Of a stretch of DNA of 63,847 nt, positions 1 through 63,847 are shown one piece after another. Numbering within the stretch: the stretch's first letter is position 1; each line of letters starts with the position of its first letter. The stretch spans positions 1-63,847 of IMG/VR virus record IMGVR_UViG_3300025131_000031. The stretch is one strand, 5' to 3'. A program made the translations under genes and the position numbers. The notes beneath the pieces are model-generated. The model was not told the DNA's origin and ran no database searches. It was given only the letters and a program-made list of their open reading frames with translations. This stretch comes from a virus. Taxonomy: Duplodnaviria > Caudoviricetes.

Positions 1-12
1 AGAGGAACAATA

Positions 13-282
13 ATGAACTTAAAATTCAATTCGAGCAAAGATTATATTTTCAAGTACAAAGATGATAGAAAAGCAGCTGTAGCTGCAAAAAAAATCAATG
101 ATGTGCTCAAGAGTGCTAGGTTTGGCAATAAAGCCAGACTAGCACAAACATATGTTATTATTCCTGAAGGTAAAAAATCTTCATCTATAGATTATGATGT
201 AGAAGGGAAAATTCTTGATATATCTACATCACTAGGTGGAGAAGAACTCTACAAAAAAACAATAACGATCAAACTAAGTTAA
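13..282 (+). CDS. hypothetical protein
   Basis: 89-aa ORF with GAGG RBS upstream; no recognisable motif. Confidence 0.7.
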   Translation: MNLKFNSSKDYIFKYKDDRKAAVAAKKINDVLKSARFGNKARLAQTYVIIPEGKKSSSIDYDVEGKILDISTSLGGEELYKKTITIKLS

Positions 283-295
283 TTGGATATAATAC

Positions 296-2476
296 ATGTT
301 CAAAGCATTTGAAAATGATAGCGAACTCGTTCCTTTCATGGTCAACAATCGCCATAATGTAACTGTATCTACTGGCAGTCCTTCTGCTGATAGTATTCAT
401 TTCTTTACAGGCATTAGATCAATTGGAAAAATTCAGCTCTTTGATATTACAATTCCAGGAGCTTTTGGTCTAACGCTTACCAAAGAACTGAAATATAGAT
501 TTTTGTTTGACAAAACAGCCGTGCCAGGATCATCAATCACAGCGGAAAGAACTGCTGGCACATTTTTGTCAGACCCAGATCAAGATTATAATAGTTCTTC
601 TAATGTAAACTCCTCTGCTTCACACCAATCGTTGTTCAATTATACTCACGGCTATTTATATAGAAACGAAGCTAACTTTGATGCTACTGTTACTGCATTG
701 TTGAGTACGGCTAGTGCGAGTCATGAAATTTCTACATTTAGAATGATTGCGGCTAGACAAGATCTTTATAGATCTTACATAGAGCCAGGATCGGTTAGAT
801 TAGAGATGAATATTTCAAATACTTCATCTACAGGAATTGCAATTGATGCAGCAACTAGTATGGTGAATGCATTAGATTTACAGAATCCATATGAGGGAAA
901 AGCTGGAGCTCCTGAAAAAGCATTCTTTGGAGTTCCCTGGACAAGAGCAATGAGTGCAAACTTTGATGCTTGTACAAGTGCTATCACAGTTGAAGCTATA
1001 TTAAGGCCTTATGAACAGAATTCGGTAGTATTTTGGAGAAGATTATCAACCAATGGATGGGCAGGCGCAGTGGAGGAAACGCAAAATGCATTCATGAAAT
1101 TGGAATTGGTAAAATCTCCTGATAATACAAAAGATGCATTTAGATTCTACATAAGATCTGTTTCGGCAAATGACACATTCACAGAAGACTTTGCTAAAAA
1201 CAGTGTTCAAGCTTCAGGATTATTTGTACCGACTGATGTTGGTATAGATTTATTCGATGGAAAATTTCATCACATTATAGCTTCTTGGGGAGTGAGTGGA
1301 GTAGATGGAAGTACAACTACTGAATCAGGCGCAGGGGCTATATTTGGTTACATAGATGGGTATAAACTTCTCAATAGAGAACAGGTTGATCCGAGGTTAG
1401 GCGGAGCTGACTCAGCAGGGGGCCCTGTAGTACAAGCTAATATGTACGAACAAAGATTTCCTATAAGACCTGATGCTATGAATATTGTAGACAATCAAGA
1501 TGGAACTTCTGGTAATAATATGTATATAGGAATTTCTAATTTCAATAGAGAATCAACAGATCAAATCGGTGATAAAGGAGCTTTAGCTGCAGCAGGAGAT
1601 AATAGACTAGCAGGAGGATATGATGGCCAGATTCAGCACATAAGATTTTGGAAAGCAAGATTCAACGATGGAAGCACTGGCGTCAAACAAAGTGTATCTC
1701 AAATAGTTTCAAATACATCTACTGCTGGAATAAGTTTTGCTAACTTTAAAGATTCTACTCTAACAGCCGGAGCAAATATTTCAGCCGATCTAGTTGGGTG
1801 GTTCAATTTCAATGAGAGAAATACTCTAACTGCAGTTGATGTTTCACAATGGGCCATAACAGGATCTCATGTTGGTAAAGCTAGTACAAATCTATACGAT
1901 GCTACTGATATGACAATAACTGCTAATGAGTTTTCCGATGCTGGTATATCTGGATTCCATAGAACATTTCTATATACTGATGCTCCTGAAGTTGGTATTA
2001 TAAAAAATGAACTCAGTCAAGGAAGAATAGTTAGAAGATCTGCAGATGGTGGAATAACTAGAGTAGGTTTAATCTATTACGATTTGGGAATTATAGTTCT
2101 AGACACAGATGATCCTAATGCTAAGCTTAATTTTTTATATCCATCATCAGGAACAACAGGTGATTTTGGATTTAATGTTACAGGAAATCTGAATTCGGCT
2201 CTCAATGTTGAAAGATATGTATTCAAATCAATCGACACAAGAGGAAGATTGATGGTCAATGCTGTTGGTGAGGGAGATGAATTTAACTTTACAGAAAATC
2301 CAACAGGAGCAAGTCAAGAGAGTGGTGATTCAATATTAGATGAACCTGCGGGATATATAACATCAGTTGGACTATATAATGATGTGGGTGATCTATTAGC
2401 CATTAGCAAATTATCAGTTCCAGTTAGAAAAGATGCGGCAAGAAAAGTAACTACACAAATAAAGTTGGATTTTTAA
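296..2476 (+). CDS. putative virion structural protein with LamG/concanavalin-like region
   Basis: 726 aa, S/T/G-rich; LamG-like segments (ITVEAIL, FHHIIASW, YIDG, GQIQHIRFW); C-terminal YITSVGLYND..DLLAISKL..P.RK motif shared with 3019..3837. Confidence 0.7.
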   Translation: MFKAFENDSELVPFMVNNRHNVTVSTGSPSADSIHFFTGIRSIGKIQLFDITIPGAFGLTLTKELKYRFLFDKTAVPGSSITAERTAGTFLSDPDQDYNSSSNVNSSASHQSLFNYTHGYLYRNEANFDATVTALLSTASASHEISTFRMIAARQDLYRSYIEPGSVRLEMNISNTSSTGIAIDAATSMVNALDLQNPYEGKAGAPEKAFFGVPWTRAMSANFDACTSAITVEAILRPYEQNSVVFWRRLSTNGWAGAVEETQNAFMKLELVKSPDNTKDAFRFYIRSVSANDTFTEDFAKNSVQASGLFVPTDVGIDLFDGKFHHIIASWGVSGVDGSTTTESGAGAIFGYIDGYKLLNREQVDPRLGGADSAGGPVVQANMYEQRFPIRPDAMNIVDNQDGTSGNNMYIGISNFNRESTDQIGDKGALAAAGDNRLAGGYDGQIQHIRFWKARFNDGSTGVKQSVSQIVSNTSTAGISFANFKDSTLTAGANISADLVGWFNFNERNTLTAVDVSQWAITGSHVGKASTNLYDATDMTITANEFSDAGISGFHRTFLYTDAPEVGIIKNELSQGRIVRRSADGGITRVGLIYYDLGIIVLDTDDPNAKLNFLYPSSGTTGDFGFNVTGNLNSALNVERYVFKSIDTRGRLMVNAVGEGDEFNFTENPTGASQESGDSILDEPAGYITSVGLYNDVGDLLAISKLSVPVRKDAARKVTTQIKLDF

Positions 2477-2477
2477 T

Positions 2478-3029
2478 ATGCGTATTAAAACATTAATGGA
2501 AAAACATGGAGCAACATATTCACACAGTTCTACACAAGTGAATCTACCTCAAAGTTTTGCTCAAGAAGTTATGAGGTGGACTAAAGAAAATATTGATGAA
2601 ATTCATATTTATAATAACGCGAGGGATGAATATGGATTAGAAGATGAGATTCATTGTACAGTTTTGTGGGGAATAAATGAAGAAAAACCTAAGGTCACAA
2701 AAAAAATAGTTGGCAAATTCAAACCATTTTCGGTTTCGCTACATAACATCACAAAGTTTGCTACTGAAGATATGTATGATGTTATTCGAATAGATGTTAT
2801 TGGAAATGAGCTAATAGATTTACATCACACTATAGCTGATAGTGTAGATAATGAACAAGCATTCTCTCACTATATGCCACATATAACATTAGGTTATGTT
2901 GATCCTGGTAGTTGCGATTATCTATTAGGCAATACATATTTCAGAGGAAGAAAATTTAGAGTGAATGCTATAGTATTTTCTTCTAAAACAGGACATAAAA
3001 TTCCGTTGAGATTCAGAAATGGCAATTAA
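2478..3029 (+). CDS. 2H phosphoesterase (Acb1/T4 gp57B-like, 2'-5' RNA ligase superfamily)
   Basis: two HxT motifs: IHCTVLWG and PHITLGYV. Confidence 0.8.
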   Translation: MRIKTLMEKHGATYSHSSTQVNLPQSFAQEVMRWTKENIDEIHIYNNARDEYGLEDEIHCTVLWGINEEKPKVTKKIVGKFKPFSVSLHNITKFATEDMYDVIRIDVIGNELIDLHHTIADSVDNEQAFSHYMPHITLGYVDPGSCDYLLGNTYFRGRKFRVNAIVFSSKTGHKIPLRFRNGN

Positions 3030-3837
3030 TCCACTATTACCCATACGAGTAGATAACAGAGTTCAAGGTGCCTATGTAGCGCTGAATCTTGCAGATATTA
3101 TCTATACGAATTTTGAAACTTCAACTACTCTTACATCAACTACCGGTGATGCTAGAACATTGACTGAATCAATTTGCTCATTGACTGCTAATCTGACAGG
3201 AAGTAATTCGGCTCATTATCATGTTGTCAGAAAAAGAGTTGCAGATTTAGGATTTGAACCTTCGTTCACTGCATTCACAGATGGAATGGGCATATATTCT
3301 TTTCGTAAGAGATACTTTGATGCTCATATTAAGAAAGGAACCTTAACAGCTATAGTAGATGCTGGTGATACAGTAAACGCGGGTGATTATAGAGATTCAG
3401 GATCAGGGGCAATGCTAAATGAATCGGATGAAGCTGTTGGAGTAATGCTAAACGATGATGGAATGTTTGTTATAACATCTTCAGCTTCATCACTAGTAAC
3501 ATCAATAACTTCTGTGAAATATCAAGCATATGTTGAAAATACTGAGTTAAGTGTTTTTTGTACTTGTCAACCTGGAGAGTTAAACTATACATTGAATCCT
3601 TCTGCTTTAAACGTAACAGCTGGAGGAAATTATTTAGATGGTGCTTTAACGGGTAGTACAAAAAATGCTGAATTTTATCCTGAATTAGTATCAAGTGGAA
3701 TAGTTTGGCAACCTCATATAACTCATGTTGGGTTGTATGATGATGATAATAATTTATTAGTAGTTGGAAAACTAACTCGACCATTGAGGAAACCTACAGA
3801 CATTCCTCTGACCATTCGCGTGAAAATTGATCTATAA
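3019..3837 (+). CDS. putative virion structural protein (C-terminal paralog of 296..2476)
   Basis: GELNYTLNP ... HITHVGLYDDDNNLLVVGKLTRPLRK mirrors EFNFTENP ... YITSVGLYND..LLAISKL of the 726-aa protein. Confidence 0.7.
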   Translation: MAINPLLPIRVDNRVQGAYVALNLADIIYTNFETSTTLTSTTGDARTLTESICSLTANLTGSNSAHYHVVRKRVADLGFEPSFTAFTDGMGIYSFRKRYFDAHIKKGTLTAIVDAGDTVNAGDYRDSGSGAMLNESDEAVGVMLNDDGMFVITSSASSLVTSITSVKYQAYVENTELSVFCTCQPGELNYTLNPSALNVTAGGNYLDGALTGSTKNAEFYPELVSSGIVWQPHITHVGLYDDDNNLLVVGKLTRPLRKPTDIPLTIRVKIDL

Positions 3838-3865
3838 CTTTTAATGTACAAAAGGAGGTTGTGTA

Positions 3866-5350
3866 ATGGCTTTTAAGTTTGTCCATTCTGGAGCAACAGG
3901 CGACTATCAAACTATATTCAATAGAATTATTGAAGATCCTGAAACTATCAGTTTAACAAACGATACAGCCGGTCCATTGTCTTCACAATCTATTCCATTC
4001 GATGGAATAGATGATTCAATATCTTTTGATAATATTATAATCACAGAAGGAATTGGAGTTTCGGGAGCTTCGGCTGTGAATGTTTCATTTGATGGATTCA
4101 TAAAACACAATTCAACAACAACAGTTGAACGAGCTACATTCTTTGATGCATCAGTTATGAGAAATCTATCAGCAACAACATCAGCTTTTGATGGATTCTA
4201 TATTGGAAGTGTTATTCTGACTGGTGGAAATCATTACATAGAATTTAGAATGAATCATGATGAAGTGTTCTCTTATGTTCTAACTTCAGAAGCAACTATC
4301 ACAACTACAGCTTGGCATAATGTATTCTGCGAATATGCTTCTGGTGCACAAACTATGAATATTTGGATTGATGGAGCTCTTGATAGTTCTAGCACTCTTG
4401 CAGAAGTTATAACAGGATCCCCGCTTGGTGAAAGAGGAATTTCTTGGGGTGGAAGATTAGATGAATTGAGACTATGGTTAGCCACAGGATCGGCTTCCGC
4501 TATAGGACAACTTGCATCAGCGACAGCTATTGGATCTGCACCTGAAGAATTACCAGCTAATGAATTTTCCCCTTCAGCTGAATATTTGGCCTCTTGGTGG
4601 AGATTTGACACGGTTTCTGCTATTCAATTATTCTCTGCAATCGCTGATTCTATAACCGATAGCAGTGCTAATGGTGATCATACAGGAACTCCATCAGGAT
4701 TCCAAGGATCTGATATTGTTTCGTCTGAACAAACTATTATACAAGGATTATCTGCATCAGGAGATTTAGTAGATCTATTGGGAGGCTCATTAGATCATGG
4801 AGGTTTGACAATATTAGATACGTCTAATAATACTCTCAAATATGAACCAGGTCAGCAAAATATGATGAAAGATGATCTCAATGTTTGGACTGTCTCTGGA
4901 GCAGGAGTGTCTCAAGTTATTGATAACAACAATATTTTCTATGGTGCTTCTGGTATTAGAGTCAACACAACAAACAAGGACACAGGAGTATATCAAGATA
5001 TATCTAACTCAGCACTATTATATACTGGGAATACTTATACAATGAGCTTGAGATATAGATCAATTTCAGGTGCTAATCATGCTAGAATAACTTTGTATCT
5101 AGGTGATACAGTTTCATCTGTCACAGGAGTCACAAATCTTAATACTTGGAAACCAATTTATTTATCTGCTATTCACACAGGATCAACCTTATCGGGTAGA
5201 GTAGAAGTGTTAGGAATAGATGATGGGCAAAGCAGTGCATTATTCCAGATAGATGGAATATCAGTTACTGAAGGAGGAGTACCCTTCTCATTTGTTGCAC
5301 CAGATAGAATAAGAAAAGCAGGACAACTTTATTGGCCAATCGAGGACTAA
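3866..5350 (+). CDS. LamG and carbohydrate-binding-like domain structural protein
   Basis: FDGIDD, WHNV, IWIDG, GRLDELRLW LamG-type motifs; strong AGGAGG RBS. Confidence 0.7.
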   Translation: MAFKFVHSGATGDYQTIFNRIIEDPETISLTNDTAGPLSSQSIPFDGIDDSISFDNIIITEGIGVSGASAVNVSFDGFIKHNSTTTVERATFFDASVMRNLSATTSAFDGFYIGSVILTGGNHYIEFRMNHDEVFSYVLTSEATITTTAWHNVFCEYASGAQTMNIWIDGALDSSSTLAEVITGSPLGERGISWGGRLDELRLWLATGSASAIGQLASATAIGSAPEELPANEFSPSAEYLASWWRFDTVSAIQLFSAIADSITDSSANGDHTGTPSGFQGSDIVSSEQTIIQGLSASGDLVDLLGGSLDHGGLTILDTSNNTLKYEPGQQNMMKDDLNVWTVSGAGVSQVIDNNNIFYGASGIRVNTTNKDTGVYQDISNSALLYTGNTYTMSLRYRSISGANHARITLYLGDTVSSVTGVTNLNTWKPIYLSAIHTGSTLSGRVEVLGIDDGQSSALFQIDGISVTEGGVPFSFVAPDRIRKAGQLYWPIED

Positions 5351-6517
5351 ATGAAAACAGTAGATTTTTTAGTAGAAAATGTTGTTAGGTTTGGAGGAAA
5401 CTCTGGAGACTATAATGAGCAGCCAATTTATGTTCTGACAAATAATAGAGCATTAACTGGAAATGATTTCATAGCGCTATATAGAATAAGATCATCTTTC
5501 AATGAAGCTGAATCTGGTTCTTTAGGATTGACTATTGGAACAACAGGAACAATGACTTCAGTTACTGGAGCAAAAGGATTATATCCTGAATCAATAACTG
5601 CAGACACTAATACATCAACAGCAAATGGAAATCAATATACAATCAGTACAGTTATGAATAAAGGAAATAGATTAGATGTAATTGTAAATGATGCAGATCT
5701 TCCTGCAGGAGATTTATCACTAACTGGTCTTCAGTCACTGAATGATTTAAATTATATAGGCACTGGAATTAGACCAGTTCCTGATACACTGGCAACTGAT
5801 GGTTCAACAGGAAAAGCTCAAGTATTATTATACACTTATAATAGAGAAGAACTATCAAGCTCTTTAACTTCTGTTGTAGATAGAAGTGGAAATGAATTGT
5901 TAGGAGAAATAAAAGGTACTGCTTCAGGAGATGCTACTAGTGCAACTGTAACAGGTTGGACTTTTGGTGCCACGGATGGTGGATTTAGATTTGATGGTGC
6001 CAGTTGGATAGAGAGTGCTAGTAGTTCTCTATTTAATGCATCAGGACAATCTAATGGTTATTCATTAATGACACATGCAAAGTTTGCAGCAACTTCTAAT
6101 TCTAGTTTGCTGACAATAGGTGGTAGTGCAACAGAGGTTCTTGCTATCAAAGAAAAAGATGGAGTCATTGAATTGACAATGGGTGCTCAAACTCTAACAG
6201 CTGGTCCTGTAGATCTTGGTAAGTGGTTTCATGTTGGAGTAGTTGTTGAATCTACATCTGCTTCTACTTCTGGTGCTACTATATATCTGAATGGATTTAG
6301 TGCTTCCTTTTCTGCTGCAATGAATTTCTTTCCTGTAGTCAATTCAGATACTAGACTGATAATTGGAAAAGATATAGGATTAGTTGCTTCTGGTTTAACA
6401 GGTAGTATTTCTAATACTAGAATATTCAATAGAACTTTATCAGCTCAAGAGGTTGCTTTAAATTATTTTGCCACAATCCCTTCTTATATAATAGCTGATA
6501 GTTTAAAGATAGGATAG
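5351..6517 (+). CDS. LamG-domain structural protein
   Basis: FDGASWI, WFHVGVV, IYLNG, RIFNRTLSAQEV LamG-type motifs. Confidence 0.7.
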   Translation: MKTVDFLVENVVRFGGNSGDYNEQPIYVLTNNRALTGNDFIALYRIRSSFNEAESGSLGLTIGTTGTMTSVTGAKGLYPESITADTNTSTANGNQYTISTVMNKGNRLDVIVNDADLPAGDLSLTGLQSLNDLNYIGTGIRPVPDTLATDGSTGKAQVLLYTYNREELSSSLTSVVDRSGNELLGEIKGTASGDATSATVTGWTFGATDGGFRFDGASWIESASSSLFNASGQSNGYSLMTHAKFAATSNSSLLTIGGSATEVLAIKEKDGVIELTMGAQTLTAGPVDLGKWFHVGVVVESTSASTSGATIYLNGFSASFSAAMNFFPVVNSDTRLIIGKDIGLVASGLTGSISNTRIFNRTLSAQEVALNYFATIPSYIIADSLKIG

Positions 6518-6569
6518 TCTAATTTATTATAACAATATACGGCAGGTAATATAAACTAAAGGTTACAAA

Positions 6570-7994
6570 ATGGTTACGACAACGGAACAAGAAATACTAC
6601 ACAGAGTTAATGAAGCAATAGATGGCAAATTGGTCCTATCTGTCAAAGGTAACAATAACTTAGACAAGATTGAATCGATAGGTGTTGTATCAAATGACAA
6701 GTACTTCATAACCGATACAATACTTGATCAACAAAATTTTATAAATAGTTTACTAAATGCGATTGAGCTTCAGAACTTGAAGCTCTATGTATATGATTTA
6801 AAAGAATTCTTCAAGCTCGCTTTGAATATTCTCGACGATCATGTCAATTTCAATGTAATTAATAACTTTATCGATCTAAAGCTATATTTATATGACAGGT
6901 TTGGCACAAAGGTTTCTCTATTTGATGAATCAATAATGAAGCTCACAGGTCGTGAAATTTCATTCGGACACCTAGAGCATTATAAGTCATTATATTCCTT
7001 TGATTCGTTTCCTTATCAAGTATTGGTTCCTAAAACCCTTACTGATCTAGTTCACTACGAGTTACAAGCATTAGATAAATTAAGAAAAGTATTCAATATA
7101 AAACCAAAGAAGTATTTAACAATGATGCATATGGCATCATATTGTTATGCTCATATAGAAAGAAATGAATTAAAGATATATCTAGATCCTTGCATTGATC
7201 ATTTAGAATATGATGATATAAAGAGATATTTTTCAGACTATAAAGAAGCAGAGGGATATGCTAGATTGAAGTATAATTTAGATCATACCTCTACAACGAG
7301 GTTATCATCATCGTTCCACAGTATAACACCCGATAAATCTCAGATCATAGTTACAGGTAGAGATGATAGAGCATTTTTAAGAATAGATTGGACAGCATTT
7401 GAATTCAAAGTTTTGTGTAATCATTTCGGAATTAAATTTGGAAGTATAAAATATCCAAAAGAAATTCTAACAATGCCAAATGATCCTTACAAATATGTAG
7501 AAAAGGTTATGACATTTAAGCATGTTACAGAAAAATTTACAAGAGATCAAATAAAGAATAATACCATAAAATGGATGTATGGTTCTAAAAACTACAACAG
7601 AAAAATTATAGAGTTATTGAAATCAGCTTTAATAGGTGTAGAAAAAATAGATCAATGGAAGGAAGAGACTATTAAAGCCCTTCAATTCACAAATCGTTTT
7701 GACAAAAAAATTAAATATGAAAGCAAACAAGATTGTGAACGAAGATGTATTAATAATTTAATCCAGAGTGAGGCGGCATATATATCAACAAAACATACAT
7801 GCCAACTCATGTTCCATTTGATACAAGCTAGAGTACCAGCTAAGATTGTTGCAACTAGATATGATGAAATAATTTTAGAGTTTAACATTGACCAAGAGGC
7901 TGAAATGAAAGAGCTTCTAACTAAAGTAATAGGGCAAGAATACAGTTGCAAAATGTCTATAGCTAAGAAATTCTCGGAGCTTAAAGATGATTAA
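6570..7994 (+). CDS. short family-A DNA polymerase-like protein
   Basis: TRLSS; motif A-like IDWTAFEFKVL; motif B-like RDQIK...MYG; INNLIQSEAA; motif C-like RYDEI. Confidence 0.65.
   Translation: MVTTTEQEILHRVNEAIDGKLVLSVKGNNNLDKIESIGVVSNDKYFITDTILDQQNFINSLLNAIELQNLKLYVYDLKEFFKLALNILDDHVNFNVINNFIDLKLYLYDRFGTKVSLFDESIMKLTGREISFGHLEHYKSLYSFDSFPYQVLVPKTLTDLVHYELQALDKLRKVFNIKPKKYLTMMHMASYCYAHIERNELKIYLDPCIDHLEYDDIKRYFSDYKEAEGYARLKYNLDHTSTTRLSSSFHSITPDKSQIIVTGRDDRAFLRIDWTAFEFKVLCNHFGIKFGSIKYPKEILTMPNDPYKYVEKVMTFKHVTEKFTRDQIKNNTIKWMYGSKNYNRKIIELLKSALIGVEKIDQWKEETIKALQFTNRFDKKIKYESKQDCERRCINNLIQSEAAYISTKHTCQLMFHLIQARVPAKIVATRYDEIILEFNIDQEAEMKELLTKVIGQEYSCKMSIAKKFSELKDD
6918..6945 (+). repeat. 28-bp exact dispersed repeat, copy 1
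   Basis: ctatttgatgaatcaataatgaagctca identical at 20888..20915. Confidence 0.9.
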
Positions 7995-8565
7995 TACAAA
8001 TTTCAGACTTGATAAGAATGATTTGATTACAAGGTTCAAGAAATACATAATGCAATATCAAGATTCTGATGAATTAGAATTTGAACCTGAACACGGTAAA
8101 GATGTTTCATATTCGAAGTTGAATATATTGAAAAAGGTTCAGAAAATCTATGAGTGGATCTTGAAAGAAGTTCTTCTACAAATAAGACAAAATCATATAC
8201 ATGACGATAATGTTTTTAATCAAGTAAAGGGCGGTATCTCAAATTATATCAGAAACAAAATCAGGTCTGCTTCAGATGGTAGTATATATTTGAAGGTTCC
8301 TGATTTAGTAACATTCAATGGAGACATTGAACAATATCATGAATGGGTAGTAAAGAATAAGAAAAATCAGGAACGACTCTTAAGGAAAATTATAGACGAA
8401 TTGAATAATTTCTTAGAAGGAGAAAAAGATGATGACAATAACAAACCAATTTTAAACGACGAAGATTATCAAGAAATAATTACCTTAGAAGATACGATGG
8501 AGTATCTTACGTCCAAGCTTGATGAAATTATCGATTTGGAGAATGAAAGTGACGAAGAAGAATAA
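7987..8565 (+). CDS. hypothetical protein, acidic C-terminus
   Basis: 192-aa ORF coupled to the upstream gene. Confidence 0.7.
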   Translation: MINTNFRLDKNDLITRFKKYIMQYQDSDELEFEPEHGKDVSYSKLNILKKVQKIYEWILKEVLLQIRQNHIHDDNVFNQVKGGISNYIRNKIRSASDGSIYLKVPDLVTFNGDIEQYHEWVVKNKKNQERLLRKIIDELNNFLEGEKDDDNNKPILNDEDYQEIITLEDTMEYLTSKLDEIIDLENESDEEE

Positions 8566-10363
8566 TCTTAATCTTAAAGATATAGATTCACATGTAAATG
8601 AAAGATCATTCGCATACAAGAAAGCTGAAAGCCTGAAGTTAGAATATATCGGATTTGCATACTTTAAAGATCCTGAAACTAATATCATAAAGGCGGTTTC
8701 TATGAAAGAAGGTACAAGATTAAAGCTTTTTAAGGAAGAAGAGACTAAACAGTCTTTAATAAAAGCCCCACCAACTGAAGCCGGCACTGCCAGATTTTAT
8801 TATATTGATGGCGGAAAGGAATTACATATGGTGACTAAAGGGTATGGTGCCAAACAGAATTGGAACGCCGCTTCAGACCGAGATGTTAGAACAAAAAAGG
8901 CTAAAGAAGAAAAAGGCAAAAAAACTGTAGATTTTACAGATAAAAATAAACAACTTAAGAAAATCGATACGGCTAACTCACAAGTATTCAAGGTAGATAA
9001 TAATCTAGATGATGCAACATTCGCAAAGAAAAATAAAGGAAATGAAAATCCTGAACCTCCTCCACATTTTAGGATGCCAAAATTGCCCAAGGGGAAATAT
9101 CCTGTAAAATATCAAAAGGTCTTAGAAAGAATGTTGAATACAAAATCTAATGATACTACTAAAGCTATATCTCATTTTGTAGAAGGAGACGCAGGTGCAG
9201 GACAAATTTCAGCACAAGCTGGAGAATTACTAACAATGATGTTTTCATCTATGGATGATAAAACGTTTAATGCAGTTAGTCAAAAAATATTAGATCATAC
9301 AGAAGCTATTCGAAAAACGCATTGGGACACTAAAAAGCAAAGTCAAACGGTCAATACAGTTGTTGATTCATCATGGGTTAAGGCTGCTATAGGTAATAGA
9401 AACGCTATACATTCTAGAATTTCAAAACAATTCCCAGGCGCTAAAATAATAGCAACATGCTGGGATACTAAAGAAGAAGTAGAAGCATTGGGATTAGATG
9501 ATTATAAAGTCAATAAAGGATTTTCTACTGATATGTACTTGAAACTTCAAGATAAAGATGGTAAAGATATACTGGACGAAGTTTCATTGAAAAAATCTAC
9601 AAAAGTTAATTTTATTAATAGTGGAATATCTAAATTTAAAGATTGGGATCCTCAACTTGAATCTGAATTGGATGGTAACGCTTTTAGAATAGAACAAAGA
9701 AAACGCCTAGAAGCTGGAGTTAAGAAATTCGCTTCAAGCCACAAGAGAATGATGAATAGTAATGCTAAGTATAAATCAGCTATTGAAAAAATGGAAAAAT
9801 CAAAAAAAATAGATTTAGCAACAGCTGCATCTGGCAAAGGATCACATCGTAATGCAGCTAAAGTTATGATGAATGTTTTGGTCGAATTAAGTAAAGCAGG
9901 TAACAAGGAAACAAAAAAATATTTAGATGAACACATGAAACATACAGATAATTTAGCTAATCTAGCCGTTAAAGCGATTACTAACAATGAGAAACTAAAA
10001 GATGGTTTATTGAAAGAAATAAGTTCAGAATTTCCATTAAAATCTGTTGCTAATGGAGAAGAGAATATGGCAATTGGTCAATATTCATTAGATAAATTTA
10101 CTATGGAAAGTATATTTGGAACATCTGATTATGATAAAATAAAAGAGCATTTAATAGCCGAAAAAGATTCTAAAGGCAAACCTTATGTGGGATATAGAGC
10201 TAAAATAGGCGATAAAACAATTCCTATAGCAGAAATAGCAATAAGAGAAAAGGGTAAGGGATATTCAGGAACACCAGCACTTGAAATGAAATTACACAAC
10301 GAGTTTGCTAAATTTTTAGCAAAAGCACACGAACAAGTTTATTCTAGCGGAGAAACAAAGTGA
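8549..10363 (+). CDS. large Lys-rich hypothetical protein, possible PD-(D/E)XK fold
   Basis: long ORF; GTG start chosen from the GGAG RBS; STDMY...EVSLKK resembles a nuclease D...ExK-type motif. Confidence 0.6.
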   Translation: MTKKNNLNLKDIDSHVNERSFAYKKAESLKLEYIGFAYFKDPETNIIKAVSMKEGTRLKLFKEEETKQSLIKAPPTEAGTARFYYIDGGKELHMVTKGYGAKQNWNAASDRDVRTKKAKEEKGKKTVDFTDKNKQLKKIDTANSQVFKVDNNLDDATFAKKNKGNENPEPPPHFRMPKLPKGKYPVKYQKVLERMLNTKSNDTTKAISHFVEGDAGAGQISAQAGELLTMMFSSMDDKTFNAVSQKILDHTEAIRKTHWDTKKQSQTVNTVVDSSWVKAAIGNRNAIHSRISKQFPGAKIIATCWDTKEEVEALGLDDYKVNKGFSTDMYLKLQDKDGKDILDEVSLKKSTKVNFINSGISKFKDWDPQLESELDGNAFRIEQRKRLEAGVKKFASSHKRMMNSNAKYKSAIEKMEKSKKIDLATAASGKGSHRNAAKVMMNVLVELSKAGNKETKKYLDEHMKHTDNLANLAVKAITNNEKLKDGLLKEISSEFPLKSVANGEENMAIGQYSLDKFTMESIFGTSDYDKIKEHLIAEKDSKGKPYVGYRAKIGDKTIPIAEIAIREKGKGYSGTPALEMKLHNEFAKFLAKAHEQVYSSGETK

Positions 10364-10641
10364 AAATCAAAAGATCTCAATTGAAGGAAATTATAAAAGA
10401 AGTAATACGAGAAGGAGCTACATCTCCAGCTGGATTGAAAGATAAACCTGCTAAAGATTATGAAACGTGGAGAGCAGAACTAGAATATATAGCCGATGAT
10501 GTTCTCTATATCCCTAGTATGAAACAAGTCGGAATATCAGAGAGAGAAATCAAACAAGCTTTTAAGAAAAGACATAAAACATGGACTGATGTATTAGTCG
10601 ATCTTGGTTTAGACCCTGATGAAGATTCAGATAATTTCTAA
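10360..10641 (+). CDS. small protein with MKIKRSQLKEIIKEVIRE leader (putative head-packaged)
   Basis: N-terminal motif shared with 10662..11075. Confidence 0.7.
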   Translation: MKIKRSQLKEIIKEVIREGATSPAGLKDKPAKDYETWRAELEYIADDVLYIPSMKQVGISEREIKQAFKKRHKTWTDVLVDLGLDPDEDSDNF

Positions 10642-10661
10642 ACTAACAAGGAGAAAAAATA

Positions 10662-11075
10662 ATGAAGATCAAAAAATCCGACATAGTAGATATTATTAAA
10701 GAAGTAATCAGTGAAAAAGAAGATGATGGAACAGAATTACCTGGAGATCATTTCGATAGTGATAGTGCGAGAGTATTTTTCAATGCCGAAGATGCTCAAT
10801 GGGCTGTAGATTCTTATAAATCAGATGATGCATGGGAAATATCTGTAGTTCCTAGTGTTTTTGGATCTAAGAGGGGTTCACACAAAAGAGCTAATAGAGA
10901 TGCTGTAGTAAAAGCAGCTGCTCCTTATATAAAAAAGCTTTTAAGCAAAATCAAAGCTAAGACGATTATATTAGTTGGTGCAAAAGGTAGTTGGATAGCA
11001 GGAAAATCAAATGTCATACCAGGATATAAAGCTACAGGCAAGAATCGCAAAAACATTATAATGTCAAAGGGATAG
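10662..11075 (+). CDS. small protein with MKIKKSDIVDIIKEVISE leader
   Basis: AGGAG RBS; shared leader motif. Confidence 0.7.
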   Translation: MKIKKSDIVDIIKEVISEKEDDGTELPGDHFDSDSARVFFNAEDAQWAVDSYKSDDAWEISVVPSVFGSKRGSHKRANRDAVVKAAAPYIKKLLSKIKAKTIILVGAKGSWIAGKSNVIPGYKATGKNRKNIIMSKG

Positions 11076-11083
11076 ATAATATT

Positions 11084-11296
11084 ATGAAATTGAGAGAGAC
11101 ACTAACAGAAAGTAAAGTGGCCACAGATATAGTAAAAGCATTCAATAAGAAATATTTCAAAGTAAAATCATCTAAATCTGGTAAAGCAGAAGTCATTAGA
11201 ATAGAATACAATGATGCTGATGGTGATAAGAGTTGGATGAAATGGACTATAACAGATGAGGCTATTAAATTAGATGAAGATTTTGATAGTTTTTAA
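11084..11296 (+). CDS. small protein with MKLRETLTE leader
   Basis: leader nearly identical to that of the next ORF. Confidence 0.7.
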   Translation: MKLRETLTESKVATDIVKAFNKKYFKVKSSKSGKAEVIRIEYNDADGDKSWMKWTITDEAIKLDEDFDSF

Positions 11297-11321
11297 ACTA
11301 CCAACTTTTGGAGAAAAAGTA

Positions 11322-11693
11322 ATGAAGCTACGCGATACATTAACTGAAGGCAAGATGTCAGGCCTAATGAATAAGGTAAAATCTATTTTCAAAGATAAGA
11401 AATATTATAGAATAGAAAATAGAAAAACTCAAGATGGCATAGAGTTAATAATCACAATGAATATGGATGGCGGCGATTATCAATTCAGATTTGTCTTCAA
11501 TGAAGATATAGATGGAGTATATTACCAAGATGACGATGGCGCTTATGCTTCCGACCTCATTAATAAGACTGCACCTGAAGAGCATAATAGAGATGATTGG
11601 ATGTGGGGAGGCATTTCTTCAGCCTGGTTTTCAAAGAACTTGAAATATTTTCAAGTTCCAGATGCAGAAGAAATGGGATTAGAACCTCTATAA
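11322..11693 (+). CDS. small protein with MKLRDTLTE leader
   Basis: start moved to ATG 11322 (GGAG RBS, shared leader). Confidence 0.7.
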   Translation: MKLRDTLTEGKMSGLMNKVKSIFKDKKYYRIENRKTQDGIELIITMNMDGGDYQFRFVFNEDIDGVYYQDDDGAYASDLINKTAPEEHNRDDWMWGGISSAWFSKNLKYFQVPDAEEMGLEPL

Positions 11694-11754
11694 AGTTTAA
11701 AAATATATACAAGCTTAATTAGAATATATAAAGCACTAGCAAGGAGAGTTTCGT

Positions 11755-12195
11755 ATGATAAATACTGTACTATTAGCTACATTCATCAATAATAGACGGA
11801 ATGTTAGCTCTGTTTTAAAATTAATATCAGACAACTTTGAAGTAAATAACGATAAAGTATTTCTTTTGAAGAACTCAGATGATGAAGATCAGTACGTTCT
11901 AACGTATAATATTATAAGGAAAGATATTAAATTTTCTGACATTGTTAGAAACACTATTTCATTGCATAGAAAGAAAGATACAAATACTTTATACACACTT
12001 AATGCGCTGAATGAAGTCGTGCTGCTACAAAACAATGGACAGCTGGATGAATCTTTTAGCGTTGATTGGAATGAATACAAGAATTGTATATTACTGACAA
12101 AGTATATGGAAGATGATATTTCAGATACTGAATCAGAAACTTTTGAACTACGGAGAATAAATACTGAGTTAGTAAAAGTGTTTACATTAAGATAG
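11755..12195 (+). CDS. hypothetical phage protein
   Basis: AGGAG RBS; NTISLHRKK..NTLYTLNALN block recalled from large-phage hypothetical proteins. Confidence 0.7.
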   Translation: MINTVLLATFINNRRNVSSVLKLISDNFEVNNDKVFLLKNSDDEDQYVLTYNIIRKDIKFSDIVRNTISLHRKKDTNTLYTLNALNEVVLLQNNGQLDESFSVDWNEYKNCILLTKYMEDDISDTESETFELRRINTELVKVFTLR

Positions 12196-12204
12196 AGGGC
12201 ATAA

Positions 12205-14652
12205 ATGATAAAGTCGAATATTGAAGATGTGTTTGTTTCCATCATCTTGTTAGCCGAAGATACTGGTGTTGAACATACCAAGGCAGCTATAGATAATGTA
12301 TTAGAGCAAACACATAAAAATCTGGAAATAGTTATATCAACACTATTTGATGATGAAGAACTAAGAGCAAAATACGATAATAACTGGAACATAAAATTCA
12401 TTAAAGCTTCCAAGGGAATTGATTTTCTCAAAGAAGCTATTAATGAAACAAAAGGTGACATAATATTCTATAAGACTGTAACAAATGTCTTATGGTTTCC
12501 CCGACACATACAGGCGCATTTAGAGGAATTCAAGCAGCAAAGAAAAGCTAAATGGGCCTTGAGTCATGTTGAGTATAGAGATTTGGCTAATCCAGATCAT
12601 CCCCTCAATACGATTGGATATAGAATAGAGAATCCTCCTGAGACGGTTAAGATTATACTTGATGAGATTGCTCATTACAAGGAAGTTGCAACTAATTGGG
12701 GAGAGTGTGTAGCACAACACGAAGGGGAAAATCTGTTTATGGCAGGTTTAATCCTTAAGCAATGGAATGAAGAAAGATTATCAGGAGTCATTCCATCTGA
12801 ATTAACTGTTGTTCAATGGATTCCGGTTGATGGTGACAATCAAATGTCATATGAAGAAATGGCTAAGCAACTTGGAACCCCAGTCGAAACAGAAATTAAA
12901 GATGAAAATAAATTTATTGATGGTAACATAGAAGTTGTAAGAACATTACCGACAGTTATGGGTAACTCTCATCTCGATGAGGCTTATAATAATCAGATGA
13001 GAGAAGCTATCAAAACAACTGTTGACATTAAAACGATTGGTATCAAGAGAACAATAGGACTGGGTGATGTAATATTAGTGGAGCCAATCATAAAGAAGCT
13101 TAAGGAAAAACATCCAGAAGCTATAATAACTTTATACACAGCTAAGCCTGATATAGTGAAATATTTCAAGAACAAGCCGCATGATGTTCAAACAATAGAA
13201 GAAAATCAATTGCTTCAAGACTTTCTTTCTACAACACAGAATCAATTGAAGTATGATCTTGATCTTTCTTATGAGAGTAGATTAGGAACACCATTCATTG
13301 AAGCGTATACTGCTGTTTGCGGAATAGAATGGAATGATTACAAAGATAAACATCCTCAGTTAGAAGGCGGAGATGGTGGAGGAGTTGCAAAAGATAGACC
13401 ATATGTTGTAGTAGTTGGTGATGGATCTGGTTGGGCTGGTAAATCTTGGGGACAAGAAAACTATAAAGAGGTTGTACAAAACATAATCGATAGAGAATTC
13501 AGAGTAGTTGAGCCTGGATTTGAAATATTTAGTGGATTGACTGATGATCAACATGCAAAATGTGATTTAAATGAGTTGGTTACTATTATAAGAGATTGTT
13601 ATTTCTATATCGGAACTGATAATGGCCCTATGCATATAGCTAGAGCATTCAATAAGCCTTGTATCATTATAGCTGGAGCTGCAATTCCATATTTCTCTAC
13701 TCCAAATAGAGAAAAGATATTTTATGTCCAAGATAATTCATTAGATTGTTTGGGTTGCAAACATAAGCAATTCTTTAGTTCGCAAGGATCTAATAATCTA
13801 ACATTCGTTCCAACATGTACTAATGAAACAGGCGTATTGTGCATGCAAACTATCAAGCCCGAACATGTCATAAGAGCTATAGATAAATTTTTAGATAGAC
13901 CAAGATCAATATTCAGACCTAAAACTCCTACTGATTTCTATTTCAATATCCCAGGGCATTCTTATTACTATGATGAAGGAATAGATCTTATTCAGCGAAG
14001 TGATATTGAAGAACATCCTGATCAAGTAGATGATTTACACGAACAATATTCTAGTAGATGGGAAGAGGTTTATGAAAAATATTCTAAGACTTTTGTAGAG
14101 GAAGTTTTGAAACATAGACATGCTGAATCTCAGTTTAAAGAAGGAGATAAGAGAACATTTCTAGATGTTGGATGTAATATTGGATTAGTTGTTAAGGCCG
14201 CTGAAGAAGCTGGATTCAATGCGATTGGAATAGATTTGAATAGAAGTTCTATACTCAAAGGTAATGAATTATTTTCAAATTTGAAGCTTATTGAAGGTGA
14301 TTTTATGGATAGATCTACTCAACCAAATGTCGATAATGACTGGAAAGAATTAGAGTATGATATTATAGCCTGCAATCAAACTCTAGAACACATTTCAGAT
14401 CCTGTAAGATTCTTAAAAAGATGTAAAGAATATATGAGCGATACAGGCCTCATGTTCATTGGAATTCCATCGATGGATGAAGAAGGTGCTAGAGATAAAA
14501 TGCATAGATTCCAAACATTAGGAACTGGTGAACATACATGGCTGCCAACTAATAAATCATTTGAATACCTGATGAAGAAAGTAAAACTAAACTATGAACA
14601 CTTACAAGATACAAGCAAAGGAATATTTGTCAAAGCATGGAAGAGAACATAG
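12205..14652 (+). CDS. three-domain GT2-like / GT9 heptosyltransferase-like / SAM methyltransferase fusion
   Basis: N-terminal VSII...AIDNVLEQT; GLGDV and IGTDNGPMHIARA (GT9); FLDVGCNIG and TLEHISDP (class I MTase). Confidence 0.8.
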   Translation: MIKSNIEDVFVSIILLAEDTGVEHTKAAIDNVLEQTHKNLEIVISTLFDDEELRAKYDNNWNIKFIKASKGIDFLKEAINETKGDIIFYKTVTNVLWFPRHIQAHLEEFKQQRKAKWALSHVEYRDLANPDHPLNTIGYRIENPPETVKIILDEIAHYKEVATNWGECVAQHEGENLFMAGLILKQWNEERLSGVIPSELTVVQWIPVDGDNQMSYEEMAKQLGTPVETEIKDENKFIDGNIEVVRTLPTVMGNSHLDEAYNNQMREAIKTTVDIKTIGIKRTIGLGDVILVEPIIKKLKEKHPEAIITLYTAKPDIVKYFKNKPHDVQTIEENQLLQDFLSTTQNQLKYDLDLSYESRLGTPFIEAYTAVCGIEWNDYKDKHPQLEGGDGGGVAKDRPYVVVVGDGSGWAGKSWGQENYKEVVQNIIDREFRVVEPGFEIFSGLTDDQHAKCDLNELVTIIRDCYFYIGTDNGPMHIARAFNKPCIIIAGAAIPYFSTPNREKIFYVQDNSLDCLGCKHKQFFSSQGSNNLTFVPTCTNETGVLCMQTIKPEHVIRAIDKFLDRPRSIFRPKTPTDFYFNIPGHSYYYDEGIDLIQRSDIEEHPDQVDDLHEQYSSRWEEVYEKYSKTFVEEVLKHRHAESQFKEGDKRTFLDVGCNIGLVVKAAEEAGFNAIGIDLNRSSILKGNELFSNLKLIEGDFMDRSTQPNVDNDWKELEYDIIACNQTLEHISDPVRFLKRCKEYMSDTGLMFIGIPSMDEEGARDKMHRFQTLGTGEHTWLPTNKSFEYLMKKVKLNYEHLQDTSKGIFVKAWKRT

Positions 14653-15345
14653 ATGGTAAATAAAGATATGATTCCTGAAGAGGAAAGAACTTACCAAGAG
14701 TTTGTGAAAGTTATAAACACTGAAGATCATTATGTCGGTGGATGGGATTCAAGATCTGTCCAGGGCCCATTATCTCCTGGAAATGAAATAGTATCATTGA
14801 GAGAAATTGTAATGGAAGTTATGCCAGCTGGAAACGTAATAGAGATAGGTTGTTGGATGGGATTATCTACTACAACAATAGCTCTATCACTAAAAGAAAG
14901 ATGGACAGATAGATATAAGCTTTATGCAATTGATCCTCATGATTCAGAACATTCTATGAAAACTGATAGCACAAAAGAATACTTTGGCAATACGCCTGGT
15001 GGTTGGGACATGCATGAAGTATTTTGGAGAAATTTACAGAAGTGGGGAATAGCTGATTTGGTGGATTTCACAAGAGCTAAATCTCATGATGTGAAGAATC
15101 TCAAACAGTTTAAAGATGTTGGATTCTTATGGATAGATGGTGATCATAGAGCTGAATCTGTAGAAATGGATTTATCTAGATTTGCTCCATTGGTTATTCC
15201 AAATGGTATTATAGCTCTTCATGATAAGAATCTAGCTGGTGTTAGAGATTCTATTGAAAACTTTATGGAAGCAAATGAAGAATATGTTGTGCATGAAGAC
15301 ATGTTAGAGAGTGATTTAATCTACTTCTTGAAGAAAAAATTATGA
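14653..15345 (+). CDS. class I SAM-dependent methyltransferase (Methyltransf_24-like)
   Basis: IEIGCWMGLST, AIDP, WIDGDH, GIIALHD. Confidence 0.85.
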   Translation: MVNKDMIPEEERTYQEFVKVINTEDHYVGGWDSRSVQGPLSPGNEIVSLREIVMEVMPAGNVIEIGCWMGLSTTTIALSLKERWTDRYKLYAIDPHDSEHSMKTDSTKEYFGNTPGGWDMHEVFWRNLQKWGIADLVDFTRAKSHDVKNLKQFKDVGFLWIDGDHRAESVEMDLSRFAPLVIPNGIIALHDKNLAGVRDSIENFMEANEEYVVHEDMLESDLIYFLKKKL

Positions 15346-15359
15346 AGAGATAACCTTTA

Positions 15360-15500
15360 AATTAAGTAATACAACCTATACACCAGATTTTTTCATTTAC
15401 GATGAGAAGGGAGAGTTAATGAGAATAGAGGAATTTAAAAACAAATATAGAGAGCACAAACATAAATTTCATATATTATATAAAGATGATTTAGAAAGGG
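15360..15500 (+). pseudogene. possible endonuclease gene remnant
   Basis: reads TYTPDF then, in a shifted frame, RIEEFKNKY..FHILYKDDLE; no intact ORF. Confidence 0.35.
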
Positions 15501-15968
15501 GTGATTAAAACGGAAACAGTAGGAGACTTATTTGATAAGCTTTGCATTTTAGAAAAAAGGCAACAAGTATTTAAAAATGAGAGTGAAAGACCAACAGATG
15601 TGCAAAAACATCTTAAAGAGCAGAAGAGAGTGCTACTAAGATATCTCTCCGAGATTATGTTCGATGTATGCAATGGCGATAGATTAGCTGAATTCAAGAA
15701 ATATAAAATATATGATAAGAAAGTAGCGACGGCTATGGAAGATAGTTTTGTTCATTCTATAGTGCAGTTAAATACAATAACACATGAGCTCTGGGATTTA
15801 GAAGATCAGAGAAGAGATAGATCATTATCTGATAATGAAAGACTAGGTGCAGCAGATAAAATCTCAATGTTCAATAAAAGAAGAAATGATGTTATAGATC
15901 ATATCAATGAAATATTTTCAATAGTCCAAGAGGAGGAGTCCGCCGATGGAAGAGGAGGAGTAGGATGA
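15501..15968 (+). CDS. hypothetical protein (DUF4254/DUF6165-like, glycan-cluster associated)
   Basis: GDLFDKLCILE, LWDLED..R, N.RR...I..IN. Confidence 0.55.
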   Translation: MIKTETVGDLFDKLCILEKRQQVFKNESERPTDVQKHLKEQKRVLLRYLSEIMFDVCNGDRLAEFKKYKIYDKKVATAMEDSFVHSIVQLNTITHELWDLEDQRRDRSLSDNERLGAADKISMFNKRRNDVIDHINEIFSIVQEEESADGRGGVG

Positions 15969-16945
15969 AAAAAGTTTTAATATCAGGTGCTAATGGTCAA
16001 TTGATGCTAGATGTAAAAGATGCTCTAAACAAATATGAAGATATATTTTCAGTAAAGGGATACTCTGGTAGAGATATGTGGGATGTTACTGACTCTGAAG
16101 AATCGGAAAGAAGATTTCACGTTCATTCACCAGACATTTATATCCACGGAGCTTCTTATCACGTTGTAGATCAAATAGAAAAAGATCCTGTGAAAGCTCT
16201 AGATGTGAATGTAGCTTCTTTGCATAGAATAGCAAAGCTTTGTAATGACTACAATACTATGCTAATTAACTTCTCAACTGATTATGTATTTTCAGGGAAC
16301 GATGTAGGCCCGAAAAATCCAGGAGAACTAAGTACATTGACATCATTATCAGTACCAACAATGATTGCTAGAATGGAATCTACTGGCCCTAAAGTTAATT
16401 TCGCTAAAGGTTACCCAGAAAACTGGACTCCTGATCCTGTGAATTTTTATGGATTGACAAAATATGCTGGTGAAAAGGCTGTGAGTAATAGTGCTGAGTT
16501 ATATTTAAATATAAGGGTATGTGGTTTGTTTGGTAATAGAGGTAGTAAATCGAAAGGCTGTGTTAATTTTCCTTTATTGGTGTTAGACAAGTTAGATGCT
16601 AATGAACAAATGAAAGTGGTTAATGACCAGTATACGACCATTGGCTATACGAGAGATATAGCTGAAAACTTAGTTAATCAATTACGTACTATAGGTGAAA
16701 ACGGAGATTACTTTTATAAATCTACTATTCATTTAATGAACGAAGGAATATTAACTTGGTATGAACTTGCACTATTCATTGCTCAAATAAAAGGTAAAGA
16801 ACATTTGATAACACCTGTAAGCAGTGATGAAAATTACAGCGATGTTAAACGTGCAAAATATACAGCATTGAAAAACTCTTATACGAAACTGCCGCCCTGG
16901 CAATCAGCAATAGTTCGATACTTACAGGAAATACGGAGATTATAA
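15965..16945 (+). CDS. rmlD: dTDP-4-dehydrorhamnose reductase-like SDR
   Basis: GANGQL, STDYVF, PVNFYGLTKYAGE, VVNDQ. Confidence 0.85.
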   Translation: MKKVLISGANGQLMLDVKDALNKYEDIFSVKGYSGRDMWDVTDSEESERRFHVHSPDIYIHGASYHVVDQIEKDPVKALDVNVASLHRIAKLCNDYNTMLINFSTDYVFSGNDVGPKNPGELSTLTSLSVPTMIARMESTGPKVNFAKGYPENWTPDPVNFYGLTKYAGEKAVSNSAELYLNIRVCGLFGNRGSKSKGCVNFPLLVLDKLDANEQMKVVNDQYTTIGYTRDIAENLVNQLRTIGENGDYFYKSTIHLMNEGILTWYELALFIAQIKGKEHLITPVSSDENYSDVKRAKYTALKNSYTKLPPWQSAIVRYLQEIRRL

Positions 16946-17167
16946 ATGACAGTTGAAGAAGCTAGCAAACTCAGGTTTGTGAGTGGAACGGAAAACTGTT
17001 TTTTAAGAGAAGGTGAAAAATATTTATCAGGTGAGAATTTGAAGTTTGAAAATCAAATGAAGAACATAAAAGAAACAGGAGATAACACATTTTATTTCTT
17101 TGAAGTTATAAGAAGTGATCCTCTTTTATTAAAATATAATAAGGACAAATTGGAAAAGATAAGATAA
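16946..17167 (+). CDS. hypothetical protein
   Basis: 73-aa ORF in operon context. Confidence 0.5.
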   Translation: MTVEEASKLRFVSGTENCFLREGEKYLSGENLKFENQMKNIKETGDNTFYFFEVIRSDPLLLKYNKDKLEKIR

Positions 17168-17202
17168 ACAATTCGAAATAATATTAGAAGAGAGGTTAAA
17201 AT

Positions 17203-17748
17203 ATGAGTTTTAGATTTCATCAGGATGATCGCGGGATTAGGTATTGTGATATTTTTCCTGAAATAGGCAAGGGCGATATAAATGTGACTGTGATTGAAAG
17301 TGGAGCTGTAGCACTCTGGCACCGACATGAACATCAAAGCGATTACCAATTGGTCGTTAAAGGATCATTGAAGATTGGTATGTGTAATATGCCATTATAT
17401 AAAATGATGGATGATGTAGATTATAAAAAATCCGATCTAGAAAAAGAGTGGAAAGAGAAGTATTTCAAGATATATTGTAACATAGTATATTCTGATGAAC
17501 CTGAAAACTTTTTGTTTCCCAATGTTTTCTCCAAAAATGAATCTAAAGTATATTGGCATTACTTATCAGAAAAATCAGCCAACCGAGGACCATTATTCAT
17601 TCCGGCTGGTTTATGGCACGGATGCTACAATTATACAGATGAACAAGCAATTCTAATTTACCACATCACAAATAAATGGGATGGTAAAGATGAAGACAGA
17701 TGTGATCCTGAAATGATGGGTTGGGATTATACTCGTCAAATTAAATAG
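17203..17748 (+). CDS. RmlC-like cupin (sugar 3,5-epimerase family)
   Basis: HQDDRG, WHRHEHQ.D, LFIPAGLWHG. Confidence 0.8.
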   Translation: MSFRFHQDDRGIRYCDIFPEIGKGDINVTVIESGAVALWHRHEHQSDYQLVVKGSLKIGMCNMPLYKMMDDVDYKKSDLEKEWKEKYFKIYCNIVYSDEPENFLFPNVFSKNESKVYWHYLSEKSANRGPLFIPAGLWHGCYNYTDEQAILIYHITNKWDGKDEDRCDPEMMGWDYTRQIK

Positions 17749-17859
17749 TTATATGGTTTTATCAAAGATAGCAAAAGGAGATAATATTTTTCATTCTGGC
17801 AGAGGTATACCAAAAAAGTATAACAGGCTTGATGGCTATAAGATAATAAGAGAAGCTAA

Positions 17860-18123
17860 ATGAATCAATGGTACCCGAAGTGGGATTCGAACTGTTGTAA
17901 TCCTCAACCTCCTGCAGGATATAGATGGGATTTTTGTACTCAAACAATGGAGCCAGATCCTGATTACATTATAGTTCCAAAGAATGAAGTAGAAATAAAA
18001 GATCCAGATAAATGTACTTGTAACACTAGAAACCTAATGACTTATGGATGTGATTGCGGAGCATTCAAGAATGAACAAGTTCAAATAAGAAAGAAACGTA
18101 AAAGGTATAGGAAATACACATGA
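17860..18123 (+). CDS. Cys-rich protein with CxC-x4-LM-x2-GCxCG motif
   Basis: CTCNTRNLMTYGCDCGA. Confidence 0.6.
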   Translation: MNQWYPKWDSNCCNPQPPAGYRWDFCTQTMEPDPDYIIVPKNEVEIKDPDKCTCNTRNLMTYGCDCGAFKNEQVQIRKKRKRYRKYT

Positions 18124-18518
18124 GTTTTCATATGGCTATTCCAGATTTTATATCAAGGGTTGTTAAAGATAATCCAAGTGTAGAGGAAAAAACTCTATTC
18201 GATTTGATTATAGATATAGCTAAAAGAATGAAGATAGATGGTTGTCAATTGAATTTTATGGTCGACCGGGATGGATACGTTGCAGCTTGGAATCACAACA
18301 TTTTTCCTAATGTTACCATATATTCATTTAACGTGTTTACAGAAAATTTTATGAAAGAGAATATCTATGATCATCTCAGTCAAGAAGACTTTGGTAGAAT
18401 ATCTATTTCATTCAAACAACATGATAATAAAGATACACTTGTTCCGAGAACCAAGCCTAGTTGTACTTGCAGTACTAAACAATTGATGAGGGAAGGATGT
18501 ATTTGTGGGGCAATCTAA
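18120..18518 (+). CDS. hypothetical protein with C-terminal CxC-x4-LM-x2-GCxCG motif
   Basis: CTCSTKQLMREGCICGA. Confidence 0.65.
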   Translation: MSFHMAIPDFISRVVKDNPSVEEKTLFDLIIDIAKRMKIDGCQLNFMVDRDGYVAAWNHNIFPNVTIYSFNVFTENFMKENIYDHLSQEDFGRISISFKQHDNKDTLVPRTKPSCTCSTKQLMREGCICGAI

Positions 18519-19644
18519 AAGTTTAAAAAATGATTCAGAAAAATTAATATTAAATGACTCATTCAAATTAGTTCCTAAAAATGAGAAGGAAACACATCTA
18601 ATAACAGGTGGTTTGGGTCATATTGGTTCATACATAGTAGAGCATCTTGCAGAAACTAGAAAAAAATGCAGGATTGTAGTAGTTGATAATCTATACAATG
18701 GTAAGATAGAGAATATAAAAGAAGCTAAGAAGAAGGCATCAAAAAGATCGAATGAAATAACTCACATAAATGAAGATATAGCAGACTACGACTATATAGA
18801 TGATATTTTTGAAGAATATAAACCTCAATTCGTATATCATCAAGCTTCAATGCTTACACAAGATACAAGAGAATTTAGACTAAAAGGATTTCAAGTTAAT
18901 ACTTCAGGCTTTACAAATGTTATAGAATTATGCAAGAGATATTCTGTTCACAAACTAGTATATGCTTCTTCTGCATCTGTTTATGGTAATCCAGAAATAG
19001 TTCCTACTAAGGAAGATCATCATTTCAATAATTGCAAATTGCTCTATGGAGCTACAAAAATTGCAAATGAATTTATAGCAAGATCATATGCAGATCAAGT
19101 CGGATTAAGAGTTATTGGCTTAAGATATTTCAATGTATATGGATCAAGACAATCAACAGCTAATGTTTATACTCAAATAGTTCCAAAGTGGATCAATGAA
19201 ATGCTATCAGGTAATGTTCCTCCGATTATAGAAATTTATGGAGATGGTAGTCAAACAATGGATATGATCCACGGAAAAGATGTTGGTAGATTAAATGTTT
19301 TGGCAATGAGAAAAGATTTACAAGCGGGAACAATGTTTCAAGATAAGCATCCAGGTCTGCATACTACAACTTATGAAAGAGAATTTGATGGCTTTCTGAA
19401 TATAGGATCTGGCATACAAACTAGTGTATTAGAATTGTATGCCGTTATTAAAGAAGAATTAGAGTTGCAAACAGATATGGAAATTAATGCATTACAATTA
19501 TTTCAAAAACATGACCCTGCACTAGTAAAAGAAAGACAAGCTGATACTCACTTAATGCACAAACTCCTTGGAAAACATTCGATTGATGTTAGAAAAGGAA
19601 TATCAATGACAATTAAAGATATACTGAAAACTCGGAGAAAGTAG
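18505..19644 (+). CDS. NAD-dependent sugar epimerase/dehydratase (GalE-like)
   Basis: ITGGLGHIGS, ASSASVYG, YGATK, LRYFNVYG; exact start uncertain. Confidence 0.9.
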   Translation: MGQSKSLKNDSEKLILNDSFKLVPKNEKETHLITGGLGHIGSYIVEHLAETRKKCRIVVVDNLYNGKIENIKEAKKKASKRSNEITHINEDIADYDYIDDIFEEYKPQFVYHQASMLTQDTREFRLKGFQVNTSGFTNVIELCKRYSVHKLVYASSASVYGNPEIVPTKEDHHFNNCKLLYGATKIANEFIARSYADQVGLRVIGLRYFNVYGSRQSTANVYTQIVPKWINEMLSGNVPPIIEIYGDGSQTMDMIHGKDVGRLNVLAMRKDLQAGTMFQDKHPGLHTTTYEREFDGFLNIGSGIQTSVLELYAVIKEELELQTDMEINALQLFQKHDPALVKERQADTHLMHKLLGKHSIDVRKGISMTIKDILKTRRK

Positions 19645-19974
19645 ATGGAAGTATTATTTTCAACAACAAGGATTGAAAATCCTGCTAACAATTTAGACTA
19701 TTTGCAAGTCGATGCAGAAGTTACTGAATTCAATGAAAAAGCTCAAGTGAATATTCAGTGGAGTGAAATCCCAGTAAATTCTAAAATAGCTACTTCAAAA
19801 TTCTTTAAAGATCTTAAGGTAGCATTTGAAAACATTTTGGCAAATAGACTAGTCATAAAGAAGGACACAAAAATAAATTCATTACATCAAATAGTAAATA
19901 ATGGAATAAATACTGATCTGCCAGGTACTATTGATCCTGTTAGAATTAATGCGTTTGAACAAAGAATAGTTTAG
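19645..19974 (+). CDS. hypothetical protein
   Basis: 109-aa coupled ORF. Confidence 0.6.
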   Translation: MEVLFSTTRIENPANNLDYLQVDAEVTEFNEKAQVNIQWSEIPVNSKIATSKFFKDLKVAFENILANRLVIKKDTKINSLHQIVNNGINTDLPGTIDPVRINAFEQRIV

Positions 19975-19982
19975 GAGGTTTT

Positions 19983-20132
19983 ATGTTAAAAAAGATTTTT
20001 TTCTCATAGGAAAATGGATAATCTGATCTTCTCTTTGAAGATAGTAAATTTAATAAGGAGTTGAATTCTTGTGATTGTGAAATCAATCACCTAATGGCCA
20101 ACGGCTGTACTTGTGGAGCAATGGAGGATTAA
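19983..20132 (+). pseudogene. broken ORF ending in the CxC-x4-LM-x2-GCxCG motif
   Basis: strong RBS+ATG at 19983 hits early stops; 3' part reads CDCEINHLMANGCTCGAMED*. Confidence 0.55.
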
Positions 20133-20648
20133 ATGTTAAAAACGTTATGTGAAAACGATTGGGTTTCACTATTAGATTTAAATGGTTATGTATACAGTCA
20201 TGAAACAAGATGCAACGGAGTTATTGTAGCCATTTTACCTTATAGAAGAAATGAAAAAGGTCGGCTACAATTTTTGTTAAGAAGAGAGATTACACCTTGT
20301 TGGTCTATGGAATTTGAAGATTCAGCTATAACAGGTGGATTAGAAAAGAATGATTCTATATTTACAGTTCTTAAAGAGCTTCACGAAGAGGCTGGTTATA
20401 AAGCAGAACAAAATGAATTGAAGATTTTAGGAAAATGTAGAGCTTCAAAATCTACTGATACTGAGTATCATTTATATGCGATCAATGTTCAGAATAAAGA
20501 GCAAGGAGCATTAGAAGGTGATGAACTCGATGATGATGCAATAAACAAAGATGCAAGTGTAGTCTGGTCCGATGATGCAGATTCTGTTGACCCATTGGTA
20601 TCTGTAATGTATGTTAGATTAATGAGAATATTGGGAGAAGAACTATGA
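20133..20648 (+). CDS. NUDIX hydrolase
   Basis: Nudix box ITGGLE...VLKELHEEAGY. Confidence 0.8.
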   Translation: MLKTLCENDWVSLLDLNGYVYSHETRCNGVIVAILPYRRNEKGRLQFLLRREITPCWSMEFEDSAITGGLEKNDSIFTVLKELHEEAGYKAEQNELKILGKCRASKSTDTEYHLYAINVQNKEQGALEGDELDDDAINKDASVVWSDDADSVDPLVSVMYVRLMRILGEEL

Positions 20649-20932
20649 GTGATCTATATGAATTAGTTAGATTAGAAAATCAAAGGAAACATGCAGTAAA
20701 AATAGAACTGATGCAAAAACATGGGTATAAATATAATTTCAGCACCGATGTTTGGGAAAATGATAGCCCTGAAGCTGTTAGCAGAAGAGATAAGCGAGTA
20801 ACAGGATCATTAATAGAAGCATGTTCTCTAGCTGACTTAAAAAAGATACTCCCAGCATTGAACGATCCATTGAAATATAGTCTTATGCTATTTGATGAAT
20901 CAATAATGAAGCTCATACGAGTTTCAAAATAG
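20645..20932 (+). CDS. hypothetical protein
   Basis: 95-aa coupled ORF; tail contains the 28-bp repeat. Confidence 0.55.
   Translation: MSDLYELVRLENQRKHAVKIELMQKHGYKYNFSTDVWENDSPEAVSRRDKRVTGSLIEACSLADLKKILPALNDPLKYSLMLFDESIMKLIRVSK
20888..20915 (+). repeat. 28-bp exact dispersed repeat, copy 2
   Basis: identical to 6918..6945. Confidence 0.9.
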
Positions 20933-20996
20933 CGAATGAACACATTCTTTGCTTGCTTGATATTTATTATAAATCCAAGTAGATGGAGCATATGAA

Positions 20997-21674
20997 ATGA
21001 ATTGTGAAGAATGCGGAAAATCAATAACAGGCAGAGGTAAATCTAATTATTGTCAAAGATGCTTCATGAGAATAGTCAAGCCTGGCAAAAAAGGAGGAGG
21101 TTGGAGCAAAGGATTAACAAAAGATACTGATGATAGAATTAAAAAAATGTCCATAAAAGTATCCGCTGCACTTAAAGGAAAGCCCAAGACAGAAAAGCAT
21201 GCAACAAAATTATCAAAAATTTTCAGGAAAAAATACGCAGGAAAAGGTAATCCTTTTTATGGTAAAAAACATTCAGATGATACTAAAAAAATATTATCTG
21301 AAAAGGCTATACATAGATCAAAAAAAATTAATCCTATATTCAATATTTTAAACAATATTTCGAATTCAGATACTAGTATTGAAGTTGCTGTAGAAAATTT
21401 TTTACAATCGGAAAAAATCGAATACAAGAAACAATATAGAATATATTATAATAAAATAAATTTTAAGATATATGATTTCTATCTACTAAAAGAGAATATT
21501 CTGATAGAAGTTGATGGTGATTTTTGGCATTGTAAATTAGAGAAAAAACCCAAGAATTATAAAGATATAATTGTGAATGATAAATTAAAAAATGATTTAG
21601 CTACAGAGAATGGATATAGATTAGTTAGAATATCTCAAAGCGAGTTAGATAGCGTTTGGAGGATTATAGTATGA
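20997..21674 (+). mobile_element. free-standing homing-type endonuclease: Zn finger + NUMOD3 + Vsr/DUF559-like nuclease
   Basis: CEEC..CQRC, WSKGLTK, NPFYGKKHSDDTKK (NUMOD3), TSIE, YDFYL, IEVDGDFWH, D..KN..A...GYRLVRI. Confidence 0.85.
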
Positions 21675-23218
21675 ATACTTTTCATATCCTCTGCTTAGCT
21701 GGAATCGGTGATATTCTATCACACATCACTAGACTGTCAGCAGTAGTTGCAATGAACAACCATAAGATAAAATTTTGGTTGGGAGGTTTTGGGAAGAGCC
21801 CTGAGTTCATGAAAGAAATTTTAGAAGCTGAGGGTGTTGAAGTTTCTCTAATTAAAAATCTTACATACCACAGTCAACTACCTGAAATGAGAGAATTTAT
21901 TAAGAGCAATGCTGTAAAAGAGGGAGATGTGTTTCAAGATTGGAGCTTTTGTGAGGAGATATTTCAAAACAAGGCTCCTATTTTTATGCAGTATCCGATG
22001 AGAGATCGATTCGATTATAAGTATGGACAAGATCTTCATAACTCAGAAAGACACAAGTATATTCAACACGGCCGATGTGTAGCTATACAGCCATTAACAA
22101 AAACAGGCAATGCTGAAGGTTTTGAATCTGATCTAGAGAGAGGTAGATTTTGGAGTAGAGATTGTTGGACATATATAATAGATAATCTGATTGAAGATGG
22201 ATTTACTCCTCTATTCACAGGATTAGAAGGTGAAGATTGGGGATTAGCTGATTATTGTAATGAAAAAAATTATCATTATGTCAATACATTAGGAACACCA
22301 ATAGATGAAACATTTGAAATACTAAGGTCATGCCACGGAAATATAGCTTGCAACTCATGGACATGGGAAATTACCTCTCGATGTGGAATTCCTACAGTAT
22401 GCTTCTATACAAAAAATCATTTCTTTATTCAGAATCATATTCCAGATGGCCCTTCAGATTTCTTTGACAATTGTATCATAGAAACTAATCAAGAAGCTGA
22501 TCCAGAACAATTATATCAAGCCTGGAAATATATGTATGATCATGATAAGAAACCAGATGTAAGTTACTCTGTATGCATGATCACCTATAACGATGAAGAG
22601 TGTATAGAGAAAACTATAGATAATGTTGTAGATACGGCTATTGATTCTTCAGAATTTATAGCTATAGATGGTGGTTCGACAGATAAAACTGTAGATATAC
22701 TAGAAAACAATGATTTGATAAGTGTGTTTACTAAAAAATGGGATGATGATTTTGAAGTACAGAAAAACTGTGCACTAAATAAAGCAACTAATAAATGGAG
22801 AGTATGGATTGACGCTGATGAAACCTACGAACCGATCTTCTGGAACCAACTGCCGTGGTATATTTGGCAAGCTGAAAACAATGGTGTTGACTGTATTTCG
22901 GTTCCAAGAATCAACATCATCGAAGGACTTACTGATGAAGAACTCCAAAAATATGCAGAAAGCAATGGGTGGCATCTCCAAGGATTCAGATGGGTTAACT
23001 ACCCAGATCACCAACAGAGAATATTCACAGACTCTTGCAAGTTTGTCGGCAGAACCCACGAGAGAATTACTGGTTACAAAAAAGATGCACTTCTTGTCGG
23101 AGTACACTGCTTACACCCAAAAACTAAGGAAAGACAAGAGAGAGGCTTCGAAAGAGAAAACAAACAATACAAAATAGAAGCAGATAAAATTTATGAAAGG
23201 GTTATGAAAGGAGAATAG
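21671..23218 (+). CDS. GT9-like / GT2 glycosyltransferase fusion
   Basis: N-terminal GIGD; C-terminal SVCMITYNDE, IDGGSTDKT, QKN.AL, WIDADE, YPDHQ.R, HE; start set at ATG 21671 after GGAGG. Confidence 0.8.
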   Translation: MNTFHILCLAGIGDILSHITRLSAVVAMNNHKIKFWLGGFGKSPEFMKEILEAEGVEVSLIKNLTYHSQLPEMREFIKSNAVKEGDVFQDWSFCEEIFQNKAPIFMQYPMRDRFDYKYGQDLHNSERHKYIQHGRCVAIQPLTKTGNAEGFESDLERGRFWSRDCWTYIIDNLIEDGFTPLFTGLEGEDWGLADYCNEKNYHYVNTLGTPIDETFEILRSCHGNIACNSWTWEITSRCGIPTVCFYTKNHFFIQNHIPDGPSDFFDNCIIETNQEADPEQLYQAWKYMYDHDKKPDVSYSVCMITYNDEECIEKTIDNVVDTAIDSSEFIAIDGGSTDKTVDILENNDLISVFTKKWDDDFEVQKNCALNKATNKWRVWIDADETYEPIFWNQLPWYIWQAENNGVDCISVPRINIIEGLTDEELQKYAESNGWHLQGFRWVNYPDHQQRIFTDSCKFVGRTHERITGYKKDALLVGVHCLHPKTKERQERGFERENKQYKIEADKIYERVMKGE

Positions 23219-23219
23219 A

Positions 23220-23573
23220 ATGTTAAGTTTGAGCAATCATAGAGAAAAAAATGAATATGATTATAAACTAGAAGAAGCCGATCTAGATTTAACTGAAGAT
23301 GAAATAAGTAAGATTAAAAACCATGTTATAATAAAATCAGCCGATACTGTAGAATTCGGCGTTAAGGCTGGATATAATAGCAAAAAAATTATAGTACAAA
23401 AAATAGAGTATTATAAGACAGCTTTAGATCCTAGCTGTATACCGTACTATGAAAAAAATCCTTGGTTTACTCCTTGGATTAAAACTGGATATGTCGTAGA
23501 AAAAAATGAGAGTGGTTTAAGTTTGATCAAGCCCGGAGGCTGTAGTTCAGATAATACAGTGTATGAAGTATGA
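23220..23573 (+). CDS. hypothetical protein
   Basis: 117-aa ORF with AGGAG RBS. Confidence 0.6.
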   Translation: MLSLSNHREKNEYDYKLEEADLDLTEDEISKIKNHVIIKSADTVEFGVKAGYNSKKIIVQKIEYYKTALDPSCIPYYEKNPWFTPWIKTGYVVEKNESGLSLIKPGGCSSDNTVYEV

Positions 23574-23727
23574 AAATAACTAAATTAGAAAATGGAAATT
23601 ATGAATTTGCAGTTGATAAATCTGCTTTTTCAGAAGAGCAGCAAAAAGAAATAGATAGACTAATAACTTTACCAAAAGAAGAATTTAAGAAATTAGATCT
23701 TGATATTGAAATTGTATTGAGGAAAAA

Positions 23728-24753
23728 ATGCCAAGACCAATAGTAATACATCACCTCAATGCTTTGACATTAGGTGGAACAGAAAAAATGGTGCAAATCA
23801 TGATGAAGTGGTTCGTAAAAGATCCGACTTTCAATCATGTGTTAGCGTATCAATCACAGCAAGACAGAAGTAGAGAGAAATATTTTAGAGAGATTATGAG
23901 TGAATACAAGCTCATTCCTTATGCAAGCTATCCAGAATTCATTGCAATTGTTAGAAAACTTAGACCATTTATTATCCATAGGTATTCCGCTGGAATACCA
24001 GAATTCCCATTTGTTCAACCCGTTAAGGAAAATACAAAACACTTTGTTAGCACATCCGTCTTTGGCAACCAAGATGATACAATCGACATCAGCAGAGTAA
24101 TATTCGTTAGTAAACATGTGCAACATTTAGCTAATAGATTTGGTGATAAATACAGAGTAGTTAGAAACGCTATTGAAGATCCTTATACTGAGCATTGCCA
24201 TTCGTTAGGATTAGATCATGATGTATTTGTATTCGGTCATATTGGTAGACCTGATGAAAACACCTTCGATGATATAAACCTTAGAGCTTATAAAGAGATA
24301 GAGAATGACAAAACATTCTTCTTATGGCTGCCTGTCAATGGAATGGCTCAAGTAGCAGCACAAGATCTTGGATTGAAAAACTTCGATATGCTACCAAGAA
24401 CTACGGATGAAACTGAAATTAGTAAATTTTATAATTCAATCGATGTACTAGCTCATAGTAGAAGAGATGGTGAATGTAATCCTGCAGTGATGTTTGAAGC
24501 TTTTGCTCATAGAATCCCTGTTATAAGTCACTACGGAGTTCCTTTTAATGGACATATTGAGTGCGTGGGTAATGCTGGGTTTGTAGTTCCCCCTGGAGAT
24601 GTAGAAGAATATGCTAGAATAATGCAAGCCTTTATTGACAAAAAAGTAAATTATTATGCTCTGCAAGACAATGCTTATCAAAGATTTTACGAATGGGGAA
24701 GAGCAGAGAAATGGGCTGTTGAACAATTAAATATATATAAAGAATTATTTTAG
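23728..24753 (+). CDS. GT4-family glycosyltransferase
   Basis: GGTEK, FVSK, RNAI, GHIGR, GE....MFEAF...IPVI. Confidence 0.85.
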   Translation: MPRPIVIHHLNALTLGGTEKMVQIMMKWFVKDPTFNHVLAYQSQQDRSREKYFREIMSEYKLIPYASYPEFIAIVRKLRPFIIHRYSAGIPEFPFVQPVKENTKHFVSTSVFGNQDDTIDISRVIFVSKHVQHLANRFGDKYRVVRNAIEDPYTEHCHSLGLDHDVFVFGHIGRPDENTFDDINLRAYKEIENDKTFFLWLPVNGMAQVAAQDLGLKNFDMLPRTTDETEISKFYNSIDVLAHSRRDGECNPAVMFEAFAHRIPVISHYGVPFNGHIECVGNAGFVVPPGDVEEYARIMQAFIDKKVNYYALQDNAYQRFYEWGRAEKWAVEQLNIYKELF

Positions 24754-24893
24754 AAAGTTTATAAACCAGGAAGTAAATTATTATAAACTACAGGATAGGT
24801 GTTTGAATAATTTTAAGAATACTTGTCGAGCAGAAGATATGGCTAATAAACAGTTGTCGATATATAAGGAATTGTAATGAGGAAGAAAAGGTT

Positions 24894-25442
24894 ATGAAAG
24901 GAAAAGCGGAGACTCTAAGAAAGACTAGAAATCCTAAAGACTATTTAGATGCTAATGGTAATAAGCTAAACATAGGTGATTCAGTTAGATTAGTGGAAGG
25001 TCCCGATGCTTTTGATGGTCATCTTGGTGGCGCTGAAGGAAAAATAGAAGGCTTCAATGATGATTCTAAATTCAAAATTGCAATTAGATGGGGAAATAAC
25101 AAAGAAACAGCTGGACATCACTCAAAATACTTAAGCAAATCTGATGTAGCTTTAGCTGATGGAGATTATGATATCGATGAAGATGACTCATTTCCAGAAG
25201 CAGAAGAAGAATTGTTAGATGATCATGATGGCGAAAGAGTTGATCATCCTGATCACTATAATTCTCACCCAAGTGGTATAGAAGCTATTGAAGTAGTAAG
25301 ACATTATAATTTTAATGTAGGGAATGCTCTTAAGTATCTATGGAGAGCAGGATTGAAAGATGAAAATACTGAAGTAGAAGATTTACGAAAAGCTATATGG
25401 TATATAAATGATGAAATTATGAGGTTAGAAGATGGATCTTGA
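24894..25442 (+). CDS. DUF3310-domain protein with N-terminal SH3/KOW-like region
   Basis: VDHPDHY, IEAIEV, FNVGNALKYLWRAGLK, EDLRKAIWYI. Confidence 0.8.
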   Translation: MKGKAETLRKTRNPKDYLDANGNKLNIGDSVRLVEGPDAFDGHLGGAEGKIEGFNDDSKFKIAIRWGNNKETAGHHSKYLSKSDVALADGDYDIDEDDSFPEAEEELLDDHDGERVDHPDHYNSHPSGIEAIEVVRHYNFNVGNALKYLWRAGLKDENTEVEDLRKAIWYINDEIMRLEDGS

Positions 25443-25565
25443 AAAGATTGAAGAAATAGACACATTGACATGTATTTTAAATGTTGTATATAAGTTTGCT
25501 GAAACTAATGATGAAGATGATGCAGAAATTAAAGGTAGTGAATTAGTTAATTGGGCAAAAGATAT

Positions 25566-26591
25566 ATGAATGTTCTCGTAACAGGATGTGCAGGATTTCT
25601 TGGTAGTGAATTGTGTAAGAAGCTTCTTGAAGCTGGGCATATGGTCTATGGGATAGATGATTTGTCCTGTGGTTTCAAAGAAAATTTACATGATTTTTGG
25701 GATGATGTTGATCATTTTGTATGGTTGGAAAAAGATATTAGAAATGATGATTGTTATAGATTTATAGATCATGCCTTAAGAGGTAGAAAATTAGACGTCA
25801 TATACCACTTTGCTGCTAGAGGTGAAGTATATTGGTGTCAAGATAATCCAACAAATGCTGTTGATGTAAATGTAAATGGTACTTTAAAAGTGCTCGAATA
25901 TGCAGCACAGAAGAAAGTCAAGCATTTTATATTTACAGACACTAGTGCAGAATATGATAACATAGATTTATTTCCAACTGAAGAACTTGATGCTCCTAAT
26001 GCTGAAACACCTAGAGGAATCTATTCAATTACAAAGATGACTGCAGCTCAATTCGTAAGAGCATTTAGTGAAGAGCATGGATTTGGAGCTACTATATTCA
26101 GACCATTCAATGTCTATGGACCAACTATGAATTTAGAGAGAGATATTCCTCCTGTTATTGGTAGTTTCACAAAGAGAATGTTAGAAGGCCACTCACCAAT
26201 AATTTATGGTGATGGTTCTAAGAGAAGAGATTTCATTTATGTAGATGATATTACCGAGTTGTTCATGCGAGTGCTGAGTTACAGAGAACAGGGTACGGTC
26301 AGAGCTAGCGATTATTATAGATTATTCAAAAACAATAGTCGAACTTTCAATGCTGGTACTGGAGAAAACTATAGTATCTATGAAATATATGAATTAGTAT
26401 CGAGAGAAATATTTGGAGGAAAAGACAATTGGTTAGTTCCAATGTTTAAGCAGGATCAATCAGGAGAAGCAGAAATAACATTAGCATATATGAGAAATAC
26501 TACAAGTTTTTTCGAATGGAAACCTACAACATCAATCGAAGATGGAATCAAACTAACTGTGAGATCTATTCATGAAAAAATGCAAGCATAA
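25566..26591 (+). CDS. NAD-dependent sugar epimerase/dehydratase
   Basis: VTGCAGFLGS, YSITK, FRPFNVYGP, GDG...RDFIYVDD. Confidence 0.9.
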   Translation: MNVLVTGCAGFLGSELCKKLLEAGHMVYGIDDLSCGFKENLHDFWDDVDHFVWLEKDIRNDDCYRFIDHALRGRKLDVIYHFAARGEVYWCQDNPTNAVDVNVNGTLKVLEYAAQKKVKHFIFTDTSAEYDNIDLFPTEELDAPNAETPRGIYSITKMTAAQFVRAFSEEHGFGATIFRPFNVYGPTMNLERDIPPVIGSFTKRMLEGHSPIIYGDGSKRRDFIYVDDITELFMRVLSYREQGTVRASDYYRLFKNNSRTFNAGTGENYSIYEIYELVSREIFGGKDNWLVPMFKQDQSGEAEITLAYMRNTTSFFEWKPTTSIEDGIKLTVRSIHEKMQA

Positions 26592-26802
26592 ACTATGGAA
26601 GATAAGCTGCAAAATAGAAGAAGACCGAGTATATGAAGTGTGGATCTGCCAACATGCAGATTGTAGACAGAAATTTGCATCCGTTAGAACTGATGATCAT
26701 AAAGACATAAGAAAAGTTGAACAGGATTTTAGATTGAAAACAGAACTATTTCAAGTTGATTTAGAAAAATGGGACAGTGAAGGAGATATTGATTTTAAAT
26801 GA
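26572..26802 (+). CDS. small Cys-containing hypothetical protein
   Basis: CKH...CQHADC. Confidence 0.55.
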   Translation: MKKCKHKLWKISCKIEEDRVYEVWICQHADCRQKFASVRTDDHKDIRKVEQDFRLKTELFQVDLEKWDSEGDIDFK

Positions 26803-26809
26803 TAGTAAT

Positions 26810-27050
26810 CATGTTGATTTTATTATATATATTTATACTACTGCGATATAGAAGTTAGCAGAGGAAAAAGATGTAGAAGTTGTGCCAATAAAGGAAATAG
26901 AAATGGTAAGAATGAAAATAACAGGCCGAGGGACTGGAAGGAAAGAATGGAAATTGATAACTTAAAAAATACTTTAGCTATTTCAAGCGGATATAGAATT
27001 ATTAGAATATGGTCAGATGAAATAGATTTAAAGTGGAGGGTAATGTCATA
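26810..27050 (+). pseudogene. internally deleted NUMOD3/Vsr-type endonuclease remnant
   Basis: 5' part reads YCDIEVSRGKRCRSCANKG; 3' part reads IDNLKNTLAISSGYRIIRIWSDEIDLKWR; core is missing. Confidence 0.7.
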
Positions 27051-28061
27051 ATTATTACAAAAACGCCACTTCGAATAGGATTTGCAGGTGGAGGCTCAGA
27101 TTTGCCAGAATTTTGCAAAAACTATCCAGGATCATGCGTCAATGCTACTATTGACAAGTATGTATATGTTCTCGTAAAGAAAAGATATGACAATAAAATT
27201 TACCTCAAATATTCAGAAAATGAAATAGTAGAAGATATAAAATACATAAAACATGATTTCATTAGAGAAACTCTTGACTTCATGGGAATTAACTATGGCC
27301 TTGAAATTATAAACTGGGCTGATATTCCAACTAGAGGCACAGGACTAGGATCATCATCTAGTTTTCTAGTAGGGCTATTGAATGCTCTGTATACATTAGA
27401 AGGAAAGCCTCAAGAAGCAAGAGTATTAGCCGAACAAGCATGTCATATAGAAATTGATAGATGCAAAAAACCCATTGGCTATCAAGACCAATTTGCTGCA
27501 GCTTATGGTGGATTGAATTATATGCAATTCAAGGATGATGAAGCGTATACATCCGTTACGTCTATAGGCTATAATGATAAGCAATTGTTTGAATTATCAG
27601 AAAATATTCAAATGTTCTATACAGGAATAACAAGAGATTCATCATCAATATTGAGCGAGCAATCAAAAGATTTCAAAAACTCCGATGAAGAGAAAATAGA
27701 TCAGATGTCAAAGAATGTCGACCTGGCTAATATGCTATATGGAAGAGCTATTGACAGAAACTATGATGCATTTGGTGCAGCTATGTTAGAAAACTGGGCT
27801 ATAAAGAAAACATTCAACAGAGGAATTTCAAATGCTTTTATAGATAGAATCTATGAAGTAGCAGAAAGTGCTGGTATGTATGGCGGAAAGATTACTGGAG
27901 CTGGCGGCGGAGGTTTTTTTATTGCTTATAGCCCTGTGGCTTCGAAGTCCAAAGTGATTAAAAAAGTATGTGAAGTATCTGATAGTGTGAGATATATGCC
28001 TGTTAGATTTGATCCTTATGGTAGTAGAGTGTTATTGAATTGTGAGGAATATCGCTGGTAA
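27033..28061 (+). CDS. hddA: GHMP kinase, D-glycero-alpha-D-manno-heptose-7-phosphate kinase-like
   Basis: TPLRIGFAGGGSD, GTGLGSSSS, IGYQDQFAAAYGG, GKITGAGGGG; true start may be ATA 27048. Confidence 0.85.
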   Translation: MEGNVIIITKTPLRIGFAGGGSDLPEFCKNYPGSCVNATIDKYVYVLVKKRYDNKIYLKYSENEIVEDIKYIKHDFIRETLDFMGINYGLEIINWADIPTRGTGLGSSSSFLVGLLNALYTLEGKPQEARVLAEQACHIEIDRCKKPIGYQDQFAAAYGGLNYMQFKDDEAYTSVTSIGYNDKQLFELSENIQMFYTGITRDSSSILSEQSKDFKNSDEEKIDQMSKNVDLANMLYGRAIDRNYDAFGAAMLENWAIKKTFNRGISNAFIDRIYEVAESAGMYGGKITGAGGGGFFIAYSPVASKSKVIKKVCEVSDSVRYMPVRFDPYGSRVLLNCEEYRW

Positions 28062-28091
28062 TTTTAAATTATAAGAACAATATCAGATAAT

Positions 28092-28406
28092 ATGATTAAA
28101 AAACATAGGAATGGTTCTTTTAATTCAATGAAAATTCATAATACAAAACCTGAGTTGGCTGTTGAGAGTCAACTTAAGCAAATGAGTGTTAGATTTGAAA
28201 AATAAAAAAGAATTAAGAGTAAGCAATTCGATTTCTATTTGCCAGATTATGATATGTTGATAGAAGTAGATGGTGAATATTGGCATTCTTTACCTAAGGC
28301 TGTGAAGAATGATAAATTTAAAAACAATTTAGCAAAAAATGAGGGATATAAATTGACTAGAATATGGGCTGAAGACGTATATAAAAACTGGCGGATAATA
28401 TGGTAA
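28092..28406 (+). pseudogene. Vsr/DUF559-like endonuclease pseudogene
   Basis: NTKPE...FEK*KRI..FDFYL...IEVDGEYWH...NDKFKN.LA...GYKLTRIW with in-frame TAA at 28203; N-terminal domains absent. Confidence 0.8.
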
Positions 28407-28960
28407 AAGAAGAATATATTCCAGAAAATCTTTTGCAATTCTATGCTCATATAAGCACTACTTTCCAAGAAGTATATAATGACAAGCTTGGCAACCAAAT
28501 GCTAAAAGATCTATATATCTTAATGAAGGATTCTAAAAGAATATTTCTCATAGGCAATGGAGGATCTGCAGCTATATGTGATCATATAGCTAATGACTTA
28601 ACTAAGAGATGTTTTAGAAATGCTGAAGTATTGACATCGTATCCTCTCATAACTTGCTTAGCTAATGATTTTGGTTTTGAAGAGATGTATTTGAGATGGT
28701 TACAGATTAAATGTGCAGGAAATGATGATGATTTGTTGATAGCAATATCATCAAGCGGAGAATCTCCTGATATAACACTGCCAGCTGAATACTACACGAA
28801 CACAGATATGACTGTTTTTGGAATATCTGGATTCAATGGATTTAAAACAAATGAGGTTGATAAGCATATTCATTTCAAGTCAAGAAACTATGGCCAAATA
28901 GAAATGGTAACGGAAATGATGTTGCATGGAATTATAGAGGAGATGGTAAATGCCAGATAA
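28400..28960 (+). CDS. gmhA: phosphoheptose isomerase (SIS domain)
   Basis: IGNGGSAAICDHIANDL, TCLANDFG, AISSSGESP. Confidence 0.85.
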   Translation: MVKEEYIPENLLQFYAHISTTFQEVYNDKLGNQMLKDLYILMKDSKRIFLIGNGGSAAICDHIANDLTKRCFRNAEVLTSYPLITCLANDFGFEEMYLRWLQIKCAGNDDDLLIAISSSGESPDITLPAEYYTNTDMTVFGISGFNGFKTNEVDKHIHFKSRNYGQIEMVTEMMLHGIIEEMVNAR

Positions 28961-29198
28961 AATAACTGAGCCAGAAGTAAAATGGGAATGTTCGGCTTGT
29001 GGATATGAATTAGTAGATGATCTAGATTCCAAACCTATTGGCTTGACATTTCCAATAACAAATAGCCAGGGTCAAATGATAGGAATACCTATAGAAGTTT
29101 GCCCTCATTGTAGAAGTTTGTTATTGAGTGAAATTACAATGAGAGATTTACAGATTCAATTGACAAGTAGAATTATAACTACAAACCCGGGAATATAA
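28950..29198 (+). CDS. small zinc-ribbon protein
   Basis: CSAC...CPHC. Confidence 0.6.
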   Translation: MPDKITEPEVKWECSACGYELVDDLDSKPIGLTFPITNSQGQMIGIPIEVCPHCRSLLLSEITMRDLQIQLTSRIITTNPGI

Positions 29199-29719
29199 TG
29201 TATCTAGAATATTCAGGAAGACAAAGTGGTAAGACATATAGAATGTGTCAGCAAATTGTAAATGATTGGCGCTACAAAAATGATGATCAACAGATATTGG
29301 TATGTTTGCCTCATAGAAATATGAAGTATGACATACTTTCAACAATTTCTAAAGTATTAGAAGATCTGGGAATAGATTTCCTCGCTCACTTTGAAGATGT
29401 AAAAGAATCTCTATTATTTTCATATGGCAAGGATTACTGGAGCACTGCTAATAGTAGAGATATATATAGAACTTATTATGATGAATTTGAATCAATGGAT
29501 GAGATTCAATATTTGGAAGATGGTTACTACGTATCATCGATAAGAGAAGATTCTATTCATTCTAAATATTTCAAAAAGCTTAAAGCAATGAATGGTGGGC
29601 AGTGTGCTGACTATACGAAACAGATTGCTCCTCATATAGAACTAAGTGTTCGAACAATCTGCGATTGTACAATTCAAGCTCTAATGCGAGAAGGTTGTCA
29701 ATGTGGAACAATGGATTAA
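29198..29719 (+). CDS. P-loop-like protein with C-terminal CxC-x4-LM-x2-GCxCG motif
   Basis: SGRQSGKT at the N-terminus, YYDE downstream, CDCTIQALMREGCQCG tail. Confidence 0.6.
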   Translation: MYLEYSGRQSGKTYRMCQQIVNDWRYKNDDQQILVCLPHRNMKYDILSTISKVLEDLGIDFLAHFEDVKESLLFSYGKDYWSTANSRDIYRTYYDEFESMDEIQYLEDGYYVSSIREDSIHSKYFKKLKAMNGGQCADYTKQIAPHIELSVRTICDCTIQALMREGCQCGTMD

Positions 29720-30462
29720 TGTTTAATCCAGATGATATACACATCGTTTTGATAGGGAATGATAGACAATTAGATTATAGAATCAACCTTGAGATCTTGA
29801 GGTATAATTTTGTATATGGGGACCAGTTGTGGATTACTACTGTTTACAATGGAGATGAAGATAAACTTCCTTCTGGCATTGGCGAGAATTCTTTCATACA
29901 TATCAAAGAGAACAGAGGGTATGGCCTGGGTGCTCTTGATGCTTTCAATGAAGGATTAGGATATGCTTCAATAGGATATAGACCAATCGTCGTCTTATTC
30001 AATTTTGATGTTTGGTTTTTTACAGATGGTGGATTTAAACTTTGGGTAGAGGACTTCCAAAAGAGCAGAAAATCATTTGGGGCCGGACTGTTGCCTGATC
30101 ATGAACTTCCAATGACTGATTGTATGATATTCAAGAAAGATATGCTCAATAAGATTCTTCCAATAGAAGACAAAGTTTTAAAATACAGGCAAGAAGATAA
30201 AAGGTTAGTAGAAATGTATGAAGATACTCAATTAGGGTTCTATAATATGGAAGAATTTATGCTTTATTCGATACAACGATCATCTGCTGATGTTGAAATT
30301 AATGACATGTGGTGGCAATACCAAAGAGATGGTGCTCCAAGATATAGGTGGACAGAGAAATACACATTAGCACATTCTCACGACTACGAAGAACGCAAGC
30401 AACTGTTAAAGAAGTATGAAATCACAAAGGGAAGAATGATTCCTGAATTCTTAAATCAATAG
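29719..30462 (+). CDS. putative GT-A fold glycosyltransferase
   Basis: ENRGY..GA..AFNEGL...VVLFNFDVW pattern; cluster context. Confidence 0.5.
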   Translation: MFNPDDIHIVLIGNDRQLDYRINLEILRYNFVYGDQLWITTVYNGDEDKLPSGIGENSFIHIKENRGYGLGALDAFNEGLGYASIGYRPIVVLFNFDVWFFTDGGFKLWVEDFQKSRKSFGAGLLPDHELPMTDCMIFKKDMLNKILPIEDKVLKYRQEDKRLVEMYEDTQLGFYNMEEFMLYSIQRSSADVEINDMWWQYQRDGAPRYRWTEKYTLAHSHDYEERKQLLKKYEITKGRMIPEFLNQ

Positions 30463-30660
30463 TGATAATGTGTGTTTCTCTGTCTTGCTTGTCTATATTG
30501 GCATTGTAAATTAGAAAATAAACCTCATGATCATAAACTACGTATGAAAAATGATCAATACAAAAATACTCTTGCAAGAAATAATGGATTTAATCTAATT
30601 AGAATAACTGAAAAAGAAGAAAATAAACTTATAAAAAAATTGGAATTTTTAAATGGCTGA
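30463..30660 (+). pseudogene. 3' remnant of a Vsr-type endonuclease
   Basis: YWHCKLENKP...NDQYKNTLARNNGFNLIRITE closely matches FWHCKLEKKP...NDKLKNDLATENGYRLVRISQ of 20997..21674. Confidence 0.75.
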
Positions 30661-30973
30661 AAGAGAAACACTAATACCCACACAAATCGATCCAACTATG
30701 ATCGAATTTAAAAAAGATGATAAACCAAAGAAAAAGGTGAGACCAATAGTTCCATCAATCAGGTCTATTGAAGAATACAGAAGACTTTATTCTGAGTTTA
30801 TAGGAATGAATTCAGATGATATGCTTTATGAAAGCTATAGAATTTCATTAGACAAAGGAATAAGAAAGTCTAACATCACTAAACTTAAAGCTAAGCACGC
30901 AAATAGAGTAAAGATGCAAAAGGCTTCACGAAAAAGAAACAGCGGAACAAAAAAGAATTCAAGAAAAAGATAA
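30653..30973 (+). CDS. basic hypothetical protein
   Basis: 106-aa ORF, K/R-rich tail. Confidence 0.6.
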   Translation: MAERETLIPTQIDPTMIEFKKDDKPKKKVRPIVPSIRSIEEYRRLYSEFIGMNSDDMLYESYRISLDKGIRKSNITKLKAKHANRVKMQKASRKRNSGTKKNSRKR

Positions 30974-30977
30974 ATAG

Positions 30978-31006
30978 TTTATATCCTGCGATTTTTTGAT
31001 TATATT
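30978..31006 (+). promoter_or_regulatory. sigma70-like promoter upstream of the ncRNA array
   Basis: TTTATA-17 nt-TATATT, same geometry as the repeated promoters at 48-57 kb. Confidence 0.55.
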
Positions 31007-31021
31007 TATTTATATATTCCT

Positions 31022-31083
31022 ATGAAAGCAAGGTCATGAGTTACTTCTAATGGAAATAGACACTCTAGCCACTAATTCTTCAT
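31022..31083 (+). ncRNA. Y RNA-like unit 1 (62 nt)
   Basis: atgaa/ttcat outer stem; AGCAA; ggt/gcc and gagt/actc inner stems; TACTTC; upstream of rsr. Confidence 0.7.
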
Positions 31084-31124
31084 CGGCCGGTTTAAAAAAT
31101 GGAACAATTGGATTAATAAATAAT

Positions 31125-31194
31125 ATTGGATAGCAAGACAATGGGTTACTTCAAACAGATAAAAGAGATACCCGTCGTCAATTAAACTTCCAAT
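31125..31194 (+). ncRNA. Y RNA-like unit 2 (70 nt)
   Basis: attgga/tccaat; AGCAA; gac/gtc and atgggt/acccgt; TACTTC. Confidence 0.75.
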
Positions 31195-31203
31195 TCTTAC
31201 AAA

Positions 31204-31469
31204 TATTAGAAAGCAAGGAACAGAGATACTTCAAAAAGCGAACAATTAAAATAATCTTTCCGTTTAGATAGTGGAGTTTGATGAAGCTAAGCTAAACATT
31301 GAGAAATTATTGAACTCCTTTTTCCGCCGGTTCGGGAGTTAATGTGGTTAAACCGGAGCCTGATTTACTGGACAGTTTGCAGGTGAACAAAGTTAAACTG
31401 TAATTCATTCTTCTCAGTGGATGAATATACCAAGTTACTGAAAATCCTCTGACCGATCATCTTCTAATA
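31204..31469 (+). ncRNA. Y RNA-like unit 3 (266 nt) with multi-hairpin insert
   Basis: tattagaa/ttctaata; AGCAA; gg/cc and cagag/ctctg; TACTTC; four internal hairpins. Confidence 0.7.
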
Positions 31470-31579
31470 AGAAAATTAAAATAAATCTTCTCGATAGAGA
31501 GAAGAGGTAGATTGCCTCTAAACAAGCTATAATATTATGGTGGACTCCGGACTGGACCAATGCAATCTTGAAATTTTTA

Positions 31580-31660
31580 TGCTGTAGCAAGATGTAGAGT
31601 TACTTCATATAACTGGCACACGCCAGTACCAAACAGCACTCTCATCACCAATACTCAGCA
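31580..31660 (+). ncRNA. Y RNA-like unit 4 (81 nt)
   Basis: tgctg/cagca; AGCAA; gatg/catc and agagt/actct; TACTTC; internal hairpin actggc-acac-gccagt. Confidence 0.75.
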
Positions 31661-31698
31661 GACTAAGCAAATTATATCATTCCTATAGGAGTGACGTA

Positions 31699-31731
31699 GC
31701 TGGCTGTCTCATTGAGATGGCCAGTTTTTTT
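31699..31731 (+). terminator. intrinsic terminator closing the ncRNA array
   Basis: ctggctgtctc-att-gagatggccag followed by a T7 run. Confidence 0.8.
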
Positions 31732-31744
31732 ATTGAAAGGTTTT

Positions 31745-31948
31745 ATGATGAAAATATATTTCGTAACAGCTCACTGGAGGCATTATGGTATGTGTGCAGG
31801 AGTTGTAAGAGCATGGAGTAAAACTAATGCTAAGCATATAATGCATCAGAAATATAAGCGCGACTTTGAATTAAAGAATTTTTCAGCTTTAGAAATAGAG
31901 CCTGAAGGAAAAGAAGAATTGATAGATGATGTTGATTACATGGAATAA
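31745..31948 (+). CDS. hypothetical protein
   Basis: ATG after AAAGG. Confidence 0.55.
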   Translation: MMKIYFVTAHWRHYGMCAGVVRAWSKTNAKHIMHQKYKRDFELKNFSALEIEPEGKEELIDDVDYME

Positions 31949-32187
31949 TGGATAATAAAACTAAACAATTACATTTGAATGCTGCAAGGAAAGCAGGTAT
32001 AGCAAACTCTTGTACTGAAAAAATAGACTACAAGAACTTTGAAACTGCTTTAAAAAGTAGCATATTAATGTCAGGAAAATATAAGAAACCTCTTGAACCA
32101 TATCCCTGTCCTTTTTGTGAAGGATGGCATATTGGTAGAGAGATGTCAAGAAAAGAATTAGAATCACACAACATAACCCCCCTATAA
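31948..32187 (+). CDS. small zinc-binding protein
   Basis: C..K..Y...A...PYPCPFCEGWHIG. Confidence 0.65.
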   Translation: MDNKTKQLHLNAARKAGIANSCTEKIDYKNFETALKSSILMSGKYKKPLEPYPCPFCEGWHIGREMSRKELESHNITPL

Positions 32188-32202
32188 AAAGGAGGCAACA
32201 AA

Positions 32203-33807
32203 ATGGCAAAATTTGCCAAGGTATCACCAAAGAAGTCAGAACAGAAGACATTCACATCTGACGATATCACAGAAACACTCAACGAAGAAGGTGGAAAAGC
32301 TTATACACTTCCATACAAGGAACGACTTGCAACTAGAGTTATGAGCTCCTTGATCAATGAAAAGAAGTTCTATGGAGATAATACAGCTGCATTATTGGCT
32401 GATATTAAGGAATGTGGAGAAAAGGATCCTGAATTCTTGATGAAGCTTGCCGCATATACTCGAAATGTAATGTATTTCAGATCTTCACCAGTATTTGTTT
32501 TAGGACATGCTTCATTGATTAACGAAGTAAAGCCTTTCGTAAGAAAGTGGACACCTCGAATTGTACAGAGAGCTGATGAACCAGCAGAAATTCTTGCATT
32601 GATTGGAACATATTTCACAGAAAAAGGTGAAAAGGCAGTTGTTCCTAACTCAATCAAGAAGGGTTTGGCAGATACTCTCAAAAAGTTTGACGCTTATGCT
32701 CTTATGAAGTACAAGGGAGTTGGTAAGTCGGTTAACTTGTATGATGTATTCAACGTTTGTCACCCAAAGCCAGATGATCAGAAACAAGCCGATCTTTGGA
32801 AGAAGTTTATGAATGGTGAGCTTGAATCCGCTAACACATGGGAAAGAAACCTTTCAGCTGGTGGCAAAAAGACAGAAGGAGAAAAGGCTGAAATTTGGGA
32901 AGAAACAATTCCAGTAATGGGATATATGGCATTGCTTAGAAACCTTAGAAACTTTGCGGAAGCAAATATTTCTAATGAAGCTATTGATTTGGTAGTTGAA
33001 AAGCTAACAAATGAAAAGGCAGTTTTGAATAGCAAGCAGTTCCCATTTAGATTCTTCTCTGCTTGGAGAGAATTGTCTAAGGTAGCAACAGGCCGTGAAG
33101 ATAGAGGTATGTATTACGATGGCCATCCACCAGCCTCTGAACTTGCAAGAGTACTTAAGGCACCTGATAAATCTAATCTTAGAAAGTTGATTGGAGCTAT
33201 TGAAGATGCATTTGAAATTTCGATTAAGAATGTTACTCAATTGCCAGGTACTACAGTTATTATGTCGGATCACTCAGGTTCAATGACTGCACCAATTTCT
33301 GATAGATCTTCAGTTACAAATATGGACATAGCTTTAGTTCTTCACTCAATCGCTGATAAGCTTTCAAAGAAGAATGCCGGTATAATCTTTGGAGAAAGAG
33401 TAGCGACAGTTTCTTCAGAAGGTATTTCGGCAATGAAGTTTATTGATGAAATGAGAAAGAAAGATGTTGGTCATTCAACAAATGCATACAAAGCATTTGA
33501 AGCATTGATCAGATCAGGAGTATCGGTTGATCGTGTAATTCTTCTTTCTGATATGCAATGCTACAGTACAGGATTCTATTTCAGATCTTCATTGTCAGTG
33601 AACGATTCTTGGAAGAAATACAAGAAGATTGCTCCAAATGCTTATCTCCACACAGTGGATCTTTCAGGCTATGGAACATCTCAAGTTGCAATTAACGACC
33701 ATAATGTAGCACTCTATTCTGGTTGGAACACAAAGTTTCTTGATTTGATAGCACAAGTAGAAAGAGGAATTGGATCGCTAATTCAGGACATCGAAAACTA
33801 TAGATAA
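32203..33807 (+). CDS. rsr: Ro60/TROVE-domain RNA-binding protein with vWA domain
   Basis: NEEGGKAY, RADE, PNSIKKGLA, FDAY.L.KY, HPKP, TWE, MGYMALLRNLRN, SKQFPFRF; MIDAS DHSGSM; AGGAGG RBS. Confidence 0.95.
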   Translation: MAKFAKVSPKKSEQKTFTSDDITETLNEEGGKAYTLPYKERLATRVMSSLINEKKFYGDNTAALLADIKECGEKDPEFLMKLAAYTRNVMYFRSSPVFVLGHASLINEVKPFVRKWTPRIVQRADEPAEILALIGTYFTEKGEKAVVPNSIKKGLADTLKKFDAYALMKYKGVGKSVNLYDVFNVCHPKPDDQKQADLWKKFMNGELESANTWERNLSAGGKKTEGEKAEIWEETIPVMGYMALLRNLRNFAEANISNEAIDLVVEKLTNEKAVLNSKQFPFRFFSAWRELSKVATGREDRGMYYDGHPPASELARVLKAPDKSNLRKLIGAIEDAFEISIKNVTQLPGTTVIMSDHSGSMTAPISDRSSVTNMDIALVLHSIADKLSKKNAGIIFGERVATVSSEGISAMKFIDEMRKKDVGHSTNAYKAFEALIRSGVSVDRVILLSDMQCYSTGFYFRSSLSVNDSWKKYKKIAPNAYLHTVDLSGYGTSQVAINDHNVALYSGWNTKFLDLIAQVERGIGSLIQDIENYR

Positions 33808-33829
33808 GTAGTTATTATCATTAACAATT

Positions 33830-33862
33830 ATGCATCAGTATTTTATACTGGTGCATTTTTTT
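33830..33862 (+). terminator. intrinsic terminator after rsr
   Basis: atgcatcagta/tactggtgcat stem followed by a T run. Confidence 0.8.
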
Positions 33863-33885
33863 GTTATGATATTGAAGGAGGTTTC

Positions 33886-34857
33886 ATGAGTGAAAGACTA
33901 GAAGCTTACAGATATTGGCAAGAACTTAGAGCCGAAGCCAGGCATATGAATAAATTAAGTGGCTACGGTTTTTCTGTGTGTTCTATGCATGATCAAGATG
34001 GAATGCTCGATGAAATATTCAGAAGAATTGAAACAAAGAGTAAGAGATTCATTGAATTTGGATGTGGTGAAGGTATGCAGAATAATACTCTGTATCGCCT
34101 ATCCTATTTGGGATGGAAAGGTTTGTGGATAGATGGAGATGCTGAAGTAATTGAAGGAGCAGCAAAGAGATCTGAATATTATAACAATAGAGATGATCTT
34201 GACATTATGCACGAATTGGTCGATAGAGATAATATAGATAAAATCATCAGTGATTATTCTAAAGATGATCTAGATTATGATTTACTAGTAATAGATGTAG
34301 ATTGGAATGACAGTTATATATGGGAAGCTATAGAATGTATAGAGCCAAGAGTAATTTGCATAGAATATAATTCGGCCATTCCATATGATGTAGATCTTAG
34401 AGTTCCTTATAACAAAGATACTCAGTACTCATGTTGGAATGGAGCATCATTCTATGGATCAAGTTTACTATCATTAAATGAGATAGCTACAAAAAAGGGA
34501 TATTCTCTCGTGGGTTGTTCATTAGCAGGATCAGATGCTTTCTTTGTTAGAGATGGTTATGTCAAATCAATAGTAGAAAAATCTGGTAACACAATGTATG
34601 TAAAACCAATGTGGTTTGGTGTTGGTAGAATTTCTCATTTATTTGAACCTTCAAGATTTGATCTATGCTTCAATCTTGGACATCAATCTCATCCCTGGTC
34701 TAATGTAGCTTTGATGGATCATTCGAAAAGGACATTGAAAAAAAATGAAGAAGAGAGATTAGCTAAAGAGAAATTTGATCTATGCTTCAATAAAGAGAAA
34801 GAGAAAAAGACTAAAATACTACCAGCGACAATTGATACAAAAGGACCAAAGATATGA
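33886..34857 (+). CDS. FkbM-like methyltransferase-fold protein
   Basis: QDGML.EIF, IEFGCGEG..N, IDVDWND..IW, PRVICIEYN, KGY.LV. Confidence 0.75.
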   Translation: MSERLEAYRYWQELRAEARHMNKLSGYGFSVCSMHDQDGMLDEIFRRIETKSKRFIEFGCGEGMQNNTLYRLSYLGWKGLWIDGDAEVIEGAAKRSEYYNNRDDLDIMHELVDRDNIDKIISDYSKDDLDYDLLVIDVDWNDSYIWEAIECIEPRVICIEYNSAIPYDVDLRVPYNKDTQYSCWNGASFYGSSLLSLNEIATKKGYSLVGCSLAGSDAFFVRDGYVKSIVEKSGNTMYVKPMWFGVGRISHLFEPSRFDLCFNLGHQSHPWSNVALMDHSKRTLKKNEEERLAKEKFDLCFNKEKEKKTKILPATIDTKGPKI

Positions 34858-34870
34858 AAGGAATGGGAAA

Positions 34871-35617
34871 ATGAGTGAAAAATCCCGCGTGCACATTGAA
34901 CTAGGATGTGGGAATAACAGAAGAGATATGGATGGGTATGAGAATATTGGTGTAGATATTATGAGATCTAATTGTACTGATCTCATAATAAATTTAGGAT
35001 TTGAAAATCTACCATTTGGAGATAAATCTGTTGATATAGTGCAAGCTTACGATGTTCTAGAACATATTCCAAAATGTATTTGGAAGCCTGATATAAATTC
35101 ATACAATATACCCCCAGTAGCAGGAGCAGATAAATCTACAATCATAACAAACCCAATGCGAATGATTAGAGAAAATCCATTAATAAATCTAATGAATGAA
35201 ATATTCAGAGTCCTTAGAGATGGCGGCAGATTTGTAGCTGAAATGCCTTTCTCAAATGAAGCTTATGATAGAGATCCAACACATGTAACTAAATTATCAG
35301 AAGATTGGTTCCACTATTTCAAGAAAGATGATAATCTTTACTATGATCAGGGTTTAGTAAAATGTGATTTTAAGCTAGACACGAATAGATTTAGAGAATA
35401 TAAATGGACCAAGAAAGATATTATGCATACTGAATTGATAGCAGTTAAGTCGAGAGGGAAAGAACCTTCACCAGCTTATAAGATGCTCAATACAACAAGC
35501 AATGATGGTCTGCCTATAGTAATTCCAGAAGATGTTGCAAATGAAGGAGAGAAGAATCGAGCTTCTTCATCGTATGAACGAGACAGTGCTCTTATAACAA
35601 GGCAACCGTTGATATGA
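34871..35617 (+). CDS. SAM-dependent methyltransferase (type 11-like)
   Basis: IELGCG, LPF.D.SVD, VLEH, EIFRVL..GG, DPTH. Confidence 0.85.
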   Translation: MSEKSRVHIELGCGNNRRDMDGYENIGVDIMRSNCTDLIINLGFENLPFGDKSVDIVQAYDVLEHIPKCIWKPDINSYNIPPVAGADKSTIITNPMRMIRENPLINLMNEIFRVLRDGGRFVAEMPFSNEAYDRDPTHVTKLSEDWFHYFKKDDNLYYDQGLVKCDFKLDTNRFREYKWTKKDIMHTELIAVKSRGKEPSPAYKMLNTTSNDGLPIVIPEDVANEGEKNRASSSYERDSALITRQPLI

Positions 35618-35716
35618 AATCGAAATACACTTATTCATTGAGTAAGAAAAAACTAGACATGTTTATAGACGAATACCCTAATGTTAAATTGAATATTTTA
35701 TTTGAGGATCAGTTAA

Positions 35717-36679
35717 ATGAAGGTTATTAAAATTTTAATCATACAGAGTCCACACTATGATTTTTCAGGTGCTACTCTAATAGAAGGTCTTCATATTCTA
35801 CAAGCAAAAGGTGAAGTAGAAGTTTTTACTGCAGAATCGTCTAACTATGCCTCCGGGTTAGATTATTCACATCAATTGGCTAACGACGCAGATATCTTGC
35901 AGTACGGCCGTGAAACGGCCGATCTAGTAGTAAAAACGTCCAATCAAGCCGTTAGATCGGACCTTGTAGAAAGTATAGATAGACCAGAGAAGACAGTTTT
36001 TATAGATGGAGAGGATACTCACCCATATATAGAAGATCCTAAAAAATATCCATTGTATTTCAAAAGAGAAATGCGGTTAGATGTAGATCATCCTAAGAAT
36101 GTTAAGCCATTTCCATTCGCTATCGAAAATAGATATATTCATAATCCCAATGAATGGGAAGATAGAAAATTTGACGTAGCTTGTATGTTTGGGCCTCATG
36201 ATAGTACAAAGCCCTGGCGTAGAGAAATAGAAGATAAACTGAATGATATGGATTTAGAAAATTCAGTGATTGGTCAGTTATATGGAGGAGTTCCAGATAG
36301 ACAAGATATCGATACGGGTAACAGAGATCATCCTGATTATTATAATGTTTTAGCATTGTCGAAAATAGCAGTTGATGCACATGGTGCACATGAATGTAAT
36401 TCGGCTAGATTTTGGGAATCGCTAGCATGTGGATGTCTATTGGTAACTAGAAGAAATCTGATTCACATGCCACATCCCTTTGAAAATGGTATACATATGT
36501 TTGAGTTCCAAGATCCTTTGTCATTGGGATATATCATACCAAATCTTTTAAAGGACGATACAACTATGCAGAAAATAGCAAATGAAGCTCTAGTTCATGC
36601 TATGAATTTCCATACAACTGAAGCTAGAGTCAATCAGTTTTTGAGCGAATGTTATAGAGAAGGATTAATTAACAAATAG
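35717..36679 (+). CDS. glycosyltransferase (CgeB/Glyco_trans_1_2-like)
   Basis: IDGED, YFKRE, SKI, RFWESLACG, HT..AR. Confidence 0.75.
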   Translation: MKVIKILIIQSPHYDFSGATLIEGLHILQAKGEVEVFTAESSNYASGLDYSHQLANDADILQYGRETADLVVKTSNQAVRSDLVESIDRPEKTVFIDGEDTHPYIEDPKKYPLYFKREMRLDVDHPKNVKPFPFAIENRYIHNPNEWEDRKFDVACMFGPHDSTKPWRREIEDKLNDMDLENSVIGQLYGGVPDRQDIDTGNRDHPDYYNVLALSKIAVDAHGAHECNSARFWESLACGCLLVTRRNLIHMPHPFENGIHMFEFQDPLSLGYIIPNLLKDDTTMQKIANEALVHAMNFHTTEARVNQFLSECYREGLINK

Positions 36680-36715
36680 GATGATATTTATTAAAAATAT
36701 CATAGGAGAAGTTCT

Positions 36716-38749
36716 TTGATACTAGAAGGAATTCAGCATATAAACGACCTTAAAATTGACAAGTTTCTAGATCTTGTCAGAAGGTTGAATAATAAAGACA
36801 AATCATTAGAGCTGAGTGTAAAGTTTGATGGATCTGCAAACTTAGGATTTGGCTTAGATGATAAAGGAAAACTATATTTTTCTAGGGATGTGAAGGGTCA
36901 ACCAGATCATAAACATTCTACGAAAGATTGGCCTGGGAAGCCAATGTATAATCCTATTAGGAGTGCTGTCGCTGCATTGCTCAGTGTCAAAGACGTACTT
37001 GAAAAGCAGTTGAAGCCTGGTGATTATGTGGGTTGTGAAGTGCTATTCGAAACTATACCCAATGCTATAGAATATGGAGATAATTATATTATCGTTCATG
37101 ATGCAGCATTCAATTCATTGATTAAAAAGCTTAGACCTACTAAGGCTAAAATAGATTTATACTACTATAATCCTGAATCAAAGAAAATAGATAAGAGCAT
37201 TGAGACTGTTACTTATAGCTTCTCAGGAAAGGAAGTAGTTAGAAGTAACAAGTATAAGCTCTCCATTGGAAATGATATTAATCAATTAGAAGACTTAATG
37301 AAACAAAAAAATAAAACTTTTAAGGATTCTTCTAATTATGATGTGTTAACTTTCAGGGCTGTTGGAAAAGATAAGGATAAAATAAAAAGAGAAAAGGAAA
37401 GTTTAACTAAACAAATATCTAATTTACAACTGGATATAAAGGATAAACTAATAGATTCTATCCTAAATAAGCTATCAGCAGGAGCGATGGCACAACCACC
37501 AGTATTTGATGATAAAGGAAATAATGTAGGAGGAAGTTGGCCAGAGGGTGTAGTAATAAAAGATCTGAAAACAGGAGAGCTATCTAAGATAGTATCGGTC
37601 TTCCCTATTATTAATAAATTCCTTTGGTACTACAGAGAAATGGCAATGTCAGGTGCAGGACCAGCAGGAAGTTTTGTTCCTGGAGTAATGAGAACATTTC
37701 AACATTCAGTTGCCGAAAAAGTATTTGGTATCAAGGGTTTGAAGTCCGTTGGTATAGTAAAAATTATCAACAACAAATATAAATCAGCTACTGCGAATGA
37801 GAAGATTCTCAGGTACTTGAAAGATAATGGATTCAAATTCACTAAAGCTAATTCAGCAAGAAACAGTTTCGTCAATGAAATAAAGAAAGCTATCAAGAGT
37901 CTGAATAAGCTCAAAAGAGAATTTGACAAAACAGGAAAGGAAAAAGTACTCAAGGTTAAGAGAGGCTCATTCAAGAGAGATGTAAAACATGATCCAGTTC
38001 ATATTCGAAAGACTTATGAAACTTTCTTAGACATAGAAACAGAGCTCAATGACTATCTCAAATTAGTTCAGAGAGTAAGTGAAAATACTCCAGAAGGTAC
38101 AGCGGTTCAGCTGTTGAGGATATTCTTTGGTCAAAGAAATTTGAATAAGCTGAATGAGGATTATAATCTTCAAAAATTTGTTATTGAAAAGTTAAATGAA
38201 ATAGGAGTATTGCACGAAGGAGGAACTAATGTAAAAATTGGAGTGTTAGTAGGTAGATTCCAGCCTCCTCAAAGATTGCATATTGAATTAATCAGAAAAG
38301 CTCTAATGAAGAATAATAAAGTGTATGTGTTTGTAGCAGGACAAAAATTAGACAAGAACAGAAATCCTTTCCCACATCAGATCAGAGCTAATGTACTAGC
38401 TAAATTTGTCAAAAGCAATAAGGTCATGATTCATTCAGCTAAATCAGGATTTATTCCAGGCTTAATAGATGAATTTGTAGACTTGAATAATGTCGGTGAA
38501 GTAAATGTTTATGCTGGTACCGATAGAATTGGTGGATATAAGGGAATGTTCAAGAACTATTGGGATCATGATAATGTAAAAGTTAAGGTGAATGAATTGA
38601 AGAGAGATCCTGATTCGGTCAGTGCTACAAAAGTTAGAGAATCTATCAAAAACAATGATTTCAAATCGTTTGTAGACTATATGCCTGAGGGATTATCATT
38701 GACATACTTAACAGGGCTGTTCAAAAAATATAGAAAGTATTTGACATGA
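36716..38749 (+). CDS. fusion of KxDG nucleotidyltransferase/ligase-like domain and HxGH-type cytidylyltransferase-like domain
   Basis: SVKFDGS and EGVVIK in the N-terminal part; GRFQPPQRLH, NPF, GTDR, SATKVR in the C-terminal part. Confidence 0.7.
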   Translation: MILEGIQHINDLKIDKFLDLVRRLNNKDKSLELSVKFDGSANLGFGLDDKGKLYFSRDVKGQPDHKHSTKDWPGKPMYNPIRSAVAALLSVKDVLEKQLKPGDYVGCEVLFETIPNAIEYGDNYIIVHDAAFNSLIKKLRPTKAKIDLYYYNPESKKIDKSIETVTYSFSGKEVVRSNKYKLSIGNDINQLEDLMKQKNKTFKDSSNYDVLTFRAVGKDKDKIKREKESLTKQISNLQLDIKDKLIDSILNKLSAGAMAQPPVFDDKGNNVGGSWPEGVVIKDLKTGELSKIVSVFPIINKFLWYYREMAMSGAGPAGSFVPGVMRTFQHSVAEKVFGIKGLKSVGIVKIINNKYKSATANEKILRYLKDNGFKFTKANSARNSFVNEIKKAIKSLNKLKREFDKTGKEKVLKVKRGSFKRDVKHDPVHIRKTYETFLDIETELNDYLKLVQRVSENTPEGTAVQLLRIFFGQRNLNKLNEDYNLQKFVIEKLNEIGVLHEGGTNVKIGVLVGRFQPPQRLHIELIRKALMKNNKVYVFVAGQKLDKNRNPFPHQIRANVLAKFVKSNKVMIHSAKSGFIPGLIDEFVDLNNVGEVNVYAGTDRIGGYKGMFKNYWDHDNVKVKVNELKRDPDSVSATKVRESIKNNDFKSFVDYMPEGLSLTYLTGLFKKYRKYLT

Positions 38750-38872
38750 TAGGTGATAAAGCACCAAGAGGAAAATTGTTAGACAACTGTTCAGATAAAT
38801 TTCAGTTGATGCTGGTGACCCAGATACTTATAATTATAAGGCGCTGGAATAGAAGAAATTGGAGGGCGATAG

Positions 38873-40147
38873 ATGAAAATATTTGCACCTCAGGATAAAG
38901 TAATCGCTAATGTCGACAGGGCTATTGAACATCTTGAAACCGGTAGCACATCCCCCGTGTTAGTTGAATTCGATCCATCTAATTCATGCAATCATTCATG
39001 CCACTTCTGTTTGAGTGGTCACATACATCTACCTGAATCGAAAGGTTTTCCAACTTTCAATCGAAATATGTTGTCAAGAGATTTGATGATGAGAACCTGT
39101 GAAGAACTTATTGATATGAAAGTTAGAGCAGTGAATTGGACAGGAGGAGGAGAACCAACAGCAAACCCAGCTTTAAAAGAATGCATTGAATATCTTGGCA
39201 AGAATGGAGTCAAGATGGGAATGTTTACTAATGGGACTTTGTTACATACATTTGATTTGTTTGATACGCTATTAGAATATATGACTTGGGTTAGAATTTC
39301 AATTGATGCAGGAGACCCTGATACGTATAATTCTATAAGAAGAACTGTAAAGGGTAAAAATGATTGGAATAGAGCTCTTGAAAATCTTCTTATATTATTG
39401 AATAAGAGATCGAATAAGAGAACAAATTGGTGGAGTACACATGATGAGCTAGCAGTATATCCTATGGGTAGAGGTACTAAAGAAAAATCTTGGCACCCAA
39501 ATCAAATGGATATTGGAGTTGGTTTCGTTATAACTCCCGATACATATAATGGAATAGTTGATTTTGCTGAATGGTTTAGAGATTCAGATGTAGACTATTG
39601 CCAATACAAACCTGAAATTGTTAATGTTGAAAGAGAAGGTGGGATTCAAAGACAAGCTAAATTCTGGAAGGAGAAAGTAAATCCTCTGTTAGATGAAGCA
39701 AGAGATATTCTAGGTGATAAATTTCAGATGAATGGTTACCATTTTGAAGACTTAGAAAATGACCCAAAGCTACTTGGTAGAACATATGAGAAATGTTTAG
39801 GCTCTCAAATATCTCCTTGTATAGGAGCAGATGGTGAAGTCTATGTTTGTCCAAATCATCGAGGACATGAAAGATATTCTTATGGATCATTGCACAAACA
39901 GACTTTCAAACAAATATGGAATGACATAAACAAAAGAAAGAAAGTTATGTCAATCATAGAAGATGAAGAACAGTTCTCAAAATGTACTCAGTTGTGCAAA
40001 CCTCACGAAAGTAATAAAATGTGTTGGACCATACATCAGGCTTTAATAGCTGCAGATTCAGCATCAAAAAAGAAATCATTGAAACAATCATTCTTGGCTT
40101 TGCAAGATAAGAAAAGAGAAAAGATTGATCATTGGGAGTTTATATAG
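38873..40147 (+). CDS. radical SAM / SPASM protein
   Basis: CNHSCHFC, GGGEPT, TNG, RISID; C-terminal IGADGEVYVC...C..C. Confidence 0.9.
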   Translation: MKIFAPQDKVIANVDRAIEHLETGSTSPVLVEFDPSNSCNHSCHFCLSGHIHLPESKGFPTFNRNMLSRDLMMRTCEELIDMKVRAVNWTGGGEPTANPALKECIEYLGKNGVKMGMFTNGTLLHTFDLFDTLLEYMTWVRISIDAGDPDTYNSIRRTVKGKNDWNRALENLLILLNKRSNKRTNWWSTHDELAVYPMGRGTKEKSWHPNQMDIGVGFVITPDTYNGIVDFAEWFRDSDVDYCQYKPEIVNVEREGGIQRQAKFWKEKVNPLLDEARDILGDKFQMNGYHFEDLENDPKLLGRTYEKCLGSQISPCIGADGEVYVCPNHRGHERYSYGSLHKQTFKQIWNDINKRKKVMSIIEDEEQFSKCTQLCKPHESNKMCWTIHQALIAADSASKKKSLKQSFLALQDKKREKIDHWEFI

Positions 40148-40185
40148 AGCGCTAAATTGATTATATATAAAGGAATAAAATTAAT

Positions 40186-40219
40186 GGGGGATGGTGTATT
40201 GTATACTAGACCCCTTTTT
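40186..40219 (+). terminator. probable intrinsic terminator
   Basis: gggg..tggtgta/tatacta..cccc followed by a T run. Confidence 0.55.
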
Positions 40220-40235
40220 CTATAAGGAACTCTAA

Positions 40236-40763
40236 ATGGAGACGGTAATAAGATTAAAAAAGATCAATAATAAAGAAATAATGAATGCTTATGATGAACT
40301 AGAGCATTTTCGAAGCGGAACGGCAGGTATAAGTTTAGAAAAATTAACTATTGAACTAGAATCTGAAGGTGGTGATCTTTACTTATCATTGTTTTTTCAT
40401 GATTATCTAGTAAGCTTGATAAGAGATGGAATTACTGTTGTTACTAAAGCATTGAGTTTTTGTGGTTCCTCGGCAGTAAATATATTTTGTGCAGGACAGA
40501 ATAGAAAATGTTATACAAACACAGTATTTTTAATTCATGAAGCTTCATTTCCGCGGGGATACGCGCGGGAAGACGATACAACTAAATCAATGTTGGCGAA
40601 TGCAGAATTTGTCAAAACAGCTGAAGATATATGCTATAATATATATGAAAATGTCTCAAACAAAAGTGCATATGAATGGAAAGAATTAGTAAAAGAACAG
40701 GGAGAAGTACTGCTTAGAGGAGGAAATGCATACGAATGCGGGTTAGCAACTGAACTTCTATGA
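40236..40763 (+). CDS. ClpP-like protease
   Basis: SEGG, CGSSA, FLIHE, A.E.GLA. Confidence 0.75.
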   Translation: METVIRLKKINNKEIMNAYDELEHFRSGTAGISLEKLTIELESEGGDLYLSLFFHDYLVSLIRDGITVVTKALSFCGSSAVNIFCAGQNRKCYTNTVFLIHEASFPRGYAREDDTTKSMLANAEFVKTAEDICYNIYENVSNKSAYEWKELVKEQGEVLLRGGNAYECGLATELL

Positions 40764-40775
40764 TGGAGTGGTTTA

Positions 40776-41423
40776 ATGATGAACGCTAGAAAGGTTTTAC
40801 TGCACAATGTACTAGTGCTAAACAGAAGCTGGATTCCAATACATATAACAACTGTTAGAGATGCAATAGGATTGGTTTTCGTAGGAGCTGCAAATGTAAT
40901 AGTTCCCGATGAAATGAAATCAATATCTGGCAAAACAGTTGCTTATGAATTCGAAGCAATGGATTATTCAATATGGACATCTAAATCTTGTGAATTGGAT
41001 AAAAATCAGTATGAAATTCTAAGTTCAGCTAAGAACATCCATTTCAAGCCTTCAGTTGTTGCGCTTACAAGATACAATGGAATACCAAGATATGAAATCA
41101 GATTCTGCAGAGCTTCACTCTATGAAAGAGATAGTGGAAAGTGTCAGTATTGTGGAAAGAGAATTTCAAGGGGCGATGCTACAATTGATCACGTTCAACC
41201 AAGGTCTAAGGGTGGAAAAAACTCTTGGAGCAATGCAGTACTAGCATGCAAGTCCTGCAACTCAGTTAAGTCAGACTTTACCCTTGATCAATCGGGAATG
41301 AAGTTGTTGAGCAAACCAAAGAAGCCTAACTGGATTTCAGTTAGATTTGGTAAGACAAGAAGTGTGAAGGAAAGAGCTGAATGGCGCAAATTTACAGAAT
41401 ACGTAGAAAGTGAGGTTTCATAA
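40776..41423 (+). CDS. HNH endonuclease (McrA-like)
   Basis: VLVLN; RD..CQYCG, TIDHVQPRSKGG, N.V.AC..CN..K. Confidence 0.9.
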   Translation: MMNARKVLLHNVLVLNRSWIPIHITTVRDAIGLVFVGAANVIVPDEMKSISGKTVAYEFEAMDYSIWTSKSCELDKNQYEILSSAKNIHFKPSVVALTRYNGIPRYEIRFCRASLYERDSGKCQYCGKRISRGDATIDHVQPRSKGGKNSWSNAVLACKSCNSVKSDFTLDQSGMKLLSKPKKPNWISVRFGKTRSVKERAEWRKFTEYVESEVS

Positions 41424-41685
41424 TGGATTGGGCAATACATTTTTTGTTAGGTTTTGCAGAGCAGCAAGATTTTGCTGGCAATTAATATTGAAATCCAAAG
41501 GATATGTCATCCTAGAAGATGTTATATGCAGCGCTGTAGTTGGAATAGTTTTCCCTCTTGGATAGATCTTTGGACTGATAGTATTATGTTGTTATTTTTG
41601 TGGATTTGATGATGTCGATGATTGGGAACATCTAGGGCGATTGATTAAAGACAAGAAGTTTTTGATGAAAGAGAAGGAGAAAAAG

Positions 41686-42108
41686 ATGATTAATAGAACA
41701 GAAAAGCTTAAGATATTTTGTGAAATGAATAATAGAATCACTGATGTAGCTAGATTCATTAGGCGAACTATAAGTCCTATTGGCAAGAATTTTAGATTTA
41801 ATCCTGAAGGTGTTACAATTGAAGACTTTGGGAAACGACCTTTCACAAATGACACAATAATTTCAGTTGAAGGGCACGAGACCTACTATTCTGAAGCTAG
41901 CTATATCACTGTTGATTTTCCAGCTTGGTTCTTAGAAGCTTCAGATGAACAGATCTCTGCTATAGTTATTGAAAGTCAGAGAGAGAAGAATGAAAGAGCT
42001 AAGAAGATCTTTGAAGATAGAGAAAAAGAAAAGATAACTTTGGCTAAAGCAAGTAGATTCAAGACATACAAGATTCTTAGGAAAGAGTTCAATTCAGGAA
42101 AGGGATAG
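41686..42108 (+). CDS. hypothetical protein
   Basis: ATG after AAGGAG. Confidence 0.6.
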   Translation: MINRTEKLKIFCEMNNRITDVARFIRRTISPIGKNFRFNPEGVTIEDFGKRPFTNDTIISVEGHETYYSEASYITVDFPAWFLEASDEQISAIVIESQREKNERAKKIFEDREKEKITLAKASRFKTYKILRKEFNSGKG

Positions 42109-42184
42109 AAATAATGGGAAAAAATCTTATAGCTATCTTCGAGAGTCATAGATATTTATTGGAAAGTACAATGGGGAGATATTA

Positions 42185-42388
42185 ATGATAAAACTAAAAC
42201 TAAAAATGAAGGGATATAGAGCTATTGTGAGAAAATTCCCTCATATAAAATTGATCAGAGAGTCTAGAAATCAATTCAAAATTGACAGCAATGATTACGA
42301 TGTATTCATACAAATAGGACCATTCGCTGAAGAATCTGAATTTGAAGAAGACCCTGAGCCGGAGAGGATGTATGCTATGGCTGCTTAA
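42185..42388 (+). CDS. hypothetical protein
   Basis: GGGAG RBS, 67 aa. Confidence 0.5.
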   Translation: MIKLKLKMKGYRAIVRKFPHIKLIRESRNQFKIDSNDYDVFIQIGPFAEESEFEEDPEPERMYAMAA

Positions 42389-42749
42389 CTTTGCAACATT
42401 TAGTTGGTGCATATCTATATTTGCAGTGCTGATTTTGTATTGGTCATGGTTTTGGGATGGAGCCAGAGATTCTACAGTAAATGGAATGCCTGACTTTCAT
42501 AAACCAGATTATTATCCAGGGAGATGGAAGTATGTTAAATGGTTTGCTGAAGATTTGTGGCACGCATGTAAAAGAATGTCTGTTTATCCTTTGCACACTA
42601 CTTTTGCTATTTTACTTATTCATCCGTATCTTTGGATATTTTTAGCAGCACTAATTCCAGCTTTTCATCTTGGAGTTAGAAAAATCAGTGGTAAGAAATG
42701 GCCAAGTTTTTGGCTTGATAAAATAGGAGCTTTATGGACGAAAAAGTAA
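42372..42749 (+). CDS. membrane protein
   Basis: two hydrophobic, Trp-rich segments. Confidence 0.6.
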   Translation: MLWLLNFATFSWCISIFAVLILYWSWFWDGARDSTVNGMPDFHKPDYYPGRWKYVKWFAEDLWHACKRMSVYPLHTTFAILLIHPYLWIFLAALIPAFHLGVRKISGKKWPSFWLDKIGALWTKK

Positions 42750-43051
42750 TAGCAGTAGATTTTGATGGTACTCTATGTGAAGCAAATTTCCCTTGGATAG
42801 GAAGACCAAGATGGGAAATCATAGATGCTCTCAAAAAAGAAATCGATGAAGGTGCAAGAGTGATTCTATGGACTTGTAGATCTGATGAAGAAGGTGGTCA
42901 TGATTATCTAACTCAGGCTGTAGAATGGTGTGCAAAAGAATTAGATCTGACATTCGATGCAGTTAATGAAGATATTCCTGGAAGAAAATTCGGAACTTCT
43001 CGTAAAGTGAATGCTGATGAATTTTGGGATGATAAGGCAAAAGAGGTATAG
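42734..43051 (+). CDS. HAD-superfamily hydrolase
   Basis: AVDFDGT, LWTCR, RK..AD.FWDDK. Confidence 0.85.
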   Translation: MDEKVIAVDFDGTLCEANFPWIGRPRWEIIDALKKEIDEGARVILWTCRSDEEGGHDYLTQAVEWCAKELDLTFDAVNEDIPGRKFGTSRKVNADEFWDDKAKEV

Positions 43052-43185
43052 AAATGTGGTGGATTGTATTAATATGTATTGGTATTGTTTATAGTTTAAT
43101 TAGGGAAGTGATAAAGACTTCGATGGTAGATATGTATCCGTTGTGTAAGATAGATCCTCACACGGGGAAAGTAGATTGGTATTAA

Positions 43186-43551
43186 ATGTTCAAAGTTTAT
43201 TTAGCAGCACCGTTATCAGTAGGCGATACAGCAATAAACGTTCACAAAGCAATGATTGCAGCAGATCAATGTATCGATGCAGGAATTAATTACTTTTGTC
43301 CACATTATTCTCATTTTCAGAATATTCATAAAGCTAAGGAATATGAAGTTTGGATGGAAATGGATTTTGATTGGATAAGAGTGTGTGATATACTCTGGAG
43401 ATTGCCAGGTGACTCACCTGGTGGAGATAGAGAAGTTAAGTTCGCTTTAAGCCTGGGAATTCCTGTTGTTTATAGTTTTGAGGAATTGTTGGACACTTTA
43501 AAAATGATGAGAGCTCATGAAACTAAAAGAGACATACCAAGAAGAAGATGA
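43186..43551 (+). CDS. nucleoside 2-deoxyribosyltransferase-like (DUF1937/DUF4406) protein
   Basis: VYLAAP, CD...RLPGDSPG.D.E...A...GIPV. Confidence 0.7.
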   Translation: MFKVYLAAPLSVGDTAINVHKAMIAADQCIDAGINYFCPHYSHFQNIHKAKEYEVWMEMDFDWIRVCDILWRLPGDSPGGDREVKFALSLGIPVVYSFEELLDTLKMMRAHETKRDIPRRR

Positions 43552-43984
43552 AAAAATTGTAAGAGCAGCAATGATTCCATTTTACATAAAAGATGGAAAG
43601 ATTTTCATGATGTTTATGCAACCCTCTAATCCTAAGTTTGGTGGAACAAGATGGCAATTATGCAAAGGTGGAATTGATAAGGGTGAAACTCCATCAACCG
43701 CTGCCGTTAGAGAGGCTAAAGAAGAGCTTGGTTTGAGAATGTCTAATACAAAAAAGCTATTCGCATTAGGAAATTTCTGGTCGGGCAAGTTACATCTATT
43801 TGTAGTAGAAGTGAAAGATCCAAAAGCATTCGATAAGCCTGGATTTGAAACTAAAGCTACAAAATGGATGAATTGGGGAGATTGGTTTAAAGAAGGAAGA
43901 AGAGAACAAACTAAAATAGTTTCAGCTGGTTATAAAGTAATGAATTTGAACATCGCTATGACAAAGGAGAAAGAGACCAAGTGA
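43517..43984 (+). CDS. NUDIX hydrolase with MKLKETYQE leader
   Basis: [23 protein letters not shown]. Confidence 0.85.
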
Positions 43985-44925
43985 AGCAATACGAAAAGAT
44001 GGTAAAAGATATTTTAGAAACGGGTGTTCAAAAGAGAGACAGAACCGGTACAGGTACTATCTCTCTTTTTGCATATCAAGCAAGATTCAATCTTCAAGAT
44101 GGTTTCCCTTGTTTAACTACAAAGAAAATGCATTTGAGATCTATAATATATGAACTGCTATGGTTTCTGAAAGGTGATACGAATATCAAATATTTGAATG
44201 ATAATGGAGTTACTATTTGGGACGAATGGGCATCCGCGGATGGAGATCTAGGGCCAATCTATGGCAAGCAATGGAGAAGATGGAAGCATGTTTTTATAGA
44301 TAAAATAGTAAGAAGAAAGAATAGAAAATCTTACAAGCATACTATAGAAACTATAGATCAGATAGCACAAGTCATAGAAGCATTGAAAACAAATCCAAAT
44401 GATAGAAGAATGATAGTTTCAGCTTGGAATCCAGGCGAAGCAAAAGACATGAAATTACCCCCTTGTCATTTGTTGTTTCAGTTTTGGAGTAGAGAATTGA
44501 GTAAGCAAGAAAAATATGATTTAATATACGAAAGATTTCCAAAATTTATAAATAATGGAATAGGTAGAACTACAAACTTAATGAAGAAAGGGCCACAAAG
44601 AGCTCTATCATGTCAGCTATACCAAAGAAGCTGTGATGTAGGATTAGGCGTTCCATTCAATATAGCTAGCTATGCTCTATTAACTATGATGGTAGCTCAA
44701 GTCGTAAATATGGTTCCTGAAGAATTCATTTGGGTAGGCGGGGATATACACATCTATAATAACCACATTGATAAGTTAAAAAAACAGATTAAGAGGAAAC
44801 CGTTTGCGTTGCCGAAAATGATAATTAATAATAGGGGTCAAAGCATAGACGATTTTGTTTATGAAGACTTTGAATTGAGAGATTATGAATGTCATCCGGG
44901 AATAAAATTGGATGTATCTGTTTAG
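43981..44925 (+). CDS. thyA: thymidylate synthase
   Basis: DRTGTGT, ELLWFL.G, LPPCH, YQRSCD..LGVPFN, HIY.NH. Confidence 0.97.
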
Positions 44926-45326
44926 TAACTCTGCTTGCTTTTGTTTCTTGTGGGCAGATTCCAGATACTTTAGTAGGACCACAAGAAACAAAAGAAGAAA
45001 TTAGTGAGTACCACGCACAGCTGATAGGCGATTGGGTATATGAATTCCAAGAAGGATTTGAAAAATTATCACTTGTAGATGCTAGTTATTTTGAAAGATT
45101 CGTAAATACAGGTGATCCGAATGATATTATATATTATGGATTCTGGAATGTTGATGCAACTGAATTACAATTCAGAGTAAGAGGATATGCCAATATAAGT
45201 AGAACTGTTATTCAGCAATATGAACCACATAATACTTTTATTTGGGATATGACATATGAGCTGAAAGATGAGATTACATTGATCATATATGGAGATGATA
45301 AAAGTTACGTTTATCAGAGGAGATAG
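44889..45326 (+). CDS. putative lipoprotein
   Basis: hydrophobic leader ending FVSC; L.G.W motif. Confidence 0.55.
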
Positions 45327-45356
45327 TTTACAAAGTCAATAAAAAATGATTATAAG
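45327..45356 (+). promoter_or_regulatory. sigma70-like promoter upstream of the SSB gene
   Basis: TTTACA-18 nt-TATAAG with TG upstream of the -10. Confidence 0.5.
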
Positions 45357-45400
45357 TATAGGAAGCAAAAAGGAGTATACACACTTAAGGAGGTAGAAGG

Positions 45401-46258
45401 ATGAATTTAGATTTAATCAAAGCAGCATTGCAAGAGAAGGATAATCCAGATCAAAGAAGAGGTGGAGGAAGCGATAAGCTATGGCGTTTGGATGCAGGCG
45501 ATTCAGAAGCTGAAGCTCTTGCAAGAATTGTTCCGTATAAGTTTGATGAAGACAATCCGTTTTTGGAAATGTGGTTCCATTATGGAGTTGCAGGACGAAA
45601 TTATCTCTGTCCAAGAAAACATGGAGATGGTGAATGTGTCATCTGCAAATTTGGATATGAAGTATTAGAAGAGTATAAGAGAACTAAGAATGAAGAAACA
45701 AGATTAACTCTTAGTGTGTTACTACCAAAGTTGAGAGTATATTCTCCAGTAGTAATTAGAGGAGAAGAGGAGGCAGGTGTTAGATTTTGGGGATATAGTC
45801 CAACACTTCATCACGAATTATTGAAAATTGCAGTTCAGTTTGGTGAACAAGATATTGATATTACAGATCCTGAAAGAGGAGTAGATATTAAAGTTCATGT
45901 AGTTTCACCAGATCAATCTGGCAAGCTTTATCCGATAACTGATGTTGCTTTTGCAATGGACGGAGTATCGGCAAAGATTGATGCTTTGGTAGAGACAGAA
46001 AAAGGTGCGCCCTCGAAGAGTAAGATTAGTAAGCTCTTAGATACATGCCCAGACATTAGTGAAATTTATAACCTTAAGCCTGAAAGTGAACTGATTGAGT
46101 CTCTTGAAAAATATGCTCAACCACAGGGTCAAAAGGAAAATCCAGGAACTGGAACTGAAAAGTTTGGTGGTTCTTCCGAAAAAGAAGAAGAAAAGCCAGC
46201 AGCAGATATGGACCAGATAGGACAGGATTTTGAGAAAATGTTGGAGAATGACGAATAA
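45401..46258 (+). CDS. gp32-like single-stranded DNA-binding protein
   Basis: RIVP, PF...FHY, CP..HG..C.IC, DITDP..G.D, acidic tail; directly upstream of uvsX. Confidence 0.8.
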   Translation: MNLDLIKAALQEKDNPDQRRGGGSDKLWRLDAGDSEAEALARIVPYKFDEDNPFLEMWFHYGVAGRNYLCPRKHGDGECVICKFGYEVLEEYKRTKNEETRLTLSVLLPKLRVYSPVVIRGEEEAGVRFWGYSPTLHHELLKIAVQFGEQDIDITDPERGVDIKVHVVSPDQSGKLYPITDVAFAMDGVSAKIDALVETEKGAPSKSKISKLLDTCPDISEIYNLKPESELIESLEKYAQPQGQKENPGTGTEKFGGSSEKEEEKPAADMDQIGQDFEKMLENDE

Positions 46259-47419
46259 ATGGCAAAGAGAAAAACAGTGATTTCGGAAGAGTTTGATGAT
46301 ACTTCTTCCAATTCATCACCAAATACTCTCAATGACATATTAATAGACGAATTAAAATCTGAAATAGGGGGCTCAGCCTATGTCTTAGGCGAAGATGATA
46401 CTCCAGCTGATGTAACGGAGTGGCTCTCAACAGGAAGTACTATTTTAGATATGGTAATTTCGAATAATCCAACTGGAAATGGAGGTATTCCGGTTGGTCG
46501 GTTAACAGAAATTCATGGAGATCCAAGTACAGGAAAATCATTATTAGCTTATATGATCCTAAAAGATTGTGCAGCTAAAGGCGGAATATCAGTATTGATT
46601 GATACTGAAAATGCTGCCAATATAGAATTTTTGAATATGTTAGGTTTAGATCCAAGAAAAAATCTTACATATGTGCAGGTTGATACTGTTGAGGATGTAT
46701 TTGCAACAATAGAAACCGTAATCAGATCAGTTCGAAAGAATGATAGAAAGAAACTTGTAACAATAGTTTGGGATTCAATAGCTGGAACATCCACTCGTAA
46801 GGAAATGGAAGAAGAGGTGGGCAACCAGCAAGTAGCTATGGTTCCAAGATTATTAGGACAAGGATGTAGAAAAGTATCAAGGCTAATAGGTGATCAAAGA
46901 ATAGCTCTAGTATTTTTGAATCAGTTAAGAGCAAAAATCGGAGTAGTATTTGGTGATCCTATGACAACTCCAGGTGGAAATGCAGTTCCTTTCTTTGCTG
47001 ATGTTAGAGTAAGATTGAGAACGGCTGGTAAGATAAAAGCTGGAGCAAAGGATATTATTGGAGTAAGTTCAAAAGCACAGATCATTAAGAATAGATTTGG
47101 CCCTCCATATAGAGAAGCTATACTGAATATCTACTTTGATAAGGGATTAATTGATGAAGATTCTTGGTTTGATTTCCTAAAGGCTAAAAAGCTGATTAAG
47201 AAACTAACTGTTCAGAAATCACAATTAACATTAGATGGAGAAACATTTGAATTCAAGAACAAAGAGTTCATGAAATTAATGAGAAGTCAAACTGAAGAGT
47301 TCAGGAATAAGATCAAGCAAATGATAAAAGATGATCTTTATATAGAACAGGATCCAGATAAGAGAGAGGATGAAATTACGATCGAAGAAGTACCAGAAGA
47401 AGAATTACTAGGAACGTAA
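46259..47419 (+). CDS. uvsX: RecA/UvsX recombinase
   Basis: STGS, GGIPVGR, GDPSTGKS, IDTE, WDS, NQLR, TPGG, KNR.GPP. Confidence 0.95.
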   Translation: MAKRKTVISEEFDDTSSNSSPNTLNDILIDELKSEIGGSAYVLGEDDTPADVTEWLSTGSTILDMVISNNPTGNGGIPVGRLTEIHGDPSTGKSLLAYMILKDCAAKGGISVLIDTENAANIEFLNMLGLDPRKNLTYVQVDTVEDVFATIETVIRSVRKNDRKKLVTIVWDSIAGTSTRKEMEEEVGNQQVAMVPRLLGQGCRKVSRLIGDQRIALVFLNQLRAKIGVVFGDPMTTPGGNAVPFFADVRVRLRTAGKIKAGAKDIIGVSSKAQIIKNRFGPPYREAILNIYFDKGLIDEDSWFDFLKAKKLIKKLTVQKSQLTLDGETFEFKNKEFMKLMRSQTEEFRNKIKQMIKDDLYIEQDPDKREDEITIEEVPEEELLGT

Positions 47420-47462
47420 CAGATTTTTTTTAGGGCTATATTTAATATAGGAGAAAAATAGT

Positions 47463-47702
47463 ATGCCAGCACCACGATTTACAAATGATGTCGACGATGC
47501 ATTAGAGACCTTAAGGTCATTTATTGACCAACAGAAGTCCGGAAAGCGTAGAGCCAGAAAACCGATATGGTCGGATTCTGAATACGCAGCTCAGGATAGA
47601 GTCAAATATTATGATAACAATTTGACAGCATTGAGACAAGTTGTTACAGGACATACAATTGACCTCGCAGAAGGTAATTATCAGGAGGGGCTGGATCTTT
47701 AA
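47463..47702 (+). CDS. hypothetical protein
   Basis: AGGAG RBS, followed by a terminator. Confidence 0.65.
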   Translation: MPAPRFTNDVDDALETLRSFIDQQKSGKRRARKPIWSDSEYAAQDRVKYYDNNLTALRQVVTGHTIDLAEGNYQEGLDL

Positions 47703-47729
47703 GATTCACACATAGTTTACGCTAACTAT

Positions 47730-47768
47730 AGGCCCTTCAACAACTTAAGTTGATGGGCCTTATTTTTT
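47730..47768 (+). terminator. intrinsic terminator
   Basis: aggccc.tcaac/gttga.gggcct followed by a T run. Confidence 0.75.
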
Positions 47769-47801
47769 GATCTTCGACAATCGATTACAGTAGAACAAGT
47801 T

Positions 47802-47938
47802 ATAGCTAAAATCGTCTGTGCTGCGTTCCTCAGCATAAAGCTGGGTGGTACATCACACAATACGCTGCAGAACGTTTTAGCTATGCTTATACTAACTTAT
47901 TAGTAAGCAACAAGTTATGCATATGCATAAGTTATTGT
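47802..47938. other. cluster of inverted repeats / candidate structured element
   Basis: atagctaaaa/ttttagctat enclosing further stems; then gctta..tactaa/ttagtaagc and the palindrome ttatgcatatgcataa. Confidence 0.55.
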
Positions 47939-47967
47939 TAATTAATAGCATAAAAAGTTTATTTTTT

Positions 47968-48010
47968 TTGGTTTTATGTTTCATATCGCCTCTAGATTTG
48001 TTATATTATA
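47968..48010 (+). promoter_or_regulatory. conserved ~42-bp promoter element, copy 1
   Basis: TTGGTTTTATG-TTTCAT-ATCGCCTCTAGATTTGT-TATATT. Confidence 0.75.
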
Positions 48011-48056
48011 CATGTTACAAAGGTTATGCGTTGTTAATCAAATCAGGGAGAAAAGA

Positions 48057-48443
48057 ATGGCTTTTACCAAATCAAACATCAAGCAGGCTCGGACAGAATT
48101 GGAAACAGCTTTAGAAAAATGGGCTAAGGATTGGGACGTTGATGTCAAGATTGGAACCATTAGTTATAGTGAAAAGGATTTACGATGTAAATTCACAGCG
48201 GTTCAAGTCGAAGAAGGAAAGACCAGACACGAAACTGAAATTGAGAGAGATTTTGCTCGATACGCTTTCCGATACGATCTGGATCCTGAAGATTTGGGAA
48301 AAGAAGTTAATTTGTTTGATGGTGAGGTTTGCACAATCGCTGGAATTAAGCCTCGGAATCACAAATTCCCCATTATCTTGAAAAAGAAAACTGGGGGATT
48401 CTACAAAGTTGGTAAGAAGGCTTTCACATTCAAGAGCGATTAG
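48057..48443 (+). CDS. hypothetical protein
   Basis: ATG after GGGAG, downstream of the promoter. Confidence 0.7.
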   Translation: MAFTKSNIKQARTELETALEKWAKDWDVDVKIGTISYSEKDLRCKFTAVQVEEGKTRHETEIERDFARYAFRYDLDPEDLGKEVNLFDGEVCTIAGIKPRNHKFPIILKKKTGGFYKVGKKAFTFKSD

Positions 48444-48483
48444 GCCCACATTAGAAATCTGTATCAACATCAAAAGGGATAGA

Positions 48484-48669
48484 ATGACAAGAATTCATTT
48501 TCAAAACTTAGCCGACATCGTAAAACTTGAACTAGATTTTTTAACTGAGGTTGAACGGTCACAAATTGCTCTTTTACTTGCCAGCTTCTGCAATCGCCAC
48601 AATACTGGATTTGATGAAGAAAGATTCTTGACAGCTTGCGAGGTCGATAATCTGAAGAAAGATTCTTGA
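48484..48669 (+). CDS. hypothetical protein
   Basis: MTRIHF..LA...N..FDEERFLTAC. Confidence 0.6.
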   Translation: MTRIHFQNLADIVKLELDFLTEVERSQIALLLASFCNRHNTGFDEERFLTACEVDNLKKDS

Positions 48670-48677
48670 CAGCTTGC
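48615..48677 (+). repeat. 25-bp direct repeat x2
   Basis: tgaagaaagattcttgacagcttgc at 48615 and 48653. Confidence 0.9.
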
Positions 48678-48734
48678 AACCTCAATGGGTTCAATAAGGT
48701 CAGAAAACAATCTATATGAACAGAAGGAAATAAG

Positions 48735-48869
48735 ATGAAGATCAAATTAGACAAAGTAAGAGTTCCACTTTCAAAGAAAGCTGGAATGGTGATTGCACCA
48801 AAGAAAGGGAAAGGTGCAAAGTACAATCGATCAAAGGAAAAAGTAGCAATTAGAAATATGGGGCGTTAA
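48735..48869 (+). CDS. 44-aa basic peptide with ArfA-like KKGKG motif
   Basis: MKIKLDKVRVPLSKKAGMVIAPKKGKGAKYNRSKEKVAIRNMGR*; AAGGA RBS; below the ORF-track length cutoff. Confidence 0.55.
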   Translation: MKIKLDKVRVPLSKKAGMVIAPKKGKGAKYNRSKEKVAIRNMGR

Positions 48870-48934
48870 CTCAACGGGAGAGTATTTCCCTTGCACGGAA
48901 AAGGTTAAGAGTTCAAATCTCTTACGCTCCACCA
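48860..48934 (+). tRNA. tRNA-Ala(UGC)
   Basis: cloverleaf, G3:U70, loop cttgcac, CCA. Confidence 0.9.
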
Positions 48935-48939
48935 TTTAT

Positions 48940-49009
48940 GGGCCGGTATCTCAACGGAGAGCACTTGTTTTGCACTCAGGTAGATAGGGTTCAAGTCTCT
49001 CCCCGACCA
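48940..49009 (+). pseudogene. degenerate tRNA-Ala(UGC)
   Basis: D arm, tttgcac loop and ggttcaagt retained; acceptor stem does not pair. Confidence 0.6.
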
Positions 49010-49164
49010 TATTAGAAAGAATAGAATGACTCGAGAAAGATACCAAGTTCTCAAAGAAACAAAGAATTTCAAGAACGATACAGAAAAGATTGAATTTGAG
49101 ATTCAGCAAAGAATGTTGTTCGACGGAGTTCCATTCGTAGAAGAAATAATGAAAGGTTTCGAGA

Positions 49165-49434
49165 ATGCCTAAGTATGTAAGTTGTATAGAAGGTGGATTA
49201 GGAACAATAATCAGGCCCGGAGATAAGATTGCTTATATGGGAATTACTCCAATGGGAAAAACCTTAAAGGCAGGAACAGTGGTAGCAATTGTAGAACAAC
49301 CACGATATCCTGGAGCTACTTACGACAACTTAGTAACAAAGTTGAAGGTTGAAAATGTGAATGGAAGAATCGTAACGATTGAGAATCATAAGTTTTGTGT
49401 ACCAATCAACGGAGTAAGAAGGGAATTGGCATGA
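49165..49434 (+). CDS. hypothetical protein
   Basis: 89-aa ORF. Confidence 0.6.
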   Translation: MPKYVSCIEGGLGTIIRPGDKIAYMGITPMGKTLKAGTVVAIVEQPRYPGATYDNLVTKLKVENVNGRIVTIENHKFCVPINGVRRELA

Positions 49435-49721
49435 GTAAAACAGGTTATCAATTAGTCTTAGATTTATCAGGACCAGATGGAAATGCTTTTGCAGTAATGG
49501 GAGCAGTAAGAGGAGTTTTAAATCAGATTGATCCTGGTCTGACCAAGAAATATCTCGAAAAGTCAATGGCAGGTGATTATGATGATTTACTCAGAGCTTC
49601 TTGCGAATATGTAGACTTAGTAGATTCGTCAAATACTTATCCAGATATTTTGGGTGAAGTGGAAGTTGTCACTACAGTAGAAAGAATTTCAACTCCAGCA
49701 GAGGATGTAACGATAAACTGA
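49431..49721 (+). CDS. hypothetical phage protein
   Basis: LSGPDGNAFAVMG...GDYD.L; ATGA overlap with the previous ORF. Confidence 0.7.
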   Translation: MSKTGYQLVLDLSGPDGNAFAVMGAVRGVLNQIDPGLTKKYLEKSMAGDYDDLLRASCEYVDLVDSSNTYPDILGEVEVVTTVERISTPAEDVTIN

Positions 49722-49740
49722 GAATTGGGGAAACAAAAAT

Positions 49741-49817
49741 GGTGTCGTAGCATAATCGGAAAATGCTCCAGGCTGTCAACCTGAGGATAGCGAGTTCAAA
49801 TCTCGTCGACACCGCCA
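49741..49817 (+). tRNA. tRNA-Asp(GUC)
   Basis: ggtgtcg/cgacacc, loop ctgtcaa, G73-CCA. Confidence 0.9.
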
Positions 49818-49823
49818 ATTTGT

Positions 49824-49900
49824 CTGGGGGTAGCAAGAAGGAATATGCACTTGGTTGTCTACCAAGCGAATCGGGGGTTCGATTCCCCTCCCCTGGGCCA
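49824..49900 (+). tRNA. tRNA-Asp(GUC), second divergent copy
   Basis: cttgg-ttgtcta-ccaag, ttcgatt T loop, G73-CCA. Confidence 0.8.
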
Positions 49901-49918
49901 AAACTTAGAAAGGTTGTA

Positions 49919-50170
49919 ATGAAACACAATACTGCGGTATATAAATACTTATGTGAAGATAGTGATGGTGAATTTTTCACTACATCTGAATGGTATCAAA
50001 ATATTGAACTAGTAAGAGATGAATATGAATATGATATTATAGTTCATAGAAGAATACCAGAATCAGTAATATCAGGCAAAAAGTTAATGGACAAAATGAA
50101 GACAGATTCATGCTACATAGTCCTTACAGAATATACTCAGAAAGTATACGACAATAAAAAGATTATATGA
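49919..50170 (+). CDS. hypothetical protein
   Basis: start moved downstream of the tRNAs; stop overlaps tRNA-Glu. Confidence 0.6.
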   Translation: MKHNTAVYKYLCEDSDGEFFTTSEWYQNIELVRDEYEYDIIVHRRIPESVISGKKLMDKMKTDSCYIVLTEYTQKVYDNKKII

Positions 50171-50243
50171 CGGTGTAGGGAAAGTACACCCGACCTGGCT
50201 TTCAACCAAGTAACTGCGAGTTCAAATCTCGTCACCGTCACCA
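50169..50243 (+). tRNA. tRNA-Glu(UUC)
   Basis: gacggtg/caccgtc, loop ctttcaa, CCA. Confidence 0.8.
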
Positions 50244-50250
50244 AATTTAT

Positions 50251-50325
50251 GACCCGGTCGTTCAATGGTTAGGACATTAGGCTTTCAACTTAATGACGAG
50301 GGTTCAATTCCCTTCCGGGTTACCA
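50251..50325 (+). tRNA. tRNA-Glu(UUC), second copy
   Basis: gacccgg/ccgggtt, loop ctttcaa, CCA. Confidence 0.9.
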
Positions 50326-50345
50326 CATTAACACAGGAGTACAAA

Positions 50346-50516
50346 GTGAACCGCAGCAAAAGTCGTGATATGGAAGAAGAAGATTTCAAGTTAACTCGTT
50401 CGGAAAGAAAGAATGAAAACAGAAGAGATCGAAGATCGTCGAAAAACATCGAATTCGAGGATGATGAAGATGATAAGGAATATCACGAAATAATGAGGCA
50501 AAAAAGATTGAAATAA
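50346..50516 (+). CDS. small charged hypothetical protein
   Basis: GTG after AGGAG. Confidence 0.5.
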   Translation: MNRSKSRDMEEEDFKLTRSERKNENRRDRRSSKNIEFEDDEDDKEYHEIMRQKRLK

Positions 50517-50518
50517 AA

Positions 50519-50561
50519 TTGGTTTTATGTTTACTATCGGTCTCAGATTTGTTATATTATA
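50519..50561 (+). promoter_or_regulatory. conserved promoter element, copy 2
   Basis: TTGGTTTTATG-TTTACT-ATCGGTCTCAGATTTGT-TATATT. Confidence 0.75.
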
Positions 50562-50586
50562 TACACAATCATTAATAGGAACATAT

Positions 50587-50671
50587 GGGTAGTTATGCAA
50601 ACGGTAAAGCTGAGAGTCTGTAAAACTCTTGTCTTCGGACTTTGGGGGTTCAAATCCCTCACTGCCCACCA
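50587..50671 (+). tRNA. tRNA-Tyr(GUA)
   Basis: loop ctgtaaa, long variable arm gtc-ttcg-gac, CCA. Confidence 0.9.
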
Positions 50672-50691
50672 AAAAATAGTCAATGAAATTT

Positions 50692-50738
50692 TACATATAG
50701 TGTAATGGATTGCACACCGGTTCAAAACTCCCTGGCCA
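50692..50738 (+). pseudogene. tRNA remnant
   Basis: D-arm-like tagtgtaatggattgcac joined directly to ggttcaaa...gcca; anticodon arm missing. Confidence 0.4.
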
Positions 50739-50762
50739 AATAAACTCTAAGAAAGGTTTCAA

Positions 50763-51164
50763 ATGTCTACACGAAGTGTTATAGCAGCTCAATTATCTGA
50801 TGGAAAAGTAAAAGCAATTTATTGTCATTATGACGGTTATCCAGATCATGTTGGCAGGATTCTTCAAGAACACTATACTGATCAAGAAAAAATTGATGCT
50901 TTAATTGCACTTGGAGATTTAAGTTCGCTCGATGTAGAAATTACAAAACCAGAAGGACACACCTGGAAAGATCCTGTAGAAGGATATACGGTAGCCTATC
51001 ATAGAGATAGAGGAGAAGAATTAAGCATAACAGATTTGACAGTAGATAAATATTGTGTAGAAAGTTTTAAACTAGCAATCAATGATACATTTGGTTCAGT
51101 TGATTATCTTTATATCTGGACTGCAAAAGAAGAAAAGTGGTGTTGTGTAAAAGGCCACGGCTAG
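50763..51164 (+). CDS. hypothetical phage protein
   Basis: STRS.I, IYCHYDGYP..VG..L, AYHRDRGE. Confidence 0.75.
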   Translation: MSTRSVIAAQLSDGKVKAIYCHYDGYPDHVGRILQEHYTDQEKIDALIALGDLSSLDVEITKPEGHTWKDPVEGYTVAYHRDRGEELSITDLTVDKYCVESFKLAINDTFGSVDYLYIWTAKEEKWCCVKGHG

Positions 51165-51199
51165 CCGAGGGAAGATACGTTCGGATATTTTGAAATTAT

Positions 51200-51274
51200 G
51201 GGAGGGTAGTTCAACGGAAAGAACACGGGTCTTCTAAACCCAAAACCAGGGTTCGATTCCCTGTCCTCCTACCA
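51200..51274 (+). tRNA. tRNA-Arg(UCU)
   Basis: loop cttctaa, T arm, CCA. Confidence 0.9.
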
Positions 51275-51331
51275 TACACAAAATGTTGTAAAATAATGTA
51301 AAAAAAGGATTCAAATATATTTATGAAGTGT

Positions 51332-51418
51332 TTCGGAGTAGCTCAATTGGCAGAGCGCTTGGCTGTTAACCAAGAGGCCCTTATAAGGTTTAACCAGGTT
51401 CGATCCCTGGCTCCGGAG
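51332..51418 (+). tRNA. tRNA-Asn(GUU) with 19-nt variable region
   Basis: cttgg-ctgttaa-ccaag; ccagg-ttcgatc-cctgg; no encoded CCA. Confidence 0.85.
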
Positions 51419-51432
51419 CTTAATTAAGATAT

Positions 51433-51510
51433 TGTCCCGTAGCGTCTAATGGTCATGACACCAGACTTTGACTCTGGAGCTTGTCAGTTCGAATCTGACC
51501 GGGACTTCCA
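51433..51510 (+). tRNA. tRNA-Gln(UUG)
   Basis: ccaga-ctttgac-tctgg, 1:72 mismatch, CCA. Confidence 0.9.
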
Positions 51511-51723
51511 AACATAGGAGGGTAATACGATGAAAGTTGATTACGTCACATCTCCAGATTTTTCAAGAGGAGTTATCACAGTCGAAAGATTGGTTCCAAA
51601 GAAAAATAAGAACAGAGTAATGAAAGTCGTGGGTGTTCACAGCACTCCTGTTTTGACGAGAAATAGCAGACAAATAAATAGATTGATTAAGTTGTATGGA
51701 TAATATGTGTGAGTAAATTTTTA

Positions 51724-51797
51724 CAGTGAATAGCCAAGTGGTAAGGCGCACGGTTGTGGCCCGTGTTTCTAAGGTTCGATTCCTTATTCACTGACCA
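51724..51797 (+). tRNA. tRNA-His(GUG), no G-1, A73
   Basis: cagtgaa/ttcactg, cacgg-ttgtggc-ccgtg, A-CCA. Confidence 0.85.
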
Positions 51798-51813
51798 ATA
51801 AAAGGATAATCTG

Positions 51814-52044
51814 ATGGGAATGAGTGTTTTAATAAAGAATAAGAAACAATTGATGCAATCGAAAAAGTGGTTAGAAAACTTCTCGTTGTGGAAGAGAGAA
51901 TTAAAGAAAGAGAAAGTCAAAGATAATCCATTTAAGAATATTCAGATTGCAGCAGTCACTTCAGTTATAGATGAAATAAAAGGTCAAATAAAGTTGTATG
52001 AAGACAAAGAATCTGAACACGAAAAGAGTGTAAAAAAAAATTGA
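51814..52044 (+). CDS. hypothetical protein
   Basis: 76-aa ORF with AAGGA RBS. Confidence 0.55.
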   Translation: MGMSVLIKNKKQLMQSKKWLENFSLWKRELKKEKVKDNPFKNIQIAAVTSVIDEIKGQIKLYEDKESEHEKSVKKN

Positions 52045-52121
52045 TCGATTACGACTTAGAATCAGTCATTTAGAAACCCAGGTGAAGAAACAAGGACCTT
52101 CAAGGATTAGATAAAAACATA

Positions 52122-52292
52122 ATGAGCAATACACGAAAAGATCAACCAGATATTAGAAAGTCAGTATTGTCAGTTCCTTCAGATTTTAAACGATCAAGAA
52201 GAAGAGAAGAAAGATCGAGAGCAAAATTAGCAGTTAGAATGGGCAAAGACCCAGAAAGAATACGACATAGCGACTGGCGAGATTACACATAG
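52122..52292 (+). CDS. small Arg-rich hypothetical protein
   Basis: MSNTRKDQP...PSDFKR.RRREERSRAK, 56 aa. Confidence 0.5.
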   Translation: MSNTRKDQPDIRKSVLSVPSDFKRSRRREERSRAKLAVRMGKDPERIRHSDWRDYT

Positions 52293-52298
52293 AAATAT

Positions 52299-52376
52299 GG
52301 ATCGGTAGCAAAAACTGGCTTTAGGATTCGCCTTTTAAGCGAGAGTATGGGGGTTCAATTCCCTCCCGGTCCACCA
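52299..52376 (+). tRNA. tRNA-Lys(UUU)
   Basis: loop cttttaa, CCA; weak D arm. Confidence 0.75.
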
Positions 52377-52383
52377 AAAATTT

Positions 52384-52458
52384 GGGGGTATAACTTAGTG
52401 GAGAAAGTACCGGTCTTTTAAATCGGTAACCAGAGTTCGATTCTCTGTGCCCCTACCA
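52384..52458 (+). tRNA. tRNA-Lys(UUU), second copy
   Basis: ccggt-cttttaa-atcgg, CCA. Confidence 0.9.
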
Positions 52459-52463
52459 CATTT

Positions 52464-52535
52464 GAGGACGATGTCTGTGAATAACCAATAGCAGAGGATC
52501 ACGCCTAGATACCAAACTCGTCTAGCTCGCCCCGG
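52464..52535 (+). ncRNA. candidate small structured RNA
   Basis: ggacga/tcgccc enclosing tctgt/gcaga and ctagat/gtctag hairpins, both loops containing ACCAA. Confidence 0.35.
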
Positions 52536-52540
52536 AAAAA

Positions 52541-52645
52541 ATTAGATAGCAATAGACAAGAGTTACTTCCGGTTCAATTCCGATGTTCCCCACCATATGA
52601 GGGGAATGCCTTTAGGGGCTTTTACTCTACTAGATTTTCTTTTGA
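52541..52645 (+). ncRNA. YrlA-like Y RNA (unit 5) with permuted tRNA-like domain
   Basis: AGCAA, tag/cta, agagt/actct, TACTTC; then T arm cgg-ttcaatt-ccg, loop-closed acceptor-like stem gttcccc/ggggaat and a short D-like hairpin. Confidence 0.75.
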
Positions 52646-52655
52646 TTCATTATAA

Positions 52656-52731
52656 CCCTTCGTAGTTTAATGAACAAAACGCTTGAATACGAATCAAGTA
52701 GATGTGAGTTTGAATCTCGCCGAAGGGTCCA
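52656..52731 (+). tRNA. tRNA-Arg(ACG)
   Basis: cccttcg/cgaaggg, cttga-atacgaa-tcaag, atypical T loop tttgaat, CCA. Confidence 0.8.
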
Positions 52732-52788
52732 CTTTAATGAACTACACAATATAAAGATTGAAAAACTTTGGGTCACCCTAGTTTTATT

Positions 52789-52831
52789 TTGGTTTTAGGT
52801 TTACAATCGCCTCTAGATTGATTATATTTAT
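52789..52831 (+). promoter_or_regulatory. conserved promoter element, copy 3
   Basis: TTGGTTTTAGG-TTTACA-ATCGCCTCTAGATTGAT-TATATT. Confidence 0.75.
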
Positions 52832-52872
52832 ATACAGAATATAATTAAATGGTTTTAGACTAAGGAGATAGA

Positions 52873-53262
52873 ATGCCAGTAAATAATGATGAAAAATGGA
52901 AACGCTTGTTTATGAATGGTTATGATGAAGGCTTCAAAGCTGCCAGGGCACACACACCACAGCCCATGACCGTTCTGACAACCGTAGGAAGCTTCTGTGA
53001 TAAGAATCCAAAGGGAAATGAGTATGTCGTCCCAGACGGGCTCTGTGGGTTTGCATCTGTAATCGTCAAACCGGGCAATTCTTCGTTCGCTAAGTGGTTA
53101 AAAAATGAAGGTTTAGCCGAGAAACATTACTATGGTGGCGTATATATCTGGATTTCGGATCACAATCAAAGCTATGAGAGGAAGAAAGTTCACGCCAATA
53201 AAATGGCAGAGATTTTCCAGCTGGCAGGGATTGCAGCACACGCAGAAAGTAGATTAGATTGA
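52873..53262 (+). CDS. hypothetical phage protein
   Basis: GLCGFA.V...FAKWLK...QSYERK...SRLD; AAGGAG RBS. Confidence 0.75.
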   Translation: MPVNNDEKWKRLFMNGYDEGFKAARAHTPQPMTVLTTVGSFCDKNPKGNEYVVPDGLCGFASVIVKPGNSSFAKWLKNEGLAEKHYYGGVYIWISDHNQSYERKKVHANKMAEIFQLAGIAAHAESRLD

Positions 53263-53421
53263 TGATTTATTGTGGATTAGAAGTTGCATTGGTTATAGCA
53301 TTGGTGGCGGGGTTCAAATATTGTCGAGATTGTGGAAGACGAATTTGTGATTGCATAAAAGAACTGAAAAAGAAGAAGAGGCAAGAGAGTTTCATAAAGA
53401 AATATGCTTATAAAAACTAAT

Positions 53422-53510
53422 GGCCAAGTGGCGAAACGGCAAACGCGGTAGGCTTAAACCCTGCTGGACGATTAATCTCCTTAAGGGTTCGAATCCCTTC
53501 TTGGCTACCA
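53422..53510 (+). tRNA. tRNA-Leu(UAA)
   Basis: loop cttaaac, long variable arm, A73-CCA. Confidence 0.9.
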
Positions 53511-53527
53511 TACACGAAAGGAAGAAT

Positions 53528-54205
53528 ATGTATAAGAATTTGTCAGTAAAATGTATGAGATCTGAATCTGATAATGGAGCAACTAAAATATTCAACTATA
53601 GAGCTCTTAAGTCCGGTGAATTTCTCAATTGTAGAATAGATAGATTGGCAACAGGTTATAGAAATATTCGATCAAAAACAGAATACATTCGTAGTAAGAG
53701 AACTTATATGATTCAGAATGATGCATCAAGATATATTATTCCTAAGGGATTATTTGATGAAGCTTTAGAATTATCATATCAGACAAAAAAATCCGATGAT
53801 CAGAACATCTTAGGTCCCTGGCCTGAGCCATATGAACACGAAATATTTTTATTCAGACCAGCAGGAATTGCGTGTGACACGCAAGCAGCAAAAAATCAAG
53901 CTTTATTTCTTAGATCATATGAAGATTGTAATCTTTATAATACTACAGTACAGAATATGATTACGACGCATGATTTAACTGATTGCTTTAGATCACCTGA
54001 TTATGTAAGACCAGAAGTTAATGAGGTTTCAGAAAGTCCATTCGATCATGATGATGAAGGACAGATTGAAAGAGTAAGAGTTGATGATCCTTGGGATCAT
54101 GAAGAAATTGCACAGCAATGCAGAGTTGGAAGTCCAGAAGAAAAAGCTGATCCGGTAGTTGATTTTTTCAATAATCCAAATCCGGATGAAGATATACCAT
54201 TTTAA
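53528..54205 (+). CDS. hypothetical protein with acidic ...DEDIPF tail
   Basis: start moved downstream of tRNA-Leu; C-terminus resembles the SSB-type DDIPF tail. Confidence 0.65.
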   Translation: MYKNLSVKCMRSESDNGATKIFNYRALKSGEFLNCRIDRLATGYRNIRSKTEYIRSKRTYMIQNDASRYIIPKGLFDEALELSYQTKKSDDQNILGPWPEPYEHEIFLFRPAGIACDTQAAKNQALFLRSYEDCNLYNTTVQNMITTHDLTDCFRSPDYVRPEVNEVSESPFDHDDEGQIERVRVDDPWDHEEIAQQCRVGSPEEKADPVVDFFNNPNPDEDIPF

Positions 54206-54293
54206 GGTAGGTACTGCGGAAAGGTCTGCAATCCGGTTTGAACCCGGAGGGGGTGTCAAAAGCCAGGGGTTCGATTCCTCTACCTACCTTCCA
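54205..54293 (+). tRNA. tRNA with Ser anticodon (UGA) on a Sec-like 8/5 scaffold
   Basis: 8-bp acceptor aggtaggt/acctacct, 6-bp D stem tgcgga/tctgca with 4-nt loop, tccgg-tttgaac-ccgga, long variable arm, U73-CCA. Confidence 0.8.
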
Positions 54294-54311
54294 TTAACTA
54301 AAGGTTATTAA

Positions 54312-54569
54312 ATGCTTGCTAAAAAAGATGTTAATTTCCGACATCACAGAGAATCTTGTAACACTTGCAAATATGCAGAGTTCTTAAGCGAAGGAAGATT
54401 CTGGGAATTTAGATGTCCCTTGTTAGAAGATGGGCAAGTTATAATTTCTATAGATATTGGAAAAATTTTAGATGCATCAAGACAATACGTTTGTGATAAT
54501 TTCGATCCAGATCAGTCAATGACAGTTGCTGATAAATTGGATGTTGAAATTAGTAAATTTGATAATTAA
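54312..54569 (+). CDS. small Cys-rich protein
   Basis: CNTC...C...VCD.F. Confidence 0.6.
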   Translation: MLAKKDVNFRHHRESCNTCKYAEFLSEGRFWEFRCPLLEDGQVIISIDIGKILDASRQYVCDNFDPDQSMTVADKLDVEISKFDN

Positions 54570-54655
54570 GCTAGGTTGGCTCAGCGGCGACAGTACCGCC
54601 CTTGTAAGGCGACGAGTAAATCTCCACCACGGTTCGAGTCCGTGACCTAGCTCCA
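54570..54655 (+). tRNA. tRNA-Thr(UGU) with extended variable arm
   Basis: gctaggt/acctagc, loop cttgtaa, gag-taaat-ctc arm, CCA. Confidence 0.85.
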
Positions 54656-54665
54656 TATTTATAAT

Positions 54666-54741
54666 GGTGCGGTAGCCAAGAGGCTTAAGGCACGAGGTTG
54701 CAACCCTCAGATCGTGAGTTCGATCCTCACCCGTACCTCCA
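54666..54741 (+). tRNA. tRNA-Cys(GCA)
   Basis: loop ttgcaac, U73-CCA. Confidence 0.9.
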
Positions 54742-54756
54742 AATTAGAAAGACAAG

Positions 54757-55260
54757 ATGAAATTCAATTGGAATTTTGGTCGCTCATATGGTTATAAGAC
54801 AATAAAGATAGTGAATAATTCCCGCAACAATGATCCAGCCTACGAGACAGAGAATAGTTCGGGAATTGATTTAAGAGCTGATGTATTGACACCACACCAT
54901 GCAGAAGAATTAGATGCATTCAAATTAGCAATTCCTTGCGGCGAAAGAAGAATAATATCAACAGGAATTCATGTTGAAATTCCAAAAGGTTATGAAGGAC
55001 AAGTAAGAAGTAGATCAGGATTAGCAGCTAAGCAAGGAGTATTTGTTTTGAATTCTCCGGGAACTATTGATTCTGATTATAGAGGTGAAATCAAAGTTAT
55101 ACTGCAGAATTTAGGAGTTGAAGCTTTCTTCATAGAGCAAGGTGATAGAATTGCACAATTAGTTTTCTCACCAGTAGAACAATTCAATTTCGAAAAGGTT
55201 TTTAAACTCAAAGAAACAGAAAGAGGATCCGGCGGATTTGGATCTACAGGAAAAAATTAA
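54757..55260 (+). CDS. dut: dUTPase (trimeric)
   Basis: [40 protein letters not shown]. Confidence 0.97.
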
Positions 55261-55518
55261 GATGCGGGCATCTTGTGGCTTCATTTACTTCATACAAAAT
55301 ATAAGTTTTTGTCCAAAATGTAACTATACGGGAGTTTCAGATGCCAAAGTCAAATAAGAGAGTAAAAGCTGATCAAAATTATAGAACTCATAATGGAGCT
55401 ATAGTGAAAAATGTTTTGCTCATTAGATATGGCAAGAAGAAGGCTTGGGTGGGTGAAGTGAATGATAAATTTGTTTTTGATAAGAATGGTGAACCAAAGA
55501 GATTTAACACATTTTAAT

Positions 55519-55591
55519 GCATCACTAGTTCAATCGGTAGAACACCTCGCTGCCAACGAGGAGGTAATGGGATCGTAGCCCATGTGATGCT
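55519..55591 (+). tRNA. tRNA-Gly(GCC)
   Basis: gcatcac/gtgatgc, cctcg-ctgccaa-cgagg, U73; atypical T loop; no CCA. Confidence 0.8.
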
Positions 55592-55691
55592 CTCTCAAAT
55601 AATTGTTATTTATCAGAAGAAATAGTTAAAATAGCCGAAGCACATTCGAGAAGATTAAGAACTTATTGGACAAATTGAAAAGGCCGTAAAA

Positions 55692-56090
55692 ATGGATGAT
55701 TATTATTATGTAACATTCAGAGAAACAAAAGATAAATCTAAAAGAATGAAAGCAATTAGCACTATTTGGGTTTATATGGAAACACCAGATAGATTAGTTC
55801 CAGACAATGAGCCTGAAAGTTTCAAAAATAGAGTAATCAGAGAATTAGAAGATTGGGGCTATGAGGAACCAGAAGTTATTCAATGCAAGAGTGTAATAAG
55901 CGTTGATGATCCTGAAGCTCTTTGCGAATTAATCGATGATGAATTAGAAAATGGAAATCAACATAGATTGGTAGGATCAGCAAATCAATTTTTAGATGCT
56001 GCAAGAAAATGTCATGTTGATGAAAATCACTTACCAATATTTATGAGAACAGTTAGAGATATTTTGACACCAAATATTATGCCCGAGTAG
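55692..56090 (+). CDS. hypothetical protein
   Basis: 132 aa; stop lies inside tRNA-Leu. Confidence 0.6.
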   Translation: MDDYYYVTFRETKDKSKRMKAISTIWVYMETPDRLVPDNEPESFKNRVIRELEDWGYEEPEVIQCKSVISVDDPEALCELIDDELENGNQHRLVGSANQFLDAARKCHVDENHLPIFMRTVRDILTPNIMPE

Positions 56091-56165
56091 GCGAACGGCT
56101 TAGCCGACGGTCTTAGACACCGTGTCCTTTGGACAATGTGGGTTCGAATCCCACTTCGGGTACCA
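56081..56165 (+). tRNA. tRNA-Leu(UAG)
   Basis: acggt-cttagac-accgt, variable arm gtcc-ttt-ggac, CCA. Confidence 0.9.
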
Positions 56166-56210
56166 TTTTTCCTTGAATTATATTTATTATAAACAAGGAG
56201 AGCTATAAGG

Positions 56211-56612
56211 ATGAACACAGAGTTTAAGTGGTTTTATTCAATACTTACAATTACAACAGTTTGGTTGATAATCACTTTAACGCAATGTGCAGCACCAAAA
56301 CTAAATTCTAATTTTCAAGGAACTTGGTTTCATGAAGGTCTTATAACAAATGATCAGTTTGAAATCAAGAATCGTAGTCGTTTCGAAAGAATATCTGAAA
56401 TAAGATCATCGGGTGAATTTACGCGATGGTTTGGAAAATACGAATTAGATGAAGATGAACGAAGTGTTATATTTTCCAAGCACGGAGTGATTTTCAAGAA
56501 TCGAGTGATCAACTTTCTAAAGACACAGAAGATTGCGATTCCAATGTTATTCTATCAAATTAGTGAAGATTCAGTAATGCTTGATAATATTTTATACATT
56601 AGAACAGATTAA
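56211..56612 (+). CDS. putative exported protein or lipoprotein
   Basis: hydrophobic leader ending LTQC; F.GTW motif. Confidence 0.55.
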   Translation: MNTEFKWFYSILTITTVWLIITLTQCAAPKLNSNFQGTWFHEGLITNDQFEIKNRSRFERISEIRSSGEFTRWFGKYELDEDERSVIFSKHGVIFKNRVINFLKTQKIAIPMLFYQISEDSVMLDNILYIRTD

Positions 56613-56614
56613 TT

Positions 56615-56657
56615 TTGGTTTTAGGTCTACAATCGTCACTAGATTTGTTATATTATA
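56615..56657 (+). promoter_or_regulatory. conserved promoter element, copy 4
   Basis: TTGGTTTTAGG-TCTACA-ATCGTCACTAGATTTGT-TATATT. Confidence 0.75.
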
Positions 56658-56685
56658 ACAGTACAATAACTTAAGAGGTTTTAAT

Positions 56686-56889
56686 ATGATGTTACTAATG
56701 GTCACAATCTGTTTCGTTGGAACATTCTTTAAAGTATTCAGAATGCTCGATAGATTAAATGATCTTTCTAAAGAATCTATAATTCAAAGAGAATTGATTA
56801 GAATACATGCTGAACGTGAAAGAAAAGAGCTTAAAAGACAGATAGATGAATTGAGAAATGATATTCATATCGGGGAATGGTCTAGTTAG
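56686..56889 (+). CDS. small membrane/coiled-coil protein
   Basis: GAGG RBS; stop lies inside tRNA-Pro. Confidence 0.55.
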   Translation: MMLLMVTICFVGTFFKVFRMLDRLNDLSKESIIQRELIRIHAERERKELKRQIDELRNDIHIGEWSS

Positions 56890-56951
56890 GTTTAGGACGC
56901 CTGCTTTGGGAGCAGGAAACTTCGCAGGTTCAAATCCTGCTTCCCCGACCA
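56871..56951 (+). tRNA. tRNA-Pro(UGG)
   Basis: cggggaa/ttccccg, cctgc-tttggga-gcagg, CCA. Confidence 0.9.
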
Positions 56952-56970
56952 TAAACTAAAAGGTTATAGA

Positions 56971-57588
56971 ATGATAGAAACATGGTTTACATCTGACACA
57001 CATTTCAATCATGCTAATATAATCAAATATTGCAATCGGCCGTTTGTTAATATAGACGAAATGGATGCGGTTCTAATTGATAATTGGAATGAGAGAGTTA
57101 AGCCGAATGATATTGTGTGGCATTTAGGAGATTTTATATTTAGCAGAAATTGGAAAGAGATTGCTAAACTTGCTAATAGACTGAATGGTAAGATAAGTCT
57201 ATTGAAAGGAAATCATGATAAATATCTCTATAAGAATAGGCACTCTCTAATAAATAATAAAGGATGGGGAACAAATTCTTTTGACACAATATCCGATTCG
57301 TACAAAGAAGTAAATATAAATGGTCAGAGAATGACTCTCTGTCATTATGGAATGAGAGTTTGGAATGCATCGCATTGGGGAAATTGGCATTTGTATGGTC
57401 ATTCACACGATACACTTCCTAGTCTTGGCAGAAGTTTTGATGTTGGTGTAGATGCTAATGATTACAAACCACTTCACTTCGATGAAGTAAAAGCAAAAAT
57501 GGACAAGATGGATTTTGTTCCAGTAGATGGACATAAACCAGAGTATGAACAAGTTAAAGAGGTTTTTAAGGAGAACAGGAAATTGTAG
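56971..57588 (+). CDS. calcineurin-like metallophosphoesterase
   Basis: SDTHFNH, LGD, GNHD, CHY, GHSH, DVGVD. Confidence 0.9.
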   Translation: MIETWFTSDTHFNHANIIKYCNRPFVNIDEMDAVLIDNWNERVKPNDIVWHLGDFIFSRNWKEIAKLANRLNGKISLLKGNHDKYLYKNRHSLINNKGWGTNSFDTISDSYKEVNINGQRMTLCHYGMRVWNASHWGNWHLYGHSHDTLPSLGRSFDVGVDANDYKPLHFDEVKAKMDKMDFVPVDGHKPEYEQVKEVFKENRKL

Positions 57589-57663
57589 GGAGAAAGCATA
57601 ACAGGTATATGCCGCACTCTTATAAAGTGCAGATAGTGGGTTCAAGTCCCATTCTCCCCACCA
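57587..57663 (+). tRNA. tRNA-Ile(UAU)
   Basis: gcact-cttataa-agtgc, T arm, A73-CCA; A1:C72 mismatch. Confidence 0.8.
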
Positions 57664-57667
57664 CTTT

Positions 57668-57740
57668 GAGGATACAACGAGGGCTTGACGTGCAAGAGAC
57701 GTGCAAGATGTGATTGGTTCAAATCCTGTATCGCCTACCA
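57668..57740 (+). pseudogene. degenerate tRNA with an internal 11-nt duplication
   Basis: ggttcaaatcc and ACCA retained; gacgtgcaaga x2 replaces the anticodon arm. Confidence 0.5.
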
Positions 57741-57749
57741 AAAAATTAT

Positions 57750-57825
57750 GCCTGGGTTGCTTAGCGGCTAAAGCGTCTGTCCTACAAACAGATTATCGTG
57801 GGTTCGAGTCCCACCCTAGGTACCA
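57750..57825 (+). tRNA. tRNA-Val(UAC), C33
   Basis: tctgt-cctacaa-acaga, CCA. Confidence 0.85.
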
Positions 57826-57844
57826 AATATTCAGGAGAATTACT

Positions 57845-58072
57845 GTGAAACTAAGAGAAGCAGCAAAACAAGGTGACATTGGATTTTCCGAATTCGATGA
57901 AACAGATATGAAGGGTAAGAAATGTTTACGAAAAAGCTGCAGAGGGAAATATGGTGAAACAGGAATTCAAGATGATATGCATGGTGAACTTCATTGTTTA
58001 AAATGTGGTCATGGAATTACTAGTAGTATGACAAAATCACAGATTGCTAAAGCAAAGAAAGCTGCAAATTAG
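57845..58072 (+). CDS. small zinc-ribbon protein
   Basis: GTG after AGGAG; C....C...HCLKCGH. Confidence 0.6.
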   Translation: MKLREAAKQGDIGFSEFDETDMKGKKCLRKSCRGKYGETGIQDDMHGELHCLKCGHGITSSMTKSQIAKAKKAAN

Positions 58073-58084
58073 AAAGGTTACAAA

Positions 58085-58279
58085 ATGAAAATCGGATTAT
58101 TGAATTTTTTGACAGTTGTTTTCGTGATACTGAAATTAACAGGAAGTATAGCCTGGTCATGGTTTTGGGTGTTATTTCCATCAATAATCTCTTTAGGGAT
58201 TGCAATTGTACTTGGAATAATTGCACTTGGAATATTCATCTTAGCAGCATTTTTCGTTGATGAAATTGAAGTTGATTAA
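58085..58279 (+). CDS. small membrane protein
   Basis: LT..F.ILKLTG.I.WSWFWVL.P. Confidence 0.75.
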   Translation: MKIGLLNFLTVVFVILKLTGSIAWSWFWVLFPSIISLGIAIVLGIIALGIFILAAFFVDEIEVD

Positions 58280-58286
58280 AAAATAT

Positions 58287-58362
58287 GCATCCCAATGTTC
58301 CAAGGCAGGCGACTGACGCTCCAAACGTTCGTGGCGGAGTTCGATTCTCCGGGGGTGTGCCA
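58287..58362 (+). tRNA. tRNA-Trp(CCA)
   Basis: loop ctccaaa, T arm cggag/ctccg, G73-CCA; atypical D arm. Confidence 0.75.
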
Positions 58363-58376
58363 CATTTTAAAATAAT

Positions 58377-58455
58377 GGACCGGAAGCCTAAACTTGGTAT
58401 AGACGCCATCCCGATAAGGTGGAGACAGTAGGTTCAAATCCTACCCGGTCTACCA
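58377..58455 (+). tRNA. tRNA-Ile(GAU), C33
   Basis: ccatc-ccgataa-ggtgg, CCA. Confidence 0.8.
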
Positions 58456-58653
58456 TACTATTATGTTAAGACAGAAACAAAGCATAGAAGAAACACAGAG
58501 AAAGTTCAAAGAAATTGGACTAGCAATCTGCGACATAATGGATCATGATTACAGATCAGAAGTTGTGGAGCTATCTAAAAACCATTATACAGTCAGAACC
58601 ATAAAGACTAGGAGGGTACTATGACGTAATAAACTTACACAAGGAGATTTATT

Positions 58654-59229
58654 ATGTCTGAGAAAAGAGAAGTCACTGTATTATACGATGCTAAGAATCC
58701 TGTAAAGCTCAAATGGTGGGAACATATCTACTATTGGCTTTGGAGAGAAGTTTGGGATAGAAAAGATCTTCATCGTCGAATCATGTGGTTTTGGCAAAGA
58801 AGAACAAGAGGTTTCGATAACACAGAACTATGGAATTTATACGTTCCTCTTTCCGAACACATTCTTCCAAGATTGATAGCATTCAGAAATAATCATCATA
58901 GCTGTCCTGGTGGTTTACTTCCTGAATCATATGAATTAAAAACCACAGATGATACATGGAAATTACAGTTTGTAATATGGAATGAAATACTTGATAAAAT
59001 GATTGAAGCTTTCAAATATCTCTCAACAGAAGAATGCGATGAAGATGGTGGAAAATATTCTTATAATGATGAAATATTAGAAAAAATGTGGATCGATGAA
59101 GACGGTTATTTACAAAGCATTCATGCTGCTAATTATTCAGATTATGAAGAATATATGAAGGTAAGAAAAGAAGCAATAGAAGAAGGACTAAAACTATTCG
59201 CAGAGTATTTTGAACATCTCTGGGATTAA
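58654..59229 (+). CDS. hypothetical phage protein
   Basis: WNL....I.PRL..F, W..ILDKMI.AF, EGLKLFAEYFEHLWD. Confidence 0.75.
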   Translation: MSEKREVTVLYDAKNPVKLKWWEHIYYWLWREVWDRKDLHRRIMWFWQRRTRGFDNTELWNLYVPLSEHILPRLIAFRNNHHSCPGGLLPESYELKTTDDTWKLQFVIWNEILDKMIEAFKYLSTEECDEDGGKYSYNDEILEKMWIDEDGYLQSIHAANYSDYEEYMKVRKEAIEEGLKLFAEYFEHLWD

Positions 59230-59238
59230 GGGGGTTTC

Positions 59239-59499
59239 ATGTTTGTTGCATTTGATTTTATGGAAGATTTGCTAGGCAAAGCAGAAGATGCTGAAATCGC
59301 TGTTTTGCAAATGGAAGCATTCGCCAGGTTGGTTGAGCAGCTTCAAGATTTAGTATTATTCGCAGCCTTTTCGAAGTATATGTTTATCGGCTTGAGTGCA
59401 TTTGTTGTTATACTATTATTGTATGTTATTATGCTTCACAATAAGGTTAGTTGGTTAGAATCAACACTTGAAATTCACGTGAAATTGGAAGGCGATTAG
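59239..59499 (+). CDS. membrane protein
   Basis: single hydrophobic span. Confidence 0.55.
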   Translation: MFVAFDFMEDLLGKAEDAEIAVLQMEAFARLVEQLQDLVLFAAFSKYMFIGLSAFVVILLLYVIMLHNKVSWLESTLEIHVKLEGD

Positions 59500-59835
59500 A
59501 TGTTGTTAGAAACTTTTAACATGTCAGCACACGATTTACAAAATGAAGCAAATAATATAAAAGAAGTCATATTAGATACTTTGTACGCTGAAGAAGATAT
59601 AAGTGAAGAAAAATATATCGAACTCAAGCGAACATTGGTAATTACAGTTTCTAAGATAAGTCATTTTGGAGCATTTTGGAAAGCACTCAAGAATAAATGG
59701 AGCAAAGAAAAAAGAAATAAAGAAGAGAGTGAAGGCTGGCGTTATGTAGCATTGAAGGCTTGCAATAAAAATAGTATATCAGGCCAAGAAATTCTATTAA
59801 GACTCAAAAAGGAAGAAGATGATCAATCACACTGA
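59500..59835 (+). CDS. hypothetical protein
   Basis: 111-aa coupled ORF. Confidence 0.6.
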   Translation: MLLETFNMSAHDLQNEANNIKEVILDTLYAEEDISEEKYIELKRTLVITVSKISHFGAFWKALKNKWSKEKRNKEESEGWRYVALKACNKNSISGQEILLRLKKEEDDQSH

Positions 59836-60130
59836 ATCAGATTCAGTTCGTAGAGCTGAAAATGCTTGGAGAAGAAAGCATGAATCTGATAGGCCTGACC
59901 GCGGTCCTAGAGGTGATAGGCCTGAAGAATATTTCGATATAAGAGAGCCTGAAGAATATTTCGATATAAGAGATCCTAATGATACAATAGATCATAATCT
60001 TGCTGAAAATAAAAGATACATAGAATTGACAAAAAGAGTAGTAAACAGAACTATTAAGCCAGAACTATTATCAATTGGCTTAACAGATGAAGAAGTTGAT
60101 TGGTTAATGGAGTATATTAGAACACATTAA
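59819..60130 (+). CDS. hypothetical protein with an internal tandem duplication
   Basis: PEEYFDIR x2. Confidence 0.6.
   Translation: MINHTESDSVRRAENAWRRKHESDRPDRGPRGDRPEEYFDIREPEEYFDIRDPNDTIDHNLAENKRYIELTKRVVNRTIKPELLSIGLTDEEVDWLMEYIRTH
59920..59973 (+). repeat. 27-bp tandem duplication
   Basis: gcctgaagaatatttcgatataagaga x2, in frame. Confidence 0.9.
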
Positions 60131-60204
60131 TGCGGAGTGTTAGCAGCGGTCAGCTTACTAGGTTCATAACCTAGAGGTCGGGGGTTCGAATCCCTCCTCC
60201 GCTA
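60131..60204 (+). tRNA. tRNA-Met(CAU), initiator-like
   Basis: loop ttcataa, 1:72 mismatch; lacks the full three G:C anticodon-stem pairs; no CCA. Confidence 0.8.
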
Positions 60205-60229
60205 TTTTTATTAAAAATAGAAAACATGA

Positions 60230-60305
60230 TGCTCGGTAGCACAATCGGCGGTGCACCTGGCTCTGGTCCAGGATGTTGTGAGTTCGATCCTCACCCGAGT
60301 ATCCA
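60230..60305 (+). tRNA. tRNA-Gln(CUG)
   Basis: tgctcgg/ccgagta, cctgg-ctctggt-ccagg, CCA. Confidence 0.85.
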
Positions 60306-60686
60306 AATTCGAGTTTAAAAATGGCAAGAATTATATTAATATATCCTGTAAGCTAGGGTATATTTTTTTGTTTACACCGGAGAATGAAGATGGAATATTC
60401 TATTTTGTTAGGATGCATTTTTGGTCTACTTATAAGCGAATTACAATTCGCTTCAAATCAGGAGAGCAAGTAGCTGAGTGGGCTTGGCTATTGATAGTAT
60501 GTTCTCTAGAAGTTTATTCACATTTTTAGGAACAATTTCTCAAGGCTTGAAGATGATATTTTAAAGAAAATCCCGTTCCATAGAGTTTAATTATGGATGT
60601 AGTTAGAGTATTACATGAAGCAATCTTTGTGGAGGAAAGATAACTTAAATCATAGATGACATCAATAGTGTAACAGGAGATTTAGC

Positions 60687-60848
60687 ATGTCTAAATATAT
60701 TTTATATGGACAGGTGAGTCATCAAGACCGAAAGATGGAAAAAATTGGTACAGTAAATTCGTATGATGTAATGAAAGTAGTAGAAGGATTTTATAAGTCT
60801 CAGTGGTTAGATTTTAATCATAATGAGATTAAGGATAAGGAGGATTAG
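60687..60848 (+). CDS. 53-aa hypothetical protein
   Basis: AGGAG RBS, MSKYILYGQ..., followed by a terminator. Confidence 0.5.
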   Translation: MSKYILYGQVSHQDRKMEKIGTVNSYDVMKVVEGFYKSQWLDFNHNEIKDKED

Positions 60849-60868
60849 TCAACGTATTGATTAATCGG

Positions 60869-60898
60869 GCTCAGTGGTTTATTCACTGAGCTTTTTTT
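60869..60898 (+). terminator. intrinsic terminator
   Basis: gctcagtg/cactgagc followed by a T7 run. Confidence 0.85.
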
Positions 60899-60933
60899 AT
60901 TAAAAATATATACGATAAAAATTAGGAGACCTT

Positions 60934-61419
60934 ATGAAAGCATGCTTTACAGGAACTCGAAAATATAAGATGAATCAAGAGAATACTGATGTCATGAATT
61001 TGATAGCGGGTTTGCTTGTATCAAGAAATCTATATCAAACATTATATTTTGGAGGAGCATTGGGAGTAGACACTGCAATGCTCATGAATTGTGCTAAGAT
61101 TAATTCTTTCCCAGCTACTGCGTACGTTAAAAAATTAATAGTAGTAGTTCCTGATTCAATAAAACATCAACCTTCATTTTCTAGAAGAATTATAGAAGAG
61201 AATGCAGATGAAATTATAGAACTAGGAAATAAAATTACTAGAAACGACGGATACAAATCTTATCAAATTAGAAATGAGTATATGGTAGATAATTCAGATA
61301 TAGTGTATGCTTTTCCAAATAAGAATCCTCTCAAAGGAGAAAAAAAAGGTGGAACTTGGAATACTATAAACTATGCTCGCAAGGAAAATGTAGAAGTAGT
61401 CATAAACACACTGGAGTAG
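60934..61419 (+). CDS. SLOG-family (YspA/DprA-like) protein
   Basis: FTGTR, GGALGVDT, RNEYMVDNSD, GGTWNTINYA. Confidence 0.8.
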   Translation: MKACFTGTRKYKMNQENTDVMNLIAGLLVSRNLYQTLYFGGALGVDTAMLMNCAKINSFPATAYVKKLIVVVPDSIKHQPSFSRRIIEENADEIIELGNKITRNDGYKSYQIRNEYMVDNSDIVYAFPNKNPLKGEKKGGTWNTINYARKENVEVVINTLE

Positions 61420-61608
61420 TATGAAGTTGTTTATTTGAATTTAAATTTCCTATAGATATATTCTTATAGAAGTTGATGGAAGATATTGGCATTCTAGAAA
61501 AGATCATATTGAAAATGATGTATACAAAAATGAATTGGCAAATAGAAAAGGCTACAGATTAATTAGAATTTGGGAAGATGAAATAGATAAAGAATGGAGA
61601 ATAATGTG
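61420..61608 (+). pseudogene. 3' remnant of a Vsr-type endonuclease
   Basis: reads DILIEVDGRYWHSRKDHIENDVYKNELANRKGYRLIRIWEDEIDKEWRIM*. Confidence 0.75.
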
Positions 61609-62616
61609 AAAAAGAAAACCACTGTATTGTATATCGACCAGCTAAATATGTTTATAAGAAACTTTGCTGCATTAAATCTGACCAATGACAAGGGTGACAA
61701 TGTAAGTGGTATCTATGGATGCCTACAAAGTTATACCTCTGTCATAAACAAATTCAATCCTGACGTAGTTCTGGTCGCCTGGGAAGGACGAGGCTCATCC
61801 AAAAGGCGCAAAGCTATAATGGAAAGCTATAAACAGGATAGAACATTCACGGGATTCAATAGAAGCTATGAAGGAAATCCGGAAGAAGAAAAGAAAGCTT
61901 TCTGGGGTCAGATAGATCGAGTTAGAGAGTATATCAAAGACCTTCCATTCTACCAAGCTTCAATAGAATATTTAGAAGCTGATGATCTCATTGCTTATTG
62001 TGTTGAGAATATATTTGATGATGAGGAATTTGAAAATGTCATTGTATCAACAGATAGAGATTATTTTCAATTAGTCTCAGACAGAACGAAAGTCTTTCGA
62101 CCTGTAAAGACTAAGGCAGCACCAACCGGGCAAATCGTAGACTCAGATTTTGTCAAATTTGAAACAGGATGCCACCCTGGTAACTATATACTTTATAAGT
62201 GTTTATGTGGTGACAAATCTGATGGGATTATAGGAATTAGTGGTGTTGGCCAAAAAACTTTTACAAAAGACTTTCCTTTTGTCGTCGATCTGAAAGAGTC
62301 AGGTGATATTTATAACATCCAGGATCTACTGGATTATTCTTCAGTTAAGTTAGCTGAAGGAGTCAAAAGGTACAAAAAATATATATCAAATAAAGCGCTC
62401 ATCGAGAAGAATTATAAGGTAATGCAACTTCTCACCCCTGATATGAGCAACGCAGCTATCCAAAACATTGAACGTACCTTTACGAACTTTACTCCAAAGT
62501 TTAAATCAACTCAATTTAGAATTAAATTAATAACAGATAGTATGTCGCCACGCAATATAACTCGTTGGGTGGATGGCTTTACTAATATTAGACCTAGAAA
62601 AATATCTTTCGAATAG
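61594..62616 (+). CDS. 5'-3' exonuclease / T4 RNase H-like (FEN fold)
   Basis: YID..N, RRK....YK..R, EADDLIA, STDRD..QL, GDKSD.I.GI.GVG.KT; start may be GTG 61606. Confidence 0.9.
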   Translation: MENNVKKKTTVLYIDQLNMFIRNFAALNLTNDKGDNVSGIYGCLQSYTSVINKFNPDVVLVAWEGRGSSKRRKAIMESYKQDRTFTGFNRSYEGNPEEEKKAFWGQIDRVREYIKDLPFYQASIEYLEADDLIAYCVENIFDDEEFENVIVSTDRDYFQLVSDRTKVFRPVKTKAAPTGQIVDSDFVKFETGCHPGNYILYKCLCGDKSDGIIGISGVGQKTFTKDFPFVVDLKESGDIYNIQDLLDYSSVKLAEGVKRYKKYISNKALIEKNYKVMQLLTPDMSNAAIQNIERTFTNFTPKFKSTQFRIKLITDSMSPRNITRWVDGFTNIRPRKISFE

Positions 62617-62627
62617 GAGAAGTAACG

Positions 62628-63847
62628 ATGAGGGATGATTCATTTGAGAAGTTTGGAAGAAGTTTCCAAAATAGAGTTATACAAGCAGCATTGATCGACT
62701 ATAAGTTTTTTCAACAGATTATTCTTATATGTAAGCCTGTTTATTTCAATTCAGAAACACATAGAGTATTGTGGAATATCATAGTAGATTATTTTGTCAA
62801 GTATAATTCAACACCAACATATGAAGTAATTAGAATAGAATTAGGAAACGAAACAAATGCAGATATAGTTGAGTCAGTTAAGGTCTTGTTAAAGGAAATA
62901 GAAACAAATGTAAATCAAATCGAATTGAATCATACCAAAGATATAGCAGCACAATTTTGCACTAATAAAGAAATGGAACAAGCAATTTTAGATTCCGTTG
63001 AGCTATTAAAATCAGACAAGAGTGATGCAATAAAAGGTAGAATAGAAGAAGCAATGAAACATGTCCATGTCATAGATACTGGGCATGAATACTTTGATGC
63101 GCTAGAAGAAAGAACAAAGCTTAATCCAAGAAAAACTATCCCAACAGGATTCAAATTGTTGGATCACATAGATTATTTGGAGGGTGGATTAGCTGGTGGA
63201 GAATTGGGGGTCATAATGGCTCCAACAGGGGGAGGAAAGAGTTTTTGGCTGACCGCTATTGGTAAGGGAGCTCTTGATGCTGGCAAGAATGTTGTTCATT
63301 ATACATTCGAATTATCAGAAATCAATATTGGTAAGAGATATGATTCAGCAATCACAGGAATTCCTACAAAGAATCTGAAAGAAAATTATGATGACGTAGA
63401 AAAGATGCTGGCTAACTACAAGGGCGGGAAACTCATCATCAAAGAATTCCCTACAAGATCAGCTAACATTCATAAGATTAAATTTCATATAGACAGATTA
63501 ATTTCATCTGGCTTTGTTCCAGATCTCATAATTTTAGATTATGCAGATCTTATGAGAAGTACAAGAGCTTATGAACAGAGAACTTGGGAATTAGAAGCAA
63601 TTTATGAAGAGCTTAGAGGCTATGGAATGGAAACAAAAACTCCAATCTGGACAGCTTCTCAAACTAATAGAGGTGGGTTGGATGAAGACATAATTGGATT
63701 AGACAAAATAGCCGATGCGTATTCAAAAGCTATGGTTACTGATTTCATTATGACATTTTCTAGAAACTTAGTGGAAAAGGGAACCAACAAAGGCAAGCTC
63801 TATATAGCCAAGAACAGAATTGGATTAGATGGTAAGGTGTTTAATGT
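62628..63847 (+). CDS. DnaB/gp41-like replicative helicase (runs off the window end)
   Basis: open frame from ATG 62628; IPTG, Walker A APTGGGKS, TFELSE, DYADL, WTASQTNR, AKNR.G.DG. Confidence 0.9.
   Translation, partial: MRDDSFEKFGRSFQNRVIQAALIDYKFFQQIILICKPVYFNSETHRVLWNIIVDYFVKYNSTPTYEVIRIELGNETNADIVESVKVLLKEIETNVNQIELNHTKDIAAQFCTNKEMEQAILDSVELLKSDKSDAIKGRIEEAMKHVHVIDTGHEYFDALEERTKLNPRKTIPTGFKLLDHIDYLEGGLAGGELGVIMAPTGGGKSFWLTAIGKGALDAGKNVVHYTFELSEINIGKRYDSAITGIPTKNLKENYDDVEKMLANYKGGKLIIKEFPTRSANIHKIKFHIDRLISSGFVPDLIILDYADLMRSTRAYEQRTWELEAIYEELRGYGMETKTPIWTASQTNRGGLDEDIIGLDKIADAYSKAMVTDFIMTFSRNLVEKGTNKGKLYIAKNRIGLDGKVFN

Follow-up and report, generated by a model that had tools for sequence, protein, structure and literature searches.

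Ro60 and its Y RNAs are familiar from human autoimmunity, although the clearest picture of what they do comes from one bacterium. In Deinococcus radiodurans, Y RNAs and a tRNA share one precursor, and in the Rsr-Y RNA-PNPase particle (RYPER) the ring is linked to its effector by the Y RNA (PMC4201824). Characterised Y RNAs measure 80-130 nt, and the conserved features of YrlA are GNCGAAN0-1G in the 5' strand, followed by YUAY (PMC4201824). Phage Ro60 genes with adjacent Y RNAs have been published since 2014, and Table S2 of that study contains 22 phages with one Y RNA candidate each (Chen et al. 2014, PMC4201824). A 2025 report on phage phiLo describes in vitro binding of its Ro60 to two upstream Y-like RNAs and host PNPase, with every CGAA base worth 3- to 4-fold in affinity (PMC12135203). 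Strongly transcribed regions upstream of an Rsr-like gene are likewise described for Listeria phage CKA15 (PMC12282133).

The locus considered here lies in a 63,847-bp DNA record of a large marine phage, which was analysed over its whole length and is referred to as the window. The stretch from 31.0 to 31.7 kb is probably a non-coding operon of four Y RNAs (U1-U4) that partner the phage's own Rsr, encoded 0.5 kb downstream, with a fifth, tRNA-like one (U5) at 52.5 kb (Table 1). The most fitting classification of the units is with the bacterial Y RNAs of YrlA/YrlB type. The setting is largely as the earlier note had described it: the cassette is inserted in a glycan cluster, with glycan genes on both sides; the array occupies a stretch (put at ~730 bp) that runs from 30974 to about 31744 and is free of ORFs except for one 51-aa minus-strand ORF; and both the array and the TROVE-vWA gene that follows end in an intrinsic terminator. 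Terminator-like sites number 8 against 1.3 expected. The promoter that the note assigned to the array at 30978 fared worse, as the region contains 17 promoter-like sites against 11.1 +/- 3.7 expected, and the site is therefore not above chance. U1-U4 share the + strand with rsr, and their 3' ends precede the gene by 543-1120 nt; ARAGORN detected no tRNA genes in 30800-31900. Nucleotide comparison (blastn) of 30600-33900 with 50,697 phage records gave zero matches. A metagenome scan identified a single near-identical copy of the locus (L211; 2 differences in 6,602 nt, array unchanged), and the next relative has 36% identity.

Table 1. Features of the Ro60 cassette, its Y-like RNA units and their surroundings in the window.
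Feature	Position	Strand	Description
Glycan genes, one side	12205-28960		Flank the cassette
Promoter-like site	30978-31006	+	TTTATA-17-TATATT; consensus match 9/12
Y-like unit U1	31022-31083	+	62 nt; outer stem AUGAA/UUCAU, loop AGCAAG, inner stem GAGU/ACUC, UACUUC, 14-nt insert
Y-like unit U2	31125-31194	+	70 nt; outer stem AUUGGA/UCCAAU; inner stems GAC/GUC and AUGGGU/ACCCGU
Y-like unit U3	31204-31469	+	266 nt; outer stem UAUUAGAA/UUCUAAUA, inner stem CAGAG/CUCUG, AUACUUC, 214-nt insert (31233-31446)
Y-like unit U4	31580-31660	+	81 nt; outer stem UGCUG/CAGCA; inner stems GAUG/CAUC and AGAGU/ACUCU; 6-bp G+C hairpin in insert
Intrinsic terminator closing the RNA array	31698-31726	+	13-pair stem, 6 G-C pairs, T run
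Small ORF A	31745-31948	+	67 aa counted from ATG
Small ORF B	31948-32187	+	79 aa, contains CPFCEGWH
rsr (Ro60 ortholog)	32203-33807	+	534 aa; TROVE (HEAT-repeat ring) and vWA with MIDAS-type site
Intrinsic terminator after rsr	33830-33856	+	12-pair stem, T run
Glycan genes, other side	33886-40147		Flank the cassette
tRNA gene flanking U5	52384-52455
Y-like unit U5	52540-52647	+	108 nt, between two tRNA genes; R1 28.0 bits, E 4.6e-5
tRNA gene flanking U5	52656-52728

The array is recognisable by its motif. A pattern search of the whole record for AGCAAG-N{6,12}-TACTTC returned four matches, all on the + strand (at 31027, 31132, 31212 and 31586) and all with a spacer of 9 nt. The expected number of AGCAAG-N9-TACTTC is 0.07, and 0/100 shuffles reach four; the matches are confined to one 640-nt stretch at 31.0-31.6 kb, with no further AGCAAG-N-TACTTC copy elsewhere in the 63,847-bp record. 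In minimum-energy folds, U1-U4 share a common layout of outer stem, 5' loop AGCAAG, bulged two-part inner stem and then UACUUC, which is kept even as stem sequences differ among the units. The four units, the element order and the paired stems named by the earlier note are all found in the sequence, and the insert range that it gave as about 14 to about 210 nt runs from 14 nt in U1 to 214 nt in U3. Its unit number was inconsistent, four in one place and five in another; a fifth unit does exist, outside the array. The U3 insert and the array spacers show similarity to none of the fetched loci.

Relatives of the units were sought with a covariance model, R1, built from 25 short units with the structure supplied by hand. 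U1, U2 and U4 are among its seeds, and their scores of 43.7, 53.2 and 44.7 bits are therefore seed scores; R1 recognises the 5' half of U3 only (15.6 bits), and with filters off no additional unit appears in the window. U5 is not a seed and was found by R1. At E <= 0.01, the window and 80 other viral TROVE loci contain 146 matches, with 0 on the opposite strand. Outside the window, 142 matches are distributed across 63 of the 80 loci, 17 being without a match; all 142 lie on the TROVE strand, with 100 upstream, 42 downstream and 0 inside the gene. By comparison, 78 control loci with the 5' pattern but without a TROVE gene gave 3 matches. The TTACTTC heptamer occurs 252 times on the TROVE strand versus 46 times on the other (604,610 nt). 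All R1 seeds were selected for TTACTTC, and this choice explains part of its invariance in the alignment.

The stems of this family covary. Among 123 distinct units, in an alignment fitted to R1's own structure, 75.1% of cells are paired versus 54.2% in shuffled alignments (0/500 shuffles as high) and 31.6-53.6% in slid ones. Changes on both sides occur in 14/14 stem pairs, one of which is CG in 60 units and GC in 45, and another GC in 63 and AU in 54; in the outer helix, 78% of cells are paired, with both-side changes in 6/6 pairs. Two other procedures were uninformative: RNAalifold on a plain MAFFT alignment reported 0 pairs because 3' ends were out of register, and a hand-made stem descriptor anchored on TACTTC was rejected as non-discriminating, accepting 275/381 real sites and 210/405 random positions. 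Large phages are rich in tRNA genes and tRNA-like debris, and fold energy is no better than that of shuffles for U1 (z +0.96) and the U3 region (z -0.41), as might be expected of decayed tRNA-derived or chance repeats without function; for U2 (z -2.73) and U4 (z -3.26) it lies below shuffles. This origin is disfavoured and extremely unlikely in view of the motif count far over chance, the covariation across 123 distinct units from many contigs, the strand-exclusive hits and the retention of the scaffold in units without a tRNA-like part.

The shared scaffold carries inserts of several types, namely short hairpins, tRNA-like modules and long inserts. In sister loci, the inserts include a T arm, an acceptor hairpin and a D arm, and two such tRNA-like units score 37.8 and 30.8 bits with the Rfam YrlA model, the cut-off of which is 69. 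U5 combines the scaffold UAGCAAU ... GUUACUUC with an insert that is tRNA-like by fold only: one hairpin resembles a T arm (CGG/UUCAAUU/CCG), another, of 7 bp, resembles an acceptor stem and has a loop that opens with ACCA, and a third is small. It lies 18.7 kb downstream of rsr on the same strand, and an R1 unit of another locus (L207) is similarly placed inside a tRNA cluster, about 6 kb from TROVE. Among cultured phages, R1 units are present in Bacillus phage G (4-5), Caulobacter phage CcrColossus (3) and Bacteroides phage crAss001.

Existing RNA family models cover 0/5 units of the window. At E <= 10, Rfam YrlA (RF02553) matches neither 30900-31800 nor 52456-52660, Rfam Y_RNA (RF00019) has no match, and the metazoan GGUCCGA helix is absent, as had been claimed from the sequence; the unit regions return chance-level snoRNA and sRNA rows only at E <= 10, and U5 matches no Rfam family at E up to 10. 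The 5' loop nonetheless aligns with the published motif: the family consensus U-R-G-Y-R-W-A-G corresponds to GNCGAAN0-1G, and the units read AGCAAG or AGCAAU at the GNCGAAG position, with equal length and purine-for-purine changes at three places. On this alignment, UAGCAAG can be read as a purine-transition variant of GNCGAAG. The CGAA core is missing in 5/5 units, which read CAAG or CAAU, and A stands in place of the expected G in 34/123 distinct family members. The YUAY feature appears as UUAC in U1, U2, U4 and U5 and as AUAC in U3. In length, U3 (266 nt) and U1 and U2 (62 and 70 nt) fall outside the range of characterised Y RNAs.

Each locus keeps to one 5' loop variant, and these variants are grouped on the tree of TROVE proteins (28 changes versus 44.3 shuffled, 0/200 as low), which fits a protein-recognition element. 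R1 at E <= 1 finds nothing in phiLo, whose Yrl1 and Yrl2 are bound by Ro60, or in mycobacteriophage Bxz1, which has a published YrlA, so that only an indirect link connects the scaffold with RNAs of proven Ro60 binding. In Vibrio phage phiKT1024, R1 gives one chance-level match only (E 0.67). The absence of the CGAA core, the failure of R1 to match the bound phiLo RNAs and the location of some units far from rsr in tRNA clusters would also suit real scaffold RNAs that serve another TROVE-accompanying factor, for example an enzyme of RNA repair or tRNA processing, or that act as stand-alone tRNA-like decoys. Such a non-Rsr partner or role is unlikely, however: TROVE is the sole gene common to the 63 positive loci (fetched by TROVE similarity alone), the two small ORFs beside rsr have no relatives in other fetched loci, and the loop both aligns with the Ro60-contact motif and follows the TROVE tree in its variants. 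Small ORF A matches no Pfam or PHROG family, and small ORF B has a weak match to PHROG 15216 alone (E 7.6e-4).

Partnership with Rsr remains the favoured reading, and the protein itself is readily assigned. Its TROVE domain matches Pfam PF05731 (E 3.5e-33; cut-off 23 bits), and the protein also matches PHROG 850 'RNA-binding protein' (E 1.4e-43). It aligns with the phiLo Ro60 structures PDB 9KOP and 9L5Y (E 4e-25) over residues 23-289 and 330-523, and a closed ring fold is predicted from the similarity to 9KOP. None of the Pfam vWA models match the C-terminal half, for which DUF7788 is the sole, weak hit. Residues 330-523 align to the phiLo Ro60 vWA, with DHSGSM in place of DVSGSM at the DxSGS site, and the MIDAS-type residues D356, S358, G359, S360, T426 and D450 are invariant in 8/8 aligned proteins. 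The TROVE-vWA assignment of the earlier note is upheld by these matches.

The array is present in RNA libraries. Contigs identical to the window come from two studies, with X16 covering 31038-31704, X17 31033-31226 and 31207-31663, and X20 31271-31449, which falls inside U3; together they cover 31033-31704, although such contigs give no information on strand, on RNA ends or on processing and may derive from carried-over DNA. A further library, X18, is probably DNA and was left out of this count. The contigs have no cover of 31740-34000, which includes rsr, and are uninformative on rsr expression. The X16 contig ends at 31704, within the array terminator. As it spans 31038-31704 unbroken and the array precedes rsr in the same orientation, the region might be viewed as a cis-acting leader or processing region (a regulatory 5' UTR) of the rsr transcript and not as a source of separate RNAs. 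This is very unlikely, with a strong terminator and two ORFs intervening between array and rsr, 42/142 units lying downstream of TROVE in other phages, U5 sitting at its distant site, and every unit being self-closed by its own 5'/3' stem.

For separate Y RNAs partnering Rsr, a modular mode of action can be proposed. The 5' and 3' ends of each unit would form a protein-binding module, comprising a 5-8 bp closing stem, an internal loop with the 5' strand (U/A)AGCAA(G/U), a bulged two-part helix and a UUACUUC junction. By analogy with characterised Y RNAs, Rsr would bind this shared module, and the array transcript would be a precursor cut into unit-length RNAs. The variable module takes the form of a loop or hairpin of 14-33 nt, of a multi-helix insert of 214 nt or of a tRNA-like domain, and could block the ring cavity or tether the ring to factors such as host PNPase or tRNA-handling enzymes. 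Since the variable modules differ, it is proposed that one Rsr protein would make several particles during infection. A more speculative extension, which seems rather doubtful at present, is that large phages run an interchangeable kit of Y-RNA adaptors on one Ro60 ring. A constant scaffold would co-evolve with the phage's own Rsr while its cargoes were exchanged; these would comprise simple hairpins, tRNA mimics of permuted layout that encode their CCA, and big orphan domains, of which the U3 insert would be one. The destination of the ring would depend on the cargo, each directing it to another part of the host machinery (PNPase, enzymes of tRNA processing or repair, perhaps ribosomes) and thereby blunting tRNA- or RNA-cutting defences. 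If so, the U3 insert would represent a novel RNA domain that recognises a ligand of its own.

The notion of one scaffold with different cargoes, advanced in the earlier note, stands insofar as the family is tied to TROVE, its stems covary and its inserts vary; the covariance-model search of rsr neighbourhoods that the note had suggested brought out this tie. Its novelty was overstated, because phage Ro60 with Y RNAs has been published since 2014 (PMC4201824) and phiLo followed in 2025 (PMC12135203); the motif, too, has a counterpart in known Y RNAs, as UAGCAAG aligns with GNCGAAG and UUAC with YUAY. Sets of Y-like RNAs appear to accompany phage Ro60 genes commonly, as the 63/80 positive loci suggest. 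The current Rfam YrlA model misses the units of the window and leaves those of sister loci and cultured phages below its cut-off, and R1-type units could seed a new RNA family model, with the putative protein-binding module expressible as a compact covarying motif. Those in phages G, CcrColossus and crAss001 are unannotated and are candidates for binding and knockout tests; in phage G and CcrColossus, they lie at other positions than the candidates in Table S2 of PMC4201824.

Among the closest known systems, YrlA/YrlB offer several parallels. The genes of U1-U4 share a strand with a Ro60 ortholog only a few kb away, and the RNAs have paired 5' and 3' ends and contain a purine-rich 5'-strand motif followed by YUAY; furthermore, there are at least two Y RNAs per genome, one tRNA-like and the others plain hairpins, with tRNA genes co-located. 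The window differs in reading UAGCAAG where YrlA has GNCGAAG, in conserving the full heptamer UUACUUC, in lacking a tRNA-like module in U1-U4, with the tRNA-like U5 18.7 kb off, and in one unit with a 214-nt insert. phiLo shares a phage-encoded Ro60 with Y-like RNAs upstream and provides the closest solved structure to the window's Rsr. However, the two proteins have about 23% identity (tblastn), phiLo has two RNAs with the CGAA motif, and R1 matches nothing in the phiLo locus, so that the RNA scaffolds differ. D. radiodurans, with Yrn1 and Yrn2, likewise has several Y RNAs upstream of rsr (PMC4201824), but its Ro-binding helix is metazoan-like and those of the window are not. Metazoan Y RNAs (RF00019), in which a bulged helix binds Ro60, resemble the units in their overall plan of terminal stem, bulged helix and variable loop module. 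The principle of what is known about Ro60 is unchanged by the window, and the locus is a genuine, though divergent, instance of the Ro60/Y-RNA partnership already known.

Four Y-like RNA units (U1-U4) lie upstream of rsr, the gene for a 534-aa Ro60/Rsr ortholog. The feature is real and was accurately observed in the earlier note, which described these units as built on one motif order. A search of the window for AGCAAG-N{6,12}-TACTTC returned four matches (31027, 31132, 31212 and 31586), all on the + strand and each with a 9-nt spacer, against 0.07 expected, and no shuffle out of 100 gave as many. Folded at minimum energy, U1-U4 all adopt a single layout, comprising an end-to-end outer stem, the 5' loop AGCAAG, a two-part bulged inner helix, UACUUC and a variable insert; the stems listed previously were all found in the sequence, those of each unit differing. 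Fold energy beats that of shuffles for U2 and U4 and is no better than shuffles for U1 and the U3 region. A strong terminator ends the array and a separate one follows the TROVE gene, as had been described, with eight terminator-like sites observed against 1.3 expected; the promoter placed at 30978 did not hold up, being a 9/12 consensus match at chance level. The spacer between U3 and U4 (31470-31579), outside every unit, contains a 7-bp hairpin (31486-31505; UCUUCUC/GAGAAGA) and other short stems, and the spacer could be a processing site or a further small RNA.

Units, terminators and matching RNA-library contigs in the window
Feature	Coordinates	Strand	Length	Remarks
U1	31022-31083	+	62 nt	fold z vs shuffles +0.96
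U2	31125-31194	+	70 nt	fold z vs shuffles -2.73
U3	31204-31469	+	266 nt	insert 214 nt; fold z of U3 region -0.41
U4	31580-31660	+	81 nt	fold z vs shuffles -3.26
Array terminator	31698-31726			strong
Terminator after TROVE gene	33830-33856
U5	52540-52647			covariance model R1, 28.0 bits, E 4.6e-5; non-seed; flanked by two tRNA genes
X16	31038-31704			RNA-library contig; depth 15.2
X17	31033-31226 and 31207-31663			RNA-library contigs
X20	31271-31449			RNA-library contig; inside U3 insert

The array is represented in RNA libraries from two studies, whose matching contigs show zero differences from the window. These contigs carry no strand, end or processing information and may include DNA carry-over, and a contig over several units is not proof of one transcript.

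The same scaffold occurs at other TROVE loci. In L001-L003, the contigs inspected among a first set of six viral ones whose TROVE protein is 33-37% identical to that of the window, rows of units lie directly 5' of the TROVE gene in the form GCGGCAUUG ... CGG-UUACUUC ... T arm, acceptor hairpin, D arm ... UUUUAUCCGC; the Rfam YrlA model scored two of these units at 37.8 and 30.8 bits, below its cut-off of 69. When all viral contigs were scanned blindly for AGCAAG-N7-GTTACTTC, the matches were for the most part due to chance; a TROVE gene adjoins the match in 2 of 80 fetched loci (L037 and L083), where four to five units with short, long or tRNA-like inserts lie 3' of the TROVE gene and are followed by genuine tRNA genes. 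A profile search then provided 80 TROVE loci; in these the TROVE strand carries 252 copies of the heptamer TTACTTC and the opposite strand 46. This strand bias is the independent evidence for the heptamer; its invariance in the alignment of R1, a covariance model of the scaffold, is partly built in because every seed was picked for containing it.

R1 was seeded with 25 short units (three of the window's own and 22 taken from 19 further loci) and given a structure hand-written on the seed alignment. Applied to the window and the 80 loci at E <= 0.01, it returned 146 matches, without exception on the + strand, with four in the window and 142 elsewhere (63 of 80 loci positive; 0 to 7 matches per locus). 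Two size classes are prominent (67 matches of 50-90 nt and 57 of 120-140 nt), and a regular expression for a T-loop-like motif is matched in 61 of the 142. The motif is tied to TROVE genes elsewhere; in comparison, 78 control loci with the 5' pattern but without a TROVE gene produced three matches. The matches lie at a median distance of ~325 nt from the TROVE gene, 100 upstream, 42 downstream and none within it; that the array is a cis-acting leader of rsr is an unlikely reading. An R1 match at L038 2993-3065 (31.9 bits) lies on a viral contig without a TROVE gene within 3 kb and may be a unit far from its TROVE gene, or without one. Some of the 80 loci nearly duplicate others, and the 146 rows include 123 distinct ones. 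Among these, in an alignment fitted to R1's own structure, 75.1% of cells are paired against 54.2% when shuffled (0/500 as high) and 31.6-53.6% with the partner slid, changes on both sides occur in 14 of 14 pairs, and the covariation score is 0.573 against 0.219. The stems thus vary yet stay paired, as first proposed, and decayed repeats, despite the unremarkable fold energies of U1 and the U3 region, are likewise an unlikely explanation of the units.

In bacterial Y RNAs, the 5'-strand motif GNCGAAN0-1G is thought to contact Ro60, and a conserved YUAY opens the variable part (Chen et al. 2014, PMC4201824). The R1 family consensus, U-R-G-Y-R-W-A-G followed by a helix and then G-U-UACUUC, aligns with both features. 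The UAGCAAG of the window keeps the position and length of the published GNCGAAG but has purine-for-purine changes at three places, so the CGAA core is absent; 34 of the 123 members of the family likewise have an A at the fourth place of the motif. Within each locus all units have one loop variant, and the variants group on a quickly built TROVE protein tree (28 changes, against 44.3 after shuffling; 0/200 shuffles as low), though related sequences share labels, and the clustering therefore fits, without proving, co-evolution of protein and RNA. The window's own TROVE protein forms a long branch (1.31) of unsure placement outside the clade whose RNAs share the GCAA variant.

A fifth unit, U5, lies 18.7 kb from rsr and carries the scaffold of the others (UAGCAAU ... 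GUUACUUC ... ACUCU ... GAUUUUCU). The fold of the U5 insert comprises a T-arm-like hairpin (CGG/UUCAAUU/CCG), a second hairpin of 7 bp with a loop starting ACCA, and a small third one. This order of T arm, acceptor and D arm is that described for YrlA, so by this fold the phage has one probable tRNA-like Y RNA, a type found in every species examined by Chen et al. (2014, PMC4201824). Rfam did not detect U5, and R1 with filters off found no additional unit in the window. In several tRNA-like units the loop of the acceptor-like hairpin starts N-CCA right after the stem (L001 2290-2330; L083 3275-3300; window 52584-52606), as if it were the encoded tRNA 3' end in a circularly permuted tRNA mimic. 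A short unit on the minus strand of another locus (L207 2942-3029) has a 21-nt 5' half identical to that of U3; it lies in a tRNA gene run, at ~6 kb from a TROVE gene that shares only 28% identity with the one in the window.

The window, a complete IMG/VR record of 63,847 bp, has a completeness rating of 23%, which marks it as a fragment of a large phage; nearly the whole stretch is present in DNA runs labelled marine metagenome. It encodes replication and nucleotide-metabolism genes and 25 tRNA genes on the + strand (48860-60302), with small ORFs in between and U5 among them. The array and rsr sit, as reported, within a sugar/glycan gene block (12.2-40.1 kb); homing-endonuclease-like ORFs are located inside this block (NUMOD3 and Vsr; 20997-21674) and just past it (HNH; 40776-41423). 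An ORF at 2478-3029 is similar (E 4.7e-6) to the 2'-5' RNA ligase (2H phosphoesterase) superfamily, which may be a link to RNA repair. Neither RtcB nor any other RNA ligase turned up among the genes of this 23% fragment.

The full TROVE-vWA gene was confirmed: the 534-aa product is a TROVE protein (E 3.5e-33), and its closest solved relative, Thermus phage phiLo Ro60 (E 4e-25), aligns across the ring (residues 23-289) as well as across the vWA domain (330-523), and the DxSGS motif of the metal site is retained. The units are probably Y RNAs, the most likely reading of the array. By analogy with characterised systems, their shared terminal module would bind the phage's Rsr, the variable module would gate the Ro60 ring or tether it to other factors, and the units would presumably be processed. 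The scaffold has no direct overlap with RNAs of proven Ro60 binding. Service to another protein partner is less likely than the Y RNA reading.

Y RNAs have been reported beside Ro60 orthologs in 254 bacteria and 22 phages, the phages being listed with one candidate each (Table S2); the same paper describes at least two Y RNAs per species, some co-made with tRNA as one precursor (Chen et al. 2014, PMC4201824). In vitro, the Ro60 of phiLo binds host PNPase, which it slows, as well as two Y-like RNAs encoded upstream (PMC12135203). Three highly transcribed regions in the 2 kb preceding an Rsr-like gene of Listeria phage CKA15 were proposed to be Y RNAs (PMC12282133), and a jumbo-phage survey describes TROVE proteins with a tRNA-like partner. 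A literature search of partial coverage, which does not establish absence from print, turned up no account of the UUACUUC scaffold or of multi-unit phage rows. Among cultured phages, Bacillus phage G (L208 4170-4790, record about 406669-407289) has four R1 units at E < 0.001 and one weak unit, which are tandem and short (GAAGCGG ... GUUACUUC), occupy an unannotated gap immediately upstream of TROVE gene gp540, and differ from the one YrlA candidate already in print for phage G. Caulobacter phage CcrColossus (L209 4337-5197, minus strand) has about six units upstream of TROVE: three found by R1 and, interspersed with them, three that the Rfam YrlA model scores below threshold, one of the latter overlapping an annotated tRNA-Gln. 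In Bacteroides phage crAss001 (L246 4291-4613), an unannotated gap of 900 nt downstream of TROVE gene gp96 contains three R1 matches, one clear (25.6 bits) and two weak. R1 gave zero matches at E <= 1 in phiLo and Bxz1 and a single chance-level match (E 0.67) in Vibrio phage phiKT1024; the scaffold is therefore widespread but not universal. The array and rsr are a divergent member of the known Ro60/Y-RNA system, to which they add a variant loop motif, a full UUACUUC junction, four units without a tRNA-like part in one terminated operon, a fifth, tRNA-like unit at a distance, and a single 214-nt orphan insert.

What the first reader, a model, noticed from the sequence alone, without database searches (positions are those of the whole stretch)
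31204..31469. Giant Y-like unit carrying four tandem hairpins
Between TACTTC and the closing ctctg..cc..ttctaata lie four consecutive hairpins: ggagtttgatga/ttattgaactcc, ccggtt/aaccgg, acagttt/aaactgt and attcattc/ggatgaat, with large unrelated loops. At 266 nt it is three to four times the size of its neighbours and is not tRNA-like. It could be a multi-site scaffold, a sponge, or a precursor of small guide or antisense pieces.
Basis: partly seen in the sequence, partly recalled or inferred. Interest (0 to 1): 0.75.

Follow-up and report, generated by a model that had tools for sequence, protein, structure and literature searches.

The report
Oversized Y RNA beside phage Ro60
This 266-base stretch is most likely an unusually large member of a row of small "Y RNA" genes that sit in front of a marine phage's Ro60 RNA-quality-control gene, a known kind of RNA-protein partnership in a new, non-tRNA-like form.

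Summary
The quoted sequences are all present at 31204-31469. The unit is 3-4 times the size of its neighbours and is not tRNA-like. It is the third of four units sharing AGCAAG-N7-9-TACTTC (4 found, 0.05 expected by chance). They lie 0.5-1.2 kb upstream of, and on the same strand as, a TROVE/Ro60 gene at 32203-33807.

The 5' and 3' ends form the family's docking stem: a basal helix, a one-base bulge, AG:CU pairs, an internal loop and an upper helix. The closest relative found (Ro60 55% identical) has an orthologous 173-nt unit with three compensatory pairs in that stem and a closing stem plus four clean hairpins (z -3.9), but an unalignable interior.

In the window itself only two of the four hairpins (H1, H4) are thermodynamically favoured. 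H2 and H3 are weak, and the whole unit folds no better than shuffled sequence (z -0.25).

Assembled contigs from two metatranscriptome runs (one study) cover 31033-31704 and not the flanking genes, a weak hint of transcription.

Best reading: a Ro60-bound Y-like RNA with a large non-tRNA effector domain. I found no support for a sponge or guide-precursor role. Phage Ro60 with Y-like RNAs is already known, so this is a new variant of a known kind.

The parts
31204..31232 (+). 5' strand of the docking (Ro60-binding-type) stem. It comprises basal helix 31204-31210/11, a bulged A, AG 31212-13, CAA loop, GG 31217-18, CAGAG 31221-25, and A-UACUUC 31226-32.
   Evidence: Motif statistics are. Pair probabilities are 0.66-1.0. 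The same architecture appears in 15 other units from five phage lineages.
31233..31272 (+). A-rich leader of the apical domain with no stable structure. It holds the unit's only CGAA (31239-31242).
   Evidence: Only helices of p 0.26-0.55 are predicted here. The sequence was read.
31273..31318 (+). Hairpin H1: 12 pairs, 3 of them G-U, with a 22-nt loop. Its 3' arm carries the pyrimidine motif UUGAACUCCUUU.
   Evidence: p about 0.6; z -2.5, 9 of 500 shuffles. Motif test.
31327..31356 (+). Hairpin H2 (CCGGUU/AACCGG), which is weak.
   Evidence: p <=0.07; z -0.5. It competes with AACUCCU/GGGAGUU, p 0.33.
31372..31401 (+). Hairpin H3 (ACAGUUU/AAACUGU), which is weak.
   Evidence: p about 0.24; z -1.2.
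31403..31426 (+). Hairpin H4: 8 pairs with an 8-nt loop. It is the best-supported internal helix.
   Evidence: p about 0.97; z -3.5, 4 of 500 shuffles.
31445..31469 (+). 3' strand of the docking stem: UCCUCUG, A, CC, GAUCAU, CU, UCUAAUA.
   Evidence: The 11-mer AAATCCTCTGA is identical in the ortholog L264 U1. The architecture pattern occurs once in the window and in 0 of 2000 shuffles.
31019..31087 (+). Y-like unit A (short).
   Evidence: Motif. Model R1 scores 5.1 bits, E 1.4. It resembles L264 U2.
31124..31195 (+). Y-like unit B (short).
   Evidence: R1 scores 13.4 bits, E 0.017 in a 3-kb search. Duplex shown.
31578..31662 (+). Y-like unit D (short).
   Evidence: R1 scores 9.1 bits, E 0.16. 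Motif.
31698..31726 (+). Terminator-like hairpin followed by a T run, at the end of the array.
   Evidence: 13 pairs, of which 6 are G-C.
32203..33807 (+). TROVE/Ro60 (Rsr-like) gene, the presumed protein partner.
   Evidence: Pfam PF05731, E 3.5e-33. The nearest solved structures are 9kop and 9l5y, E 4e-25. The DxSGSM MIDAS-type residues are invariant in the alignment.
52540..52647 (+). Fifth Y-like unit, inside the tRNA array. It has the same type of handle (AGCAAT...GAGTTACTTC) plus a compact tRNA-like module.
   Evidence: R1 scores 19.4 bits over the full model, E 0.014 on the whole window and 6.8e-05 locally, with alignment. Fold.

Best explanation
The stretch encodes a large Y-RNA-like (Yrl) non-coding RNA. 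It is one of four made from a common transcription unit just upstream of the phage's own Ro60/Rsr gene.

Its 5' end (31204-31232) and 3' end (31445-31469) pair into the stem-bulge-stem handle that all five Y-like units of this phage share. By analogy with characterised Y RNAs, that handle docks on the Ro60 ring.

The roughly 212-nt apical domain replaces the tRNA-like module of YrlA-type Y RNAs with a multi-hairpin domain: H1 and H4 are solid, the middle part is uncertain. It most likely acts as an effector or tether module that brings a different partner to Ro60 than the other units do. A host exoribonuclease such as PNPase is the precedent. It may also control access to the Ro60 cavity.

Shown here: the shared motif, the handle architecture, its covariation with an ortholog, linkage to the Ro60 gene, and presence in RNA libraries.

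Inferred: Ro60 binding, processing into a discrete 266-nt RNA, and the tether function.
For: Linkage to Ro60:
- Four units share AGCAAG-N7-9-TACTTC on the + strand only (4 found, 0.05 expected). They lie upstream of a TROVE gene, with a terminator-like hairpin after the fourth unit.
- Arrays of TACTTC-bearing units upstream of TROVE recur in all 6 viral loci and in most of the 34 metagenome loci. In 32 aligned units, 27 of 31 predicted pairs show compensatory changes. That includes a bulged base followed by an invariant A-U and a perfectly covarying G-C (17 units) or U-A (15 units) pair.

Handle architecture:
- The giant's arms have the same layout as 15 other window-type units from five lineages: basal helix, one-base bulge, AG:CU, loop, GG:CC, upper helix, N-UACUUC.
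- Its 21-nt 5' motif is identical to that of a short unit in L349.

Ortholog in L264/L265, the closest relative found (Ro60 55% identical):
- Both arms are conserved: 26 of 35 aligned positions on the 5' side and an identical AAATCCTCTGA on the 3' side.
- The basal stem has three consecutive compensatory pairs: A-U to G-C, G-C to A-U, A-U to G-C (sequences).
- That 173-nt ortholog folds into a closing stem plus four hairpins, with z -3.92 and only 1 of 200 shuffles as good.

RNA libraries:
- Contigs from two metatranscriptome runs cover 31038-31704, and 31033-31226 plus 31207-31663.
- Elsewhere in the 1.8 kb laid, the only RNA piece is 30742-30944, at low depth. DNA contigs run on across the region.

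Precedent:
- Phage phiLo Ro60 binds two upstream Yrl RNAs and host PNPase in vitro (PMC12135203; abstract and passages read).
- Bacteria carry two or more Y RNAs with different modules (PMC4201824; section 6 and passages).
Against: - The whole-unit fold is no better than shuffled sequence (z -0.25).
- By energy alone the closing duplex is matched by 91 of 500 shuffles of the downstream sequence.
- When the whole 741-nt array is folded as one RNA, the closing stem is not predicted (p 0.0).
- H2 and H3 are weak.
- The interior cannot be aligned with the ortholog, so no internal hairpin has covariation support.
- The published literal Ro-binding motif GNCGAAN0-1G is not in the 5' strand. The only CGAA lies in the apical domain.
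- The base before UAC is A, so the conserved YUAY reads AUAC.
- No Rfam Y RNA family matches, even at E<=10. My model R1 does not report the giant.
- The RNA evidence is assembled contigs from one study. It shows no strand and no ends, and DNA carry-over cannot be excluded.
- No variants were seen in two DNA runs, so there is no population-level test.
Confidence: 0.7

Rival explanations
1. The Y-like handle is real but the large interior is not a functional domain. It would be drifting filler or the remnant of an insertion into a once-short unit, so the 'four hairpins' are incidental.
For: - The interior folds no better than chance and its middle part has no dominant structure.
- It is 93 nt longer than the ortholog's interior and cannot be aligned with it.
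- It matches no RNA family.
Against: - The ortholog also keeps a large interior (about 125 nt) that folds significantly well into four hairpins (z -3.92). Large size and a multi-hairpin layout are therefore maintained across lineages whose Ro60 proteins are only 55% identical.
- H1 and H4 beat shuffles.
- Other phage Ro60 arrays also keep large non-tRNA units of 147-269 nt.
Confidence: 0.17
2. The stretch is a precursor or spacer of a polycistronic transcript that is cut into smaller RNAs (hairpin-derived guides, antisense pieces or a sponge). It would not be a single 266-nt Y RNA.
For: - The units abut: B ends at 31195-31207 and the giant starts at 31204, so processing of a precursor is needed anyway.
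- RNA contigs span several units.
- In M. smegmatis, YrlA and YrlB are cut from one precursor and YrlA is cleaved further (PMC4201824, passages).
Against: - There is no complementarity to either strand of the window beyond chance (best 12 nt, E 0.8).
- Both handle strands are conserved and covary with the ortholog, which argues that the two ends work together.
- No tRNA-like element inside the unit could direct RNase P or RNase Z cleavage.
Confidence: 0.08
3. It is not an RNA gene at all. It would be an intergenic region with chance complementarity, or a regulatory leader for the small ORFs at 31712-32187 and the Ro60 gene.
For: - The fold energy is at chance level.
- The closing duplex energy is at chance level.
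Against: - The motif statistics.
- The family-wide architecture.
- The compensatory pairs with the ortholog.
- A terminator-like hairpin lies between the array and the ORFs.
- In L264 the array sits directly before Ro60 without those ORFs.
Confidence: 0.05

Closest known systems
Yrl1 and Yrl2 of Thermus phage phiLo with phage Ro60 (PMC12135203; PDB 9kop, 9l5y)
   Same: - Y-RNA-like genes lie immediately upstream of a phage-encoded Ro60.
- Each has a 5'-3' stem flanking a bulge or internal loop.
- The phiLo protein is the nearest solved structure to this window's TROVE protein by sequence (E 4e-25).
   Different: - phiLo has two units found through a CGAA motif. Here there are four, plus one in the tRNA array.
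- The handle here reads AGCAAGG...UACUUC without CGAA.
- This unit is 266 nt with a multi-hairpin apical domain.
- The sizes of Yrl1 and Yrl2 were not in the passages I read.
YrlA / YrlB bacterial Y RNAs (Chen et al. 2014, PMC4201824; Rfam RF02553, an accession taken from earlier scan notes)
   Same: - Encoded within 2 kb of the Ro60 gene on the same strand.
- Several Y RNAs per genome share a handle and differ in the apical module.
- A conserved YUAY-type element (UUAC/AUAC) follows the 5' strand.
- YrlA also has four stem-loops (V, T, AS, D) in its apical domain.
   Different: - No T-arm, D-arm or acceptor-like stem is detectable.
- The literal GNCGAAN0-1G motif is absent.
- The unit is about twice the 118-143 nt of the 32 aligned tRNA-like units.
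[quoted passage not shown]
- There is no Rfam match.
Large non-tRNA Y-like units in related phage Ro60 arrays (L161:2382-2650, 269 nt; L138:2292-2501, 210 nt; L131:1690-1878 and 2455-2643, 189 nt each; L161:1552-1742, 191 nt; L150:1762-1908, 147 nt) and the ortholog L264:2545-2717 (173 nt)
   Same: - Same position in an array before Ro60, same type of handle, and an interior that is large and not tRNA-like.
- Four of the six share TTGATCTCCTTT. The giant has TTGAACTCCTTT, the only match with <=1 mismatch in the whole window on either strand, reached by 7 of 5000 shuffles of the interior.
   Different: - Apart from that motif, the interiors are not alignable.
- A generic longest-match test is not significant: 27 of 300 shuffles reach it.
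- These units are undescribed metagenomic sequences, not a curated family.

Membership tests
Y RNA / bacterial-phage Yrl RNAs (Ro60-associated) | Encoded close to (within about 2 kb of) and on the same strand as a Ro60/Rsr (TROVE) gene | tested here: met
   The unit ends at 31469 and the TROVE gene starts at 32203, both on the + strand. Pfam PF05731 E 3.5e-33.
Y RNA / bacterial-phage Yrl RNAs (Ro60-associated) | The 5' and 3' ends pair into a stem-bulge-stem handle shared by the co-encoded Y RNAs | tested here: met
   Pair probabilities are 0.66-1.0. The layout is the same in 15 other units. Three compensatory pairs separate it from ortholog L264 U1. The energy alone is not significant.
Y RNA / bacterial-phage Yrl RNAs (Ro60-associated) | Literal Ro-contact motif in the 5' strand (GNCGAAN0-1G in bacteria, GGUCCGA in vertebrates; PMC4201824) | tested here: not met
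   The 5' strand reads UAUUAGAAAGCAAGGAACAGAG. The only CGAA, at 31239-31242, lies after UACUUC in the apical domain. The clade uses a variant instead: a bulge followed by AG[C/U]AA or A[G/U]UG.
Y RNA / bacterial-phage Yrl RNAs (Ro60-associated) | Direct binding to Ro60, or Ro60-dependent accumulation | not testable with these tools
   This needs EMSA or immunoprecipitation.
Y RNA / bacterial-phage Yrl RNAs (Ro60-associated) | Expressed as a discrete, stable small RNA | tested here: inconclusive
   RNA-library contigs from two runs of one study cover 31033-31704 and not the flanking genes. Contigs show neither ends nor strand, and DNA carry-over cannot be excluded.
YrlA subtype (tRNA-mimicking Y RNA) | T-arm, acceptor-like stem and D-arm in the apical domain | tested here: not met
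   No hit inside the unit from ARAGORN, the Rfam tRNA model or model R1 with filters off. R1 does score 20-85 bits on tRNA-like units of Ro60 loci only 26-28% identical, and 19.4 bits on the window's fifth unit.
YrlA subtype (tRNA-mimicking Y RNA) | Conserved YUAY after the 5' strand of the handle | tested here: inconclusive
   Units A, B and D read UUAC. The giant reads AUAC, so its first base is a purine.
Rfam Y RNA families (Y_RNA, YrlA) | Covariance-model score at or near the gathering threshold | tested here: not met
   No Y RNA family is reported at gathering score or at E<=10. The test is weak, because clear tRNA-like units in 8 related loci also gave only tRNA hits.

The most novel reading that the evidence does not exclude
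The giant unit, its 173-nt ortholog and the 147-269-nt non-tRNA units of other phage Ro60 arrays would form a distinct, undescribed class of 'large Y RNAs'.

In this class the apical domain presents (or masks within a helix) a pyrimidine tract of the UUGAUCUCCUUU type. That tract resembles the anti-Shine-Dalgarno end of 16S rRNA (resemblance recalled, not tested).

Such an RNA could direct phage Ro60 and its nuclease partner to ribosome-binding sites of mRNAs, or to factors that handle the 3' end of 16S rRNA. For example, the giant's CUCCUUUUU (31315-31323) is complementary to AAAAAGGAG (32186-32194), just upstream of the Ro60 start codon.
Probability: 0.07. Interest if true: 0.75.

Novelty: new variant of a known kind. 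Interest (0 to 1): 0.4.

Why it matters
Ro60 with Y RNAs is a conserved RNA-surveillance machine, and what the variable Y RNA modules recruit is still largely open outside the tRNA-like YrlA/PNPase case.

This marine T4-like phage has RecA, gp32-like, DnaB-like and thymidylate synthase genes. It carries its own Ro60, at least 25 tRNA genes and five Y-like RNAs. One is tRNA-like and four are not, and one of those four is a 266-nt multi-hairpin RNA with a conserved counterpart in its nearest relative.

If the large apical domain recruits a partner of its own, it offers a compact system for asking how Y RNA modules programme Ro60. It would also show that phages diversify these modules.

By itself, however, it extends a known theme (PMC4201824, PMC12135203) rather than opening a new one.

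Tried and rejected
1. tRNA-likeness of the four hairpins (V/T/AS/D equivalents): nothing from ARAGORN, Rfam or model R1. Rejected as untestable homology.
2. Antisense or sponge targets inside the window: blastn-short gave only chance-level matches.
3. Close relatives in the phage GenBank set: blastn of the array found no match. tblastn found 99 records with TROVE, all under 60% identical and the best 29%.
4. The metagenome scan with the Ro60 protein returned 34 loci. The only close one (100%) is the same contig, with 2 differing bases outside the unit.
   - 3 of 117 loci had TROVE. L012's repeats are a coding repeat.
   - 0 of 102 new loci had TROVE.
6. The genome contigs pattern scan returned 120 loci, none with TROVE. 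They are dominated by one coding motif.
7. Population variants for covariation: two DNA runs showed no other letters in the unit.
8. RNA runs:
   - Absence of RNA contigs over 31759-32400 is not evidence of silence.
9. MAFFT alignment of the giant with six large units of relatives misaligned the handle and was not used.
10. General enrichment of CTCCTT in arrays is weak: 0.32 against 0.19 per kb, from 11 and 19 counts.
11. My automatic unit caller is noisy and calls coding-region false positives. No census of unit sizes is claimed from it.
12. The R1 hit inside the Ro60 coding sequence (32590-32661, 15.5 bits) is not structurally conserved in L264, so I treat it as chance.
13. Supplementary tables of Chen et al. 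2014, which list 22 phages with YrlA, could not be read. They may contain comparable large units.

Full report
**Setting.** The window is a 63.8-kb fragment of an IMG/VR virus record, estimated about 23% complete.
- It carries replication and recombination genes of the T4 type: RecA, gp32-like, DnaB-like helicase, thymidylate synthase and a 5'-3' exonuclease.
- It has a sugar/heptose-type biosynthesis cluster.
- It has 25 tRNA genes at 48.8-60.3 kb.
- Near-identical DNA is held by at least 14 marine metagenome runs.
- At 32203-33807 (+) lies a 534-aa TROVE/Ro60 protein (Pfam PF05731, E 3.5e-33). Its nearest solved relatives by sequence are 9kop and 9l5y (E 4e-25), the Ro60 of Thermus phage phiLo according to PMC12135203 (passages read).

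**The observation.**
- The unit is the third of four that share AGCAAG-N7-9-TACTTC, at 31027, 31132, 31212 and 31586, all on the + strand. Four were found against 0.05 expected, and 0 of 100 shuffles reached four.
- A terminator-like hairpin with a T run follows at 31698-31726.
- The neighbours measure about 69, 72 and 85 nt, so 266 nt is indeed 3-4 times larger.
- Nothing tRNA-like is detected inside it by ARAGORN, Rfam or my own model.

**Fold of the unit.** Thermodynamically the unit as a whole is unremarkable: -54.2 kcal/mol, z -0.25. The opposite strand gives z +0.52. Pair probabilities and shuffle scores in the isolated unit:

| Element | Probability | Shuffle test |
|---|---|---|
| Basal closing stem | 0.66-1.0 | - |
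| CAGAG/CUCUG | 0.86-1.0 | - |
| H1 | about 0.6 | z -2.5 |
| H2 | <=0.07 | not significant |
| H3 | about 0.24 | not significant |
| H4 | about 0.97 | z -3.5 |

- An alternative helix, AACUCCU/GGGAGUU (p 0.33), competes with H1 and H2.
- When the whole 741-nt array is folded as one molecule, the closing stem is lost.
- The energy of the closing duplex alone is reached by 91 of 500 shuffles.
- The case for the unit therefore has to rest on comparative evidence.

**Distant relatives.** Loci encoding Ro60 proteins 32-43% identical (6 viral; 33 metagenomic beyond the window's own contig) carry rows of 2 to about 11 TACTTC-bearing units upstream of the gene.
- Most units contain a circularly permuted tRNA-like module: a hairpin right after UACUUC, then a T-arm, a 7-bp acceptor-like hairpin and a D-arm. 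This is the YrlA architecture of Chen et al. 2014 (PMC4201824, section 6 read). In that description a conserved YUAY begins the V loop. Here it is the UUAC of UUACUUC.
- In an alignment of 32 such units, 27 of 31 predicted pairs show compensatory changes.
- The handle is a 6-bp basal stem, a one-base bulge, an invariant A-U, a perfectly covarying G-C (17 units) or U-A (15 units), an internal loop and an 8-bp upper stem.
- Rfam reports none of these units as Y RNA, so Rfam's silence on the window is weak evidence.
- A covariance model built from them (R1) scores 20-85 bits on units of Ro60 loci only 26-28% identical to the window's.
- In the window R1 gives only weak local matches to the handles: B 13.4 bits, D 9.1 bits, A 5.1 bits. 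It does not report the giant. That is expected for a handle split by about 212 nt.

**The window-type handle.** The window's version of the handle is a basal stem, a bulged A or U, AG:CU, a CAA loop, GG:CC, a small loop, (A/U)GAG:CUCU and then N-UACUUC.
- It recurs in L264, L349, L338, L347 and L086, with different and mutually complementary basal stems.
- A pattern scan with AGCAAGGNNNWGAGNTACTTC found 17 viral stretches. Five have TROVE within the fetched locus, and a sixth (L349) lies on a contig that carries TROVE.
- L349 carries exactly the giant's 21-nt 5' motif, on a short unit.

**The ortholog.** An alignment-based scan found two near-identical contigs (L264, L265) whose Ro60 is 55% identical over the full length. 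This is the closest relative found.
- Their array of three units lies directly upstream of Ro60.
- The first unit, L264:2545-2717 (173 nt), matches the giant in both arms: 26 of 35 aligned positions on the 5' side and an identical AAATCCTCTGA on the 3' side.
- Counting back from the bulge, the three innermost basal pairs are A-U, G-C, A-U in the window and G-C, A-U, G-C in L264. These are three consecutive double changes that keep pairing (sequences).
- This supports pairing of 31204-31213 with 31461-31469 and the identity of the giant as one unit.
- The ortholog's interior cannot be aligned with the giant's. On its own it folds significantly well (-43.2 kcal/mol, z -3.92, 1 of 200 shuffles; centroid equals MFE) into the closing stem plus four hairpins of 6, 6, 9 and 7 pairs.
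- A large multi-hairpin apical domain is therefore conserved as an architecture across these two lineages. Two lineages cannot prove any single internal helix of the giant.

**Other large units.** Related arrays also contain non-tRNA units of 147-269 nt with long basal stems.
- Four of the six share TTGATCTCCTTT.
- The giant has TTGAACTCCTTT at 31310, in the 3' arm of H1. It is the only match with <=1 mismatch on either strand of the window, and 7 of 5000 shuffles of the interior produce one.
- A generic longest-common-match test is not significant: 27 of 300 shuffles reach it.
- CTCCTT is not clearly enriched in arrays overall.
- I keep the motif as a lead only.

**RNA evidence.** Two metatranscriptome runs from one study hold about 45% of the sampled words of 30900-32300.
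- Their contigs cover 31038-31704 (667 nt), and 31033-31226 plus 31207-31663.
- The only other RNA piece in the 1.8 kb laid is 30742-30944, at low depth. DNA contigs extend over the flanks.
- This fits an abundant RNA running from unit A to the terminator.
- Contigs give no strand, ends or levels, and DNA carry-over cannot be excluded. I count it as a weak hint.

**A fifth unit.** R1 also finds a full-length match at 52540-52647, between tRNA-Lys and tRNA-Arg: 19.4 bits, E 0.014 on the whole window and 6.8e-05 locally.
- It has the handle AGCAAT...GAGTTACTTC.
- It has a short T-arm-like hairpin (CGG/UUCAAUU/CCG), a 7-bp acceptor-like hairpin and a small D-like hairpin.
- The phage therefore does have a tRNA-like Y RNA, about 19 kb from Ro60. 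[quoted passage not shown]
- The four units beside Ro60 are then the non-tRNA types.

**Interpretation.** Most likely (about 0.7) the stretch is a Ro60-docking Y-like RNA whose large apical domain is an alternative effector or tether module.
- The docking and the tethering are inferred from established knowledge:
  - Y RNA tethers Rsr to PNPase in Deinococcus and Salmonella (PMC4201824, abstract and introduction).
  - phiLo Ro60, its Yrl RNAs and host PNPase form complexes in vitro (PMC12135203, abstract and discussion passages).
- The rivals are:
  - a real handle with a non-functional interior (about 0.17);
  - no RNA gene at all (about 0.05).

**Novelty.** Rows of Y RNA genes beside Ro60, in phages too, are in print (PMC4201824, PMC12135203). 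Earlier notes of this scan report arrays of three to six units in other genomes.
- What is new is the form:
  - a handle without the literal CGAA motif;
  - a 266-nt unit with a multi-hairpin, non-tRNA apical domain that has a conserved 173-nt counterpart.
- My two literature searches did not surface a description of such large non-tRNA Y RNAs. The supplements of Chen et al. 2014 could not be read.
- I rate it a new variant of a known kind, with interest 0.4.

Noticed in passing
window 52540-52647 (+): A fifth Y-like unit sits inside the tRNA array, between tRNA-Lys and tRNA-Arg. It has the same type of handle (AGCAAT..GAGTTACTTC) plus a compact T-arm, acceptor-like and D-like module. It is not called by ARAGORN or Rfam.
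   Followed up: partly
window 31470-31577 (+): A 108-nt spacer between the giant unit and unit D has a 7-bp hairpin (31486-31505) and a second imperfect stem. It lacks the Y-like motif but is included in the RNA-library contigs. Its role is unknown.
   Followed up: no
window 32590-32661 (+), inside the Ro60 coding sequence: The best R1 score in the 3-kb search (15.5 bits) is a handle-like stem with GCATTG...AATC inside the gene. The structure is not kept in the 55%-identical L264 gene, so it is probably chance.
   Followed up: partly
L131:1270-2920 and L161:1160-2910; L002:3391-3462: Related phage loci carry up to 10-11 TACTTC-bearing Y-like units in a row before Ro60, interleaved with true tRNA genes.
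   Followed up: partly
L131:1820, L138:2372, L150:1847, L161:1635: Large non-tRNA Y-like units (147-269 nt) of related arrays share TTGATCTCCTTT. In two of them the motif can pair with a nearby AAAGAAAGG tract whose order relative to the motif is swapped between loci.
   Followed up: partly
L264:2027-2490: A strikingly GC-rich ORF, with a signal-peptide-like start and repeated charged helices, lies immediately upstream of the Y-like array in an otherwise AT-rich phage contig. It looks like a recent foreign insertion.
   Followed up: no
window 31712-32187 (+): Two small ORFs (78 and 79 aa, no Pfam match) lie between the array's terminator and the Ro60 gene. The second has a CPFCEGWH zinc-ribbon-like motif. 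Both are absent from the L264 locus.
   Followed up: no
window 12205-30462 (+): A long block of sugar-modification genes: a heptosyltransferase-methyltransferase fusion, a GHMP kinase, a SIS isomerase, an epimerase/dehydratase and several glycosyltransferases. It suggests heptose-type glycan synthesis by the phage.
   Followed up: partly
window 48940-49009 and 58377-58452 (+): Rfam's tRNA model reports two further tRNA-like genes that ARAGORN does not list. ARAGORN in turn lists two (54206-54289, 58287-58362) that Rfam does not.
   Followed up: no

Follow-up and report, generated by a model that had tools for sequence, protein, structure and literature searches.

Results

A serine tRNA gene in the tRNA array of a large marine phage

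The window, by which we mean the whole stretch of 63,847 bases that was analysed, is an IMG/VR viral contig that CheckV estimates to represent 23% of its genome. It has a GC content of about 0.35, carries all of its long ORFs on the + strand and encodes phage replication proteins recognizable by Pfam and PHROG, namely a UvsX-like recombinase, an exonuclease, a DnaB-like helicase and a dUTPase. The contig is a fragment of a large marine phage and recurs in marine metagenomes (20 occurrences spanning 19 studies); all of these are DNA data sets, a result that speaks neither for nor against expression. In run X20, which is labelled metatranscriptomic, coverage of the contig excludes the tRNA.

Between 48.8 and 60.3 kb lies a tRNA array in which ARAGORN and the Rfam tRNA model (RF00005) each called 25 genes; the two sets differ, and the array comprises 25 or more tRNA genes. 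The gene that is the subject of this study was called by ARAGORN as tRNA-Ser(tga) at 54206-54289, the sole serine tRNA of the array (Table 1). At its gathering score of 29 bits, RF00005 gave no match over 54205-54293 while calling 25 other tRNAs in the window, and the failure of the general tRNA model on this gene is an informative result.

In 21 of the 25 tRNAs called by Rfam, N73 is followed directly by CCA, indicating that the phage generally encodes functional CCA ends; the tRNA-Trp called by ARAGORN alone encodes CCA too. Four tRNAs of the array have no encoded CCA, which means that trailer trimming and CCA addition must be within the capacity of the host. Complementarity between positions -1 and 73 is common in the array (U-1 with A73 in most genes), yet the 12-bp register is kept, and a sensible cloverleaf for tRNA-Ile(UAU) is obtained from the CCA register but not from the helix called by ARAGORN. 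The array also holds a degenerate tRNA-like gene at 48940-49009 (31.8 bits, without CCA) and a tRNA-His at 51724-51797, which has A73 and no G-1 and can be drawn as 8/4. A 15-mer scan for relatives of this tRNA-His returned 32 loci with 25 distinct segments, few of which are tRNA-His, and those few are heterogeneous.

Neither of the ORFs that flank the tRNA-Ser gene (53528-54202 and 54312-54566) had relatives in IMG/VR or a Pfam or PHROG family, megablast of 53000-56000 against GenBank phages gave no match, and the same was true of an exact search of IMG/VR with the D arm of the window's tRNA-Ser. In one run's contig the upstream ORF carries a set of indels totalling 12 nt and thus in frame. 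Relatives of the dUTPase were found at 23 loci, the closest of which (L096) is without any tRNA, and the covariance model R1 described below found no match at any of the 23. Among GenBank phages and IMG/VR we found no close relative of this phage able to show selection on the tRNA-Ser gene.

Table 1. Elements of the tRNA-Ser(UGA) gene and the ORF that adjoins it
Feature	Coordinates	Strand	Basis or remark
Upstream ORF, no known family	53528..54205	+	Stop codon TAA at 54203-54205 abuts tRNA-Ser
Entire tRNA-Ser(UGA) gene, read at its longest, from a possible extra 5' base to the encoded CCA	54205..54293	+	Sequence reading, ARAGORN, fold, R1
A, candidate 13th-pair partner of U54289; also the final base of the upstream TAA stop codon	54205..54205	+	No covariation support for the pair
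Acceptor stem, 5' strand, GGUAGGUA (8 nt)	54206..54213	+	R1 alignment, family covariation
Linker CU (2 nt) from acceptor stem to D stem	54214..54215	+	Family alignment
D arm: 5-bp stem GCGGA/UCUGC, tetraloop AAGG (54221-54224)	54216..54229	+	Family covariation
Anticodon arm: 5-bp stem UCCGG/CCGGA, loop UUUGAAC, anticodon UGA at 54239-54241	54232..54248	+	Direct reading, ARAGORN
Variable region (17 nt); short stem of GGU (54252-54) with GCC (54262-64)	54249..54265	+	V-stem covariation
T arm: 4-bp stem GGGG/CCUC (one G-U), loop UUCGAUU (54270-54276)	54266..54280	+	Covariation, R1
Acceptor stem, 3' strand, UACCUACC	54281..54288	+	Covariation, R1
UU: U54289 as discriminator (12-bp reading), or U54290 as discriminator with U54289 paired to A54205 (13-bp reading)	54289..54290	+	R1
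Encoded CCA, 1 base off the family register	54291..54293	+	R1, comparison with family and array

Anatomy of the tRNA-Ser(UGA) gene

An initial annotation had described the gene as a selenocysteine-type tRNA scaffold with a serine anticodon, and each of the structural elements that it listed, including the UGA anticodon and the variable region, could be read directly from the sequence. A54205-U54212 and A54282-U54289 form a perfect helix of 8 bp, after which U54290 and CCA follow; AGGGG at 54265-69 pairs with CCUCU at 54277-81 over 5 bp with one G-U; and UGCGGA (54215-20) with UCUGCA (54225-30) gives a D helix of 6 bp, again with one G-U, closed by the 4-nt loop AAGG. The same strands also allow a 9/4 arrangement, in which U54281 pairs with A54213 instead of A54265. 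Since U54281 is pairable either way in the window alone, the assignment of the gene as 8/4 rests on homology.

The description of the scaffold as non-canonical and reminiscent of tRNA-Sec was likewise borne out, for its acceptor and D stems are both long, the D loop is a tetraloop and there is an extra arm. U8 and A14 are absent, position 8 being an A, and U stands at either candidate position 73. Neither the T loop nor the anticodon loop shows any defect, and the D loop retains its GG. A sixth anticodon-stem pair is absent, as A54231 lies opposite G54249.

The minimum free energy fold of 54205-54293 (-34.6 kcal/mol, z = -1.86) agrees with the acceptor and D arms; equally good folds came from 8 of 200 shuffles, so that the energy is a weak argument by itself. 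The identical tRNA-Ser sequence, including the UUCCA tail, was present in contigs of two further runs, each of a different study (X19, record 12, and X16, record 2) and at a metagenome locus (L084), so that an assembly error can be dismissed. Among the contigs of four runs there was no variation inside the tRNA-Ser, the pair 54205:54289 included.

Relatives of the gene form a family of 8/4 tRNAs

In a sensitive blastn search of GenBank phages the 89 nt matched 12 records, among them Klebsiella phage vB_KpM_FBKp34, where a tRNA-Ser-TGA is annotated, and a group of phages of Salmonella and Shigella; the GenBank annotation under the 12 matches was 'none' in eight, 'tRNA-Lys' in two and 'tRNA-Ser' in two. 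The window's anticodon arm, used for exact scans of IMG/VR, retrieved 21 loci as a 23-mer and 68 as a 17-mer. From 70 segments we dropped 17 that had no recognizable T arm, 13 of which look like non-tRNA sequence and four (L052, L068, L075 and L079) like degenerate or odd members of the family, and the 53 left represent 36 distinct tRNAs, that of the window included. One locus whose match lies at a contig edge (L041) was also left out. Having been retrieved by the window's own 17-nt anticodon arm, the family as assembled here is a biased slice.

The settings of the family are phage or prophage DNA, comprising GenBank phages of Klebsiella, Shigella and Salmonella, IMG/VR contigs and four Pseudomonas genomes. 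The 23-mer had no match in 185,579 species genomes, and a gapped pattern matched the same genomes at five places, four in Pseudomonas and one in a Rubritalea MAG. This near-absence from species genomes suggests a phage-borne lineage.

Thirty-four of the 35 distinct relatives fold as 8/4 or 9/3, and only one (L033) is 7/5-like. N73-CCA occurs in the 12-bp register in 31 relatives, three are without CCA, and one type (L023/L032) has a 3' strand of 13 nt with a bulge. In alignment A1, which has 34 distinct rows with the window included and L033 kept, 97.7% of the cells of the 8/4 structure are paired; the observed covariation was reached by none of 500 shuffles, and slides of +/-3 also fell far below it. 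The eighth acceptor pair (columns 9:84) is formed in 33 of the 34 rows (GC 16, UA 13, AU 4, other 1), as against just 6 for the rival 7/5 pair (49:65), and position 8 covaries with position 65. The 8/5 partition of the initial annotation is not that of the family: the relatives are 8/4, and by homology the gene would be 8/4 as well, or 9/4 if A54205 is retained.

The D stem is supported over five pairs. Pair 4 (columns 15:23) is present in 31 of 34 rows (CG 18, AU 11, GC 2) and pair 5 (columns 16:22) in 28 (AU 21, GC 7), both with compensatory changes, and the loops are of 3-5 nt with GG at the end. The D arm of the window is therefore the norm of its family rather than an exception; its sixth pair, claimed previously, does form in the window but is found in only 8 of 34 rows, so that five pairs are all that the family conserves. 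Reading the D arms of the relatives as 3-bp stems with large loops is ruled out by the same alignment. The sixth anticodon-stem pair (columns 28:46) occurs in a single row. In the variable region, V-stem columns 49-52:64-67 covary and the window makes three of the four pairs. Of the 34 rows, 31 retain G2:C71 and 32 have C:G as the second D-stem pair.

Covariance model R1, built from 32 relatives with the window and L033 excluded, scored the window's tRNA-Ser at 83.1 bits (E 1.8e-20) and every other tRNA of the window at 28.7 bits or less. Because the training set was retrieved by the window's anticodon arm, part of this score arises by construction; the acceptor, D and T arms constitute the non-circular part of the match, and every pair in them is standard. 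R1 pairs 54206-13 with 54281-88 and 54266-69 with 54277-80, and in its alignment no mismatch occurs among the 25 stem pairs that lie outside the variable arm, each of which is standard.

A functional serine tRNA is the most probable reading

Taken with this alignment, the gene is very likely a functional phage-encoded tRNA-Ser(UGA) of the phage and prophage '(8/4) tRNASer' family, which forms part of the allo-tRNA class. Both its membership of the family and its predicted fold are shown to be supported by covariation. In 23 long ORFs, UCA accounts for 227 of 663 serine codons (34%) and is the most used of them; since the anticodon reads the commonest serine codon of the contig, ordinary serine decoding, one of the functions proposed earlier, is the likely role. 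We envisage that the host seryl-tRNA synthetase would charge the tRNA through the extra arm and the conserved acceptor and D-stem pairs, that EF-Tu would deliver the serylated phage tRNA, and that the latter would supplement the decoding of UCA and probably of other UCN codons too.

The mature ends could be of two kinds. In the 12-bp 8/4 form the 5' end would be G54206 and the discriminator U54289, with CCA re-added after trimming, whereas in the 13-bp 9/4 form the 5' end would be A54205 and the encoded CCA would be used. If the 12-bp ends were combined with retention of the encoded CCA, an overhang of 5 nt would result, and the tRNA might work poorly.

The position of the CCA and a possible 13th pair

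Thirty-one of the 35 relatives encode CCA in the standard register; compared with these, the CCA of the tRNA-Ser is displaced by one base in the 3' direction, and the resulting tail is unique among the distinct relatives. The CCA of R1 aligns to U-C-C at 54290-92, so that one base more than in the model separates the acceptor helix from the CCA. This raises the possibility that the mature tRNA is a 13-bp 9/4 molecule, with RNase P cutting 5' of A54205, A54205:U54289 as a pair, U54290 as discriminator and the encoded CCA in use. Such a molecule would be a sub-case of the functional (8/4)-family serine tRNA proposed above, as the ends alone differ, and we regard it as plausible, though somewhat short of probable.

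Several observations are consistent with the 13-bp form. Bacterial RNase P picks its cleavage site by the RCCA end and leaves the 8-bp stem of E. coli tRNA-Sec. For the CCA at 54291-93 to be in register, the acceptor stem has to end with A54205:U54289. That CCA directly follows N73 in most tRNAs of the array, tRNA-Trp among them, and that the register of the CCA served better than the ARAGORN helix for tRNA-Ile(UAU), point in the same direction, as does the fixation of the UUCCA tail across three independent assemblies. In addition, two other lineages of the family have a 3' strand of 13 nt before N73-CCA and so tolerate an extra base. A scan of metagenome contigs for this 13-nt register found 11 loci, one of which (L084) is the same phage. 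Nine of the 11 are of a subfamily whose 3' strand has a conserved bulged G, with compensatory changes to either side of it (A3:U to G3:C in L083 and U7:A to C7:G in L090), and the odd gene L085 has an unpaired C at the junction of acceptor and T stems. These loci indicate that a 3' strand of 13 nt, with the CCA as its anchor, can be accommodated in the family. Finally, SerRS accepts both 8/5 and 9/4 tRNASec, according to PMC5389517.

Against the 13-bp form, A54205 is fixed regardless of any pairing, since the upstream TAA stop codon ends on it, and the pair A54205:U54289 has no covariation support. Complementarity of -1 with 73 is common in the array without a shift of register, and the 13th pair occurs in none of the relatives, whose other 13-nt strands are explained by the bulged G or the unpaired C. 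Moreover, the trimming and CCA addition implied by the four CCA-less tRNAs of the array would give a 12-bp 8/4 product here too.

Alternative explanations

We considered whether the extra base marks a poor or decaying gene, in which insertion of a T before the CCA has shifted the 3' end and made maturation or charging inefficient. That no other distinct relative has this tail, and that the array has at least one degenerate tRNA-like gene (48940-49009), would fit this idea. The pairs outside the variable arm are, on the other hand, all standard, the T and anticodon loops are preserved, as is the GG in the D loop, the sequence is identical between samples, and the gene is the array's only serine tRNA and reads the most used serine codon. 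On balance we consider decay unlikely.

A role in counter-defence, to which we give a similarly low probability, would make the odd scaffold a poor substrate for tRNA nucleases of the host or of competitors, either besides decoding or with the tRNA acting as a decoy instead, as had also been suggested at the outset. The near-confinement of the family to phage and prophage DNA (none by 23-mer and five by gapped pattern in the species genomes searched) speaks in its favor, and the idea is speculation otherwise. The anticodon loop, which is the usual target of tRNA nucleases, is ordinary in this gene. The 8/4 fold is, furthermore, present in some bacteria as well (PMC5389517).

Two further explanations concern the class of the tRNA itself. 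The first, an ordinary 7/5 class II tRNA-Ser starting at 54206 with a merely coincidental likeness to tRNA-Sec, corresponds to the call made by ARAGORN and to the outcome that was named at the start as refuting a Sec-like fold; in this one sequence U54281-A54265 is indeed possible as a fifth T-stem pair. We find it very improbable given the scarcity of the 49:65 pair next to the near-constant eighth acceptor pair, the lack of U8 and A14 and the 4-nt D loop. RF00005, which missed the window gene, also found none of 10 tested family genes at gathering while calling 40 neighbouring tRNAs in the same loci.

The other is derivation from tRNA-Sec. In this case the gene would bring selenocysteine to UCA by a SelA and SelB route, or bring another residue there through a different synthetase, for example CysRS by way of U73. 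Among the Rfam tRNA clan the best match of the tRNA-Ser is tRNA-Sec (RF01852), at 35.3 bits and under the cut-off of 47. On the whole record RF01852 gave ten tRNAs scores of 27-38 bits, the highest being that of an ordinary tRNA-Glu (37.7 bits); as this exceeds the score of the tRNA-Ser, the Sec score, a check that the initial annotation had proposed, is not diagnostic. No domain of SelA (PF03841) or of the SelB wing (PF09107), and no SerRS N-terminal domain, was found in the 63.8-kb record, about 23% of the phage, which as regards SelA and SelB is a weak argument as the record is partial. The possible 13-bp branch, the long D stem with its tetraloop and U73 recall tRNA-Sec, and natural tRNASec with sense anticodons exist (PMC7609411, citing Mukai 2016). 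Derivation from tRNA-Sec is nevertheless scarcely credible, in that all Sec-specific tests tried failed (the Rfam cut-off, UCA as anticodon, G73 and a sixth pair in the anticodon stem), the gene has a short extra arm, the relatives all have a 12-bp branch and serine anticodons, and charging by CysRS needs a GCA anticodon (PMC5389517).

Discussion

Significance of the 8/4 serine tRNAs

A length of 12 bp in the acceptor branch is regarded as an almost universal ruler for RNase P, EF-Tu and the ribosome. The 8/4 serine tRNAs of phages bend the partition of this length, and a natural 9/4 serine tRNA, if true, would bend the length itself. Should the 13-bp form be true, it would be the first natural non-Sec tRNA, the G-1 of tRNA-His aside, with a 13-bp branch used by EF-Tu at a sense codon, and the 12-bp rule would not be absolute for ordinary elongation in some phage-host pair. 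Allo-tRNAs and 13-bp tRNASec chimeras are already used in genetic-code engineering, for which a natural 9/4 serine tRNA, if such it is, would offer a ready scaffold.

There is also a practical side. As the family is missed by the Rfam tRNA model and is often unannotated or mislabelled in GenBank phages, tRNA-Ser is undercounted in phage tRNA repertoires and in analyses of codon supply.

Comparison with known tRNA classes

Canonical bacterial class II tRNA-Ser (7/5, RF00005) has in common with the window gene the anticodon UGA, an extra arm, a standard T loop, the GG of the D loop and the presumed function. The window gene departs from it in its 8/4 partition, in the missing U8 and A14, in the shortness of its D loop (4 nt) and in being RF00005-negative at gathering.

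With tRNA-Sec (RF01852; 8/5 in bacteria, 9/4 in archaea and eukaryotes), the gene shares the possible 13-bp branch, the long D stem and 4-nt loop, the extra arm and, as a prediction, probable serylation by SerRS. The two differ in anticodon (UCA in tRNA-Sec, UGA here), in discriminator (G73 against U73) and in the anticodon stem (6 bp against 5 bp), and the extra arm of the window gene is short, with no Sec machinery on the 64-kb fragment. Comparison with the selC* tRNACys described in PMC5389517 shows a Sec-like scaffold, an 8-bp acceptor stem and U73 on both sides; the selC* tRNAs carry a GCA or UCA anticodon and a bulged A51a, both of which are absent from the window gene.

The closest likeness is to the tRNAs reported by Mukai et al. 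(2017, NAR 45:2776; PMC5389517). That paper describes tRNAs of 8/4 or 9/3 partition with a 12-bp acceptor branch, discovered during a search for tRNA-Sec, whose D arm is tRNA-Sec-like (a long stem with a tetraloop) and which have G73 or U73; (8/4) tRNASer with serine anticodons, from bacteriophages, are counted among these allo-tRNAs. It also reports that 8/4 and 9/3 allo-tRNAs, the present gene not being one of them, insert serine in E. coli. The window gene agrees with the (8/4) tRNASer class in its 8-bp acceptor stem, 4-bp T stem, long D stem with tetraloop and extra arm, and equally in the G73/U73 feature, the serine anticodon and its location in a phage tRNA cluster. The resemblance extends to a neighbour, for the tRNA clusters of alpha-proteobacterial phages pair (8/4) tRNASer with an (8/4) tRNAHis that has no G-1 and has A73 (PMC5389517), and the tRNA-His of the window is alike in these last two features.

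We therefore regard the gene, on the grounds of homology, as a member of the described phage (8/4) tRNASer class. The literature on allo-tRNAs and bacteriophages that we searched held no later work on phage serine tRNAs and no 13-bp serine tRNA; figures S2/S3 of PMC5389517, which concern the phage clusters, may show a similar case. What may be new in the gene is its shifted CCA together with the possible 13th pair, a combination not in print as far as that literature goes. PMC7609411 gives 12 bp for allo-tRNAs and treats 13 bp as the mark of tRNA-Sec. The published (8/4) tRNASer class is defined by 12 bp, whereas in the window gene the CCA stands one base further 3' and a 13th pair, giving 9/4, is possible.

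Relatives of the 8/4 tRNA-Ser(UGA) and their annotation

One subfamily of the 8/4 tRNA-Ser(UGA) genes (8-bp acceptor stem, 4-bp T stem), comprising loci L023, L032, L080-L083 and L086-L090, has a conserved G that bulges out of the 3' acceptor strand (GGAUGGUA / UACCAGUCC); in two of its members, L083 and L090, this G is flanked by compensatory changes. An unannotated tRNA-like sequence in Mycobacterium phage prophiT49-2 (locus L010, ~301-385) is 73% identical to the window gene; its acceptor and anticodon stems contain mismatches, and its anticodon loop carries CGA (Ser). Eight of the 12 matches in GenBank phages have no annotation beneath them, two are labelled tRNA-Lys, and in Shigella phage B2 (L011) the deposited tRNA-Ser coordinates (251-336) are shifted by 28 nt relative to those of the 8/4 gene (279-364).

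Other features of the window

Features of the window discussed in the text
Feature	Position	Remarks
tRNA-Asn	51332-51419	88 nt; long variable region; CCA not encoded
tRNA-Thr	54570-54655	86 nt; long variable region
tRNA-Pro	56871-56951	81 nt
tRNA-His(GUG)	51724-51797	
tRNA-Ile(UAU)	57587-57663	ARAGORN 57588-57659; Rfam 57587-57660
Weak Ala-like gene	48940-49009	Rfam only; 31.8 bits; no CCA
tRNA-Ile(GAU)-like and tRNA-Trp calls	58377-58452 and 58287-58362	discordant sites
Upstream ORF, variable segment	54029-54049	differs in run X16 only
TROVE-domain (Ro60-like) protein	32203-33807	PF05731, E 3.5e-33
Sugar and modification enzyme block	12205-14652, 21656-23218, 36716-38749, 38873-40147	glycosyltransferase 9 and methyltransferase fusion; GT2; cytidylyltransferase-like protein; radical SAM/SPASM protein

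Asn and Thr are class I identities, in which variable regions as long as those found here (~15-19 nt) are unusual. The two tRNA finders also disagreed: the Ala-like and tRNA-Ile(GAU)-like genes were called by Rfam only, while tRNA-Trp and the studied tRNA-Ser were called by ARAGORN only. For tRNA-Ile(UAU) the calls lie one base apart at either end, and the encoded CCA matches the register of the Rfam call, which implies an A1-C72 mismatch.

In sequencing run X16, the ORF immediately upstream of the tRNA-Ser differs by three substitutions and deletions totalling 12 nt; these fall in the acidic C-terminal part and preserve the net frame, a pattern consistent with the ORF being real coding sequence. 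Elsewhere, the window encodes a group of sugar and modification enzymes and a Ro60-like protein. Ro60 has Y RNAs as partners, and certain Y RNAs contain tRNA-like modules; no Y RNA was called in the window by Rfam at gathering score.

tRNA-His(GUG) and a possible clue to the host group

The window's tRNA-His(GUG), in which G-1 is not encoded and A73 is followed by CCA, is of the alphaproteobacterial type, and on paper it can be folded as either 7/5 or 8/4 (CAGUGAAU/AUUCACUG). As described by Mukai et al. 2017 (PMC5389517), alpha-proteobacterial phages carry (8/4) tRNAHis of the same kind alongside (8/4) tRNASer; this may be a clue to the host group of the window phage.
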